A stretch of DNA of 64,000 bases from positions 9,114,001 through 9,178,000 of the forward strand of contig NW_024704758.1 in assembly GCF_018977255.1 (NCBI RefSeq). The letters are read 5' to 3'. Made by a program: the position numbers and the translations under genes. Positions 1 through 64,000 of this stretch are shown in pieces (position 1 is the stretch's first letter; each line of letters starts with the position of its first letter). Source of the stretch: Callorhinchus milii (taxonomy: Eukaryota). The notes under the pieces were generated by a model that made no database searches, had not been told where the DNA came from, and was given only the letters and a program-made list of their open reading frames with translations.

Positions 1-30
1 AAATAAACCTAGTCCACATTTTACAGCACG

Positions 31-145
31 ATGTTGGACTCGTATGACTACAGCAGTTGTGGACCTGGACTCATTCTGTACAGCCCCTTGAGTTGGCCAA
101 TGCTCTATGAACAGCTGGATTGGCCCAATCCTGAAGATTACGGAG
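31..145 (+). CDS. ELF5: ELF5 first coding exon (MLDSYDYSS...PEDYG)
   Basis: The MLDS start matches ELF5. Acceptor ttttacag ends at 26, 4 nt before the ATG. Donor GAG|gtacta at 146. Phase 1, compatible with the next exon. Confidence 0.75.
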
Positions 146-344
146 GTACTATTTCTTTGTATTTTTATGGTGGTTACAAGTTTACCTATCATAGATGTAG
201 TTTATCTGGGTTAAAAATGGCTTCTACGGGAGAAGTAGATGCTGGAGATTATATCAGATTCTCAACGACTGTAGTTTATGTTTTTCATTGAAGAGCTGAA
301 GGGAAATGGGCTGGAAGCAACACTCAGGAAAAAGTTCTTGTTAT

Positions 345-515
345 GTCAGCTGGGTTTAGTTGGTAGCGCTCTCGGCTCTCAGTCAGAAGGTTGTGGGGTA
401 AAACCACATGTAGGGACCTTGAACCCACAGTTTAGGCTGACAGCGTTGTTGGAGCACCACCATTAAAGTGAGGTGCTGGTCTGCTTATTCAGGTGGATAC
501 TAAATATCCCACGGC
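345..515 (+). mobile_element. Decayed ancient tRNA-head SINE (DeuSINE/SacSINE1-like)
   Basis: ggtagcgctctcggctctcagtcagaaggttgtggg...ttcaggtggatactaaatatcccacggcac resembles the Deu-domain SINE consensus as recalled. Related decayed pieces lie near 1553-1625, 2540-2700, 21690-21810, 49870-50030 and 59040-59150. Confidence 0.55.
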
Positions 516-1115
516 ACCTCGTCTCTCTTATTTTTTCCCCTCTCTTAAAGGTGCTGAATCATCCTGGAGGCATCGACTGCTCTCCAATGACTCATAATCA
601 TTCCTTTATGGCTAACCCAGGCAGTGAGTGTAGGCAGTGAGTGCAGGCAGGCTATTTGAGCTACTTGACTGCGGATGCCATCACAGGTCTCATTGTTATC
701 AATACAGACTTTCTTGCCAGTGCATTGAGGTGATGTAGGACATAAGAAAGGAGAAGTGTGGTTTTGGCAGGAGTGACAGTATATATCTAAAAGCATTATA
801 AGCAATGCAAACATACAGCATTCCAAGCATTTTATTTAAAACGGATTAACTGTGAGTATGCTGTAAGATGAATAGCTATGGGAATGCTCTAAGCCAAGAT
901 AGTTTGCCTACAGAATACACAGCCACTTTATGGTATTCTCTTTTGAAGCATCCTCCCAACGTGAAAGATTCTGTAATCAAAAACAAGGATTCTTTATTTG
1001 TTAAGTTGTTGTGTTCAAAGATTAGTTAGATGTGGAAAACACTTGGGGATTTTGATAGAAGATGTTTGTTGTATGATCCTGACGTGCGTTGATATAAGAT
1101 GAATTTTGTTTTCAG

Positions 1116-1349
1116 TTTCCAACCCATCCTGGACCTCGATTCTTCCTGAGGAATGGAGCAACAGACATGTTTGGGAGTGGCTGCAGTTCTGCTGTGATCA
1201 GCATAAACTGGATGCAAACTGCATCCCTTTTGCCCAGTTCAATGTCAACGGCAGACAGCTGTGCAGCATGACTCAATCTCAGTTCATCTCTGCAGCTGGA
1301 ATTTATGGAGAAATCCTTTACAATTCCCTGCACCAATCGCAAAGCAAAG
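1116..1349 (+). CDS. ELF5: ELF5 PNT/SAM domain exon
   Basis: Encodes [29 protein letters not shown]...GRQLCSMT...[10 protein letters not shown], close to the ELF5 PNT domain. Acceptor ttgttttcag, donor AAG|gtaatg. 234 nt, phase 1-1. Confidence 0.93.
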
Positions 1350-2368
1350 GTAATGGTTTTATTTGATGACTTTGGCGACTCCACCAGATGAAATGTTTGT
1401 TTGGGAGGGAAAAGAAAGGTATTAAATGGGAAGAAGCAAACTAGGCATTTCTGACAATCATAATGCAATAAAGGATTCACAGGGAAATGCTGATAGCTCA
1501 ATGGGTAAATGCATAAGATCATACCCCGACTCGCCAACAAGCTCCCTCAGTCAGTGTCAGCCTAGGTTATCATTTCATATCGTCACGTGGAGCTTAAACC
1601 CACAACGTTTTGACCCAGGGACAACATGATCCCAGCCAGGCCAAACTCTCACAGATACTTGAATTGTTATAGACCTATGCCACTGAAACCTTCAGATCAG
1701 GAAGCTGTGGACTAATAGTATTGGTGTGTCAGACACCTCTGATCTCAGAACGGGATCCCTCTGGGCACATGAAATTCTGCAATAATGTTGAAAATGAGCT
1801 CATTTGTTTGTGGGTCACTGCATCCATAAAACATTTAGAGCCAACAGTCTTAATTAAGACCGTAGATTAAAATGGTTTCTTTGCTTCATTCAGCAGATCT
1901 CCCTCTGGTGTGCGACCCTGTTGACAAAGAACTTCATATCGATGAAAGTAAGTAAACAAGTCAAGCACTCGACTGAAATGTTTGCATTCTGGACATAAAT
2001 CTCTTCCAAAAATACTTGGACAGAGAGGTTGGGGAGCCAGTGGAGATTAATGAGGAAGTGTGATTGGGTGGGGTGAATGACTGGAGGATAGTGGAGCCGA
2101 GGGAAGATAGGACGCGGCGGGTGGCCGGGACCATTGGAGTCAAGGGAGGATGGATTTAATAGGTTTGTGGAGCTTGGTGCAGGAGAGGACATGAATTGCA
2201 CAATTCTGGATGGTCTGCAGCTTGAGTAAGAAGGGCTGGGGAGTCCGGTGAGCAGGAAGTTGGTTTAAAAGAGACAAAAATGATTATTATTTAAACTAAC
2301 CCTAGTGAATGTTCAACTATACCTTTTTACTTAAATTTAAGGGACTTTAAATTTGGAACAAAACGCAG

Positions 2369-2419
2369 GATGTTTCGAAGGAAGCCAAGAGCAGAGCATT
2401 CCTGCAAAAAAACAAGCTG
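2369..2419 (+). CDS. ELF5: ELF5 51-nt linker exon (GCFEGSQEQSIPAKKQA)
   Basis: cgcag| acceptor and strong CTG|gtgagt donor. Open, phase 1-1. Size matches the small linker exon recalled for mammalian ELF5. Confidence 0.7.
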
Positions 2420-3264
2420 GTGAGTGAGCCTGTTCCTGTTGGAACACAGTGCAAACTGACATATTTACGCTGGCGCTGGAAGCTGTTTGAGCTCAGCTTA
2501 GTCATCCGAATCTTCATTTTGATATTGTAATCATCATGTTAATAGAGTGCCAGGGGATCTTTAACGTTGACCTGAACAGAGAGATAGGATGTTGGGTTAA
2601 CGTATCAAATGAAGCACGGCACCTCCAACAACGCAGAGGCCTCCCCAACACTGAGGCAAACGTGCTGCCAACTAAACCAGGCTAACGCCTCAGTAACCCT
2701 GGGCTCCGGAAGGTAAAAAATCTGGAGGGATTATAAAGTATGATCAACTAATAGAGAGATTTCTGACAGATTAGATTTTAATCATCTGTTCATTTGAATA
2801 GCTTGATCTTTGGTAATGCCTCACCTTTGGTTGATTTGGTTGTGTCACGAAACCCTGCTCAACAAGTCAAAGTACCAGTCTACAAAGTTAGATAATGATT
2901 TCATGTGAAAAGAGTTTTCACATTTTTTTCATGACAGTGATTATTTGAGCTGAGGTAACCAGGCTGCCCAAGTGTCTGTGCACAAACTCATTAATCTGTG
3001 TGTTAGGCGTTGATCCTGTCGCTGAGGTTAGCTGTCACTACTGTAACCTGAACAATTGGTCCTTGTTGTGGAAAGCAAACCACATTCCCAGAAAAGCTCA
3101 TTGTTCTAGCTGCAGTGCAAAAGATAAGCCAAACTAATCATGAAATGAAATGTTACACCTGAACACGAGAGAAGTACAGGATCCAATTTAACTCTTTTGA
3201 ACACTGCAGCGGGCAAATACCCTAAAGCTCTGTTGGCATGTTTATACCCACAACTAAACACCAG

Positions 3265-3321
3265 GACAAGCCAGTGCCTACATAACCTTAAGAAGCTGCA
3301 TGACTTCAACCAATAAACCGG
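3265..3321 (+). CDS. ELF5: Tentative ELF5 57-nt linker exon (GQASAYITLRSCMTSTNKP)
   Basis: caccag| acceptor with a poor pyrimidine tract, donor CGG|gtaaat. Open, phase 1-1. The only phase-compatible candidate I found for the second linker exon. Confidence 0.4.
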
Positions 3322-4822
3322 GTAAATCAGCTTTGTATTGTATCTTAGAAAGTGTCAGTTCCTTGTATATATCTAATAAATAATAATAAATAAACTTTGA
3401 ATTTGATATAGCGCTTTTCATGTTTCTAGGTATAACCTTAACCTTATAATTACTAATTAATTAATTAATTAATTAATTGGTTAGGTTAATTGTGTAACCT
3501 TAACCAACCTAGTTTTGTACCTCAGGGCTGTTCATGATTGAGAAACCTGGCCTGCTATTGTATTTCAGGAAGTGGAGCGTGGTTTACATGTGGTTTAGTT
3601 AATTGAGATAAAACAGTGAGCTGTCCTGCAGACTCGATGAGCAATAAACACATAAGAAATTATCCTTCCTCCCTTCCTCTTCCCGTTTGGTTCCCAATAT
3701 CAATTTATTTATTATTTTTATTTCCCCATCGACCCCCTTTCAAGCAATTGATGAAGTTCAGTCTAAATAGAATTGTCGTCCAGAATTATCAGCCTTTTTA
3801 GAGGAATCTAATAAATGAAATAAATGACTTCCATTGCAGAGGTGATCTGACACATATTTGAATTGATTAATTGTCCTCAGCTCTTCGGGGGGCATTCGCC
3901 TAGAACACAATCAATTGGTTCCCCCATTTCAACTCTCCTCATTGACTCCTCTCTGCGTCTCTTCCATTATTTTCCCTCCTCGTCTCCTTGTGTCCAAAAT
4001 GGTTTCTCTCTGGCTTATAGCACAGCTCCAACAAATTTACCATGTAAATAGCAGAATAAATAACCGCCTTCCATAAACTAAGTTAATAAGTAACCGGAGC
4101 CTCTCCTTTTTGACTTGTAGTTAATAAATACATAAAAATAGATCGTCTCATGAACTGGTAAACAAATAAATAATTTCTCTTTTTTGAAGCTAATAAATAT
4201 GTAAAAAGTACTCTAACATTAGCAATATCAGTTACACAGCCACCGCGGATCACTGAGTTCGGTTATTCACTCTCTGCTGTCTTAAAGTTGCATTCAATGG
4301 CTATTTTTGTTAATTGCATTTATGAGCTCAATTCAGCCGGTGAAGCCACTGCCTAGTGTGAGCTGTTTCGTCCTGGAAAGTCCTAGGTTCAATCGTTAGT
4401 CTGCGTTGAGTTCTCTAGTTCCCTCTGATCTCAGCTGGAGCAGCAGTAGGTATGCAACAATAGACTGAACTCAGACATGGAAGAGGTGGCTGGGAACGAG
4501 AAAATCATTAAGTAATTAATACCATGGCATTCAACAACGACAACAACAACTTGCATTTATATAGCGTCCTTCACGTCGGACGGTATCTCGGAGGGCTTCA
4601 TATAGTTTTTAAGTAGCTATACTGCAGTAGATTAAGACGTTGGTCCTTTAAATCCTTTCCTTAGTTTGTTCCTCCATGTGCTACACTTGACCTGGAATCG
4701 TTGATGTAGTACAATAGTTGATGTTGGCTCTGGATGCCTCTAATTGGAAAGTGCTCCAACATGTAACACATGCAAGTCATTCTGGTAACGCAAATGTTTC
4801 TGATCTCTGGTTTCGCCCTCAG

Positions 4823-5018
4823 GTTTACAAAGTCATCATCTCTGGGAGTTTATCCGAGATCTCCTCCTCTCACCAGAGGAAAACAATGACGTTTTGGAAT
4901 GGGTAGACAGGAATGAAGGAATATTCAAAGTTTTAAAATCTGATTCTCTGGCAAAACTGTGGGGTCGTAGGAAAAAGAACGAGCGGATGACCTACGAGAA
5001 ACTGAGCAGGGCCTTGAG
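4823..5018 (+). CDS. ELF5: ELF5 ETS domain exon ([20 protein letters not shown]...[11 protein letters not shown])
   Basis: Classic ETS sequence with the ELF5-type [10 protein letters not shown]. Acceptor gccctcag, donor GAG|gtaatc. 196 nt, phase 1-2. Confidence 0.95.
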
Positions 5019-5828
5019 GTAATCGTGCTTTGCTTCTCCAGCAAACAGCAGCACCTTTGGTCCAATTTTATATAGAAAAGAATAAATGCACATCCATTGC
5101 AGTGTGTAAGAAGAGGTTAGAGACATGAGAGAGTGATGGGTTGAACTTCTATCTCGGACTAAATACTATTCTATTATTGCAAAATTTCAGATTGTCTAGA
5201 ATATGTCAATTTTTAAAAATTGAATTTAATACAATCTTTAATTTTGAAGCCGGATTTCTGTAAAGTTCTTTTCAGAAGCTACAATGGTAAAAACTAAATT
5301 CAAAATGTTTCCCAAATTCTGCAATCTCTAGAAATCTGAAATGCTATGTTAATAGAGGAAATCTAGACCCAGGTGGAAATTTACCCCTGAGGGATGTCTA
5401 CATTTTTGGAGATCTGCTCATGTGCTTAATTTAATGTTACCACAATGATTCACCTTCATACACAAATCACAAAGCTCTGCTGAAATGTCTGACACCTGAG
5501 ATCAAAGTGCCCAGAGGGATAGTCTGACTGAATATCTCCAGGTTCATGTGCCCATATGAAACTATGAAATTATATACGCCAAAATTATACCAGCCAAGTT
5601 TCGCACGCAAAGTATGCCGTCAATTCGCTTTACAGTATATCCTGTGAAGTGCTTTTGAGATGCCTCAATGATGAGATGCCTCAAGGATTATTATTATTGT
5701 TATTTTTATTATTAATTCACGTATGATTGGGACAGTGAATAAAGGGAGATGACTTATCGCAAGATCACAACACATAAACCAGATCCTTGTTGGATCAAGA
5801 TGTAATTTCATTATATTTTGCTTTTCAG

Positions 5829-5913
5829 GCATTATTATAAAACTGGGATTCTGGACCGAGTAGACAAGAGGTTAGTGTACAAGTTTGGAAGGAATGCTTA
5901 CGGCTGGAGATAG
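5829..5913 (+). CDS. ELF5: ELF5 last coding exon ([27 protein letters not shown])
   Basis: ETS C-terminal strands. Acceptor gcttttcag, stop TAG at 5911-5913. AATAAA at 6522 is a candidate poly(A) signal. Confidence 0.95.
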
Positions 5914-6636
5914 AAGGATCTCTGTCTGTAAATGCAACTATGTTTGAATGAAGTGAAGAGACATTTTAGTGTGTATTGGAACCATCTTCAGACCAGGCAC
6001 TAATGGGCGGCAGTGGTCCAACCTACCTCAGCTACCATCATACTTCTACTTGAAATGTTGCATGGAGATGGAATTTAACTCTTTGTTTTCACTGTTATGA
6101 AGCTTTTCATGAAGAATATAGCATATGAAGAACCAAAGCATTCAAAAACCTGAGTATGAACAGAATATCACACATCCTATTTCAAGTTGTAAATACTATC
6201 TTAGATACTCAGAGGAGTCCATATATAACAGGTGTTAAAGCCTACTAACAAATGCCTGGATTTTTGTTACTTTGTTAGATAAATTTTGGTTATGATGATC
6301 ACATTCTGTTCATAACTTTCAGATTTTACACTGCTTACCTTTACGGTGTCCACGTGAGCAGAGTTTACATCCCAGAATGGCTAGGTAGTTCTCTGTCACA
6401 TGGGTATTGAATGTATATGCTAAAAGGAATGCATATGCTAAAATAGTAACATACTGTATATGAATGCTAGAAACTTTTTATAAATTACTTTTATTTTTAA
6501 GCACAATATAGATCGAGCAAAAATAAAAGCACTTTTTCTATCAAATATAGTCTTCATTTTCATTCGTAGTTTTGAGTAACCATCTGCATAAACTTGCATT
6601 GTACTTTTTAACATTAACTTGTAATAGCTATTCATC

Positions 6637-6960
6637 TGGAGCCCTGTACCTTAATGGTAAGAGCACTCACCTCGTAAGTGAGAGGACCTGGATTTGATTC
6701 CCAGGCAGGGTGAAACACTGGGTAAGTTTTCTTACTCCACTCCCCTCTGTTCACCTGTCAGTAGGTGTTAGTCGATTGGCGGATTGCTTGTCCGGGGGTA
6801 ATAATCCTTTCAAAAAACAAAACATGTGGTCATTCAATCCACCATTGTTTGTGGGACGTTGCTGTATGCAAATTAGCTGCTGTGTTTGTCTACAAGATAT
6901 TTGAGATGTCCTCCTAGCATGAAAGGCTCAACATCAAATGCAAGGATCTTTTTATTTATC
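6637..6960 (+). mobile_element. tRNA-derived SINE with L2-type tail, diverged, long subfamily
   Basis: Head tggagccctgtaccttaatggtaagagcactc...gatttgattccc and tail aaatgcaaggatcttttt, colinear with the copy at 37494. Confidence 0.85.
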
Positions 6961-7598
6961 ATCCACATACCTAAATATTCTAACACTCATCACATCACGG
7001 TGATCAATATTGTGGGCAGCAGAGGGCCCAGCTTGTGAAACTCCACTAATCAGGGCTGTTACTGCAACCTTAGGCGTTTTTTAAAAAACAAGTGAAGAAA
7101 CAAATAAACCACTTTTCCTGGTAACGACTTGCAGTTGATGATTAGTCACTGTGTAAAGATATACTTCCTGGCCTTTGTCTTGCACTTCACAACACTGAAC
7201 CTGTGTCTTCTTATCTCGCTGTCCTTGTGATTCAGAGAATATTATTCTGCTTTGCTGTATCCCAATAAGCCCCATTCCGGGATGCCTCTTTGTGAGGAAA
7301 GAGAGCGCTAACTTATCCAGCTGTTCCCCCAAGTTGCATCCTTCTAACTTTAGAGATCAGACTTGTTTGCCTGCTCTGTAGTGTGTCTAGCTTCCTTACG
7401 ATGTAGTGACCAGATTACAAAATACATCAGATGTGGCTTGATCGGGCACGGCAAGAGCAAGTTTTATCCCAAATAAAAAAAAGCTTTTAAATATTTTATT
7501 ATTTCTGCAGAAATCTACACTCATCGGCTACTCAATAAAGTAGTGCTTTAGTAATTGTCCGCCTGTGCAGATGAAGAATTTAGTTGCAAATATAGTTC

Positions 7599-7631
7599 TG
7601 TGCAGTCCAGCTTGACCACGAGAGGGCAGCA
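7599..7631 (+). promoter_or_regulatory. Extended CTCF binding site
   Basis: Core CCACGAGAGGGCAGC (7616-7630) matches CCASYAGRKGGCRS with one mismatch. It is preceded by the upstream module TGCAGTCC (7601-7608). Confidence 0.65.
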
Positions 7632-8099
7632 TCTTGTAAAAATGTAACCAGAGCAGGGAATGGATTGAGAGTTTCCAAGCGTTCAATAACAACAACTTCA
7701 ACAACAACTTGCATTTATATAGCGCCCCTCACGTAGGGGAAGCATCCCATTCAGTTAGGACTGGCACATGAATCCTAAAATGTAAGAGCAGGGAAATGAG
7801 AAATCGTTTAAATTGAGAGGAAAAAAAATAAGATTAAATGAAAACTATAAAGGAAAGAATTAAATAGCGCATAAATAATAATAATAATAATCCTTGTATT
7901 TGATATAGCGCCGGATAGACATCTCAAAGCACTTCACAGAATACAATGTAAAGTGAATCGACTGTATATTTTGTGGGCGAAATTCTTCATTACAAATAAT
8001 TCATCATAAATAATGAAGAAATAAAACGAAGTTGAACAAGAGGCAAAATTAACTCGATTGAACAAAACCAACTGAAAATGTTGAAGAATAGGGATTATG

Positions 8100-8325
8100 C
8101 TGTCCACCTGGCCAGGCTATGAGAGTATCACTCACAGTTTGTTCTGTGGTTAAGTACATGTGTGGCTGTTAGTTTTTACACGATAAAGAGGCAGGTCACC
8201 ACATCAGCTGTCACTGCAGAGACTAGAAGAACCAAATGCAGTTCCTGTTATTTCAGACTTCGCTTCATGACCTGAAGCCAAGCAGATGAGCAGCTACTCT
8301 GAAAAACACACTCTGCAAGAAAGAG
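8100..8325 (+). promoter_or_regulatory. RAG1: Candidate RAG1 promoter and non-coding exon 1
   Basis: E-boxes CACCTG 8105, CAGCTG 8205, CAGATG 8283. RUNX TGTGGTT 8145 and ACCACA 8198. GATAAA 8182. Donor GAG|gtaacg at 8326 could splice to the acceptor at 10434. Confidence 0.5.
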
Positions 8326-8794
8326 GTAACGTAGACGTCGTCGATTTTATTAACCTTTCTTCAACTCCTGAATGAAACTTTATGCAGCATTTATATTAGA
8401 AAACTTCCAACCAATATTCGTATATCTTATTAACTACGCGCCAATAAATGATGTGTACACATAGAAGACTGCACAAAAGGACCGATTGGATTTTTTTTCA
8501 GGTTTCTTTCATTTTGTAATAAAATTACTTGGTTTAAATGAACACAATCTGCTAAAGCGCTCAGCGATAAGAATGTTATGGTTTGTTTAAACTGGGTTAG
8601 AATCATTTTATAACAATCTTAGACTTATTTGCGAGAGTTTGCAGTTCCACTGTAAATGCTCTGGGACGATACCCTGCGTCAGGGACTCAAGTTATTGTTG
8701 TTGTAAACACCAAAGCCAGCAATAGTCTCTTGTGTGATGCATCATTTTTACTCTTACTAAGAAGAATGAGAAGAGAGAGAAGGGATGTGGACAC

Positions 8795-9120
8795 GTGGAG
8801 TCCTGGAGCTCAGTGGTTAGAGCCCTCGCCTCACAAGCGAGAGACCTGGGTTCGATTCCCGGCAGGGCAAAACCTTGGGCAAGTTTCCTTACTCCACACG
8901 CCTGATAATAATCCCTCAAGAAAAAAAACAATAACGAAATTAGTCACTTCAATCCAAGACTGTTTGTGGGACACTGCTGTGCGCAATTGGCTGCCGTATT
9001 TCGCCCACAAATATACAGTCAATTCAGTTTACAGTATATTCTGTGAAGCGCTTTGAGAGGTCTAGAAGACATGAAAAGCGCTATATCAAATGCAAGAATT
9101 TTTTTCATTATTTTTATTAT
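8795..9120 (+). mobile_element. Full-length tRNA-derived SINE in putative RAG1 intron 1
   Basis: A box GCTCAGTGG, B box GGTTCGATTCC, conserved body, tail gtgaagcgctttgag...agcgctatatcaaatgcaag followed by TTA-rich end. Confidence 0.92.
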
Positions 9121-10453
9121 GTACAATGCAGAATTGGTTCCAATCGGGACCGATTTCATTAACGTTTACAGTTACAGGCAATTTTTGGAAGAGTCAAATT
9201 CCTGTTGCTTGCTCTTAATAGAACTTGCATGATTGAAACTGGAAGCAGATATATAAGTTTGTAATCCATACATTGTTGACTGCACAGATATTAATTCATT
9301 CTTTACATACGTTAGAATAATTATACGTGATACGAAAAAACTGTTGTGGTTTAATGCATGCTTTCTTAAGAATATGCCGAGGGGAAAAAAAATCAAGTAC
9401 CCCATCTGAAAACACGATCAAAGTAGATTTGGTTTAAATCTTTACCTTTTTTTCCTATCTATTGCTGGCTATCTTGTATATCTCACTAAAGCGGTTTGGA
9501 AATGTCAGAGATTACTTCACATCAAACGTGTTGCATCGTGCCAAGTTCAAAAGTGGTAACTGGTTAATACCAATCACAGTACTACTCCTACGCTCGAGTG
9601 TAGGAGCGTAGGAGTAGTTCTGTGGATAAGCCCTCAGTATATCAGACATAAGATATGCTGTACTGGTGTTAGGAGCTAGATGGTGCAGCTGCATCAGCTA
9701 ATGCTTTTCTCTTCCAAGCAGCTTGTTGAAATCCTTGCTGGTGTTAGTATGCAACATGACAGGCTCCTAAATGCCACAATGAGTCACAGGCAAAATTATC
9801 CTCAGACAGTCATCTCCATCTATATTCGACAGAAGTATATTCGCAGGGAAAAAAAAAGCCCTGCTTTGATGCATTGCAGTGTGAATCACAAAATTTGCTG
9901 CATTTGAGGGTTGGAGAATAGAATCCCCAAGGACTTCAGGAATAAATGAGAGTGCATTATAACGGGTAAAGCTTAAGTCTTGGATCATCGTTATACACTC
10001 GATGGCACTTCTCTAACCAGGGGAAGGATTTTACTATATTCTGCTGACTCCATTTGATATTCATTTTTCACTTTGTGGCTGTTTGCGGGACATCGCTGTG
10101 CACACATTAGCTGTGGCGTTTGCCTAAAGAATGTAGTCACCACGCTTTACCTGTAATTCCTGTGAAGCGCTTTGAGACATCTTGATGATGTGACAAGGCC
10201 CAATATGAAACGCAAGGGTCGTTATCAGTAGAAGAGCAATCTTAGACTCATTTCCATAAGGCTTGAGTTTTCATTTGCCCTGCAGCAGTTAACGACTGAT
10301 TTTTGATTTCAGATTTCTAGACGATGAAAGATTAAAGTTTAGCTGTTGTAAACTGATGCGTGATAAGGCTGAGTGTTTTGCTGTCGAGAGTGAATTTTAA
10401 TTTTAAACTGTACGTCTTTTTGTGTCTTTGTTAGGTGTCAGCATTTGAAACAA

Positions 10454-13400
10454 ATGGAGATGCCATTGTGCAACATGCCTGAAAGGACGAGGTGCACAGA
10501 GACTGCGCCTTTCAGAAAAATCGAATGGGAAGACAAAATTTCAAAGGCAATACATAATGCCACGGAACCTTTAGTTACCATGGCTGCCCATAGCATGCAG
10601 TTTAAACTTTCTCCATCTCAAACCCAGACAATGGAGACCTTACCTTTGGAGACATTGCCTCTGGACAAGAAGACTTTGGAAGATAAGCCACAATACAACA
10701 GGTTTGTTCAGAAAAGCAAACCTTTGGAGTACACGCCAACGAAAACTCAGCTTCCTGAATCCAAGCAAGTGAAATCCAAATCTTTAGAAGAACACAAATT
10801 GCATTTGCAGAATCTCTGCCGCATTTGCGGAGGTTCCTTTAACACCAGCCGCTATGACATGAAGTATGCAGTCAGTGGCCCAGTCGATGACGTCACCCAA
10901 GATGTTCTTAGGAAAATGGGACATGGGGATTGCTTTTGGCCTGAGCTCGTCCATAACACCTTCAAAGTAGATGTCAGGAGAGATATGGAGACCGTTCACC
11001 CCACCCACTTCTGCCACAGCTGCTGGCGCATTGCAATTCAGATGATCAACAATACAAACAATGAAGATGCATTTTTTCCCATCAATAAATTTATGCACTG
11101 GAAGCCTCATTCCAACCACTGTAGAGTTTGCAACTCTTCAAAAGGAATTCGCAAGAGAAAGGGTCTGGGAAGAAGTCCGCAGGTCCCCAAAAAAGCAAAG
11201 GTTGCCATCGACCTTCCGATCAGACCAAAGGTTGTTAATAGAAGAGATCAGATGAACAGCACAAGCATTATGTTGGCTAAAAAAGTGGTCAACTGCAAGA
11301 AGCTCCATCTAAGTCCAAAGCTCCTTGTGGATGACTATCCCCACCACTTTCTCCAGTCGGTCTCATGTCAGGTTTGTGACCATCTACTTGCTGACCCTGT
11401 GCAATTACCATGCATGCATCTGGCCTGCAGAACATGCATTTTCAAATGCTTTGCAGTTCTCGGAAAGTATTGCCCAGTTTGCAGGTTTCCTTGTTGTTCG
11501 GCAGAGCTCACAAGCCCTGTCAAATCTTTCAGTCACGTTCTGAATTCCCTTGTGGTGAAATGCCCAATGGCAGACTGCAAAGATGAGATGAGACTAGATG
11601 AATATTCTCACCATGCCCAAACTCACAAAGAGACCAGAGGGAAATATGATTACTCACCAACAAACAAGGGTGGTCGGCCAAGGTTACACTTGTTGTCTTT
11701 AACACGAAGAGCTCAAAAGCATCGCCTGCGAGATCTCAAGCATCATGTTAAAGCTTTTGCAGAGAAAGAAGAGGGTGGAGACGTGAAGTCGGTTTGTCTC
11801 ACTCTGTTTCTACTTGCGCTGAGAGCTGCAAACGAACACAGGCAGGCAGACGAGCTAGAGGCTATAATGCAGGGAAGAGGATCAGGGTTGCTACCTGCAG
11901 TCTGTCTTGCCATTAGAGTCAACACATTCTTGAGTTGCAGTCAATACCATAAAATGTACAGAACAGTCAAAGCAACAACTGGGAAGCAGATCTTCCAGCC
12001 ATTGCATTCACTCCGAACTACAGAGAAAACTCTGTTGCCTGGTTATTTTCCATTTGAATGGCAACCTCCACTAGAAAATGTCTCTACTAACACTGAAGTA
12101 GGAATAATAGATGGTTTGAGTTGTTGGCCCCAGTGCATTGATGATTATCCGATGGACACAATTTCCCGACGGTTTAGGTACGATGTAGCACTTGCTGCAA
12201 CTATCAAAGATCTTGAAGAAGACATCTTGCAAGGTCTGAAATCACACGGAATGGATGAGTTTCAGAGTGGGCCATTCACTGTTGTGGTAAAGGAGTGTTG
12301 CGATGGAATGGGGGACGTCAGCGAAAAGCACGGATGCGGTCCAATTGTCCCAGAAAAGGCAGTGAGGTATTCCTTCACAATAATGAGTGTGAGCGTCACG
12401 GGTGAAAACAATGAAAATGTCAAGGTATTTGAAGAATTGAAGCCAAATTCTGAATTGTGCTGCAAACCTCTTTGCCTCATGTTGGCAGATGAATCTGACC
12501 ATGAAACCCTGACAGCAGTGCTGGGCCCACTCATCGCCGAAAGGAAAGCCATGAAGGCAAGTCATTTAATCCTTGAAATTGGCGATTTGCTCAGGTCTTT
12601 TCGATTCATCTTCCGAGGCACAGGGTATGATGAGAAGCTTGTGCGTGAAGTGGAAGGCCTTGAGGCCTCAGGCTCCATCTATGTTTGCACATTATGTGAC
12701 TCCACTCGTAGTGAGGCCTCAGTGAATTTGACCTGCCATTCCATAACCAGGAGCCACACAGAAAACCATGAGCGCTATGAAATTTGGCGATCAAACCCAT
12801 ATCGCGAGTCCCCTGAAGTCCTCCGCGATAGAGTGAAAGGCATCTCAGCCAAGCCTTTTATTGAAACTCAGCCCTCCATTGATGCCTTGCATTGCGATAT
12901 TGGAAACGCAACGGAATTCTTCAAGCTCTTCCAAGATGAGATTGGGGAGCTTCACATCAAGCCCAACCCGTCCAAAGAGGATAGGAAAAGGTGGCAAGTA
13001 CTGCTCGATCAGCATTTGAGAAAGAAGATGAATCTGAAGCCTATCATGAGGATGAATGGAAACTTTGCCAGGAAACTGATGACCAAAGAGACCGTAGAAG
13101 TAGTATGTGAATTAATTCCGTCTGAGGAGAGGCGAGAAATTCTCAGAGAGCTAATGTCACTTTACGTCCTGATGAAACCAGTGTGGCGCACCACGTTTCC
13201 TATCAAGGAGTACCCAGACCTTGTGCACCAATACAGCTTTAATTCCCAAAAGTTTGCAGACCTGCTCGCTACAAAGTTCAAGCACAGATATGAAGGGAAG
13301 ATCACAAATTACCTGCACAAAACTTTGGCCCACGTTCCTGAGATCATCGAACGAGATGGTTCCATAGGAGCTTGGGCGAGTGAAGGAAATGAATCGGGCA

Positions 13401-13621
13401 ACAAGCTTTTCCGACGTTTTAGGAAAATGAATGCGAGGCAGTCTAAAAGTTATGAGCTGGAAGATATCCTGAAGCACCACTGGCTGTACACTTCCAAATA
13501 TTTGCAGAGGTTCATGAATCAACACAATGAACTGAAACAATCAGTGTTTGCTTCCACACCATTTGACAGCAGCAGCCAAAATGATTCACCACCAGAGCCA
13601 CATGACTCCATTGATTTTTAA
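10454..13621 (+). CDS. RAG1: V(D)J recombination-activating protein 1, 1055 aa, intronless CDS
   Basis: CRICG central domain, C3HC4 RING, zinc finger A, nonamer-binding [18 protein letters not shown], catalytic D (12302), D (12629), E (13391), CTLC and HKTLAH zinc ligands. Acceptor tctttgttag ends at 10434. First ATG is 10454; the ORF track starts at an upstream TTG. Confidence 0.99.
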
Positions 13622-13952
13622 GTTCGGTTGTTAGGCTGAAATTGGTTCTAACTATCTTTCTTTAAGCACAGTCGACTGTGAACAGTCTGTACTGTGTGCA
13701 GAAAAGTTGGGTGTATCATGGCCAAACCTTTTGAGTAGAGTTGGGGTTGGTGAAAAGGCCCCAACAGGGAAATTATGGTCTAAGTTGGATTGGCTCAGTT
13801 GATAAGTACTAACTGCAGTAAGAATAGAAAGGTGATCTAACCTTTCAATATTGTTTGTGGCCATATTCAGAGATGGTGAGAAAGTGAAGTGTGATTTAGA
13901 TGTGAAGGAAGAAGTGATTTCTGTGACAGTTGAGGTGAAAGGCAGGGATACT

Positions 13953-14060
13953 TATAATAATCCTCATATTTAATATAGCGTCGTTCATGTCGGAAAGACG
14001 TCTCAAAGCGCTTCACAGGATCCATTGTAAAGTGCAGTGACTGTATATTTTAATAGGCTT
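13953..14060 (-). mobile_element. 5'-truncated SINE tail in RAG1 3' region
   Basis: (AAT)n-cctcatatttaatatagcg...gacgtctcaaagcgcttcacag. Similar tails at about 3375, 5595, 7875, 10075, 15843, 24760, 26408, 27245, 30590, 39365, 42700, 50232, 51360, 53528 and 54960. Confidence 0.85.
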
Positions 14061-17000
14061 TTTCTTGAATGCCTAATTTGAAATGATCAAATTGAACAAC
14101 GGGACTTTGTTTATTGGGATTTTCAAATCAGTTGACTCACACCATTATTTTGATGTATTAATGCTTGCTCTGGGCGCTTATCCAACATTTGCTTTCAGTG
14201 GGTAATGGGAGAATACTTTAACCGTTTAGCCCTTTGCTATTTTGCGATGTGTAAAGGGAAGCGATGTAGGAGTGAATGCTTACTGCACTATTTTAAAGGA
14301 AACAAAACTGCAGTGGGTTTGAAAATGATTTGGAAGATTTGTCAGAAAGTTTGGACAATTTATCAATAAGGTATTTGAATCACGACACATAGCAAATGGG
14401 TACCGTCTCTGAGCACTTAAATGTTCAATTGATCTGAAGTGCATTGCTGGTACATAGGCATTTTATTTTAGCAGCATTTCTGTGTTATAGGTTGGTGGCT
14501 GATGCATTCAAACATGAGTTGTAGTGTTTCCTTTTTTATATCGATAATTATTACCTTGTGTCCACGTTATGCAATTTATAGCTGGCTATTTTGTAACTTT
14601 CGAAGTAACAGGAATATGCTGTTATTAATGATCAATTTTGTGTTGTCTACTGCAAAGCATAATATAAGAATGGATTTTGAACGGAGAGGCAATAAAAGTG
14701 ATGAGAAGGTTTAAAGGCTTTGACTTACGGTGGGGTTCAAAAAATAAATAATCAAAAGGCAATGATGAGGCTCCTTGCATGTTTTCAATATCTGATTAAC
14801 ACTGGCACAATATACAATGAATTGTTAATTTACTGTACTCACTACCTATCTATTCATTGTCAAACTAGATACCTGTAAAACATAAATCACAATTTAGTGG
14901 TAACATGGATTGTTTTTCATACAGTGTCTAATTTGGTACTTGACTTTGCTTTGTATAAGACTAAGTATTGATATATTAAATTCCATGATGAATGCACATC
15001 GCCTCATTTATTATTGATTTGTTTATTAACCCTATATTGCCAAGTGGCCAATTTCACAATCTGCTGCAATGCATCCCAGTCCTGACTCTGTGTTCAACAC
15101 TCGCGAGACATTGGCAGTAAGTAGTTAGCATCAAGATAAAGGAATTTTTGCAAAGCTTTGTGCATTCAAGCAACATTTGTGCAAAGTGACAGATAAATGG
15201 AAGGTTGTGTTACTTCATGTCAAAAAAAAGTTTTTAAATTGCTTTTTAACTTTTTAGGTGTTGAAGGTAATCCCAAAGTGTAGCACAGAATAACAGCAAT
15301 ATACAGAATTTAACCAGGCGAAGAATAGGTTGTTTCACCTTTCTAAATGATTCATGAAAATGTAGTTAGGAGTAAATTATAGCAGGATATTGTAACCATT
15401 TTCTAAATTCATTAAAGCTATTTTATTGTGCAAAAGATTGTGCAGTGCTACCTATACTGGCTTTGTTCATGCATCTTACGTTTTTTGCTGTAAAAACCTT
15501 TCTACACGGCTTCTAAACTTTGCATTCAGGCGATCACAATGAGATTTTTTGCTGTATATTGAGAAGTAATCAACCTGAAAGCATTCATTTGTATTCATAA
15601 GGAACAATCACCCTGATATTGTTCTGCAATTTTTATTACTTATGTGAGGGATTAAAAATGAAATTGAATCAGTTCCCCAAAATAGTTTATTTGCGATATT
15701 CTACAAGCTATTGCATTAGAAGATGACAACATTTGCATTTTGTTGCAATTTACTGTATTATGTTCTCAAAGCCTGCTTTTCTGGGAATTGTGTTTGCTAT
15801 GCATGTGGTACAAAAAATGCAACTTACCTCTTCCAACATGACTAATAATAATAATCCTTGCATTTGATATAGTGCCTTATCACGTCGTTGAGACATCTCA
15901 AAGTGCTTCACACAATATAATGTAACGTTGATTGACTGCAAAACAGGTCAGGTTGTAATAATTGTTTGTGTTTAGGTCTAAAAATGAATTTCAATTGGAA
16001 AGTAGCCTATCTGATTAGAGCTTGCACCATAATGTTAATTGGTCTGTATTTTGCTAATTCTGCTTATCGCTTATGTATTTGGTCAACTTTTGATGTACTT
16101 TTTTTAAAAAAAATAAACATTTGAGACTTTTAAACATATTATTTTGTGCAATCTATGATTTACAACACTCTTTAAAAGATTAGCTTCAATTACTTAGGTT
16201 TACTATTTTTGATTCAGAATTCAGGACGCAGCAGCAACAACAACAAATTGCACTTGTAATGCACCCCTCACACAAGATAACATCTTGTGAGGAGCAAAAC
16301 ACTGTGATTTCATACTCAACTGGGCCCTTTAGTGAGAGAAGCACCCAGTGGAAGCTGACATTTTTCCACAGAGGGAAGGAAGACAAATCACTTTTACTTT
16401 CCTAGCAATTTGTTCGGAGTGAGGTTGGCAGTATTATACGTTGGGACCAGACCGATCAACCTGAGAATGATGTGGATGGAATTTAAAGGAGGGGATAAAA
16501 TATCCTTAAAACTGAACAGGAAACATATTTGAAAAAGAAATGAGATTGCTAGCAAGCCTGGTCCCTCATTTGTGATTGAAATGAACATATAAGGAGGTAT
16601 AATTATTTTTTTACCATTGGTCAGAAACAGTATGAAAGGCTTCTACCTTAAAGACATGAATGAAATAAGTTTGGTTCATCTGTAGTACCAACGACATTAG
16701 CCTGATACATCTCCATTAGATGCATAACCTGAGGCATGGTTGACAGCTTGTCATTATTGTGATGTATGCTTGTGGGTAAGCAATTGCTACATGCTGTTAG
16801 GACCACAAGTGAAATGAATTTGGAAATAGCTTATCTACGGGACTGTGTCCAACCCAAATCTCTGCGATTTAATATCCATAACATTAGGCTAAAGTCTGTT
16901 TCAAGGCTGTGTGGAGGAGGATTACCTTGGTTGCTGAGCAGAAGCATCCACAAGTGAAATGAGTTTCTGTCAATCCCTTGTTTTATCTCACAGCAGGAAT

Positions 17001-18353
17001 GATTCCTTTACTTTAAGACACCCGAAATGCATTGCAGCTTCAGTGAACAGATGTTCGGAGCACATAACAATCTCAGTTTGAGCATTGCGATGGGATTGCT
17101 AAAAGGCATTCCCCTTTCATGGTGCAGCTATGAATTGATCAGTCCCTAAGCTGATTTTTCCATTAACTGCCAGAAATGTGATGACTTCCATTTTTCACAA
17201 CTGAAACAGTCATTACAAGTTTCCAAAACTTTAAAGAAGTTCATAATTTATGGATTTTTCCCCATGACATTAAAGCACAGGAAAACAAGGAAGAGGCCAA
17301 TTGACCCATCAAGCTCCCTTTGAATGGTGATTCTGTACACTTGATCTGTAATCTTATTCTAGCATTCCAGAAAAACAATTGAATTATTATTTTGCTTGGG
17401 CTAATAAAGAGGTGGAGTCGGTAAGGTGTGTAAAAACAATGCTTAAAACAACATTTGTGAATAGAAACCAGTTTAAAAGAATCCACCTTTGCAGGGTTGT
17501 ATGGTCTCCACTGGGCAGCAGTATCAAATAGGTTGTGAAGCTTGAGGTAAGGTCTAAAATATTTTAGAAATTGGATCCCAATTTCTGCAGACCATTGTTT
17601 CCTTGTTTGTTATGTTATAAGATGCTTTTTGTTGTTTAAAATACTGGACTCAAAGGAGAACATTTATGATCGGAACTGACACTTTTATTTCTTCAAATAC
17701 AGTATTTGCACAACACGCGTACAATAACAATGTCTTAACATACACAGCACCAAAAATAAAGACTTTCTTTCAAAAAGTCAGTAATGAATGATTTGATTTT
17801 TTGCACCAATACTAAATTCAAGGCAATAGCACCAACATAACGCTGACTGAATTTGCCAAATGGCTTTTAAAAGAAACGCTAAACAATTTAACCTTACAGT
17901 TACATGATTTTCATTGTTTTCCTTCTTAGAGAACATTTCAGATTTATTGCATTGAAATAGGTTGTGTTGCTCTTTGAATCCTGAGAATCTTATCCAATTC
18001 CTTATGCTAAAGAGCGACTTTACCAGAAATGATACACAGTTTACTTTGCTAAACAATGAAATGACACACAGTTAAAAGTTCTAGTTTAGATTAACATGTG
18101 GGTTGTCGCATATAAATTACCCAATTTTTTTACAGTAATCCGCAGGCTATTTGTCTAAAACCTACTACATGTACAATACATAGACTTTATGTTTAATTTT
18201 GAGCGCAGGTTAACATAATTTTTTTTTAATGCTGAAGAGGGCTTGAAAGGTGGCTGAGAATTCTTCCAGACTGCAGAATAATTCAATAATTCTAAACATC
18301 ACTTTCAAACTTGCTCTACTGTTGATTTATTTTCAAGTGAACCAATCTCAATT

Positions 18354-19916
18354 TCATTCAAACAGCCTCTTCACAAAGCTCTTCTTCATCGGTGTCTTCT
18401 TCAGACTGGATGGCGACTTTTTACGCGGGGATTTCATTGGCGTCCGTTTCATTATTTTTATCTTCTTCTGCAGGGTTTCAACTCTTTTCTCAATACAATG
18501 AACATTGCAAAAGTACTTGGTCTTCTCCTGAGAAAGGTGTATCAGCTCTGACTCCGAGAGACCCATACACTGGGCATGTACCCAGTGCCCACCACCTCCT
18601 CCACTGGAGCAGAAGATCATAGCCGGTTTATTGAGTTCAGTGGAGTAGTAAGGAACCCAAGTGTTGACGTTTACACTACAGGTGACAATGCACTTAATCC
18701 AGTAACCTTCCTCATCACCATTATCTAAGTATATTTCGTCGTCGCTATAATCATGGGTTTCAACGACAAAGCGAAATTCTTCTGAATCTTCGAATGCGCT
18801 AGATTCCTCTGGATCAGTAAAGGATTCCTGGCTGACAAGAATGCGGCTTCTCCCCTCTGGCTGTCCGAAAGTTGCAATGTAGAAGTAATTTGCTTCAGCC
18901 GTATCTGGCTTGTTTTCCCCAGGAATGCCCATTAATACCGCTCGGTTTCCCATGTCACTTCCAAACCAGCTCTTGCTGGCTCTGAGGTCACTGGTCCATG
19001 CCGGGGGTTCCTTGTCCAGGATCTGAATGTTATCATTTTCAAGTAGGATGGTGTTGCAAGCCATTCGCTTCTGAGTCTCTGATTCATAGCCACCGACAAT
19101 TATAAACTCATTGCTGCCAGCCTGGGTCACTATTGCACTTGATACTGAGATGCCATTATTGAGTACTGTGCAGGTTATACTCGGATGTGGGCCTAACAGA
19201 TCAACCTGTAGGCTAAGCAATCGTGGAGGACGGTGATTGGATCCCATGGAATGACCCCCAAATACGTAGATGGTTTCATTTTTTGCTACTGACGCGTGGA
19301 ATGAAAATCCATCATTGATCTCTGGAAGCACATGGGCTGTGCAGTGGCTGGTGCTCAAGTCTATTATGTATACATGTGGCGTACAATCCAATACGCTGTT
19401 CCAGTTTTCTGTGGTTCTTTGTCCAGGTGGCCGGTAATATCTACCTCCGACCAAGATACACATGGTTCGTCCTCTGCTCTGAACCACATTAATGGTGTGA
19501 CCATATCTTCCTTGGGGGACATTTCCTTTGAGATCTTTTTCAATGCAACAGAGTGATGTCTTCTTACTACCGGTATTACTAACCATCATGAGGTACAGTA
19601 GATCAGACAACTCATTGTTTGGCATTCTGCCGCCATGAATGAGGTAAAGAGGGCTTTTGGATTCCGAGGGATCTGAGTAATGAGTAATTGCAGGACAACG
19701 TAGCGGTGGCAGGTAACAAGAGTCACTGGAAAATGAAACTGCTTTGAGTTTCAGGTCTTGTTCTTTCAAGCGGAGGAGGAAGACTCCAGAGGAGCAGGAT
19801 CTTTTTGGCCATCCTTTCTGGCCAAAAAGAAACACTTCGCCATTGAAATTCATCAGGGAGAACCCGGGATGTATCAGTGCCCCATTGGCGCTGGGTGAAA
19901 CCATTTGCAGAGTCAT
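18354..19916 (-). CDS. RAG2: V(D)J recombination-activating protein 2, 520 aa from the canonical MTLQM start
   Basis: MTLQMVS..LIHPGFSLMNF..FGQKGWPKRSC Kelch core, acidic hinge FEDSEEF, PHD finger GYWIKC..C..HWVHAQC..YFC..H, C-terminal KKSFVKRLFE. An in-frame upstream ATG lies at 19976. Confidence 0.99.
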   Translation of the reverse strand: MTLQMVSPSANGALIHPGFSLMNFNGEVFLFGQKGWPKRSCSSGVFLLRLKEQDLKLKAVSFSSDSCYLPPLRCPAITHYSDPSESKSPLYLIHGGRMPNNELSDLLYLMMVSNTGSKKTSLCCIEKDLKGNVPQGRYGHTINVVQSRGRTMCILVGGRYYRPPGQRTTENWNSVLDCTPHVYIIDLSTSHCTAHVLPEINDGFSFHASVAKNETIYVFGGHSMGSNHRPPRLLSLQVDLLGPHPSITCTVLNNGISVSSAIVTQAGSNEFIIVGGYESETQKRMACNTILLENDNIQILDKEPPAWTSDLRASKSWFGSDMGNRAVLMGIPGENKPDTAEANYFYIATFGQPEGRSRILVSQESFTDPEESSAFEDSEEFRFVVETHDYSDDEIYLDNGDEEGYWIKCIVTCSVNVNTWVPYYSTELNKPAMIFCSSGGGGGHWVHAQCMGLSESELIHLSQEKTKYFCNVHCIEKRVETLQKKIKIMKRTPMKSPRKKSPSSLKKTPMKKSFVKRLFE

Positions 19917-20104
19917 GGTCGCACCGGGCGGGCGGGCGGGGGGGGTGACTGTGTCGCCTTTGGATGCAAAAGACATGATTAAAAAATTGGGGTAAAAACA
20001 GACAAGAACGTGTTGGCAGGTTTAATTGCTCTGTGAAAAAAAAATGAATGGCACCCGCCCAAAGCCAAGGGCAATGAGAGAGAAAAAACACAAAAAACCG
20101 CCCG

Positions 20105-20145
20105 ATTGGGCGCGAAACCCGCCCCATTGGGCGCGAAACCCGCCC
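20105..20145 (+). repeat. Tandem duplication ATTGGGCGCGAAACCCGCCC x2, period 21
   Basis: Exact 20-mers at 20105-20124 and 20126-20145, with a partial third unit just upstream. Confidence 0.95.
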
Positions 20146-20205
20146 AAATCTGGGACAGCAGATTGTTCCTTGAGCGGGTGGCGATGGCCGGCGCCGGACC
20201 CCACC

Positions 20206-20312
20206 GCTTGGCCTGATGGGAATTGTAGTCGATGGTGGGGGGGGGGGGGGTGTGTGGGGGAGGGAGAGGAGGGGAGAGGGGCCGGCGAGCCACTACATGT
20301 CCCGGCGAGCAC
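20206..20312. promoter_or_regulatory. Two divergently oriented ZNF143/Staf (ACTACA-TCCCA) motifs
   Basis: Minus strand GACTACAATTCCCATC (20215-20230) and plus strand ACTACATGTCCCGGCGAGC (20292-20310). Confidence 0.75.
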
Positions 20313-20329
20313 CGCGCCGGCCGGTTGCT

Positions 20330-20513
20330 AGGAGCCGGGAGCTGCGGGCAGGAGGAGGAGGAGGAGGAGGGAAGAAGGAGGAGCAATGGAGGAGAGACGT
20401 GAGGGCCCGAAGCCACGACCGAAAAAAAGGTACCAAGAACCCCCCCCCCCGCCACGCACACACGCAAAAAAATAAAAATAAAAACAAGCCCCTAAAGACA
20501 AGTTCTATTAAAA
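20330..20513 (+). other. IFTAP: Candidate non-coding exon 1 of IFTAP/NWC
   Basis: Lies downstream of the plus-strand ZNF143 motif and ends at donor 20430 or 20514. The start is approximate. A non-coding first exon is required by the acceptor at 30167. Confidence 0.45.
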
Positions 20514-20751
20514 GTGAGTGACGACTCTAAGTAAATAAATAAATAAATAAATAATAAAAAAAAATGGTGGCAAGAAAGCAGCTCCGTTGGGGCCCTCGAT
20601 CAGCAACGTCTGGGCCTACATCATCCATCCATCCATCTCCACACACACACCCACCACACACACACACACACACACAGTCAATTCACTTTATATCGTCACT
20701 GTGTTCGGCTTCCAGACGCCGCTCAACCACCTGATGTTGATAAGGCGCTAA

Positions 20752-21163
20752 ATAATAACAATAATAATAATAATAATAATCATCCATCCTCCTCCTCCTC
20801 CTCCTCCTCCTGGCATTTGATACAGCTCCTCCTCATCGCGTCTCCGAGACGTCTCACGCGCGGCTTTGGCGCTCCCAAGCGAATCGACCTGCGTGTGCCT
20901 TGCGGGCGGAATCGAAATTTTTTGCGAAGCGCCACGGCCGAGGCCGCGCCGCGGCGTCCCCGCAAACAGCCGCGGACTGAAGTGACCCGATTTCTTTTTG
21001 CTCTCTCTCTCTCTCTCTCTCTTGAGGGATTATTATCGGGCGTGTGGGCTAAGGAAACTTGGCCAAGGTTTCGACCCCCACCCCCCCACCCCCCGCCGGG
21101 AATCGAACCCGGGTCTCTCACTTGCAAAGCGAGTGCTCTAACCACTGAGCAACAGGACTCCAC
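20752..21163 (-). mobile_element. Full-length tRNA-SINE nested in an older plus-strand SINE tail
   Basis: Intact head (ggaatcgaacccggg...aaccactgagcaacaggactccac) and (AAT)n tail at 20752. The outer copy is split into ...gataaggcgct (to ~20748) and aaatgcgaggattatt (from 21164). Confidence 0.8.
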
Positions 21164-21172
21164 AAATGCGAG

Positions 21173-21173
21173 G

Positions 21174-21219
<46 letters not shown>
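21173..21219 (+). repeat. (ATT)n microsatellite, tail of the outer SINE
   Basis: About 15 ATT units seen directly. Nearby: (CA)n 20640-20675, (CCT)n 20786-20810, (CT)n 21002-21021. Confidence 0.95.
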
Positions 21220-21220
<1 letters not shown>

Positions 21221-23854
21221 CTTTGTGACCACAGGAGACAAACAGGAGCAAAGCAAAGGCATGGGATATGAGTTTTTTTCAAAAAAAGAGTTAAAAGCCA
21301 CCCATACCATTCTGCTGATAAGAATAACAATGTTTACACAAACAACATCCCCGGGGGTATGTTTTTAATGGATAAGGTTTGAAGGCACTGTATAGGTCAG
21401 CAGATCCTGAACTAACTAGTGACCAAACATGGGGGATGGTGGGGTGGGGGGAGAGGTAAGTGGGGTCTCCTTGGAACTCTGCTGGCTCCAAGATGACAAT
21501 GATTGCAAAGGAATATCGAAATCAAGTCAACCCTTTTCGATGGCCCAGCTCCGGAGCCAGGCAGGTCCCCGGTACTCTAGGTTTCCGCTGATTATAGACC
21601 AGACATGATGCCAGCAATGACTTTGGATGAGGAAGTAAGATTGGCTAGGACACTGGATGAAATTCTCTATTTCTTTGAAATAGTACTAAGGGACTTTTCA
21701 ATTCCATCTGAAGGACCAGAATAAGTAGATCAGGACCCTTATTAGAAGGACGGCACGTTTAATAGTATTCTTCTTTATCAGACCTGCACTGAAGTATCAG
21801 ACTGGATTGCTAGCTCCTCTGACCCAATGGAAGACTGACACAAGGCATCTGGCTTGACTTATCTGGAGTGCAGCATTGACTATTATTTTCGGCAGGTTCA
21901 GGTAATTGATGCCATTATGTATATCTAATACATCAATTACAATAAGTTTATCAAATGACATTGTAACGTTAATTTTGAAATATTATTTTAAAACATACTA
22001 GTTGGTCTTTTAATTTTACCTAATTTATATTGTTTTTCATCACAGCTATTATTGGAAGATAAACCACGTTTGCTAAATTATTTCAAAGAACCTGTTTTAA
22101 TCAATGAATCATTGCATAACATTTAATATTTTGTAGCTTGCAGTGAATGTTTGAACATTGTGATCTTCTCAATTCCATTAGTGCTGCTCTGTTGTTCCAT
22201 AACTGTGAGCATGCAGGTTTGTCCTGTATTACTAATTTAAAAGTCTTTTGTCTGCCTTTGATTTCTGCCATTATGCATCACCTCCTCATGAACAGTGTAT
22301 TTCATTTCTCATTTGATTTTTCATCAGCCTGTGTGCTACCCATAGATGAAGACCACATGAAGCTTTGAAAGTGGTTTCACCTTTACAAGAGAACACAGGT
22401 ATTAAATTAACTACTCTTTGGGCCTGCCTGCTGCGTTTTAGTGGCAAACCTAAAGTAAGGTTCATTCAAGCGGGGGATCATAGAGGTACATATTGCACCA
22501 AGTAATGGTGTTAACCACTGAGCCACCTGCTCTGCTGAGTAATCAATTTTTCAGGTCTTGTTTACTTCGACAATCATCCCTTTAAAGAATCTAGCTGGCT
22601 TTAAACAACCACAGCGCTATAGCACCTGGTCTGATCCTTTATTCAGTAAAGCTGATGATAATGTTAGCTCTTCATTTCTTGTATACTTGTTTTCTGCAGC
22701 TTTTGTTCAATCTGAAATTTAAACTCTTGAATTTTGTATTAAATGTCCTGACTGACATTATTATTGTTCCCTTAAAAGCCAGCAAAGAACCATGGTATGC
22801 TTAATACTTGTAGATGGTTGACTGGGAACGGCTAAACTGCTACTTGTATGAGTTAAGAAAGAAAGTTTGTATTAGGACTCGGGGATCAATATCTAACTCT
22901 TTATTGTGAAATGGATATTCTATATCCTGGGCATATACTATTATGTGAGCTTGTGGTGTCCTTGGAGTCTAATATGTATGGAATAGTTGTGGGAGAGAGA
23001 ACCGCCTAATCTGTGATTCGTCTTACTATAATGTAGCTTTCGGAAATGGATTTTTATAGATTTGTAACAGAGGATCAAATTAGAGAAAAAGTAATTCCTG
23101 ATTTGTGGATAAATTGTGGTGTTTTGCTTTGCCACTGCTGATAGTCTATGTTAAATGTATTTCAAGCACTCTTCTCCCTTTCCACTGTAAATGTTCTACC
23201 ACTGCCAATGGACTCATCAGTGAAGTTTGTACATTTTGAATTAATCCATTTCTAATGCAGGGTTTCTCATACTTACAACTTTTGGACACACAGCACTATT
23301 TGTTTTTAGTCAAAACTGATCAGAGATTGTAGTTGTTGAGTGGTTGACATCTAAAGTTGCACACAAAAAAGACATAGTCATTCTCCCCCATTTATGTCAT
23401 GCAGACTTACAGTTGTGCTTTTTGGATTGTAACAATATGTAACTTTATAGTAAATACTATATTATCCTGGCTACTGAAGGAAAAATAACTAGAATCTTAG
23501 TCCATAAAGTACTGTATCTTCAATTGAATAGTTGTTTTCCCTATCTTTTTTCAAATTGTCCCCACAAATATCTGTAACTTAATAGCAACCACACTTGCAA
23601 TGACTCAATGATTACATGTATAGATGAGGTTTGTTCACAGAAACGTTTTTCCTGGATAAGAAGTCAGTTATACAGCTACGCCTCAATTACATTAATTATA
23701 ATGTAATTATAATTAATTGCTTTTGATAAGTCCACTACAATAATCTTAGTTCAATAGAGTTGTAGTAGATTTTATGCTGTAAATTTTTTTTTAAGCATAG
23801 GTTAACTAACAGGTAAATACAAATAGACATAACATTATAGCAGGTCATCCTTAC

Positions 23855-24120
23855 CTCTAGTATGAAGATAATGTTGATATCTAATGGATCTCTTTAGGCA
23901 ATGTTATCTGCGCCCTTTAAAAGGCTGATCTTGCTTGTAAGAATTAGAAGGCAAAACATTAGATTAACGTGCAGTTTACAGGCAATTTAGATGATCGTGA
24001 AAGTTTGCAGCTGGTGTAGACAGTACCGAGCACTTCCCAGATGAGGATAACTGTCAGTCTGCGCAGAACAAATGCAGCAGAGATGTGGTATGTTGTAAAG
24101 GTGCAAGATAACAAGGACAC
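23855..24120 (-). promoter_or_regulatory. RAG2: Candidate RAG2 lymphoid promoter and non-coding exon 1
   Basis: Minus-strand donor AG|GTAAGG at 23854. Upstream cluster: CAGCTG 24008, TTCCCA 24034, CAGATG 24038, overlapping GATA/Myb GATAACTG 24046, TGTGGT 24084, AGATAA 24106. Confidence 0.35.
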
Positions 24121-27100
24121 ACATGCTTACATCACTTTGTTTGTAATACCTTCCATATACAACGTGTGTTAATATCTGCACCCTCCAACAGGGTATAGAA
24201 CTCACTGGACTGCCCGAATTTTATTTGATTTTGTTTGTCCATTGTTAACTTAATTTTACATCTGATTTAAAAGTAATTTAAGCCATTAAAAGTAAGACTC
24301 AAAACGTTTCCCTGAATCTCATGTGGTTCCAAATTGTATGGAATATAATGGGAGATAAAGATGTCGTGCCGTGACCTGGTGGCAATGATTGTATGTTTTT
24401 TTACAGTGCAGACTTTATTCAGTCTCTAGTCACTACATCATACGTTCAATTGATTCATCAATATAGTCTTAACCTGAGTACCAGTGTATTTTCAGTTACA
24501 TTCTAGTATCTTTGCTAAGGGTATTGATGGAAAAGACTTTAGACATCACTTGGGGATTCAGATGGTAATATCATTTTGCCTTAGTTCACCGAATAGAATC
24601 ACCACTAACCCTATGCTTGCTTTGTTGATTCATTTAATAATCAGTTCTGTTAATCTATCTTCCTGGAAGAGGACTGGAATTTAATGCTGAAGAATTTCAC
24701 ATTAGCTTGTTTCAGTTTTGTCTGTTATTCGTTCAAGAGATTGAAGTCACTGCAGCAAATAATAATAGTAATAATTCTTGCATTTGATATAGATCCTTAC
24801 CGTGTCTTCTAGACATCTCAAAGTGCTTCACAGATTAGACAGTAAAGTGAATTGACTTTACTGATTGGGAAAACTAGCGTCCAGCTCTGTGCCACCCTGC
24901 AGTATTCAGGCCACTTCCCCAATTGCATGGATGTGTGAGTGTTCACCATTGTTTACCAGGTCTGTATGTTGCTGCCTGTGCAGTGGTTTGGAATCATAAC
25001 AACCCTCCCCAAGAACAGCAGCTGTGCTGAGCTAGTGAGCTGCTGCTGCAGCTGAAGAAATTAATACTTGTAGAACAGTTGCAAACTCCAATTTTGTCAG
25101 AGAGAACCATTCTACTTGACACATTTACTGTTTTTAGCACTTTCCCATATGAACTCCCAATAGGAAGCCCTGAAACACAGTAATAAAGAGGTGCAAACCT
25201 TGGGATGTTTTCCTGACTTGAAAGACGATATATAAATGCAGTTTGTTTTTGTAATCGTAAGGCAGCAAAAGTATCAGTATGGCATTTTTTCTTTTTTTTT
25301 AGGCATTGTCTATTTGCTTCAAGATGGACTTTCTCCCATCTCCTGCAATGCTGGAGATAAAAAGCTAAAGAGTACCTCTTGCTTTTTCTGGCTTTGACTC
25401 CTCCTCACCGGCAGTCTCAGTACAGCAGAGACGATTCTATTTGAATCAATCTGCAGTCCCCTGGAATATAAATATGGAGTTAACCAGTGTTCAATGCAAA
25501 ATGTTTAAACGGAGCATTTAGGTTTGGTATACAGAAGATAAAACTCAATGATGTCATAAAACATTAAAACAAACTCATCAATATCCTCTATATTGATCTC
25601 CTCCCCTCTAGTTTCTATTTGCAGCAGAGTTTATATCAGCAAGCGAATACACTTTGAATGCTCCCAGTCTCTCTGATAATTCTCAATAGTATGGCGGATG
25701 TTTTACATAATTGTATTTATTGCAAGGCTGCCTTTGGTGCCAGCTTTTTATAATTCCAGATGAATTGAGCTTTTAACTCACGCTTGCATTGATGTGGTTT
25801 TTCCATCACCTGTTATATGGATCTTCCTGGATAGGAGTGAAGATCCAAAGGCTAGAAAACGTAAGTTTCAAAGGAAACTTACTGCTAGAACTGTGACTGC
25901 TGGAGAATTCCTGAGAGCAGATAGCCCCTGAGAATGAATTGTGATTGTGTCCCTCCACAAAACATTAATGCTGATTCAGGAGAGAGACCGCATCTCTGGA
26001 TCTGCATGACAACTGCTGTGAAACAAAATCATGTCCTCTTACCTGAGGAAATATCTGAGGCCATGAAATTTCACCTAATCACGGCATGTAACACCAACTT
26101 ATCTTACAAATTTAAAGCATGCAGAATTGTGGTTTTAGTCTTAATTTGGAATCCAGTTCTTTTTAAAAAAAATCTAAATGGTTTAGGATTTTCCACAATT
26201 CTGTGTGTTCTTCCATTTGATGACAAAATGGTCTTAGCAGGCTATGACAAGATGTAGTTTTAGGGCTTGTTACTCTCTAAAAGAATTATCAATCTATTAT
26301 ACAGTTGCACCAAATCAAGACCTTGGAATATTTTGGGGGAATACGTGAGTCTTAAATAACTCACTCAACATTCTTTACTGATATCACTGTAACGTGTACA
26401 TTATATATTAATAATAATCCTTGCATTTGATGTAACGCCATATCACATCTTCGAGACGTCTCAACGTGTTTCACAGAATATACTGGTCGTGGATTGAGTG
26501 ACCAAATTAAATCACGAGCTCAGTGAGTGGTGCTGGAGCACGTCTTCTAGCCTCATCTGTTGATATGGAAATTTGACTAAGTTTTTACAGACCCTCAATT
26601 CTTGTGTCTCTGATTATCCTAATATCCATCTTGTTAAAGTTTGAAACAGCTGTAGAATGTCCGAAGGAGCAAAACTGGGCTGTGAGGTGACCTGCAGGGA
26701 AATTCTATAGATCATAGAGAGAAGAAAATATTGCTTCAAATCTCTGTAATTTTATAAAAAAAATTATGGGTAAGTGAAACAGGTAAGAAATTATTGACTG
26801 ATTGGTTTCATGAGATTGGTTTCCATAGTTTAGGCCTTATTTAATAGAGGGAATGGCACTGTCAATCAATTGGTGAAATCAGTTGTGATTGGTAGAAGTA
26901 CTATACAGTCTTTGCCCATTTCAAGACCTGTCTTTTTCCGATCTCGCTTTCGGTCAACTTCCCACCGCCCCCACCCCCAACACCCAGCGGGTGGTTGCTT
27001 ATTCAGCTGTGTGACGTCCTCCCACTGTGACAGGCGCAATGTAAATAAAAGTTGTTGTACTGAGAGACAATTGCAGGAGTCTAGCTTGTAGAACCGTTGC

Positions 27101-28804
27101 GGTTAATTTTTAGAGTGGCTTTGGTTTTCAAGGAGATACTGTATTATACAATATATACTGCCGTTAACAGAATATAATTTTGCACAATTCCAGCAGAACC
27201 TTTGAACAATGTGACATTTCACGTCACCTGGCACTGAGTTTTCCCACAAATACATAGTATTGACAGCAATTATCGGTGAAGCACTTTGAGATGTTTGGAC
27301 ATTATAGTCATTCTATCAAATGCAAGAATTCTTATGTTATAGAACAAGCTGAAGTGTTCATTAGAGATATACACATACTCCAATCCAATAGGTTATTTCA
27401 AGCATAGAAAATATTTATTTACAGGCTAGGCATTCTGGCGTTTCTCCCTTAGATAATTCTGTTTGGACTGCAGAAAAAATAGTTGTTCCTTGAAATATAA
27501 TCACTTACCTTATTTTTTCACTTCAGGATGTATCACAGTAATCTAAGATAGGCCGTGGTTGTTAAAAGCTTGTTATTGTCCCTTTAAGTCATCCAGGTGA
27601 GTTTACCCCAATGCCTGGAAGTTGAAGAGGTGCGTGCAGTCCTGCCCTCTTCGAGCCGTTTTTTGATCGGTCTGGCTTCAAACAACGTAAATTCCCAACT
27701 CCATGCTGCTGTAGTAAACGCAAACAAACTTGGCACAGTACAACTGTGGTGCTGTGATTTATTAGAAATTGCCTTAACATAGTAAAAAAGTTGCATTCTT
27801 GCATTGCATTATTGTTAAGACTTAATCACTGTGAACAGTAACTTTAAGGTGCAGGTTCTCATGATGGTTTCTATTGAGTCTGAGCAAGTTATACACTGTC
27901 TTTCCCTGGCTGTTTCATATTCTTTATGTTGCATTTTGACATACTTTACAATTTGTTTGTGGTTGTTACTGTTTGAAGAGCTATTCCAAGAAAGGGAGCT
28001 TTGACAGATGTTAAAAAAGCTTACGTTTAGACCACATATAGAAAAGAAGCTTCCGTTAACTGCTTTATTGATCCCCATTATGCCTAAACTTTAATCTTTT
28101 ACTTTATGATTTTTTAAAAACTAAATTGGTATTAATCAACTTTCATTTGCACCTTAGTCCGTATTGTTGAAAATACTGTAGGGCTCCCAAACATTACCTG
28201 TTTTTAGCACTCTTAAGATACTACCTATGTGAAGGGCGCTATATTGTTGATGTTGCTATTCTGCAGGCTACAGTTTTTTTAATATTACTATTTGATGTAT
28301 AAATACAGCAAGAAAGTTGCCTGAATTCATGACAACTGAAGTTTTTTGCATCTGATTACGGTGATGCAAGAAGGAGAAAGATATGTTCCTCATAGGGAGG
28401 AGCGTGTTGGAGTAGGTATCCTGCACCGTTTTAGGAAGTCATTGAATTGCTCCCTCTCCCACTGCAGTTTAGTATTTTCCCCTTGCACTATTCCAGCAAT
28501 ACTCTGGCATTGTGCTGAAGTGCCATTTCTATTAACCACACATGCTCCACCCTGAAGAATATCAACAATTTGGGATCAGGAAGATGTATTTCAGTCGTTC
28601 TGCTAGCTCTCTTGTACTCTTCCCTTATTCTTCAGTCAATTTTTTTTTACACTCCCATCGTTTTGCTTATAGTTTTACCAGTTTTATTACTTTTACAACT
28701 GCTATCATAATCGGTACCTAAATTTGTGCTTATCTACATTATTTTTTCCACTTGTCTGCGAAAGCTGCTGTGTTACTTTTCTGCCGGAATAGTGCAAGAG
28801 GAAA

Positions 28805-28940
28805 ATACAACAACAATTTGCATTTACTTAGAGCCCTTCACGCAGGGCAGCGTCTTGGAGCGCTTAACAGTGGCGGAGTCTGCCGCCAAGCCTGGCGGAG
28901 TGAGAAGGTGACTGTAAGCATGGTTTGAAGAGGATGGTCT
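28805..28940 (-). mobile_element. L2 LINE 3' end fragment
   Basis: (AAC)n-tttgcatttac..cccttcacgcagg..ttggagcgcttaacag tail, similar to the copy at 53808. Confidence 0.65.
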
Positions 28941-30211
28941 CACTTACTTGGTAACAAGATCTGTTAACATTCTTGGTAACAAGATGGTCTCTTCAGCATG
29001 CTTGCCAGTTGTCATGCCACTCAGTCAGGGATCAGAAACTACAACGATGTATTTGAGATAAGCACATAGATTGATCATGCCATTGATCGATGGGTATAAT
29101 GAAGCTGCTTTTCAGATGCATTTAAAAAATAGGTGTTATTCACAATTCTATTAATCCTAACTCCCTCAGTGAGTGGTAGAATTCAAATCAATAGATAAAA
29201 GAATGTTTCCTGCTAGAAAACCACTGTGTTTTGCATAAACCACTCAAGCTGCCTTGTGTAAACATTTTGTGCTGGTTCATGTGAGATTCTCTAGAGAATA
29301 GATTTGCAGAAGTTAGCCCTTTAATACCAATGGTAACCATATGTTATGATTTAAAATGCCAGACAACCACTTTGCAATGTAACATCCTGGTTTCGGTTGT
29401 TAAAAAGCATTTGCAATTTCAGAAACCCACTGAGTTGTAAAATTTGCGCGGATAGTGTAATTTTTACTTTTCATTTATATTAAATGTTTGCTTTGGGGCT
29501 TTGTAAGTGTTGAGTGTAACATACTATTTAAAGTTCCACCTTCATCTCTTGAGTAATTGCTAATTATATTAGTAGAAATGCCATTCCTAAATTGTAGATT
29601 TAAAAAACATATCCTGCAGGTACAGCACTATTTTAGCCTATTTCCTATTCACACAAGCCGTGTTTGTATTAGTCATCAGCACTCTGCAATATTTATCCTT
29701 GAATTGCCATTTTTACAATATTTGTATGGCCTCATTTATGTTATGTTTATTTTTGCCGTCTGTTTTTGACTAAACACCACAGAGATTTTATAAATGTAAG
29801 ATTGTAAATTCGATGTTCCTAAAAGGCCCTGAGGGCCCCTCCTTAAATAATTTCAATGTTCTCTCTGAGTATGCAGGAATCATAGGTCTATTGAGTGTGT
29901 GACGACACATAGGTCGATATGAATGTAATGAAGTCTTTTGGGATTCTTCAAAATGTCAGATTGTTTGATATGACAGGTAATATAAATCCGATGTGCCCCC
30001 TCACATCATTCTGAGCCTCAGATGAAAATTACATTATAGAGCAGGTGTTAGAAAACAATAGCTTTTCAGAAGTATATTTTCTCTGCCTTGATACAGCTTA
30101 ATGAAATTAATGTATGTTACTTTTCCACATAATTACTGCTGTACTTCCCCCCCCTCCCTTCTGATAGAGCAAAATCTGCTGTTGTCTGCTGTCCCGTTGG
30201 AATCGGAAAGA

Positions 30212-30311
30212 ATGGAGCAGGAAATAATTCAAGATACTTTGGATAGATTTTGCAGTAGCCACGAGCAAACGTATGATGAATTTCTGGAATCCTTTCTTTA
30301 CTTGAATGAAG
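30212..30311 (+). CDS. IFTAP: IFTAP coding exon 1 (MEQEIIQDTLDRFCSSHEQTYDEFLESFLYLNE)
   Basis: Matches the C11orf74/NWC N-terminal motif (LD.F...HEQTYD.EFL..F). Acceptor ends at 30167, donor AAG|gtatgt. Confidence 0.92.
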
Positions 30312-30827
30312 GTATGTGTATCTGTGAGAATATAATACTGTGTTTAAATAATGATTACGGTTATTGCGAACACTGGTCACTTGATTTTGGCACTCCATTG
30401 CATTCTTGGAAGAACATTGCCATCCTTTAGATGAAAACAAGGTCCTATCTGCTTCAGAGTTTCTCCTGATGTCCTTGACAACAATCCTCCCGATAACTTG
30501 GTCATTCACCTCCTGACTGTTTGTGTCACATCAATGTATCCATGTTGCCTGTGTGTTTTCCTACCAATTATATTCGTTATAATTTACGGTAATTACCATA
30601 AAGTGCTTTCAGACGTTTCAACGTTCCAGGTGTTGTATCAAATGCAAGGTTTTGATATTGATTTTACCAATATGGACTAGTAAATTTATTGCAATATTAT
30701 AGTTAATGACCTAGTTAGAGGGCAGTTTGAGCAGTTGCTGGCTCAAACTGCCCTATGACCAGCTTATTAGCTCCAAAAACTGGCTGTCAAATGGCTTTTT
30801 CATGATGAAATTGGCTTCCATTTACAG

Positions 30828-30970
30828 GAAACCTGAAGCGACAGAAGGCAGTACCTCCAGAAATTGGTGGTGAAGCAGAGGATGATGATGACAGTCCACC
30901 CCAGAGAAAAGAGTCAGTAGATTCTGTACTAAATATACAGAAGCTAAATATATGCAAGCATGTTGAAGAG
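30828..30970 (+). CDS. IFTAP: IFTAP coding exon 2
   Basis: Acceptor catttacag and open frame GNLKRQK...KHVEE. Needs a phase-0 end, which the GC donor GAG|gcaggt at 30971 provides. Confidence 0.75.
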
Positions 30971-31300
30971 GCAGGTATTCAGTCTTGGCCAGATATGAGC
31001 AATAACTTGCTGATTTAGAGATTAAATTACTTTAAATTATTAGGTAAGATGTAGCTTTTCTAAGACCGTATGTTGTTTTATTTTTCTAATTTTATAGATT
31101 TGTTTCTAGCTGTCCAAGACAGTGATTTTAGTACAATATCTTGATTTATTTTTAAGGAAGCAATAGAATAAATGCTACTTTTCAAAGAAGAATTAAAAAA
31201 GTTTTCAAAGTCCTTCTATTGTGTGCTATAGTGGACTCTACTATGAAGCTTCTCTGCAAAACAGAATTTCTTCCACTTTTAATTTTTTTTTGCTTTGCAG

Positions 31301-31372
31301 TTCATTATTGATGAAGGATTGAAGGTTGGTAGCTTTCAAGAAGGGGACTTGTCACTCGCTGGAAGGATTAAG
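31301..31372 (+). CDS. IFTAP: IFTAP 72-nt exon (FIIDEGLKVGSFQEGDLSLAGRIK)
   Basis: Strong acceptor tttttttgctttgcag and donor AAG|gtaagc. Open only in phase 0. Confidence 0.75.
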
Positions 31373-31519
31373 GTAAGCAAGACACGTTTCAATCTCTTTC
31401 TGCGTTTTTCCTTTTTTAAAAAAAATTAATATGTCTGCAATTATTTTTCTAATTTTCTTCCCATTGGCATGTGGGGAACCCCTGTATGGAATTTCATAGG
31501 CCCTGGTTGACCTCCAGTA

Positions 31520-31797
31520 TACTGTCCACGTGGCTGTTATTCATGGTTACATCATCCACAGACATCGGATCAACTTCCACATGTATGCGGATGATACCCA
31601 ACTCTACCTCTCTGCCTCCACTCTTGACTGTCAGACATCAAGTCTTGGATCAGAGCTAATTTTCTTCAGTTGAACGTCAACAAGACTGAGGTTCTCCTGA
31701 TTGGCTCCCACCAGTGCCTCCACACCTCAGGCGCTGACAGCATCACCATCCATGGATGCACACTCCACCTTACTAAGCCAGTCGAGAACCTTGGGGC
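31520..31797 (+). mobile_element. L2-clade reverse transcriptase fragment, frameshifted
   Basis: INFHMYADDTQLYLS (YADD motif), then in another frame RANFLQLNVNKTEVLLIG...VENLG. Confidence 0.85.
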
Positions 31798-31857
31798 TAC
31801 CACATAGAAACAGGAGTAGGCCATTCAGCCCCTGTACTGATCTGTACCTCAAGTCCA

Positions 31858-32086
31858 ATTTCCTTACTCCACACGCCTAATAATAATCCCTCAAGAAAAA
31901 ACAATAATAATAATTGGTCACTTCAATCCATGACTGTTTGCAGGATATTGCTGTGTGCAATTGACTGCCGCGTTTTGCCCACAAATATACAGTCAATTCA
32001 CTTTACAGTATATTCTGTGAAGCGCTTTGAGACGTCTAGAGGACGTGAAAAGTGCTATATCAAATGCAAGGATTGTTATTATTATT
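31858..32086 (+). mobile_element. 5'-truncated tRNA-SINE, young-looking
   Basis: Highly similar to the body and tail of the 8795 copy. A CR1-type tail fragment (catagaaacaggagtaggccattcagcc, minus strand) lies just upstream at about 31803-31832. Confidence 0.9.
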
Positions 32087-34406
32087 GCCTGCCCTTGTCC
32101 CGTGTCCTTAATACCCATACATACAACCTTGTCCAAGATCAGCAAACTGTATGGTTGGATTCAAACCAGCTAGCTCCCAGTCCATGAGCTGCAGCTCTCT
32201 TAAATGTTTGGATGTAGGTGTCACAGTCCTCTTTCATATCAACCGTAAGATATTAGCTGTAATCTAAACTGTCTTCACTGGGAAGTAGGAAATTGTTGGT
32301 CCTGATGCAATTCAGATTTATGCAGACCAGTCATCATGCTGTACATATCACTGTCAGTTTTGGTATTTCTCATCTCCATTTTTTCCTCTGAAACGTTTGG
32401 TTATAAAGTGAAATGTCACTAGTTTTACAACAAGCTGCATCAGTGTTCTGTTGAGAGGTGTAACAATTTTAATAAACAGCTCAAATAAGCTCAAAAAGTT
32501 TTAACCTAAAACCTTCTGAAGGTGACTTAATTTTTTAATTCTAAGTAATGTAATATGGCTGCATTTGTCAGGCTTTCCTTTTGTACACCATGACTAGTAA
32601 GGTCTGTTATAAACAGATCCACTGTCACTTGCAGCAACCATTTCCTGTTTGTGTTACCATATGGAACGGTTGTTATCCTGTTTGTGATGCAGTGAAGCTT
32701 TCTCTCTCGTTTCACAGAATGTATTCTTTTATTAAAGTGTTTTGATGCTGTAAGCAATATCCAGAATATTTTTACAATACACTACAAAATTACATTTGTA
32801 TAGCGCCTTTCATGTCGGGAGGACGTCCCAAGGCGCTGGACAGTCAGGGATTTGGACTTGAGCTGGGAGATATTTAATCAAGTCACGGAATTAACATTAA
32901 ACACTGAAGCGTATTTGTGTCTCTGCCATATAGTGATTGTTTTCACTGGTCGCATTATTTATAATATAATCCCGATGCAGCCAAATACCCTGCAGTGAGG
33001 TGTTAATGCTTTTCTGATCAAAGATTCAGAGACTAGTAGATGCTGCCATTGCCAATCTATCTGCCAAATGGCCTGTTTCATTGACTTCCAGTCTGTTGGT
33101 TTCTGCCTTGTCACGAGAACAAACTGGCTGTGTGATTGCTGATTAGGGTGAAAACATACTTCCACCTTAGGACAGGCATGCCTATTATAAGCAGACTATT
33201 AAATGACTACAGTGTGGACCATAGGAAATAGTTTCAATGGTTAGAAAAGTGACACTGAAAAATGTACATTTACTGTGAACTTCAAAAGTGATCTCATTTG
33301 AATTGGGAAGCAGATTCTCACAATCTATGAAATGACCTGAACTGTAATGTAATCGGTTGACGTTCATTTGTTCTCAGACGTTGTTGTTGAGAATGAGATA
33401 CAGGGCAGCAAAAACCATCACTAGAATTTCCCTTCTCAGAGCTATTATTATAAACTGGGGAAGTGGATATAATTGGATATTAATGCATTTCATTCCCCTA
33501 GGAGATTGGACTCTTGAACTGGCCACGATTACTAGCTTTAACAGTGGCACTAGTGTTTTCTCTATAATTCAGAGGGCCACACTGTATTCATTGATTATGT
33601 TGCACCATGTCACACCTACATACCCGTCTGTGGCACGTGGCACTCTGAAATTGAGATTGCCCAAGTACTTAGTGTTGGCAGTACATTTAGTCCAGCCTCA
33701 CATACATTGAACCTACTGGAGGTAAGTTCAATGTATGTCAATTCATTCCACGGGATTGATTGACATTAGTAAGTAGATGAGGCATTTCAACCATGTTGTG
33801 CATTTCTATATTATATTAGAGTTATGTGAATGCCCAGACAACAGGCTCTTCTATAAGTTAAAAGTAGGTTCTTTAAAAGCTCTTGGGCAGTTTAGTGGAG
33901 CTTTTAACATAGCCAGACATTAGCAGAGCCTGAATTGATTTGCGCTGTCTGCATTTTGTACTGCAGCGGTACTGATCCTTCACCCGGTGAAACCTCCTCC
34001 TCCTCCTCACGGTGCTTCAGGCAAGCAGGATCAGTGGAAATAGCTTTTTCGACCATGCATTTCTGACAGGATTTATAACGTTTTTTGTGTGTTGACTCAG
34101 TGCAGTTTTCTTGTAAATAGGGATATTACTTACTTGTTACAACTCAAAATGATGTCACCGTGGGGCACTGTTAGCAGCGATTGCTGTGTCACACGATGTC
34201 ACAATGCCGTACTGCTTTATGTCCCGTTAGTTGCTGTTTTTCAAGCTTTCCACTTTACACGACTGATGTTCGAAACTCTCTGTTGAAAACACGCATCTGT
34301 AACTGATTATGGCAAATGAGGTTTGATGGGTTTATTATCATAAGATTTGGAAGTGTTAATTTAATAAGAGTTTATTAACACTATGTCGATCTTTAACTTT
34401 CTTAAG

Positions 34407-34473
34407 GTAGACAATTACATGGAGTTTGAAGGTGAAGACTGTGAGGAGGAAGTCATAAACCTCAGGGACACTG
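34407..34473 (+). CDS. IFTAP: IFTAP exon (VDNYMEFEGEDCEEEVINLRDT)
   Basis: VDN(F/Y) motif of C11orf74. Acceptor ctttcttaag, donor CTG|gtaagg. 67 nt, phase 0-1. Confidence 0.88.
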
Positions 34474-34542
34474 GTAAGGGTTCACCACGTCTACGTGGAT
34501 TAAGCTAAAGAGATTTGCAGAGTCCCTTTTCATCAGTATTTC

Positions 34543-34690
34543 ATAAAATCACAGAATTATTACAGCACAGAAGAAGGCCATTCAGCCCATCATGTCCATA
34601 CCGGCTCTTTGAAAAAAGCTGTCCAAATCAATCTCACTCCCCCAATCTCTGCCCATAGCCCTGCAAACCCGTCCTCCCAAAATAGCATCC
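34543..34690 (-). mobile_element. CR1-type 3' end fragment
   Basis: Reverse complement of gatgggctgaatggccttcttctgtgctgtaa, same family as 47830 and 49150. Confidence 0.75.
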
Positions 34691-36146
34691 GCTTTTGTCC
34701 AGATGCTTTTTGTTTCCAGAATGGACACTTTCATGTTTACAAAATAACAATTTGGCACTCCTATCTTCCTCAATTACTGCTTGCTTCTGCAGCTTCCTAA
34801 TTGCTAACACAATTTCTTATCACTATGGAAGCAAATTTCTTGTGTAAACCCAGTTACAAGCTAATGGAAAATAAGAAACTTTTCAGTGGCTTCCAAATGT
34901 TGAATTTTTGTATTAATCTAACGTAACTATTTGTTTGACTACAAAATACACAGTCACTACACTTTGCAATGCATTTGGTGAAACCCCTTGAGAAGTCTCC
35001 CGACATGAAAGGTGTTACATCGAAGGTAAAGGCTATTTACGTTGTTATATGTTTCAATAGCAACAAAAACAAACAACAACAAATTGCATTTATACAGTGC
35101 CTTTCATGTTGGGAGGATATCCCAAGGCCCTGGACAGTCTAGTGATTCAGTAATAAAAACTAAGAATTGAACAGGTCTTTAATATGAACTCAATACATCA
35201 GTCGGGCAATAAAGAAAGCTCAAAACAAAATGTTAGTATAATCTTGATTGTATAAACAATGGACATTGTGATCGGTAATATTTTCTGGACTCAGTTCAGA
35301 ATAATCGAATCTTAATACTTTTTATGAAGTCACGAGCAAGTTTTGCCCCTTGTTACATCATGAGTTTGAAAAAACCTCATTCTGTAGCATCCACGCACCA
35401 ATGTCAAACAGAGGGCACTGGTTTTAATGTCTGCTCACATGTGTGTATTTCATGAGCTTAGGAAGTTTTTCTTTCAAGTATGGGATTGCAGATGTGATCA
35501 GCGCCCTCTTTGTTTAAATACATGTTTATCTGTGTTCTAACCGATCGAAAGTACGGTAAATGCTAACCAGGGATGGTCCCATTGTGCTTCAGCTTCCTCA
35601 GACTGCTGTTCTGCACCACTGCAGCTCATCAAAACACAGCTGGCCAGATAAGCTTCAAAACACTAGACACCCATCATGAATGTGCTAATTGGCTAAGGAA
35701 TTAAACAAATGTTGTTCGGATATTGTTTGAAGCACAGATGATTTACCACATTTCGTTGAATAGAAGTAAGGGCCAAAAATAATTGTAGCCCATAAAGGAT
35801 TCTTCCTACGCGCTCTCCTTTGTCTGTTGAGGGATGCATCAGTTTATCTCGTCGGTTTCTATTAATCTGCAGCCATTAGTTTCTATTCTAAATAAGAGAA
35901 AGGTGCAGGGTGATTCATTCCAGTAATGTGGTTTATTCAAATCAAAATAGTTTAAGGATATTCTGTACAAGTTTGTGCAAATTGATTAATTCAATCTTAG
36001 CTTTGAAGGTGTTTCTCTGTAGCTCTTAAAAGAACAGGAGATCTCATAGCACATACATGTGGGGTTGACCGGTTTCACTGTAAGTTGGCCATATTTTAGT
36101 GCATGGGAAGCTGGCTGCAGGTCCACAGGGCACCCACATTATTAGC

Positions 36147-36650
36147 AAACAACAACAACAATAACTTGGATTTATATAGCGCCCTCCACGCCGGACGGCA
36201 TCTCAGAGAGCTTCACAGTAATGGCTCCCGGGACCGAGCCAGGGGGAGGGGAGGAAGGTGACCAAAGGCGTGGTCGAAAAGAAAGGTCTTCAGCAGAGAT
36301 CTGAAAATAGGAAGGGAGGGAGCGAGACGAAGGGAGTGAGGAAGGGAGTTCCAGAGCCTCGGGGCATAGTGGCTGAAGGCACGACCGCCGAGGGTGGAGC
36401 GGAGGACTCGGGGGACGAGGAGGAGGCCAGACCTGGAGGAACGAAGGCAATGGGTACTGTTTTGAGGAGAGCGGAGGTCAGAGAGGTCGGGGGTGCAGAG
36501 GAGTGGAGGGATTTGAATATAAGGGTGAGGATCTTGAAATCGATCCTCTCTAGGACAGGCAGCCAGTGCAGTCTGACAACAACTGGGGTAATCGGGGAGC
36601 AAACCTGCATTATAATGAAACGTTATCATGGGGCTCTACTGACATTGTTA
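36147..36650 (-). mobile_element. L2 LINE ORF2 C-terminus plus 3' tail
   Basis: LHWLPVLERIDFKIL and LRSS..LLLVPR....GGRAFSHYAPRLWNSLP...LKTFLF, followed by an (AAC)n-terminated tail. Confidence 0.92.
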
Positions 36651-37493
36651 AAGAGAAGTTAGTTGTCTTACAAACCTTATGATGGGATCAAGAAATAGCA
36701 GACCCAACTAAAATGTAGATAGATACAAGTGTAAAGTTGGTAATTATTCTTGCACAGATTAACTCAGAATGTTAGCAATGTAAAAAGACGACCTTGAGAC
36801 AATCCTGATCTGATACCTTAAATGAAAAACAAAATTAGCTTGGGATGGAAGATTTTTAGAGAAGGAATGGATTCGACCCTCATAAAAGGAGCAGCATAGG
36901 TTTCAGCTGTAAAATGAAAACTGCCTGAGTAGGTTCAGGAGACGTGTAAATGTAGTGATCAGTTCTGACATGAAAAGGTCAGATGAGGCGAAGACTGATC
37001 ACACTGAAATATTTTCTCAAATAATTGCAGTGTCAGTTAGCAAAAAGATGATGCTGTAATAGGCCTGTCGTGAACTGGCTCACTGTCGAGAATAAATTAT
37101 TCTTTTCCCACGTTTATGATTTTAAAAAAGAATTGCAAAATATTAACTCATTTCTCTTTTTACACATTCGAAAACAGAAAATTGTTCCTATCAACTAAAA
37201 TATTCAGATTTTACCTCAGTATGGACTTCATTTCTGCTGGCTGATGGCGTCAATGCAGGTCTTGCTTGTTACCATGCTGTCTTTCGGCATGACTGTGCAT
37301 AGATTTAGTATATAGAAATTGCCAGCCCCAATGCCGCTTACGAATGTTGATGTGAGAGATTGTAATATTGTTTATGAAGTTGTCCTTTAGTGGGTCACAC
37401 TTTGCCCTTGGAAGTATGATTGTGAGCATTGGATGATTTGAATTGTTATTGACAACGTTTTGCTTAAATTTCTTCTTTTCATCGTTCATACAT

Positions 37494-37880
37494 TGGAGTC
37501 CTGTAGCTCAGTGGTTAGAGCACTCGCCTCGCAAGTGAGAGACCTGGGCTCAATTCCCTGCAGGGCGAAATGTTTGGCAAGTTTCCTTACTCCACATGCC
37601 TCTGTTTACCTAGAAGTAAGTAGGAACCCAGTTGTTAGTCAATTGATGGATTGCTTTTCCGGGGATAATAATTCTTTCAAAAAAAATTAATAAATAATAA
37701 TAAATTGGTCACTTAAATCCAAGATTGTTTGTGGGGCACAGCTGTGCACAATTGGCTGCCACGTTTCTCCCACAAAATATACAGTCAATTCACTTTACAG
37801 TATATTCTGTGAAGCGCTTTGAGACGTCTTGAAGACGTGATAAGGGGCTATATATCAGTTGCAAGGATTATTATTATTAA
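37494..37880 (+). mobile_element. Full-length tRNA-SINE, long subfamily with ~60-nt internal insert
   Basis: TAGCTCAGTGG A box, B-box-like GGCTCAATTCC, conserved body, (ATT)n tail. Confidence 0.92.
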
Positions 37881-40800
37881 TGTTATTTTCCAGCACTTAG
37901 ATAAGGAAGGAAGGCTCGTAGTATTAAATATTGTAATCCTTAACTGGAGTATTCGTTTAAGCTTCTTGGCCAGTATAACCTCAAAACCTTCTTGGTAAGA
38001 CGATAGAAATTCAAACATGCAGCGTGAAATCAAAGCTGTAGGAAAATAAAGACAATTTATGCTCAGAAGGAAGTAAAAGCTTTTGCAACACCAAGATATA
38101 GAGATAATTTATGTTAATTGGAATTGAGATGCGTAGCAGTTGCAATAATGGAAGATTACCAAAATTAGTTTTGAACAGCAGGATGCCTGTCATTTGCATT
38201 AGGAGATGACCTGCATTAATATTATTATGCTGACAAAACCAAGACAATCTTGTAGATAATTAGGAAGGAATAGCATTATTGAAGCATTTATATACCAATA
38301 TTGCTGAGATGAAACTGCGCTTTTGAGTTAATGGAAGCAATTTGAACTAAAACATTCCATTGGGCACCACAAAAGAGAGGATAGATGACTGGGAATTGTG
38401 GAATATGGAATTTGTACGATTGATTGATTATGCTTTGAGGAAGGGAATTTAGAAAAAAAATCCTTCAGTACTCTCAGGGAGGTGAGATGTGGGGGAGTTT
38501 TAATCATAGCTAATAAACCAAATGATCATTGTAAGTAGAAGTCACAAAGCCAGAAACAAGGGAATCTGGAGCTCATTCTATGAAGATTAAAAGAAAATCT
38601 ATTTTGTGATAGAGGCACAAAATCCACAAACAAAGCTATATTGGACTGGTTGTTTGAGTCAAAGAAGCCACACAGATGGTTTGATGAGAACTGGACATTG
38701 GGACAGAGGCACATATTGTACTTGATGTAGAATAATGAGATCCAACCCAGCTCCACCTGACTGGAATACTGACATTAGGACATTGACATAGAGAAGTGCC
38801 CCTTTCCCAACGCTACTATCCCTGAATTTGATGAGCATTAAAAATTCACTGTGAGAAATAAAAAGATCATTGAGAAGTTCACTCTGTGTGCGTAAACCTC
38901 CAGGATATCTTTACATCTGCACCAAATAAATAATATAGATGTGAGTAACCTCATTGAGCAGACTCTATTCTTGCTGATCACCTGAATTTCCCTCGCGTAT
39001 CTTATGTTTTGTATCTCTAATGCACATTAATGGTCTTCCATGTGGTGATAAAATCGACAAAATTAGTCACAATTAAGGAAAATGAAAGAATTCATGCATT
39101 ACATTTGCTGTTTACTCTTTTCCACACTGTGCATACTACACTATCAGCCTGCCTGATGTGTTTATTGAAAGAGAATTACTGTAGATCATCATATTTGGCT
39201 ACCAAACCAAAGGATTGTAAACTAGAGATGGTGGCTACATTTTTTCTAAGCCAAGTAGTTGATTTGATCGTCTCAGGCTGAAGATGGACCACCATTTAGA
39301 TTGCCAAATCGGCAATTAACGACTCTGTAGATGGTCTCATGATCAAAGAGAACAATACCACTTTGGATAATAATAATAATCCTAGCATTTGATGTAGCGC
39401 CTTATTATGTCATTGAGATAATAAGCACTTCACAGATGTAGTATAAAGTGATTTACAGTATATTTTGTGAGTGAAATTTGGCTGCCAGTTGCTCACATTG
39501 GATGCATTGGATAGTGGATGGCATTGGGCAAGTTAATGATATTGAAACTGATTGCGGTCATGCATTCTTCCATGAGAGGAGTAGGCTGTGCTAAGGTGAA
39601 GAACATATACTTATCATCACTTGACGTTTTTGCCCTTTGAGGAAATTGTACATGAGCAGCTCATGAAATATGCCTCAGAGAGGTTAGGATGTCATACTCT
39701 TTCAAGAGCTCCTGAAATGACAAGAGCAACTGCACTAACTCCAGGCAAACAGATGCATAGTTTGGAGAGTATTGGTCACATCTACTACATTGCTGGAGGG
39801 CCCTGTTTATTTAGATTTTCTCAGACTTGGATTAATACGCCTGTTTACTCTCCATCATGAACTGAAGATGAATTTTGATTGTATTAAATTCAAATCCAGC
39901 TGTAGAGAAAGTTGTAATAGATTGGAGAGTTCATTTAAAGTGCCTATAATTATTTCATTTTTAATTCTTGGGAGCTGTTGGAAAACTCCGATGTATTTTC
40001 CTTCCTCCCCTCAGCCCCACCCACTCTCTACCACCCATTACTTGTACCGTACTCTCAAAGTGAAAGGTGGTCCCAGAAATCTTAGATGGGCCACTAAACT
40101 GCCCAGTCTCTCTATCATCCTCCTGTTCACCAAACGTAAAAAAAAATCTTTTTTTATAATAAAATAGAGATCTCCTTTGTTAACTTAACAATATTATATA
40201 TTTAGGTATTCAGTCAGCTCTGAGTACATTATGCTTTTGACTGCTGAGCTCCTGCTGATAATTAATGACTTCTGATGAGAATATAATTAGTGGCTTAATT
40301 AGGATTATCATCCATTATTACAGTAGTCTATCTTCAAGCCAGCTGTGTGACGCATGATTAGTTATGAGTGTGGCTTATGTGGTATCAGCTACTGCCAGTA
40401 AGCTCTGGTAAGATATAGTTATTTTCATTTAAAATGTGATTTGTAATTAAACATTATTATTGTGGACATTATTGGAGATTATGTTCTTTTTCCAAATTCT
40501 ACTATTCAAAAATGTACAATCATGAATACAGTGCTCAAAAAGTACTTTTAATTAAGGTGGTCACAGTAGTTGTGACAATGGTACCAAACCAAAGGAAAGT
40601 ATAATTTTTAGTATCGAGAACAGTTCTGAGTTTACCTTCTCATGAATCTGATCCCAACACATTCTGAAATTTCTACAACATAATGTAAACACACTGTTGT
40701 CTGCAGGCAATGCAGTTCAAGACCTGACTACAAGAGACTGTAACGTGCTTGTACAACAATTTATAGTGTTCAGGGCAAAGGGAAGATGTAAGTGTGTATA

Positions 40801-43035
40801 AAAATAAATAGTGTATTAAAAATGTGAGTGTGTATACCACACAGCACACATTTTAGATTGAATAGACGTAGGTTAAGCAGCTATGATGACTTATTTTTCC
40901 TAATTGTACTCCTCTGTTTATTTTGTGTATCTTTTTAAATTTTATTTCATAGAAACTTATCTTTTCTGCTGAAATGCACAATGGAGTTGCTTGGCTGTAA
41001 GATCCAATTTGTGACACTGCAGTTAATCTTCATAAACCCTACGGATTCATTTAATGCCATTAATCTTTTCTGGGTTTTTGTGGTAAGATCTAATAATTCA
41101 TACAACATGCAGACATCAACTATTATTCCATGACTTGGGGCAAAATAGAAAATGAAATGCTTTGCCCTACCTATTAATTTTTTTTTACAAAATAATTGAC
41201 TGCTTCTTAGAAGTGGTGAAAAGTAAACGAGAAAGTACCTTGTATGAAGTTTTATTATAGGACACTACAAAGCACCATTTTAAAAATATTATTCCCTGTA
41301 TTCATTGAGCATATTTTCCTCCACAAATATTTCCCCTCAAGGGCTCGCACCTCCATCAGTTAGTGGCATGGAAAAATTTGCAATTGATGTCTTCAAAGAT
41401 GGAGTTGGCAGTCACCCTCTGGCAGTCATGGGGGTGTGTACATTCTTTGCTCGGGGTTTCTGATTATATTAGCTGACAAAACTGGTACACTCTCAGTTGC
41501 GCACCGTGTTTGCAAGGCTATTTTGCTGCTGAACAGGTGCAGATGAAGGGGTTTATGCCAGCAGCATGCAATGACTTCAACTCTGGAAATGCCAGTGGAA
41601 CAGAAACTGGTGGCATTAGGGTCCTTCAGTCATAATGACATTTTGCTGTTCAATTCATTTGTTTTAATTCTCCTTTTTTTACCCCATGTAATAACAGGTC
41701 AGCTGAAAGGTCTAACTAACTTGCTGGAACCATCTGTGTATTCTTATCAAATATCGAAGCAGCATCCAAAATGCTCTTCATCTGTATTAACCAAATGTTA
41801 TGTTGATTCAGCAAAAGAATTGCAATAGTGCCATAGAAATCAGAGCTTTGGATTTTTGATGCTGCCAAGCGCCTTTGCAGGAGGGTAGAATAGGAGAAGG
41901 GAAGATTATCCTAAGGAACTACACGTCAATAGATTTTAATTCTTTCATTGCAATTTTTTTCATATCATGCTTCATGACATTTTCCATCAGTTGCCTATCT
42001 CTACAAACTGGAGAACATTGACTGACTTGTGAGAACCTAAGCACAATTCCAGAGTGCTTTCCACTGCAGAAATTTTGATTGCATTGAGTTTTCGCATGGA
42101 CAGATACCAACGTTGTATTCCAAATGAGGACAAATAACTTAATGCTTTACTTTAATAAACTGGCTGGTGTGTTAAGGAAGCATTTTGTCAGATCACTTGT
42201 TCTTGCTGAGTGATGTATGAATGCGTACCAAGTACAGTATTCCCTTTTTAATGAAAGAATGAATTCCCTTGAAAATGAAAGAATTGCCCACCCCAACTAC
42301 TCTAAATTGTGTAATTAGTGTTCTGCAAATTAGACAAAGAAGGGATGGTATCTTAAGTGGTGTAAAACTAATAGCTCACATGATGTTAATGCTGTATACT
42401 ATTATCTGAATCTGTACCATGCAAGATTGAATTGCAAATTATATTTAGAATAATCACATAATATTTGCCACCTAGGCCCTTTATAAGTAAGAATTTTTTT
42501 TTAACAGGCAATAAAACCTTCTCATTTATAGTGCAGTAATACTTTGTTCAGAAGCTTCTTGCAAAGAGAATAGAATTTGCCTTGTAAGGGGACCAAGCTC
42601 TTCAGTTTTCAGGTGAATGTAGTGTTATCACTGATGGTTGTTCTAATGAGATCTCTCCTCTTTGTGTTCTGGGGAATGTTTTTTGCTGACAAACTACATT
42701 TTGCCCACAAAATACATAGTCAATCAACTTTACAGTATATTCTGTGAAGTGCTTTTTACGTCTTGACAACGTGATAAGGTGCTATATTAAATGCAAGGAT
42801 TATTATTATTATATAATGTTGTTGGTGTACTAACTCATTCATGACCTATGGATGTAGCTTCCCTGCTCCAAATCCCCCTTTGTGAGTTCCATCCTCTCAG
42901 CTGGCTGATGATGGAGCGTGACCCAACCCTCACCAGGAGCTATCCAGGCTTTCTGTCTTTGCATAATTTTTTGCCAGGCATATCTATTTATAAATGTTTC
43001 TCACATTAAATATTATGTCTGTTCATTGAATGCAG

Positions 43036-43169
43036 GACTGGATCTGCTCCCAGGTGAGACAGAAGTGGAGATCCCGATAGACTACTCTCATTCCATATGC
43101 AAAGACACATCACTTGACTTCAGCACAAAACCAAATAGTGAAGAATTTAGTAATGAAACATGTGACCAG
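43036..43169 (+). CDS. IFTAP: IFTAP exon (GLDLLPGETEVEIP...ETCDQ)
   Basis: LLPGE motif. Acceptor aatgcag, donor CAG|gtatgt. 134 nt, phase 1-0. Confidence 0.9.
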
Positions 43170-44073
43170 GTATGTGGCTTACTTTTTTGTGAACTCCTAT
43201 TGAGCAGCTTGTGTTTTTACTTTATGGCAATCATACTCTTATCACCACTTCATACTCTAATTCCAAACCAAACGTAGGTATAACTCAGAACCAAACTGCT
43301 TGTTAATGTTGAATTTACATTTGTCCTTTGGCTCAGCACATCCAAAATGGCAAGTGAAAACAGGACATGTTTCTATCTGTTGATGCCAATTTCCCACCAT
43401 CTCTCCAGCTCATGGTCACTGAGGCTAATTGGAGTAATCTCAGGTACACACAGTAAGCGGCTTCTGATTGAAAAGTAATTTAATGGGTTAGATGTCTCCT
43501 GAGTTTCCTGGTTGACTGACTTGTAGTATATATGTAGATGAAACATTCAGTTGAAGAATGATCGCTAGTGTACCTACTGATGATGAAATTGATCCAGATC
43601 TGACTCCAGTGTTCCTTTGCGCTCAGTTAATTCAGATAATAGTTTTCATTGATCCATATTGTAATACATTTGTTAAATATTTATTTGTCTTTTATTGTAT
43701 GTATTAGGACAACGTTAATTAAGGGTGATGGCAATTAAGAGAGACACAGTCGTAATCAAAGTCGTCATCCAAAGTTATTAAAATGACAAAGACACAACCT
43801 CTGGCCATTGGTTAATATTCTAGAATGGGAATAATCTTACAATTGTTATGAAATATGTTGGAAATTTGTGAAGGTTTCTACAGTAAAGTCTACAAATTGA
43901 ATGAACCCTGTTTCCTGCAAAAACCTCAATTCCATTTAATGTTGATTCAGATATATGTTCACTCATCTTTACTTGTGACACCTTGTTGTCAAGTCCTGTG
44001 ATGTGGCATTAGTAGGTCTTGTCACTCGGCATGGGTTGTCATCGTAAAATCTGCCTCTTTATTTTTCCATCAG

Positions 44074-44229
44074 GTACAGACAGATGAAGTCCAGCCTTTC
44101 TCTTTGGATGAAGACTTTGATTATGACTGTGTCTCTCTCAAGCCAAAATACACAGAAGCTGAACTTGAAACTATTTGTACCTTGTCAAATCAGCCAAGCA
44201 ACAGTACTAAATGCAACTCAATAAACTAG
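44074..44229 (+). CDS. IFTAP: IFTAP last coding exon (VQTDEVQPFSLDEDFDYDCVSLKPKYTEAELE...*)
   Basis: Hallmark DEVQ.FSLDE.FDYD.V.L..K motif. Stop TAG at 44227-44229, AATAAA at 44441. The assembled CDS is 672 nt, 223 aa. Confidence 0.95.
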   Translation, partial: VQTDEVQPFSLDEDFDYDCVSLKPKYTEAELETICTLSNQPSNSTKCNSIN

Positions 44230-45464
44230 GAGATTCTGACCTGTAAACACAGCTGTAAGAATAGTACAGGACTACAGGAGGACTTTTGTATGAAGAGCAA
44301 ATTGGTGCTTGCAACACAAATATGAAATTGAAAACACTTTAATCCCAGTGAGATTATTCAGACACCTTTTATAATACTTTTGCAATACAATGGATGTGTA
44401 TGTGTGCATTAAATCCCTTTTCTCATTCTACAACAAAAATAATAAAATTGATGTTTTCATATTACAACGTTTGCTTCCTTTCTGCCTGGAAGTAAAGAAA
44501 CCAAAGCGAGCGATTCCAAGAAAATACATTCGGACGTGACCTGAATCTTTGTGAGTTCATAAATCAAATGGTTTGTCATCAGAACTCCAAATTGAGATTA
44601 TTTTGCTCCAATCCCTCTCCACTCTAATTATGTGCCTTGGTGTCATTTATAATTTATGTTTGCCAATACAACAAGCCTTGTGCTTTACGGTTACTCGTGT
44701 GCAACACTGAGAAACTTCAGCATGTTAAATCACTGTAACAATTGCAAGCATTTATAATGTTACTTATGATATCACTGGAGGATTGTAGCGGTTATTCTGG
44801 AATTGGTTAGTGGGCCATGACTGGTTCACATCTTGTATATAAATATGTGATCTCATCTCAGCGTTCCAGTGATCTCATCAGAAGAACAAAGTGAGTTGCT
44901 AACATGATACACCCCAGAGTATAAGTGAGAGCAAGAGAAGAAAACAAATGTACTCAAGATTATCGGCACCATTTCCACCATCTACGGAGCAGGAATTAAA
45001 ACAGTAATTTGTGTTGATAACCTGCAATGTTATCACAGGGAAGCATTCAATGATGAAATTGTCAGACAACCCACGCAGAGAAATTGGTCAAAGCATGCTC
45101 TCGGGGAAAAAGTATTTTGCTGAGAAGTAAGTCCATGCAGCAGCAGGTGATGCTCAACTCAGTGCAAACACAATTTATCAAAAGAATGGGAATTTACAGC
45201 AGAAGCTGTGAATAAATTATGGGTATTCGGATTGTATTCATGAGCTTCAGACGAGTCAAATGTTGACCCACACATCTGTACTTGATGCATTTCCATAACT
45301 TGTTTATTTGATAGCAAAGAACATTCTTACACTTATACAGATATGTAATATTATTCATGGTATTGATATCTATAATGCATTCAAGGAGTTTCTGGTAACT
45401 CATTCCCTAACAATGTTTGTTCTTTGACTGTAGGGGGAACCACCTTCATTGTAGGCAGAAAGGT

Positions 45465-45575
45465 GGTTCTTAAACAAAAACAAGTCGCTGGGAACACTCA
45501 GCGGGTCAGGCAGCATCTATGGAGAAAGGAAAGTGAGTCAATGTTTCGAATCCACGACCCTTCGTCAGAACTGAA
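45465..45575 (-). mobile_element. Short non-autonomous Penelope-like repeat containing a minimal hammerhead ribozyme motif
   Basis: Minus strand AGTT-CTGACGA-A-GGGTC-GTG-GATTC-GAAA-CATT-GACT, followed by ...catagatgctgcctgacccgctgagtgttcccagc. A second decayed copy lies at about 60045-60156. Confidence 0.6.
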
Positions 45576-47829
45576 GGAATTAAGGTGGTTCTGTTCTGGT
45601 GATTTTTTAAAAATTGTTCACGAGCAGCACAAAAACTTTATCTTTATTGCTGTGTTATCTGTCAGCAGCCTCTTTGTGTGAAGCAAAATGTTTTGAATAT
45701 GTTCTGCAGTTTGACGGGAAGATCAGCCAGTTCATCTGAGCATCAGGATGTAAGCATGACAGGTGTAGAAATTTGCTGCCGTTTGGTGAATGCAAAAGAT
45801 GGAGAACAAGTTTTGCGGTTGTGGGAGTTTAAATAAAGACCTGCATATACTATGTTCACTGGTTTAGAAGAAAGAGAAATTTTGATGTGTTTTGGGATGT
45901 TTCTTCCCCAATTTTCTGCTGTATACAATTAGATGTGTTTGAATTGAGGAGATTGTGGCAACCCCCAGGTACCTTCCAGGCACGATCAGTTCAGTCAACA
46001 GATTTAAGAAAGCGTCGCGGTGTTTACACAAGATATAAATCAATGGAACGTGTTCATCTGGAAGCAGAGATACTGGCCTGGGTCGTGCTTGTAGAATTCC
46101 TGGAATTGATTCAGGAAAATTTTGACAGGTTTTTAGGTTTTAAGTGCTGCAGTCTGCCATTGACTTTCTCATTGATCTGTTCCAAGCTGACTTGAATCTC
46201 ATGCAGTGATTGAAACTGAAATTTTGGTGTTGGAAAGCATTGGTAGCTGAGAATGAAGACGTGAAAAAACACTTTAAATTGCATTATTTGACAGTGTTTG
46301 TGCTGTCGGGCTTTAGTTTCCAAAGATGCACTGCTCTGTTGTACCATTGTAAAAGCAAGGTGTTTTGTGTTTGCTTCTGCTCATCTCTGTAAGGCCTTTG
46401 TCTTCACTAAGGAACATTGTAAAGTCCATGCTGCTTTCTCACCTAAGAAACAAGCTACAGGTATCGCATGTTGTCATTTGCACTTGGCCAGGAAACTAGT
46501 GGATGGCATGAAATGTCAAACACCTTATTATGCACAATGTACATTTGTAAAACAACCATCTCTATTCATTAAATTGCCAGGGGCTTAGCATTCATTATGG
46601 TGCATTCGGTGTAATGTAACGTTATTTTTCCAGCACAAGCGAGTTAATTAAACTTGGAAACCAATGTCCTAGAACAATGTAGTCATAATTATCCTTTCAG
46701 TGAGAGAGCACCTTTATCACATCAGTGTCTCAAAACTCTTCACCCAATGAGCTACTTTAAAATGCTCCGACTGTTACATAGGCAAAAGTGGCAGCTGATC
46801 AATGTTGGCAACAGTCCACAAACAGTAATGAAGGGAAATGATCAAATTTAATCTGTGGTGAATTTGAATGAGGGTAAAGGCAGTCATCTACTGCATTGTA
46901 GTCTAGACAGCTTCAAGTGGGAGAAGAGACTTATTGTGCTCAATTGTCTCCATGTAATGAATCTATTGCTGCAGCCAAAGTACTATTCTCTATTTGCCAT
47001 AATCTAAAATGTGGCACAGGGAGGTGGGAAAGGATAATTGTTCTACTGAATGTACTGGTGATGCATTGCTTTAAAACATCTGTGAAAAAATGACACATTT
47101 ACGCATTGCACTCGTTATGTTCCTCTTTTGATAAGTCATTTTTCTCTAAAAAAAATTATTTTTGTCAGATTCTGCTTTCCAGTTGCCTTGATTTTTAAAT
47201 TCCAAACACTTAAACCCCACCAGGAACTGAATTGTTTGGTTGATAAAATTACTTCATAAAAGGCTGTTTGTCTTATCAACCATGAAAACATTTCTCAAAA
47301 ACTTCATTTGATCCATTAAAGTTTCTCAGTGTGACTTTTTGGGGGAAATTTAGGATGCATTTGTTTAGTCAAATTGTGTGCATCTGACACAATTACACAT
47401 GTGTATTTGTTGTGCGAAACCACTCAAATAGAATCAACACTTTTCACTCAACTTAAAAGTTTTTAACGTTATTTCAGGTTCACAGACTCATCTGTCTCTC
47501 TCTCTCCCATTCTCAATCCTCTCTGGACTTTTAACCCTTCCATTGGATTTTCTAAATCATCCCATGTTTACCTCCTAATAATAGTCACCTGCTTTAAATC
47601 TTAATTTATCCAACAGATTTTGTGCAGTACAGACTCCACGAACACATCAACACGGCGATCAGGAAATGTAATATAGTTTCTGTATCAATCTGAGATAATG
47701 CTTTGGCTTTGAACCTTTAAAATCATTGTTGTGCTATTCAGAGCCTTGGGACATCCTCCCGACGTGAAAGGCGCTATACAAATGTAATCTTGTTGTTGTT
47801 GTAGTTCTGCGATTCCATAGGAGTAGATA

Positions 47830-47987
47830 ATTATTTGGAGAGGATAAGTTTGCAGGGCTATGGGGTGGGAGTGGGGGAGTGGGATTGATTTGGACCGCTC
47901 TTTTCAAAGAGCCGTCACAGACACGATGGGCCGAATGGCCTCCTTGTGTGCTGTATGATTCTATGATTCTATGATATGATTCTATAG
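47830..47987 (+). mobile_element. CR1 LINE/SINE 3' end with (ATTCTATG)n terminal repeat
   Basis: gatgggccgaatggcctccttgtgtgctgtatgattctatgattctatg. The 8-nt terminal repeat is typical of CR1. A similar copy lies at 49150-49295. Confidence 0.85.
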
Positions 47988-50392
47988 TTACACACACTTT
48001 CATAGCAAAATCCTACAGCAAGCATGTGGGACAGAAGGTGCAATTTAATCATATCTAATTATTATGATAATGCACATTTTTTGTACTTTTTGTGCATACT
48101 TCAATTCCATTTAGCTTTGATAACTTTCAACAGATGATGTTGAAGACTGAAGTTGTTTTATCCTGAAGATTTTGAAGTAAAATGGGAGTCAATGCAGATG
48201 GTGCAATTTTGCATTTGAATCGAAGAAACCTCAAGCCGAAGAGACCACCTATGTTTCAGTTATACACACCACAGAGATGTGTGTTGTGATAGTGGCCATT
48301 CCCACTGTAACTGTTTAGATGTGGGTTGAACTGACAGTTGCCACAGGTGGGCAAAGATACACACATTGCGGTAAAAGTTACCTTGAGTTAAAGCGACTAC
48401 AGTATGATTGGATCATTTGTAGGCCATTAAAAGGAGCTGCATCCAACAATCTGTCAGGTGCATACTGTTTCGAGGTTTTGCTCTTTTGTTTTCATGAAAG
48501 GCTTTGTTGAGATGAACAAAAACTCTCTCATGTTAATACGAGGCCCCTCTCATCAGTAACACATTTGAATATGTGTGAGGGTGATAATGTGCGGTCCGAT
48601 GGGATTACTTGCTGTGGTTCTGACCACAATCTGAGGTTGAACACTGATGCCAACATCTGTTGGAGCTAAAGGGCTTCACATATCTGGGTCAAAAATAATA
48701 CCTAATTCTTATTCAATGCTTGAAAAAAGTTAACATATTTGAAAACATCTCTCACAGATCTCAAAGTCTTTGAAGACAAGGCAATGAAAAATAAACAAAA
48801 GTTTCAAGTGGTATGATAGGCAAGGAGGTGACTGGTGGAGTGACCATGAAAACCATATGGTGAGTTACAATTTTCTCCCAACTAACCCCAAAATGAGCCC
48901 AAAGATGTTACTGATTATTTATTTCACTGCTAAAACAACACTTGGCACTTATATAGCTCCTATCACGTAGGAGGGTGTTTCAAAGTGCCTCACAATGTCT
49001 TGAGTGGAAGCCTGAGCTAGGAGGGAGGTGGATAGCTGGGGAGAGGGTGGCTGAAGGCACTTTGAAAGGAAGGCTTTTAGGTATGAAAGCAGAGAGAGGG
49101 CGAATTGGATAATAGGTTTCAAGGAACGTTGAGACTCATCTTGATAATTATTTTGGGACGACAAGTTTGCAGGGCTACAGTGAGAGAGGGGGCTAGTGGG
49201 ATTGATCTGGATAGTTCTTGTCAAATAACTAGCACAGACACGATGGGCCGAATGGCCTCGTTCTGTGCTGCAAAATTCTACGATTCAATGATGCATCAAT
49301 GCCAAGATTCCATCCTGGTTCCATGAACTGCAATGAACAACTGGAGAGGTTAATTTGGTCAGCGCCCGAGGCTGAGGAGGCTTGGCAGGAGCTGAGCAGG
49401 ATAGCCTTTCATTCTTTGTTAATTTCTGCCAGAAGGCACATTAGCACAGAAGCAAAGCTACAGCCACTGAGATCCCACGGAACAAGAGTTGTGTTGGAGC
49501 GAGTTCCAAGGCTTAAGTGTAAAGGATTCAGAAGATGCCATAATCTGTAAGATTGCATCTAATATTTTTTAAGAGTGGGTACAGGGCTGCTTTATTGTCC
49601 ACTGTATCGAGGTAGAAAATGTCAGAAACAATTCTCGTTTATTTTCCTTCCTCTTGTTGCAGGACCCTGGTGACCCAGCTAACCTGTTCATTTCACAATA
49701 ACCACTCAATAATTAGCCAAAGGGGTCGCCAATTGAGCAGTGAACTGGAATAGCCACTAACCGTGGGTGCTCCGTCTAGTGGCCAAGTCACAAATTTCCT
49801 CATTTAGATTCTACCAATTATCTGTCCCTTCGAGTAACTTTGAATGGTGTGTTTTTACTGCCAGGAGCAATGTGACCCTCTAGTACATGGCTGGGAGAGT
49901 GAAGTATTGTTGGAGGTGCAATGTGAGATGTCTATTCAGGTGGACATTAAAGATCCCATTGGCACTATTCAAACAGAGAAGGGAGTTTCTCCTGGCGTGC
50001 TGACTAACAGTGATCTCTGGTTAAAAAAAATCTTCATGTTCTTAGGTTAAACCACATGGTGGCAATCTTGCGTTACCTAGAAAAGTGGACTGAATGCATT
50101 GATCTATCAATGAGAGAGCACACCGGTTGAGACTCTGAGTTAAATTTCCAGCTACTTTACTAGCCGGATGCTTTGACATCTTAAGATGTAAGCAGGGGAA
50201 AAAAATAATTGGAGCACCTGCATTTCTGTTGAATAATAATAATAATCCTTGCATTTGATATAGCGCCTTATCATGTTGTTGAGATGTCTCAAAGTGCTTC
50301 ACAGAATATACTATGTACAGAATATATTGTAAAGTGGATTGACTGTATTTTGATTGACTTTGAAGTTGCATTGCTGCATAATTAAACAGCAT

Positions 50393-50896
50393 CCTCAAAG
50401 AGCTGAAGGAGAATTCACAAGGATGATCCCAGAACTGAATGGTTATACCTATCAGGAAAGGCTAAATATGCTTGGACTCTTCTCTTGAAAAGAGGAAGGT
50501 AAGAGGTGAACTGAGAGAGGTCTTTAAAATTATGAAAGGTTTTGAAAGGGTAGACATAGGGAAGATGTTTCTACTTGTGGGGGAGACCAAAAACTAGGGG
50601 CCATCAATATAAAATAGTTACAAGTAGATTAAATAGGAAGTTAGAAGAAATTTCTTTACACAGAGAGTAGTGGGAATGTGGAACATACTACCAAGGAGTT
50701 GTTGAGGCAAATAGTATAGATGTATTTAAGGGAAAGCTAGATAAATACATGAGGGAGAAAGGAATAGAAGGTTATGCTTGAAGGCTTAGTTGAGGAAGGG
50801 CAGAAGGAGGCTCATGTGGAGCATAAACACTGACATTGACCAGTTGGGCCAAATGGCCTGTTTCTGTGCTGTATATTCTAATGTGTTCTAATGTAA
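50393..50896 (+). mobile_element. CR1 LINE ORF2 C-terminal fragment plus 3' UTR, decayed
   Basis: Decayed frames give RRFTRMIPELNGYTYQERLNMLGLFS..RGELREVFKIMKGF and FFTQRVVGMWN. The CR1 tail ttgggccaaatggcctgtttctgtgctgta follows. Confidence 0.88.
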
Positions 50897-51057
50897 GAAC
50901 CATATCTGTGAAGAAAAAGATTGTTTCCTGTACTGTCCACTGTTAAGATGTTTAACATCTTGTCAAAGGAGCTTTATTTTGGCTTGTGAGATAAGGGATA
51001 GTTTTTCGTGCCAAAGTTTGTGCTAATCCTTTCACGGAGTCTTATTTTACCCAAGCA

Positions 51058-51356
51058 GCTTTATAGCGCTTTTCACGTCGGGAGGACGTCCCAAAGCGCT
51101 TCACAGAACACACTGTAAAGTGAATTGACTGTATATTTGTGGGAGAACGCGGCAGCCAATTGCGCACAGCAATGTCCCACAAACAGTCGTACATTGAAAA
51201 TGACCAATTTATTATTGTTTTTGGTTTTGGAAGGATTATTATTAGGCTCTGTGTGGAGTAAGGAAACTTGCCCAAGGTTTCGCCCTGTCTGGAAATGAAC
51301 TCAGGTCTCTCACTTGCAAAGCGAGTGCTCTAACCACTGAGCTACAGGACTCCACG
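51058..51356 (-). mobile_element. Full-length tRNA-SINE abutting an older SINE tail (51360-51480)
   Basis: Reverse complement of the 8795-type element, with head gagctacaggactccac at 51340-51355. Confidence 0.92.
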
Positions 51357-53807
51357 AGAAATAACAACAATAATAATCCTTCATTTAATATAGTGCCTTA
51401 TGATGTCTTTGAGATGTCTCAAAGTGATTCGCAGAATGTATTGTAAAGTGCATTGACTGTGTGTTTTGTGGGTGAAACACACTTGTTAGTTTTTGGCCAA
51501 TCAATTTTAAGGCATTACAATCAGTTTAGTCCCTGGATCACATCAGGGCCAAGATCAGACACAAAAGAATCATTCATCGAGGTGAAGAAAATTTTTGAAA
51601 ATGATTTGCTTTGAATCTTAAGTGTTTATTTCTGTAGTTGGAAATAAAATTGTCCTTTTAATATTACTGATCTTAAAATCTGTGGTGTAACAAAGTGAGC
51701 TAACTTATGGTTAAATCTGTTCCAAGGACTTTTAATACTCTATCTTTCAGCTCTTCAGAAATATATATGGAAATGATTTCTATTGGTAGAAAGTGCCTGT
51801 GTTTGCCTTATCAGTGAGAGCAGAGAGTGTGCTTAACATGCAGTGATTGAGTGAATTATTTTTCACCGACTGCTTTCAGAACACAATGACCACTTGAAGT
51901 TATGTTTACAGTAGCGATTGATAGTTTAGTAACTTTTAGCATTACTTTTAGGAATATTTTCTGCAAGTGGTATTTCCTTTGTGGGTTGTTGGTCAGTGTT
52001 ACAGGACTGATTAACCTTTTGTTGAAAGACTGAGATGGTTAAAAATCCCCCTGGAATAGAGCATTTAAGGGTGTAATTGCACTATGTAGTGGGGATGGTT
52101 CTACAGAACCTGTGTGGAGCTCACCATCAATTTTCTTTTCCCATTTTCCCTTCTCTTCTTCTCCTCCTCCTTCACCTCTTAACTATGTCCTCATCAATGT
52201 GCACCTTTTCCAGCAAGGATCTCTGTACAGCAATCGAAAGAGAAATCCTGGCTGAATTTCTCCTCTATTGACCCAGCTCTTATTGACGGTCAGTTACCTG
52301 TCAATTGAAACCTACAACCTTCTTGTCTGCATGGCCTACTACTGCACCAGTTGTGCTGTTACCTTGTAGGCCATCTGGTGAAGCACAAGGATGCTAAATC
52401 ATTGTAAACTAATAGCATTTCTGAAATTGACCACCCATCTGCTGCTGAGTTCATTCAGAAAAGTAATGCTCTGTATAATGCTCACTCTCTTTCTTTGATA
52501 CCTTTCCTCCCTCACTCTCCTGACCATAATGACTTTTGTATGTCTTAGATTGTCCAGTGCCTCAGGCCCTCCTCTGATGTGAAAGGCGTTATATAAATGT
52601 AAATTTGTGTTGTATTGTATGTCCAACAGGAAGCCCTCTGCATCTTGCTCAAATGATAATTCCTTGTGTTTAACTTTAGGGTGTGAGTGATGGTCATATT
52701 TCAGGAAGAGGGTATAAGTTGACCCGGTGTTTGTCTTAGGCATCCACACGTACAGGCTTTCTGCCATTGTAGAATTATTTTTCTATTTTCCCATTGTTTC
52801 TAAGTTTCAGGTCACTAAATTCAAATTTAGCTACTCATGACCTGAAATTTCATCCGTAAAACTACTTCGTCTTATATAGATTCATAGCAGTAGATTTGTA
52901 AAATAATGACTAAATTTGGCATTAATATAGAGGCTATTCCTATTTCAGAACTGCCAAAAACTGGCTCTCAAATTAAGACAAAATGTAAGAGCCCCCACAC
53001 AAAGAAGGTTTAAGTATATAAAGTTAAATCAGCTTTACCAATGAAGTCCCTCTTGAACACCTAAATTGAAATGCAACTGCACAGGTTCATGGTCATTGTT
53101 ATGACAACAGATTATATCTTCCCTTTTAAATAATGGGGACAATTAAACCACTGGTTTGCTATGGCATGCCCCACACCCCACTCCTCCCATTTTGAGCTGG
53201 AAAGATCCTGACATCGTCTGTGCTTTTCTATGTATTGAGTTAAGATAGTCATTCGACCTAAGTAGCTGTCAGGTCTTCTGCAGTTCTCAGCCCTAGTTAG
53301 CCCAGGGGGTAGAAAAAAATAGAATCCTCTGCAGGAGTGCAAATGGAGCTTCTGCGGATGGCAAAACTGACCAAGGAATGCATAACTGCTCACTGCGAGT
53401 TTTAAAACCCAAGTAGCAGTGGAAGACTAGATTAGAAGGGACACTAAGAGTTATTGGCTGCCTGCTTCAGGGAAGATTATTGTGTTTTGCTGCACTCTTT
53501 TGAACATTTTACTCTGCTGTGGATTTATAATAATAATAAATAATAACCCTTGCATTTGACATAGCGCGTTTTTTACATCTTCTGGACGTCTCAAAGCACT
53601 TCACAGAATATACTGTAAAGTGAATTTATTCCACAGGGTCCATTCTCTGACACTTCAGCCACAAGCCACATTTGGTGTCAGTGATGAGAGAAGTGAAGGA
53701 GGTCCTCACTCAATCATTACAGGGCAGTCGTATGGCATAAAATATCAGTAATAGCAAAGTGTTGAAAAATTCACTTTAAAATATATTACTTGTCCTTTAT
53801 CCATTTC

Positions 53808-54140
53808 ACACAACAACAAACTTGCACTTATATAGTGCCCTTCACGCAGTGTAGAGTCTCAGAGTGCTTAACAGTGGCAGAGCCTGATTCCGAGCCGGAG
53901 TGGAGTGTGGGGAGGTTACTGTAAGCAAGGCCGAAAAGGAAGGTTTTCAGGCCGGACGAGAAAAAGGGGAGAGAAGGGGCAAGGCAGAGGGATTGAGGGA
54001 GAGTGTTCCAGAGTTTTGGGGCGCAGTGGCTGAAAGCCCGACCTCAAATGGTGGAGAGGAGGGTGCGATGGACGAGCAGGAGACCGGTGCCAGTCGAGCG
54101 GAGGTGCCGGGTGGTGGATTGGGGAGTGAGAAGACGTGGT
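53808..54140 (-). mobile_element. L2 LINE 3' fragment
   Basis: RHLRSTGTGLLLVHRTLLSTI plus a GRAFSH.APKLWN.LP-like frame, and an (AAC)n tail. Confidence 0.88.
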
Positions 54141-57100
54141 AATAACTGCAGTAAGATTTCTACCGCAAGGCATGGTGTGCCTTCTAGCCGTGATGGGTCC
54201 AGGTTTCTCCCTTGAGCACGTGACAAAGATTGAACACCAACCGCTCGGTGAGCCTGTTCCTGCGGATCAACCGGGACAACCCGCTCACATTCAGAAAAGT
54301 TTGTGGGTGGAGGTTGTCCACCCCGGGCTTGCTACCAATTAAGCAAGGAGGGTAGAAAAGCCATGCTACAGGAAATGAAAATGATGGCAATGTGTTGTGG
54401 AACTTTTGACAGTATTTGTGGGTGAATAATCGACGGTACTTATAAGAGCATTGGTGGGTCAATAGAAAAAGCTTAAAGGTCCCATAATTCAAGTCTGCCA
54501 AGTGGCAATTTGAAGATCGGCAGTTTAGTGATGAGCACAAGAATACTAATACGCAGCTCTGAATATTGGTTCTGCCATCTGTGCCTTGTATTGTAAAGCG
54601 CTTCCCAATACCATTTGTGAACCACTCGTGTCAGCAGAAAATCCACAAGTGGAGCAGATGGGAAAATTCCTCAAAGAAAATCTGGCCACTGAAAATCTGC
54701 ATTTGATTCAGATCTGCAAAAACTGGATAAATAGCAGCTCAAGAAGACAAAGTACATAAAACTTAAACACAAGGCTTTCTGTACATTCAGGTATATTGAA
54801 ACCTTGCAGATGACTGTTTTTTCTGGATTTGATGGTTGTAAATTGGAGAAATACACTTTCCATTCCAAGTTGAGGGGCAAGAGCAGTTTTTAAGTTGATT
54901 ATAGCAAGTGTGGATACTGGTACTAATTTGGTAATTTTCTTATGTGTGAATGTAATCAGTGAATAATAATAACAATAATAATCCTTGCATTTAATATAGC
55001 GCTTTATCACAATATTAAGCTCATTCACTTTTCCTTTCTCCTGTGCTTACCAGTTGTTGAAATGTAACTTTTCCAGAATTTAATTGCTTATCAGCAGAAA
55101 TGGGCTTTTCTTATTCTTATTTTTGTTTGTTCTTATTGTGTTCAGCTTGAATCCTAACGTTGTATTGGAGAGGCAACTGCAACTCATAAGTGTCAAATCT
55201 GTCTCCTGACTGAAAAATCCTATAAAACCATCTCCACGAAGGGGCAGATGTAAAAGATTGATTTTTATTCCTTTTCCAGTATCTGTTTTCTCTGCTCAGT
55301 AAATGTAAAGTGCAGTAAATTGGGGCTGTACTTTGGCAGATAACACTTCATGGTCTGGCTACTAATGCAGTGTCTCCATCACCTGGAGTTCGCAATTTTC
55401 AGAGCCCTGGAAATAGATTCAAAAAGGAATAAAAATATAATGATTTCATATTCTTATCCTGGGGAATTTGAAAAGGAATACAATATTCTTTCACAACGAT
55501 TTCACATTCTCATTCTGCAGATCCAGAGTCAAAGAGGCTCAGTCATCTGTTGTGAAAAAAAACCTTTGAGGAAAGTTAAAATTGAGCCTTCCTATAGCTG
55601 CAGAATCATCTAAAATATTGCCTTTGTAGAATTTGGGGACAAAAAATCCATCTGATTAAACTGAATTGCCCTTTAATAAAAAAGACGCACTTTGATCTTT
55701 CTGAATCATTGGGTCTTTACTGTTTGAAGATGCATTGCGTAGTATTAACAGTAAAACAGCTGTTAATGAATGATGTGAGTTTAAAGGGAAGGGGGGAATT
55801 GGGGTTGTCATTGTCAGGAAGCAAGAGGATTCACTCTGATAGCACTTTGACAGCCATTGAGGGGAGCAGCAGGAACTTGGTGAAAATATACCGAAAGACA
55901 AAGAAAGATAATACTGTGGATAAAACGCACAGAATTAGGTCAGAATCAAGCAACTAAGAGAGGAAGGAAGGAAGGAACGTGTAGGATAGAAATGGTAGTG
56001 CAGAAATAATTGTTTTCAGTGGAAATAGTTTTAGAAGTGCAGAACCAAATGCAGCTTTCAGAGGTGTAGAAAGGGAGAAGGGGAGGAATAAAAACAGTGG
56101 TATTTTTGCGGACCGGGTTGTCTGGAAAAGGACAAGCAGAGTTTTGATCCAATTTCAGAACGTTGGTTCAAATCACCGCCGTTCCAAACCTCATTAGCAA
56201 GCTTTCCGGATCTGTGTTTTTGTGTAGATCAGAACCCTTCAGGCTCTGAAGCTTGTTGTTTTGTTTCAAAGTCAGAGGATTCTCTTATGTAAAAGAACTT
56301 GAAGGAATCTGGATATATAAAGGATGCTCAATTTAACGTTTTTTTTGACTATGAAGATAAAAGACAATTTTGCCAACCTCGAGTCCTTTCAAGTTCACTC
56401 GTTTAAAAACTCAAATCATTCATAAATTCACAATCGGACAAAAGATTCTCTGCATAAACTTATGCTGATGGTGAGTTATGCCTTCAGTATGAAAGGTGGC
56501 CTTTTTTTTCTTTCGCGGGGGCGGGGGGGTGGTGGAGGAAAAAAAAGTTAATTGTATTTTTTTATTACTTGCCAACCAATTTCTGGAATTACGGAAAGGA
56601 AGTAGGAAGGTTAGAGGTTCCGTTTGAAACATCTAAGACTTTTAAAGCTCATTAATGAAAATAAATGCAAATGGTAAGACTGCATTGTATTATAGTTGGG
56701 GCCATTGAGCTGCTTCCAACCCTTGACTCTGGAACAATTTCCCTCATTCTCTCCGCCTTCCCCCTCCTTCCCCATCTTCAGGTTGCGCCTGTCATGTGAT
56801 AAAGCTGGTGTTTGTGATCTGTCAGCCACAAACCTTCAATATCAATGTCTGAAAGCCAGCTGCTTATGGCTGCTGCCTGGCGTCTGTTGCATTTTTATGC
56901 TATTTACTTGAATTTAATTTAATAAAATAATGTGCTAAACATCCGATTGTGGCAGGCTACTGCTGACCTTGGTTGGTTAATAGAAATGAACAGAGAAGTG
57001 GATATCCTGAATATGTGGCTTACAGTAGAGTGGGTAATCACTGAATCAACCTAAATAGGCTTTGTGCAGCAAGAGAGCTATTAATTTTGTGTGGAAACAT

Positions 57101-60100
57101 CAAGGTACTAAACTCATGTTTGTTGTTTCATTAAAGATTACATTTGGTGCTTCTGCTGCTATTCATTGATGTTTGCTGTGAATTTCTTTGGAACTTTATT
57201 ACCTTCAATAGAGTGTTTGGTAAACCTTTCTTTTCTGTTATTGGATGAGCGCAGAGATGCATTAAAAACACATCTGTGCCACAAAAATCTCTTCGCAGTG
57301 AAAATGATGTGTCTCCCTTGTGCCTTTCCAATCGAGACACAGGCTCTCTCTTTGAGTAGAGGCAACAAAGTGAGAAGTGCCCTAAAATCTTGGAAGCCAA
57401 TCTGAAGCAAATAACCTGTGTTTAGTTTTCTGTCTAATTCATTCATTTCAGTTCACTTACTTGAAGCGCCACTGCCAATGTGAATCTCTGCTGATGTGGT
57501 TTGTGTGATTAGTTAAGAGGGGCAATGCATTTGGGGGGAAAAGAGTGGCAATATGTAGCTCACTGTCCTGTTGAGCTTTTGACTGTTTGACTGTGCTTTT
57601 GGTCAGCTTTCCCTTCCCCACCCTCTTCAGCTCCCACCCCCCTACTCGGGTGCCCAGTCAGCAGTGTTTGAGATGCCCTCCCAACCTGGAAGGTGCCAAT
57701 ATAAATGAATAAATTATACAAATGTATTGAAAGCATTCTGCATCTTTGCTCAATGCAGATACTCACCTCCCTGAATTTGAGTTGTGAGCTGTAGATGTTA
57801 ATACCTATAAACTATGGACCTAAGCCTTTTGGATGCCAATAAGATGTCAACAGCAAATTATCCCATGGAAATTTTACCATTCATTTTCGTTGCACAATTT
57901 ACAACTTCCTGAAATAATTAAATGACAACGGTGAGTATTAGCGTTCTTTTATAATAACCAAAGGCTGAAAAGTAAAACATTTAATTCCTATGTTTACTCT
58001 TTATTTTTAAGCAATAGATATCACTACTTGTTTGGTGGCATTAGTTAATAAGCAGAACATCTCACCAGGAACAGAGACTTCAGGATGTTCTTTTACCTAA
58101 TGATCAAACCTCAGTCGGGTCATCACCTCTGGTGAAGTGACGTTTTTGTACTCACTACCAATGAGTTTACTTGAGGTGAATCTGAAAGACCTTTACGACG
58201 CTGAGGGAGAAAATGTCATTGAAATGCCTTGAAAATGATATGGCAATTGATCCATGCATTGTTGGATCTTGCAGCACTAACCTGGAATAAAACAAAATTA
58301 TTTCAACTTGAAAGAATGTCAGAATATATAATTTTCCTAAATGCACTTCAACATGAAGCATGTAATACAATCACCTGCAATGCTTTGAATCAAAGGGAAA
58401 CACAAATTCAAAGGCTTATATCAACGATATGCATTATCAGCTCAACTATAGTTAAATTTATAAATAGAATTATGGCAAAATATTGTATTTTATTGTTCCT
58501 GAGCATAGTCTTCATGACAGTACATTAAACACATTTGACATTTTACTTTGCCTGCAGACATCTTTTGTTCCTAGATGATTACTGTATTGCCTTTTGCTTT
58601 GGCAGCTTTTTAAAACTTGCAATTGAACTGGGTGAAGACGATTTAGTCTGATAGTTTTTTGTAAATATCCTTATGAAGTACTGGTATCAGCCAGTAATTT
58701 CAGAGATGGGGTTGGGAAGTAATTCTTTTAATTTTTCCTTTAGAGCTAGGCGTTTGAATCACTTTTTGGATTTATTGTACTCCCTTTAATAAGCAGGCAC
58801 GTAAAGTCTATTTTAGTTATGGTTCTTCAAATGCTAAGTGAACCTGCAAAGTCCTCTAGTTTGTGGTGAATTTCCAAATTCTCTACTCTTATTGACTGAG
58901 TAGCAACAAATGAGAGGGCATCTTCAGTGATTATTTCACGGACCAGAGTATGTGAATGAGCAGAATGACCATGGTTTTAAAAAGTCCACTGATTCACCTG
59001 TGCATGTGGGTATTTGGACAATGCTGATATCATATGCTCCGAGGTGCTACCCAGTGTGAAAGACAAGTTGAAGGTTTGTTGAAATGGGATCTTTAACATC
59101 CACTTTAACAGGCGAGTGGGAATTTGATTTAACATCTCATTTGAAGGACAAAGAGTCAGCAAGCTTGGTCTCTAGATTGAATAAAGTGTGCTGCATTATT
59201 CCGGAACAGATATATAATGCAAATGCTTTATTATTCCCTTCTTTGATATATGCTTAAAGCTGAAGGAAAATGTCAGTTCTACTGAAACATTGTTGATGTC
59301 TGTAGAAATACCTTTTTTATCACTTTTTCAATATTGGCAGAAAACGCTTTCCATTATTTTGAGAAAGAATCCTGAAATAACACCATTCACACAGACAGAC
59401 ATTTGTGTACTTAACTCCATGTCTTGTGGCTGAGTGTGAAACAATGATGAAATAAGCCACTGTGCAGCGCTGTGAGACGTTATTATGTGTGAAAGGCAAG
59501 TCGTATAAGTGCAAGTTGTTGACATCAAAGGCAAGAGGAAGTCAGTCCATTGCCAAAAAAAATCCTCTACCAGTTGAATGTAGTTTTAGAGCAATAAAAA
59601 CTTGAGAGAAAAATGGACCAAAACCCTTTCTTTATCTTTATAGGCGATAGATAAGAATTTATTTTGTTCAAGTCAAGAGAAGTCTAAATCATTTCAAGGG
59701 CTCCTTTGTTAGAAGGAAAAAAGGTGACTAGCATCCTGCAGTATACTCGAGCTTCCAGTACTTCAGTCTTTATTACATTTTTATTGGGTTTCTAGTGCAA
59801 TTTCTGTTTTGCATATATAAATATTTTTAAAAAGTTAGTCTAAAGCAATAATGACATATTTTGAACATACAGCCTCACTTCCTCTTGGTGATTAGCTTCT
59901 GAATCAAGCTCCTGAGGAAAGCTGGTTAAGCCCACAGCCCAACAATTTTAGTTATTAAATGTTGTGTTGGATGGAGTCCTTCTCGGCAATAGGTGTAATG
60001 TTGAGCATTCGAGAAGCAAAGTATTCCCAGCTTAAAGTCAGTGAAGTGCTGCAAATGTGAAATAAAACTAGCAATACTGGAAATTCACAACATTTCAATC

Positions 60101-63100
60101 AGCATCCGAGAGAAAGAAGTAGGTTAAGATTTTGGGTGTGACCTTTCGTCAGAGTTGTGTTGTGATAGTGGATTTTATGATTTATCTTAACTACTTAGAC
60201 AGTGTAATAGAATATTCATATCAAGATTTTTTTTGCATTCCTTTAATATTCCTGCAAAATAAATAATTGATTATCTGGTTATAAAATTGTGAGAGTTACA
60301 AGGATAATATTCTGAATAAGAAAGTTAACTGTAAATCTGCTGACCCAATGATGCTGAAACATTTCATCAGTGGTAAACTATAGACTTTGCTTAATAAGTG
60401 TTGCATTTTACTTTGGGTTATCCACTTTTAGTCTTGCAAACGCTTGAATCATCTGCCTCTGAGCTTTCCTTCAACCATATCTACCTCCCTTCTTGACTGA
60501 TGGGCTTCTGTGCTCCCTCCAACTCCTCTCCCTTGTGATATCTAGCTCTAAAAGGATTCCTATCACTTTTGTCTGCTCTCCCAATGAGTTTAGAAGAACA
60601 AATGCTACTGAAAGGCAGGGCTACCAACTGCAGTCTCTGCTACACACAGAATAGACTACTTTCATACAATATTGGGTGGGAAAGGAACGGCCAAACAGGA
60701 GAACCCGATTGCTCCTGTTCTTGCAAGCCTCTTCACTTTCTGGGCAAGACCTTGAATGTACGGCTGTCAGACCGAATGAGTGGCAATTTGCTTCATATCA
60801 AGTGACAGCAAAGTGACTGCCAGTATCTTCATAATTGGCTGATGTTCAAAACATATAGTCAATTGATCTAATCCTCTTCTGTGTAGTTTACTGTCTTCGT
60901 CAACCAAATATACGGGGAGAAAGTAAAAGAGAAAAATCTGGGCCTAGGTTTGTGACTTTCTTATTTCCGCATCTGCCCAGCGAGCGCAGAAAATTAGATT
61001 TGACAAGAACGGGGATGAGATGACTGTGAGAAAGAGTTAGCGCTAAAATATTGACTAAAACCTAATGCTTGACAGGTTTGAGCGTCAAAACTCATCAGCA
61101 GCTCCATGGAGAGCGTCACTTTGATGTATCGATTAGTTGGGGTTGCTTCAGTTGGGCAGTTGATTAACGGCAGGCAGGCAGGCAATAATGCAATGGGGCA
61201 AAAGCCAATTAATTGGTAGTGGATATTGAAAGGAAGAGATTTAGATACCACAAGGCTGATTCGAGTAATTCTTTTATCTTTTGTCTCCCTAACATTTCAA
61301 AAAGGGCCTTTCATTTTCTAACCTCATTTGGCTGGGTTGGTAGGCCAGTTAGTAATAATGCATCATTTGCAGCTTTAAAAAACCCCCCAAGGTAAAGTGG
61401 CTTCTTATTCTCAATAACTAATAACACTATTAGGACCTCAAAGCTCTGCCAACGGAGGGGCAGCTCACAGTTTGTTTTGGAGCTAAGGATTCAGCCCATC
61501 TACCTGGGCTGCTGAGGTGAATTTTCATTCGCTGGGGTTTCTATAGATGTTCCACAGCCATTGTATATGATCTGTACAAACAGGCTGCACATTTCACTCA
61601 TGTATGTGAAGTACAAAGGACACTTTATTGGTAAAGCTACTGCCCCAGCATGAGACTGAGCTGCACAGATGAGGAATGTTTTGGGTTTGATCCTTGGTCT
61701 GATCTCAGCCAGAATAGCCTCAGTGTCTGATGCTAGGGAGAAAGATTCAGCCTCTGATCACAATCCATTGATTTTTGCTCGATTGTCCATGATGCTTGGA
61801 CTTTGAGGTCAAGAATGGGCTCTTACATATTTCTTACAGTTAATGAACCTGCCATTGATTACGCTATTCAGTCTCTCAGAGCAAGAACAGACACTTCATC
61901 GAAGCCCGAGAGAGAAGCTAATGCTTGGGCACCCTTAGCAATGGTTCATACCTTGAGTGAAGGGAGGAAACTAACCAAAAGCTACCATGTGAATTTTGTA
62001 AATCCAAGATTGCAGCTTGTATTATCTCCTCTCAGATCACCCGCTGTGAATGACAGTAGGCTATTTTATAGCAAGATAGTAGCTTTTAATGTTTTCAGAA
62101 AAGACTTCAGGTAATCTTTAGAGACCTCATAATCAACATTAAGATACAAAGTCAGGGCGTACTGCTGCTGACAATGCGAAGGGGAAACTGCAGGTGTTGT
62201 CTGTGGTCAAATCATTTTGTTATGTTTCTAATTTATTCCAGTGTTTAAGAGAGCAAAACAATGTTAAAGGTGCAACATTGATGAAATAGTAACTAGGAGC
62301 AAATAACTAAAGCCACAATTCACCTGAGTGTTACAAGCTGTGAGAACAAAGCAAGGCCAACATGTAATGGATATGTGGTGGCCATTTACAAGGTTGAAAT
62401 GAGCATTCAAATGAGGGTATAAACTCTTACAGTAAAGCGAGATTGGTTACAAACTGACCCTTGATCTCCAAATTCGAAACTGACCATTGTAAAACCATAA
62501 GAGATTCAATATTGCCACCAATGTACCTCTTGCTTTTTAGTTAAAAAGAGCTTCAATTAATTCAATTAATTACTGTGAATAGATTTCTGCGGTTTCTTAT
62601 CAGTAGGGTTGGAGCTTGGCACTTGCTAATTTAAGGCACCTGGATTTCACCAAGTGAGTCTTTGTTCCACTGATAGCCATGGCTATAGATTTAAATGCTG
62701 TAGTTAATTACATTAATTCTCAATAGGAAGGATGTGGCATGGCAAGACAGGTGTTGGAAGCAAATGAGCTCAAAGCACTTTGATCAAAGGAAATACAGAA
62801 CACTGGAGGAAATATGACAGTGGTGAAATGAAGTGCAAAGGATGGCCTCAGAATCGATGTAGTATATTTTGACAGCAATTCCTGATTGCACCAGGTCTCC
62901 AAAGAGTTTGAACATCATAGCCAGGGATTTTCGGGTAAAAAGTTAATAAGCTTCGAAAAGGGCGTGTTGCACTTTGCCATTAAGTGAGCCTCGTTTGCTT
63001 TTCTGATCCGGTCACGCTTTGCATTGTCGACGTAAGGCAAGGTTTGTTTTTAACGAGTGGATGCCGTGAAAGCAAAATAGTTGATGGATAATCAACAATG

Positions 63101-64000
63101 GAAAGATGAGGCATATTTTTTTTGGCAGCCGTGTGTCTGACACTTGTGGAAACCCATCACCATGCTTAAGAGTATCCAAACCAACCTGAGATTCCCATGT
63201 ATCCCACCAACACAGAGGTGTATGAGTGGTGCAAGATGCTTCTGATGTGGCTTCCGACCGGGAAATAATGAAGAGCTTTGCAATTTGAACTCGCTCGCCT
63301 GAGTTGGGTGAATTTCGTGGTTGTGAGGTGACACAAATGCAAGGATCCTGGTGACATTTATGTTTTCAGGTGCATGGAATCTGTCTCCTGCTGAAAGCTA
63401 ATGTGGTGTGTAATGGCGAGGACTGGTGTGGAGGACATTTTTAGCTGGAGGAAGGAAGAGTGTGGCTGATGGTGGGTCACCTGCGAAGGAGAGAACGTGC
63501 AAAAAAAGAAAGGTTAGTAATTCCAGTTCATAAATTTTCATTATTCTCTGACTGTCTGCAGCCAAGCAGATGTCTTTTGAATGGATGTTCATATTGGACT
63601 GCTTTTTTTTTCCCTCTTGAAATTGTGGGCTGTGCCACAATGAAGTATAGTTTTATTCATGTATAAAAAGCAAGCATCCTTTTAATGGCCCATAAAACCA
63701 TGCACTTTACATTTTAAACTGCCCTTTGAAAATAATTTACAAGGAGTGTTATATAAAATGCTGGAGTTTGTGGGAGATTTCTCATCTTTTTGATGTGCTG
63801 CTCAGATGGACCAACACAGTTGGATAGACTTTTTAATGAGGCGAATGTAAATGTGACTGCCTGCCTCTGAGGAAGACAACCAAAGGGAAGAATAGAATTT
63901 ATGCATTGTGTTTCTGAAAAGGTTATTACAATTATAAGGCATCTAATATGAAGTGATTTTATGAGGAACAACGTAATATTAGAAAGACAATAAAACATTT

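Follow-up and report, generated by a model that had tools for sequence, protein, structure and literature searches.

RAG1 and RAG2 together represent a transposon that was domesticated. Few clues to the course of that domestication are left, and the identity of the host site of insertion is among them. In the mouse, as in human, TRAF6 lies 5' of RAG1. RAG1 and RAG2 of jawed vertebrates are convergently transcribed, with NWC/IFTAP as the third conserved gene of the locus, and the NWC (IFTAP) locus has been proposed by Laszkiewicz, Cebrat and colleagues as the place where the RAG transposon first integrated (PMC4157847). The human gene order is CAT-ELF5-EHF...PRR5L-TRAF6-RAG1-RAG2-IFTAP (table in PMC9408430), as had been stated in the first-pass annotation of the DNA described here. 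Earlier papers already deal with the IFTAP/NWC side of the locus but, in the literature searched, not with the RAG1 side, and no description was found there of the RAG1 5' neighbour in cartilaginous fishes or of ELF5 next to RAG1.

The 64,000-nucleotide stretch of Callorhinchus milii DNA analysed here (the window) is the RAG locus of this chimaera, with the gene order ELF5(+) RAG1(+) RAG2(-) IFTAP(+). It contains no N runs and begins 30 nt 5' of the ELF5 ATG. The RAG1 coding exon (10435..13621, plus strand) is delimited by a polypyrimidine/AG acceptor ending at 10434 and an open reading frame at 10445-13621, in which the first ATG, at 10454, gives a CDS (10454-13621) of 1055 amino acids plus stop. 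The RAG1, RAG1_imp_bd, zf-RAG1 and RING domains of Pfam are all present, and the N-terminus (MEMPL...) is common to elasmobranch RAG1. The RAG2 open reading frame (18354..19976, minus strand), with its conserved start at the ATG at 19916 (MTLQM...), is adjacent to RAG1 and convergent with it, and both genes have full domain sets. IFTAP (NWC/C11orf74; 30116..44196, plus strand) lies on the 5' side of RAG2 on the opposite strand. Two of its exons were mapped, an N-terminal coding exon at about 30116-30220 and a C-terminal exon at about 44068-44196, with matches to Pfam PF17722 (E = 5e-11 and 2e-17). The position 5' of RAG1, held by TRAF6 in human, is held by ELF5 in the window, and also in Heptranchias and Amblyraja.

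The ELF5 gene (31..5913, plus strand) has six coding exons (31-145, 1116-1349, 1894-1947, 2342-2419, 4823-5018 and 5829-5913) with AG/GT boundaries throughout and a TAG stop at 5911-5913. Its spliced CDS of 762 nt encodes 253 amino acids, an exact match to a UniRef 'Elf-5-like' protein of Callorhinchus milii, and the protein has the architecture of the ESE subfamily, with an N-terminal SAM_PNT domain (Pfam, 5e-23) and a C-terminal Ets domain (3e-30). A maximum-likelihood tree separates ELF5 from EHF with 100/100 support for each side, and places C. milii, Heptranchias and Pristis as a trio (98/90) within ELF5; the tree is without an ELF3 outgroup and without chondrichthyan EHF, and the placement of the trio inside the ELF5 clade is not settled. 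Identity of the C. milii protein to ELF5s is 66-70% in the PNT domain and 75-77% in the ETS domain, against 46-52% and 65-69% to EHFs. On the tree and the domain identities, the ETS gene beside RAG1 is an ELF5 orthologue rather than EHF. EHF identity was rejected on the same two grounds, and the first-pass assignment of the gene to ELF5, and not to a non-orthologous paralogue, is borne out.

Were the ETS gene instead an ancient paralogue that survived in cartilaginous fishes alone, there would be no need for a breakpoint at ELF5. The name 'ETS homologous factor' given by NCBI to the gene in Heptranchias and in Pristis, together with the composition of the tree, leaves some room for such a paralogue. 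However, the trio falls inside one of two fully supported clades, both domains are closer to ELF5 than to EHF, the length of 253 amino acids is ELF5-like, and among the best matches there is a single such protein per chondrichthyan species, so that a separate paralogue is very improbable. No chondrichthyan EHF occurs among the best 120 matches to a sturgeon EHF query, which are all bony-vertebrate EHFs, and no genes are called in the 10-kb flanks upstream of ELF5 in Heptranchias and Pristis. The conserved tail-to-tail neighbour of ELF5, CAT, is replaced here by RAG1 at the 3' side. This is the finding itself, and no evidence against ELF5 orthology.

ELF5 ends at 5913 and the RAG1 ATG is at 10454, so the spacer (5914-10453) is exactly 4540 nt and the two genes are on the same strand, as the first-pass annotation had it. 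The same tandem is seen directly in two elasmobranchs: in Heptranchias perlo ELF5 is followed on the same strand, after 8.8 kb, by RAG1, and in Amblyraja radiata the last ELF5 exon is 9.7 kb upstream of the RAG1 ATG, also on the same strand. Blocks aligned by blastn between C. milii and Heptranchias are collinear all the way from ELF5 exon 1 to the RAG1 CDS, and include the 3' UTR and the block upstream of RAG1. In Pristis (sawfish), the RAG1 upstream block is 6.1-6.3 kb downstream of ELF5, and the upstream flank of Heterodontus RAG1 can be aligned with the intergenic region of Heptranchias, beginning 380 bp past the ELF5 stop; these alignments imply that Heterodontus and Pristis also have the ELF5-RAG1 adjacency. 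With the adjacency shown in five species, the tandem ELF5->RAG1 was already in the last common ancestor of living cartilaginous fishes, before the chimaera/elasmobranch split. The comparison with sharks and rays, which had been called for as a check, also bears on assembly. An artefact joining unrelated regions between 5913 and 10434 could draw on nothing in the interval except SINE copies, which are able to confuse short-read assemblies. The adjacency is nevertheless found in independent assemblies of Heptranchias and Amblyraja, the interval is spanned by collinear flanking blocks common to Pristis and Heterodontus, and the window is free of gaps. Since the adjacency is common to chimaera, sharks, skate and sawfish, misassembly is effectively refuted, and we give it almost no credence.

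The interval between the two genes can be divided further. A probable ELF5 3' UTR (5914..6545, plus strand) contains blocks conserved with Heptranchias (blastn; 5977-6000 and 6072-6223); its end is placed from the sequence, the first AATAAA downstream of ELF5 in a polyA-signal scan being at 6522. It is followed by a tRNA-derived SINE copy (6637..6960, plus strand) whose tRNA-like head (6640-6713) matches the Rfam tRNA model and which has copies elsewhere in the window, and by a partial SINE body in reverse orientation (7871..7983, minus strand; blastn against self and window). A conserved non-coding block (8124..8325, plus strand) ends at an invariant AG|GTAA donor, with its GT at 8326-8327, in an alignment of C. 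milii, Heptranchias, Heterodontus, Amblyraja and Pristis, and conservation fades just past this GT. This block is probably the promoter of RAG1 together with its non-coding exon 1. RAG1 intron 1, if so defined, would contain a full-length tRNA-derived SINE (8794..9118, plus strand) with a tRNA-Val-like head (8799-8870), and two shark-conserved blocks at 9659-9734 and 9930-10067 (span 9659..10067, plus strand; blastn). Because the block at 8124-8325 is the probable non-coding exon 1, the breakpoint interval would narrow to about 6.5-8.1 kb, from the ELF5 polyA region to the conserved RAG1 block at 8.12 kb. About 1.6 kb would separate the transcription units of ELF5 and RAG1 as modelled, and the breakpoint would lie no more than about 1.6 kb from the conserved promoter block of RAG1. 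No convincing match to the RAG1 upstream block was found in the 10-kb flank of gar, where the best hits (E 3e-4 to 0.1) are short stretches of low identity.

The human order is not general among bony vertebrates, because the orders of gar, Umbra and Polypterus differ from it, and the region is rearrangement-prone. In Polypterus (bichir), ELF5 is tail-to-tail with catalase, as in the human order, but the arrangement is EHF(-) ... 11 Mb ... CAT(+) ELF5(-), with EHF and ELF5 in the same orientation. In gar and Umbra (mudminnow) it is RAG1(+) RAG2(-) ... 1.2-1.6 Mb ... EHF(+), with EHF on the RAG2 side. That TRAF6 adjoins RAG1 at its 5' side is taken here for human only, from the published table. 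A search of the 10 kb 5' of RAG1 found no gene and no ELF5 exon in any of gar, Amphiprion, Umbra and the bird Dromas. Since Polypterus ELF5 is tail-to-tail with CAT, a rearrangement separates cartilaginous from bony vertebrates, with a breakpoint between the ELF5 3' and RAG1 5' ends.

With the strand orientations of the human genes at 11p13-p12, which are general knowledge, the chimaera and human orders would be related most simply by a single inversion of the ELF5...TRAF6 block. Bony vertebrates have the 3' end of ELF5 next to that of catalase (observed here in Polypterus, and in human by gene order), with human RAG1 preceded by TRAF6; in the window the 3' end of ELF5 meets the 5' end of RAG1 on the same strand, in the orientation expected from reversal of [ELF5...TRAF6]. 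The inversion could have occurred on the stem of cartilaginous fishes or on that of bony vertebrates. Its other consequences would be a junction of TRAF6 with CAT and, upstream of ELF5, a head-to-head EHF followed by the remaining block in inverted order. The idea of one single inversion, put forward in the first-pass annotation, survives in part: the orientation of ELF5 and the breakpoint at the RAG1 flank agree with it, but the human order from which it starts is not general, as gar, Umbra and Polypterus show, and at least two reversals separate the human order from that of gar and Umbra. Several rearrangements, as overlapping inversions or transposition of RAG1-RAG2-IFTAP, could instead have left the ELF5|RAG1 junction as one product among others of a rearrangement-prone region. 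At least four arrangements among the sampled lineages (chondrichthyans; human; Polypterus; gar and Umbra) fit such a history. However, the orientation of ELF5 is exactly that of a single reversal, and equal longest-sequence sizes weakly suggest that ELF5, EHF and RAG1 are on one chromosome in several frogs, and ELF5 and RAG1 alone likewise in a caecilian and guinea pig, as would be expected of intrachromosomal events. We regard a multi-step history as possible but rather unlikely. An ELF5->RAG1 tandem ancestral to living cartilaginous fishes, together with a breakpoint 5' of RAG1 and a single ELF5...TRAF6 inversion as the simplest event, is the reading that we favour, with moderate confidence.

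The RAG1 5' flank is thereby the variable side of the locus, and there are two candidates for the ancestral left neighbour of RAG, ELF5 and TRAF6. The cartilaginous order may be that of ancestral jawed vertebrates, in which case the RAG transposon would have been domesticated in situ between an ELF5/EHF-type ETS gene and IFTAP, and the TRAF6-RAG1 adjacency of tetrapods would be a later product of inversion; this is put forward tentatively, as a doubtful proposition. It predicts that in RAG-less lampreys, hagfishes and amphioxus an ESE-type ETS gene, not TRAF6, would be found upstream of IFTAP. One reversal would lead from the hypothesised chondrichthyan order to that of gar and teleosts (RAG1 RAG2 ... 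EHF, same orientation), whereas two separate the latter from the human order, which fits an ancestral cartilaginous order. The breakpoint had also been placed near the presumed end of the RAG transposon. Its position at the RAG1 5' flank stands, but no RSS/TIR-like relic (heptamer, 12- or 23-bp spacer, nonamer) occurs in 5914-10453, nor in 19977-30100, and the three weak matches in the whole window, against 0.8 expected, are nothing beyond chance. Over a span of more than 400 million years, a transposon-end relic would not be expected to survive.

In cartilaginous fishes ELF5 and RAG1 have remained a very tight tandem from a time that precedes the divergence of chimaeras and elasmobranchs. The tight spacing implies that cartilaginous-fish RAG1 requires only a very short 5' flank of its own, which agrees with reports that the known mammalian enhancers are upstream of Rag2, without detectable conservation in amphibians or fishes (PMC8199221). 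No conserved non-coding elements that might act as RAG1 enhancers were found in the ELF5 introns, where C. milii and Heptranchias align only over exons and exon edges. Apart from this, the ELF5-RAG1 adjacency is a synteny difference of an ordinary kind that public annotations already show.

Compared with the canonical RAG locus, C. milii has RAG1(+) and RAG2(-) tail-to-tail, each with its CDS in one exon, and IFTAP beside the 5' side of RAG2, but the 5' neighbour of RAG1 is a tandem ELF5 at 4.5 kb where human has TRAF6. Relative to the human CAT-ELF5-EHF cluster at 11p13 (ELF3/ELF5/EHF subfamily), the gene has the same PNT plus ETS architecture, the same clade and a similar length, whereas the 3' end of chimaera and elasmobranch ELF5 faces the RAG1 promoter and not the CAT 3' end. 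As in evolutionary inversions with breakpoint reuse, an adjacency has been exchanged for another on what is, in most of the species sampled, one and the same chromosome, the orientation fits reversal, and further breaks are found near these genes (ELF5|EHF in Polypterus, the RAG block versus EHF in gar and Umbra); an inversion is, however, defined by two junctions, and one is seen here. The proposal of integration at NWC addresses the same question of which host genes flanked the insertion, and IFTAP does adjoin RAG2 in C. milii. That proposal is silent on the gene at the RAG1 side, for which ELF5 is here one candidate and TRAF6 the other.

The window runs without any run of N across its 64 kb and carries four genes, in the order ELF5(+), RAG1(+), RAG2(-) and IFTAP(+). 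The coding exons of ELF5 (31-145, 1116-1349, 1894-1947, 2342-2419, 4823-5018 and 5829-5913, + strand), all with AG/GT boundaries, splice to a protein of 253 aa with both a Pointed domain and an ETS domain, identical at every residue to the UniRef 'Elf-5-like' protein of Callorhinchus milii. Thus, the window is the elephant-shark RAG locus. RAG1 is an unbroken ORF on the + strand, with its first ATG at 10454 behind a strong polypyrimidine/AG acceptor ending at 10434, and its N-terminus (MEMPL...) is common to C. milii, shark and ray RAG1. RAG2 (18354-19976, - strand, conserved start at 19916) is convergent with RAG1. The start MTLQM... is the one that lines up with RAG2 of gar, teleosts and birds; the ORF continues for 20 codons 5' of it (19917-19976, - strand), to an upstream ATG that is probably not used. 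The sequence directly 5' of the RAG2 coding exon (~20000-21400) is GC-rich (0.485 vs ~0.38 nearby), holds simple repeats that read in ORFs as poly-I, poly-N, poly-E, poly-G and HT, as well as one SINE head, and is a likely candidate for a RAG2/IFTAP promoter region. IFTAP (NWC) is represented on the + strand by exons at ~30.1 and ~44.1 kb that match Pfam PF17722. Past IFTAP, at 45000-64000, no protein-coding gene was recognised among the longest stop-free segments, a few of which were scanned against Pfam.

The ELF5 stop codon (5911-5913) lies exactly 4540 nt from the RAG1 ATG on the same strand, as the first-pass annotation had stated. RAG1 is also found 8.8 kb 3' of ELF5 on the same strand in the sevengill shark Heptranchias perlo, and the skate Amblyraja radiata has its last ELF5 exon (RHYYKTGNLERV...GWR*) 9.7 kb 5' of the RAG1 ATG, again on the same strand. 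Heptranchias ELF5 is on CM068648.1 at ~40.47-40.49 Mb (+ strand), and Amblyraja RAG1 on CM021385.1 at ~17.69 Mb (- strand). C. milii and Heptranchias align in strict collinearity through the ELF5 exons, the 3' UTR, three intergenic blocks and the RAG1 CDS. The strongest intergenic block (8124-8335) recurs in each of the five cartilaginous fishes compared, with its counterpart 6.1-6.3 kb 3' of ELF5 in the sawfish Pristis, and the 10-kb upstream flank of Heterodontus RAG1 matches Heptranchias intergenic DNA from 380 bp past the ELF5 stop. On this sequence evidence, the ELF5-RAG1 tandem predates the chimaera-elasmobranch split, being at least as old as the common ancestor of the two groups. ELF5 as the 5' neighbour of RAG1 is therefore real, ancient and lineage-wide in cartilaginous fishes. 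The misassembly between the two genes that had been considered earlier is excluded, as the arrangement recurs across chimaera, sharks, skate and sawfish.

The gene beside RAG1 might instead have been a paralog of the EHF type. With solved chains of the ETS domain only, human ELF5 outscores ELF3; the top-scoring solved chain of all is full-length EHF, which spans the Pointed domain too and is not a like-for-like match against ETS-only chains. A maximum-likelihood tree of 28 ELF5 and EHF proteins, without an ELF3 outgroup and without chondrichthyan EHF, divides into an ELF5 side and an EHF side of 14 members each (support 100/100 each), with C. milii, Heptranchias and Pristis grouped together (98/90) within the ELF5 side. 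The C. milii domains are 66-70% (Pointed) and 75-77% (ETS) identical to tetrapod and coelacanth ELF5, and 46-52% and 65-69% identical, respectively, to EHF. The tree split and the higher domain identities rule out an EHF-type gene, and make the paralogy that the first-pass annotation had allowed for very unlikely. Each cartilaginous-fish species has only one ELF5-type protein among the best matches listed. The NCBI name 'ETS homologous factor' for the Heptranchias perlo (P0002) and Pristis pectinata (P0003) proteins is a probable mislabel, since both group with ELF5 and occupy the ELF5 position beside RAG1. Heptranchias also carries part of the ELF5 Pointed-domain exon as an inverted copy (PFAEFNISGSQLCSMTQQQFIS; 9637-9726, - strand, of locus L001), ~275-365 bp 5' of the ELF5 start codon.

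The human order CAT-ELF5-EHF...COMMD9, PRR5L, TRAF6, RAG1, RAG2, IFTAP, LRRC4C is given by a deletion table (PMC9408430), and the order cited in the first-pass annotation agrees with it. In the bichir Polypterus senegalus, an ELF5-like gene is tail-to-tail with catalase. As the CAT/ELF5 junction is seen in both this basal ray-finned fish and humans, it is probably ancestral for bony vertebrates. In gar, Amphiprion (a clownfish), Umbra (a mudminnow) and the bird Dromas, the 10 kb 5' of RAG1 contain neither a gene nor an ELF5 exon. Thus, cartilaginous and bony vertebrates are set apart by a rearrangement, one of whose breakpoints falls between the 3' end of ELF5 and the 5' end of RAG1.

The five-species block ends in an invariant AG/GTAA donor (GT at 8326-8327), immediately after which conservation falls. 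With the acceptor at 10434 as its partner, this block looks like a RAG1 promoter and non-coding first exon (putatively ~8.1-8.33 kb); the first exon of mammalian RAG1 is likewise non-coding. On the other side, conservation past the ELF5 stop extends to ~6223, and the first AATAAA follows at 6522, with a predicted ELF5 polyA site near 6.55 kb. With the ELF5 3' end and the putative RAG1 promoter-exon 1 as limits, the evolutionary breakpoint must lie within ~6.5-8.1 kb, so that the breakpoint proposed earlier at the RAG1 flank is genuine and is narrowed to about 1.6 kb, partly SINE. Copies of this tRNA-derived SINE between the ELF5 stop and the RAG1 ATG are at 6637-6960, 7871-7983, 8794-9118 and 10065-10225. 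No RSS- or TIR-like heptamer/spacer/nonamer was found on either side of the RAG pair, and after so long no such relic is to be expected.

The SINE (~300 bp) has more than 12 full or partial copies in the 64 kb. Its heads (6640-6713, 8799-8870, 21089-21158, 37497-37568 and 51281-51350) are called as tRNA-Ala or tRNA-Val by ARAGORN and Rfam, and are probably not functional tRNA genes, because the same repeat body trails each of them (for example 8794-9118, 31859-32086, 37494-37887 and 51062-51356). A second interspersed repeat, in two copies (36175-36660 and 53830-54340), has long overlapping ORFs on both strands with the motif GRAFSH.AP.LWN.LP; one piece scanned had no match in Pfam.

With the strand orientations that we take the human CAT-ELF5...RAG1 genes to have, reversal of the block ELF5(-) ... 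TRAF6(-) would bring the 3' end of ELF5 up to the 5' end of RAG1, with both genes on one strand, and would put CAT beside TRAF6 and EHF head-to-head 5' of ELF5. The orientation found in the window is the one this inversion, proposed in the first-pass annotation, would give; as the opposite orientation of human ELF5 would break it, this is a real but weak test, and it is passed. Only 30 nt of the window precede the ELF5 ATG, the 10-kb flanks 5' of ELF5 in Heptranchias and Pristis are without a called gene, and chondrichthyan EHF is absent from the matches listed in the EHF homologue search. A single ELF5...TRAF6 inversion is a plausible, half-tested account of the chimaera-human difference.

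Other bony vertebrates show different orders. On one gar chromosome (CM082512.1; loci L004 and L009), EHF is at 14.30 Mb (-), RAG2 at 15.886 Mb (+) and RAG1 at 15.897 Mb (-), which in the RAG1 direction reads RAG1(+) RAG2(-) ... 1.6 Mb ... EHF(+). Umbra (CM082149.1; loci L011 and L012) has a gar-like layout with a RAG2-EHF gap of 1.2 Mb. EHF is thus on the RAG2 side and in the orientation of RAG1 in both, whereas human EHF is on the other side of the locus, and at least two reversals are needed to go from the human order to theirs. No gar, sturgeon or teleost ELF5 was among the best 120 ELF5 matches. In Polypterus (CM029055.1; loci L003 and L010), 11 Mb separate EHF (6.19-6.23 Mb, -) from CAT(+) ELF5(-) at 17.3 Mb, which fits a separate inversion breaking ELF5/EHF; the ELF5-like gene (17.33-17.38 Mb), whose protein has a very long branch in the tree (1.47), is on the strand of EHF, whereas the human gene order suggests a head-to-head pair. 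The region is rearrangement-prone, and as these orders differ from that of human, the latter cannot be taken as the general bony-vertebrate order. The interpretation given in the first-pass annotation is supported in part, and among several possible histories a single step is no more than the simplest. The gar/teleost layout would be one reversal from the order hypothesised for chondrichthyans, ... EHF(-) ELF5(+) RAG1(+) ..., which hints that this order could be old; the CAT/ELF5 junction common to Polypterus and humans pulls against this.

In the papers searched, there was no account of ELF5 lying next to RAG1, nor of which gene precedes RAG1 in cartilaginous fishes; the adjacency itself is visible in public genome annotations. 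For the RAG transposon, the RAG1-side flank becomes a simple question for outgroup genomes, with ELF5 and TRAF6 as the two candidates. In mouse, the enhancers ASE/R-TEn and Erag/R2B are 73 and 23 kb upstream of Rag2 (PMC8199221). The RAG1-RAG2-NWC/IFTAP arrangement has already been published, with NWC proposed as the place where the RAG transposon inserted (PMC4157847).

Follow-up and report, generated by a model that had tools for sequence, protein, structure and literature searches.

An intact RAG1–RAG2 V(D)J recombinase locus in the elephant shark Callorhinchus milii

The stretch of DNA analysed here (64,000 nucleotides from Callorhinchus milii, hereafter the window) carries an intact pair of convergent RAG1 and RAG2 genes, and it is almost certainly a domesticated RAG1–RAG2 locus encoding the V(D)J recombinase. 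Both genes are orthologous to those of other jawed vertebrates, they stand in a gene order that is shared with other species, and no transposon ends surround them. The core of the locus consists of the following features.

10454–13621, forward strand: RAG1 coding sequence, one coding exon that encodes 1055 amino acids and includes the stop codon
13622–18353, no strand: RAG1–RAG2 intergenic spacer, which must contain both 3′ untranslated regions
18354–19916, reverse strand: RAG2 coding sequence, one coding exon that encodes 520 amino acids and includes the stop codon

The two genes lie tail to tail, and the distance of 4732 nt between them that was given in the preliminary description proved to be exact to the base. 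With E-values of 0 to 1e-185, the matches of the two proteins cannot be due to chance. The window contains no N. The RAG2 open reading frame spans 18354–19976 on the reverse strand, with the conserved start MTLQM at 19916 and a second in-frame ATG upstream at 19976. The RAG1 open reading frame spans 10445–13621 on the forward strand; the first ATG, at 10454, gives the N-terminus MEMPL, which is common to shark and ray RAG1. A public RAG1 model on the same record is 1098 amino acids long and begins at window position 9680; because its 43 additional N-terminal residues have neither a Pfam match nor a counterpart in other chondrichthyan RAG1 proteins, position 10454 is retained as the probable start codon in preference to 9680.

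All of the domains that had been read from the translations (DDE triad, RING, nonamer-binding domain, Kelch core and PHD) are present, as judged from Pfam matches and aligned residues. RAG1 matches the RAG1 core profile with 1232 bits (profile positions 2–637 of 653) and RAG1_imp_bd with 208 bits, and it also matches zf-RAG1 and the C3HC4 RING profile (zf-C3HC4), which together represent the RING/zinc dimerization domain. The catalytic residues Asp617, Glu680, Asp726 and Glu980 align with Asp600, Glu662, Asp708 and Glu962 of the mouse protein, the GGRPR motif for nonamer binding begins at residue 406, and the zinc ligands Cys745, Cys748, His955 and His960 of the ZnC2/ZnH2 modules are all in place. 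In RAG2 the Kelch core scores 491 bits (profile positions 1–338 of 339) and RAG2_PHD scores 131 bits; an acidic hinge occupies residues ∼366–403, and Tyr405, Met433 and Trp445 of the PHD finger correspond to the H3K4me3-binding residues Tyr415, Met443 and Trp453 of the mouse protein.

RAG1 is the DDE nuclease subunit, with its nonamer-binding domain, its RING and zinc dimerization domain and its ZnC2/ZnH2 modules, and RAG2 is the six-bladed Kelch cofactor, with an acidic hinge and a PHD finger that reads H3K4me3. By homology to the mouse complex, the two proteins are predicted to assemble into a heterotetramer that would bind a 12-RSS together with a 23-RSS, nick the DNA at the heptamer and leave hairpin coding ends, and such cleavage would initiate V(D)J recombination as lymphocytes develop. 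Enzymatic activity of the proteins and lymphoid expression of both genes are predicted.

Mouse RAG1–RAG2 (PDB entries 6oem, 9jpu, 3jbw and others) shows an identical domain order in both proteins. Mouse RAG1 aligns with the window protein with 1453 bits, and mouse RAG2 aligns over the full length (residues 1–520) with 619 bits. The D/E/D/E residues, the zinc ligands, GGRPR, the RING, Arg848, Glu649/Ser963 and the residues of the Kelch domain, hinge and PHD finger are common to the two species. The loci are also alike, with convergent genes, a single coding exon in each and IFTAP/NWC beyond RAG2. The identity to mammals over the aligned parts is ∼64–66% for RAG1 and ∼53–55% for RAG2, values that refer to platypus and bat and not to mouse itself. 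The N-terminal 100 residues of RAG1 have diverged from mouse, and the RAG2 PHD finger has a GG insertion relative to the mouse sequence. At the column of mouse Thr490, the site of the CDK phosphodegron (T490-P), window RAG2 has no Thr-Pro, and the motifs TPMK and SPRK occur a few residues downstream.

The preliminary description had suggested a cartilaginous fish and had proposed BLASTP and phylogenetic comparison with chondrichthyan, osteichthyan and invertebrate RAG-like (RAGL) proteins; this comparison places both proteins within Chondrichthyes, outside the bony vertebrates, and narrows the suggestion to a holocephalan. The best full-length matches of both proteins are all from Chondrichthyes, with 68–76% identity, and the identity to bony vertebrates is at most 59–69% for the two proteins. 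In the RAG1 and RAG2 trees Chondrichthyes are recovered with an SH-aLRT support of 100 in each, and the window sequence is sister to all sampled elasmobranchs (SH-aLRT of 99 and 97), which is the holocephalan position. In the RAG1 tree the gnathostome clade has a support of 100, with the window inside Chondrichthyes, and RAG1L of Amphiura, Branchiostoma and Diadema falls outside gnathostome RAG1 on a very long branch; since rooting with such long outgroup branches is unreliable, only unrooted splits were used. The source animal is therefore supported as being specifically a holocephalan, and both proteins are supported as being orthologous, over their full length, to the V(D)J recombinase subunits of jawed vertebrates. 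That the DNA might instead come from a bony vertebrate or an elasmobranch is extremely improbable, given the low identity to both groups, the sister position in both trees and the 100% identity of the window RAG1 to a UniRef RAG1 fragment named as Callorhinchus milii.

It is likewise very hard to sustain that the locus is a decaying, non-functional copy, whether a pseudogene or an assembly artefact, that merely looks intact. Both reading frames are full length and unbroken, and the catalytic, zinc-binding and histone-reading residues are complete. Both genes are under purifying selection, with dN/dS values of 0.12–0.17 for the pair against sharks and skate, and window positions 8354–29916 are 100% identical to the independent public record GCA_018977255.1 MU249848.1 (21563 of 21563 bases).

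A further alternative is a ProtoRAG-type transposon, live or active until recently, with the order TSD–TIR–RAG1L–RAG2L–TIR–TSD. The amphioxus ProtoRAG and other invertebrate RAGL elements share the convergent gene pair with the window, their catalytic core is homologous (amphioxus BbRAG1L, PDB entry 6b40, scores 272 bits), and an inverted repeat does bracket the gene pair, with arms at 8795–8921 and 21020–21163 that are 88–89% complementary. These arms, however, belong to two copies of a dispersed repeat, as listed below.

8795–9118, forward strand: copy of a tRNA-derived SINE containing the left inverted-repeat arm, in the presumed RAG1 5′ intron
20760–21163, reverse strand: diverged GC-rich copy of the same SINE containing the right arm, upstream of the RAG2 coding exon

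Copies and fragments of this SINE number at least 20 in the window, in both orientations, and it has been described as the commonest repeat of this genome (PMC1845163). The arms are thus ruled out as terminal inverted repeats; apart from this SINE pair, no inverted repeat brackets the RAG genes, and no CAC-ended terminal inverted repeats were found around them. Nor was a 5 bp target-site duplication found at the locus, which has no terminal inverted repeats to carry one and whose flanks consist of host genes orthologous to those found in skate and gar. A pattern scan for 23-RSS gave no matches, and a scan for 12-RSS gave four weak matches with three mismatches each, none of which flanks the genes and one of which lies inside the RAG1 coding sequence, so that no 12/23 RSS-like pair was found. 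The window has one RAG copy, and the exact RAG2 protein is on record for a single contig. Unlike RAGL elements, the pair thus lacks terminal inverted repeats and a target-site duplication, occupies a single syntenic locus and encodes a jawed-vertebrate nonamer-binding domain; RAG1 lies far from invertebrate RAG1L, to which it is only ∼30% identical. RAG1 also carries the jawed-vertebrate states at Arg866 and at Glu667/Ser981, the aligned columns of mouse Arg848 and Glu649/Ser963, which have been described as regulatory adaptations that restrain transposition and enforce coupled cleavage (PMC10462144). We therefore give a live element almost no weight and agree with the preliminary description that the pair is the V(D)J recombinase.

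The statement that both flanks are visible holds, and what they contain is ordinary genes, not the ends of a transposon.

1103–5913, forward strand: 3′ portion of an ETS gene resembling ELF5, the neighbour upstream of RAG1, with the PNT exon within 1103–1363 and ETS exons at ∼4823–5018 and 5829–5913
30212–44229, forward strand: IFTAP/NWC, the third gene of the RAG locus, with the first coding exon at an ATG at ∼30212 and the last exon at 44074–44229

The ELF5-like gene matches Pfam SAM_PNT (82.7 bits) and Ets (79.5 bits), its spliced ETS domain has ELF5 as the best match (PDB entry 1wwx, 160 bits), and its last exon is 85% identical to positions 176–281 of the Amblyraja locus (L005). The mapping of IFTAP/NWC covers its first coding exon and its last exon, with Pfam IFTAP scores of 42.6 and 64.6 bits, respectively; the first coding exon lies ∼10 kb from the RAG2 ATG. 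The gene order is thus ELF5-like, then RAG1 and RAG2 converging, then IFTAP beyond the RAG2 5′ end on the RAG1 strand. TRAF6, the neighbour of the human RAG locus, was not seen within 10 kb, and the neighbour upstream of RAG1 is the ELF5-like gene. A Pfam survey of the 127 stop-to-stop open reading frames of at least 70 amino acids that lie outside the RAG genes gave credible matches to SAM_PNT, Ets and IFTAP alone, with no TRAF6, second RAG/Transib fragment, transposase or reverse transcriptase.

In the elasmobranchs Amblyraja radiata, Heterodontus francisci, Heptranchias perlo and Scyliorhinus canicula the RAG genes are orthologous and convergent with single coding exons, their proteins are 68–77% identical to those of the elephant shark, and the skate has the last exon of an ETS gene upstream of RAG1, as in the window. 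The elephant shark spacer is far more compact, at 4.7 kb, whereas that of the skate is 16.4 kb and those of the catshark and the sevengill shark exceed 10 kb. The gar locus (L007) shares the order RAG1, RAG2 and IFTAP, with IFTAP head to head with RAG2, and its spacer of 7.9 kb is also longer; such synteny in skate and gar is a further argument against a mobile element. In the three-gene RAG locus of the mouse, which includes NWC/IFTAP (PMC3035778, PMC4157847), this gene has the same placement as in the window, beside the RAG2 5′ end and on the RAG1 strand.

The description of the two genes as intronless is correct for their coding regions but probably not for the whole genes, since the candidate splice acceptors, together with the blocks conserved upstream, point to non-coding exons at the 5′ ends.

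8124–8419, forward strand: block conserved upstream of RAG1, possibly comprising the promoter and a first, non-coding exon
10433–10434, forward strand: putative 3′ splice site (AG) for the RAG1 coding exon, located 19 nt upstream of the ATG, in which a pyrimidine tract ends in ttag directly before GTGTCAGC
20031–20032, reverse strand: putative 3′ splice site for the RAG2 coding exon, tttttttttcacag directly before AGC
22479–22721, reverse strand: conserved block upstream of RAG2, single-copy in the window, a candidate RAG2 promoter or exon 1

The predicted structure of each gene is accordingly a 5′ non-coding exon, an intron of ∼2.1–2.4 kb and one coding exon. A start of the RAG1 coding exon at 10435 agrees with the ends and length of the public RAG1 gene model, and a conserved GAG/GTAACG donor closes the candidate RAG1 exon 1, which would end at 8325.

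Elasmobranchs share three non-coding blocks with the window, one upstream of each RAG gene and one in the spacer. The block at 8124–8419 matches the Heterodontus (L006) and Amblyraja (L005) loci at equivalent upstream positions. The block at 22479–22721 is 76% identical over 250 nt to positions 2919–3165 of the Heptranchias locus (L004), with a weaker match in Scyliorhinus canicula (L003). Two further features may be regulatory.

16665–17013, no strand: intergenic conserved non-coding block, single-copy, with a RUNX core (ACCACA, forward strand) at 16802
19800–21200, no strand: CpG island within the putative 5′ intron of RAG2, a candidate IFTAP/NWC promoter

The intergenic block is 73% identical over 350 nt to positions 16264–16612 of the Heptranchias locus, in syntenic orientation, and its RUNX core is conserved. 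The CpG island has a GC content of 0.43–0.62 and a CpG observed/expected ratio of 0.76–1.26, compared with ∼0.35 for the window; the GC-rich SINE copy makes up part of it. With the RAG2 coding exon on one side and the conserved block at 22479–22721 on the other, the island occupies the position of the mouse NWC promoter, which sits in the Rag2 intron (PMC3035778, PMC4157847).

The three blocks and the CpG island may have regulatory roles. A bolder reading is that the intergenic block is the cartilaginous-fish counterpart of the mouse Runx-dependent Rag1–Rag2 intergenic silencer and that, together with the promoter-like blocks at 8124–8419 and 22479–22721 and a CpG-island NWC promoter in the RAG2 intron, it would reflect a regulatory layout of the RAG locus that the last common ancestor of jawed vertebrates already possessed. 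Taken jointly, these two propositions are conceivable but rather unlikely. A blastn comparison of window positions 13.6–31 kb with the gar locus returned matches to the RAG2 coding sequence and to no non-coding block, and a query for the coelacanth RAG2 locus gave no record.

In conclusion, this study describes the RAG locus of the elephant shark, which is already known from public assemblies and protein databases, and for this reason it adds no new biology. The locus is a compact reference, with a spacer of 4.7 kb and with the three locus genes and the candidate promoters within ∼36 kb, and this compactness is an advantage in comparisons of RAG-locus regulatory elements.

The window sequence, which contains no N, holds two open reading frames whose stop codons face one another across a spacer of 4732 nt (13622–18353), in exactly the tail-to-tail orientation and spacing that the preliminary description had given for a RAG1–RAG2 recombinase locus. 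These reading frames, from the ORF list, and the neighbouring genes are as follows.

1103–5913, plus strand: 3' part of an ELF5-like gene of the ETS family (Pointed and ETS domains), which neighbours RAG1 upstream
within 1103–1363, plus strand: Pointed-domain exon (Pfam, 82.7 bits)
about 4823–5018, plus strand: ETS exon (Pfam, 79.5 bits)
5829–5913, plus strand: last exon of the ELF5-like gene
10445–13621, plus strand: RAG1 ORF, first ATG at 10454, giving 1055 amino acids
19976–18354, minus strand: RAG2 ORF, internal ATG at 19916, giving 520 amino acids that start with MTLQM
30212–44229, plus strand: IFTAP/NWC, beyond the RAG2 5' end and head to head with RAG2, with two exons matching Pfam IFTAP
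from ATG at about 30212, and 44074–44229, plus strand: first and last coding exons of IFTAP, the only two located

The public RAG1 model on MU249848.1 of GCA_018977255.1 is longer (1098 amino acids), beginning at window position 9680 and including an intron of about 645 nt. No Pfam family matches its additional N-terminal residues, and nothing corresponds to them in shark or ray RAG1; the shark and ray N-termini read MEMPL or MKMPL, like that from the ATG at 10454. For RAG2, a further in-frame ATG lies at 19976, 20 codons 5' of 19916 and within the predicted coding exon (minus strand), and the conserved N-terminus favours 19916 as the probable start.

The domains and key residues expected of a V(D)J recombinase were all recovered, by Pfam or in alignments to the mouse proteins: the DDE residues, the RING, the nonamer-binding motif, the Kelch core and the PHD. 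RAG1 matched the Pfam families RAG1 (1232 bits) and RAG1_imp_bd (208 bits) together with zf-RAG1 and the C3HC4 RING, and RAG2 matched RAG2 (491 bits) and RAG2_PHD (131 bits). Among solved structures, RAG1 aligned with full-length mouse RAG1 at 1453 bits and with the amphioxus RAG1L transposase (6b40) at 272 bits, and RAG2 aligned end to end with mouse RAG2 at 619 bits. With mouse numbering taken from these structure alignments and the letters verified in the translation, D617, E680, D726 and E980 of RAG1 correspond to mouse D600, E662, D708 and E962, the zinc ligands C745, C748, H955 and H960 are all present, and GGRPR is found at residue 406. In mouse RAG1, transposition is switched on by mutation of R848 (R848M) and E649 (E649V), and a role is described for R848 and E649/S963 (PMC10462144); the corresponding residues here are R866, E667 and S981. 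In RAG2 the acidic hinge is kept, and Y405, M433 and W445 of the PHD correspond to mouse Y415, M443 and W453. Unlike mouse RAG2, with its T490 degradation signal, the elephant shark protein has no Thr-Pro at the aligned column, and TPMK and SPRK occur a few residues past it (residues 480–520, window 18354–18450, minus strand).

The best full-length RAG1 matches were all cartilaginous fishes (Heterodontus, 76%; Scyliorhinus, 74%; Amblyraja, 74%; Rhincodon, 73%), and those of RAG2 were Heptranchias (74%), other sharks and rays (68–71%) and then the coelacanth (59%). A UniRef entry of 589 amino acids, whose label is the basis for the species name Callorhinchus milii, is 100% identical to the RAG1 of the window. 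The exact RAG2 protein is encoded on MU249848.1 of GCA_018977255.1, which we take to be the IMCB elephant shark assembly, and window positions 8354–29916 equal that contig at all 21 563 bases compared. In a maximum-likelihood tree of RAG1, with four invertebrate RAG1-like proteins as the outgroup (two from Amphiura, one each from Branchiostoma and Diadema), the window protein fell within a Chondrichthyes clade (SH-aLRT 100) as sister to six elasmobranchs (99), and the RAG1L proteins lay outside on very long branches. The RAG2 tree likewise set Chondrichthyes apart (100) and placed the window protein as sister to the elasmobranchs (97), the position expected of a holocephalan. The guess of a cartilaginous fish was borne out, and the proteins grouped neither with RAGL nor inside the bony vertebrates.

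An inverted-repeat scan of 7–23.5 kb found arms at 8795–8921 and 21020–21163 that bracket the RAG pair and are 88–89% complementary. These arms are the tRNA-like heads of a SINE with an (ATT)n tail. Two copies of it, in inverted orientation, flank the pair and so resemble terminal inverted repeats (TIRs).

8795–9118, plus strand: SINE copy
20760–21163, minus strand: SINE copy

Blastn of the copy at 8701–9200 against the window found this SINE more than 20 times, as copies or fragments in both orientations throughout the 64 kb, and a survey of the elephant shark found a tRNA-derived SINE with homology to 7–8% of the genome (PMC1845163). Because the repeat is so common, the bracketing is a coincidence and the arms were rejected as transposon ends. 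No TIRs were found around the RAG pair, so there was no target-site duplication to score; the pair is flanked instead by host genes common to other species. Heptamer–spacer–nonamer pattern scans returned no 23-RSS-like site and four weak 12-RSS-like matches, which do not flank the RAG genes. The marks of a live transposon that the preliminary description had named are thus absent. Separately, two copies of another interspersed repeat, sharing the pseudo-ORF motif (G)RAFSH-AP-LWN-LP, lie at 36216–36635 and 53831–54043 (both minus strand).

The spliced ETS domain of the upstream neighbour scored best against ELF5 (1wwx, 160 bits), versus 126 for EHF and 125 for ELF3. In the skate (Amblyraja radiata), a called gene lying 9.7 kb upstream of RAG1 ends in sequence with 85% identity to the last exon of this neighbour, so the ELF5-like/RAG1 adjacency is shared across Chondrichthyes. 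A Pfam ORF survey of the window revealed no TRAF6-like sequence, including between the ELF5-like gene and RAG1. On the other side, IFTAP is NWC, described as a third RAG-locus gene conserved in evolution (PMC3035778, PMC8007930). The gar has the same order: IFTAP and RAG2 are arranged head to head, with 7.9 kb between RAG2 and the convergent RAG1. The skate pair is also convergent, but with a spacer of 16.4 kb compared with 4.7 kb in the elephant shark, and in the catshark and sevengill shark the distance between RAG1 and RAG2 exceeds 10 kb. The elephant shark has the canonical RAG arrangement in its compact version.

In codon alignments with the Heterodontus, Amblyraja and Heptranchias genes, dN/dS was 0.12–0.17 at a dS of about 0.9–1.4, which is near saturation; both genes are under purifying selection. 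The earlier term 'intronless' holds for both coding regions, although not for the whole genes, which probably have introns outside them, as suggested by splice acceptors and upstream conserved blocks. In other vertebrates, a promoter, a non-coding exon 1 and an intron precede the RAG1 coding exon. Here, a pyrimidine tract and AG are found 19 nt upstream of the RAG1 ATG (candidate exon start 10435), and a single-copy block at 8124–8419 has conserved counterparts at corresponding positions upstream of RAG1 in Heterodontus and Amblyraja; its conservation stops at a shared GAG/GTAACG donor, in which GAG is exonic (exon end 8325). This fits a candidate promoter and non-coding exon 1 followed by a 2.1 kb intron. 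RAG2 has a strong candidate acceptor at 20031–20032 (minus strand), and upstream of it a single-copy block at 22479–22721 has a counterpart in Heptranchias and a weak one in the catshark. We infer that both blocks are candidate promoters and non-coding first exons.

Two further features may be regulatory.

about 19800–21200: CpG island in the presumed RAG2 intron, between the coding exon and the conserved block upstream of it
16665–17013: single-copy block in the spacer

The island has a CpG observed/expected ratio of 0.76–1.26, compared with about 0.35 for the window, and part of it is made up of simple repeats and a SINE copy rich in GC. Since the mouse NWC promoter sits in the Rag2 intron and is shut off in lymphocytes by methylation (PMC4157847, PMC3035778), the island is a candidate NWC promoter. 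Over 350 nt, the spacer block shows 73% identity to a syntenic block that lies 4.7 kb downstream of RAG2 in Heptranchias. The spacer has only two RUNX cores; one of them, at 16802, falls in this block and is kept in Heptranchias. In mouse, the Rag1–Rag2 intergenic silencer requires a Runx site close to the 3' end of Rag1 (PMC4419350), and the block may be the counterpart of that silencer, as a lead rather than a finding; it could just as well belong to a long 3' UTR. Blastn against the gar locus detected none of the three blocks (8124–8419, 16665–17013 and 22479–22721).

In conclusion, the RAG1–RAG2 reading of this region is real and was correctly interpreted, but not new: this is the known, annotated C. 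milii RAG locus, domesticated, single in the window, syntenic and under purifying selection. Modest leads on the comparative regulation of the RAG genes come from the conserved blocks, the CpG island, the adjacency to ELF5 and the compact spacer.
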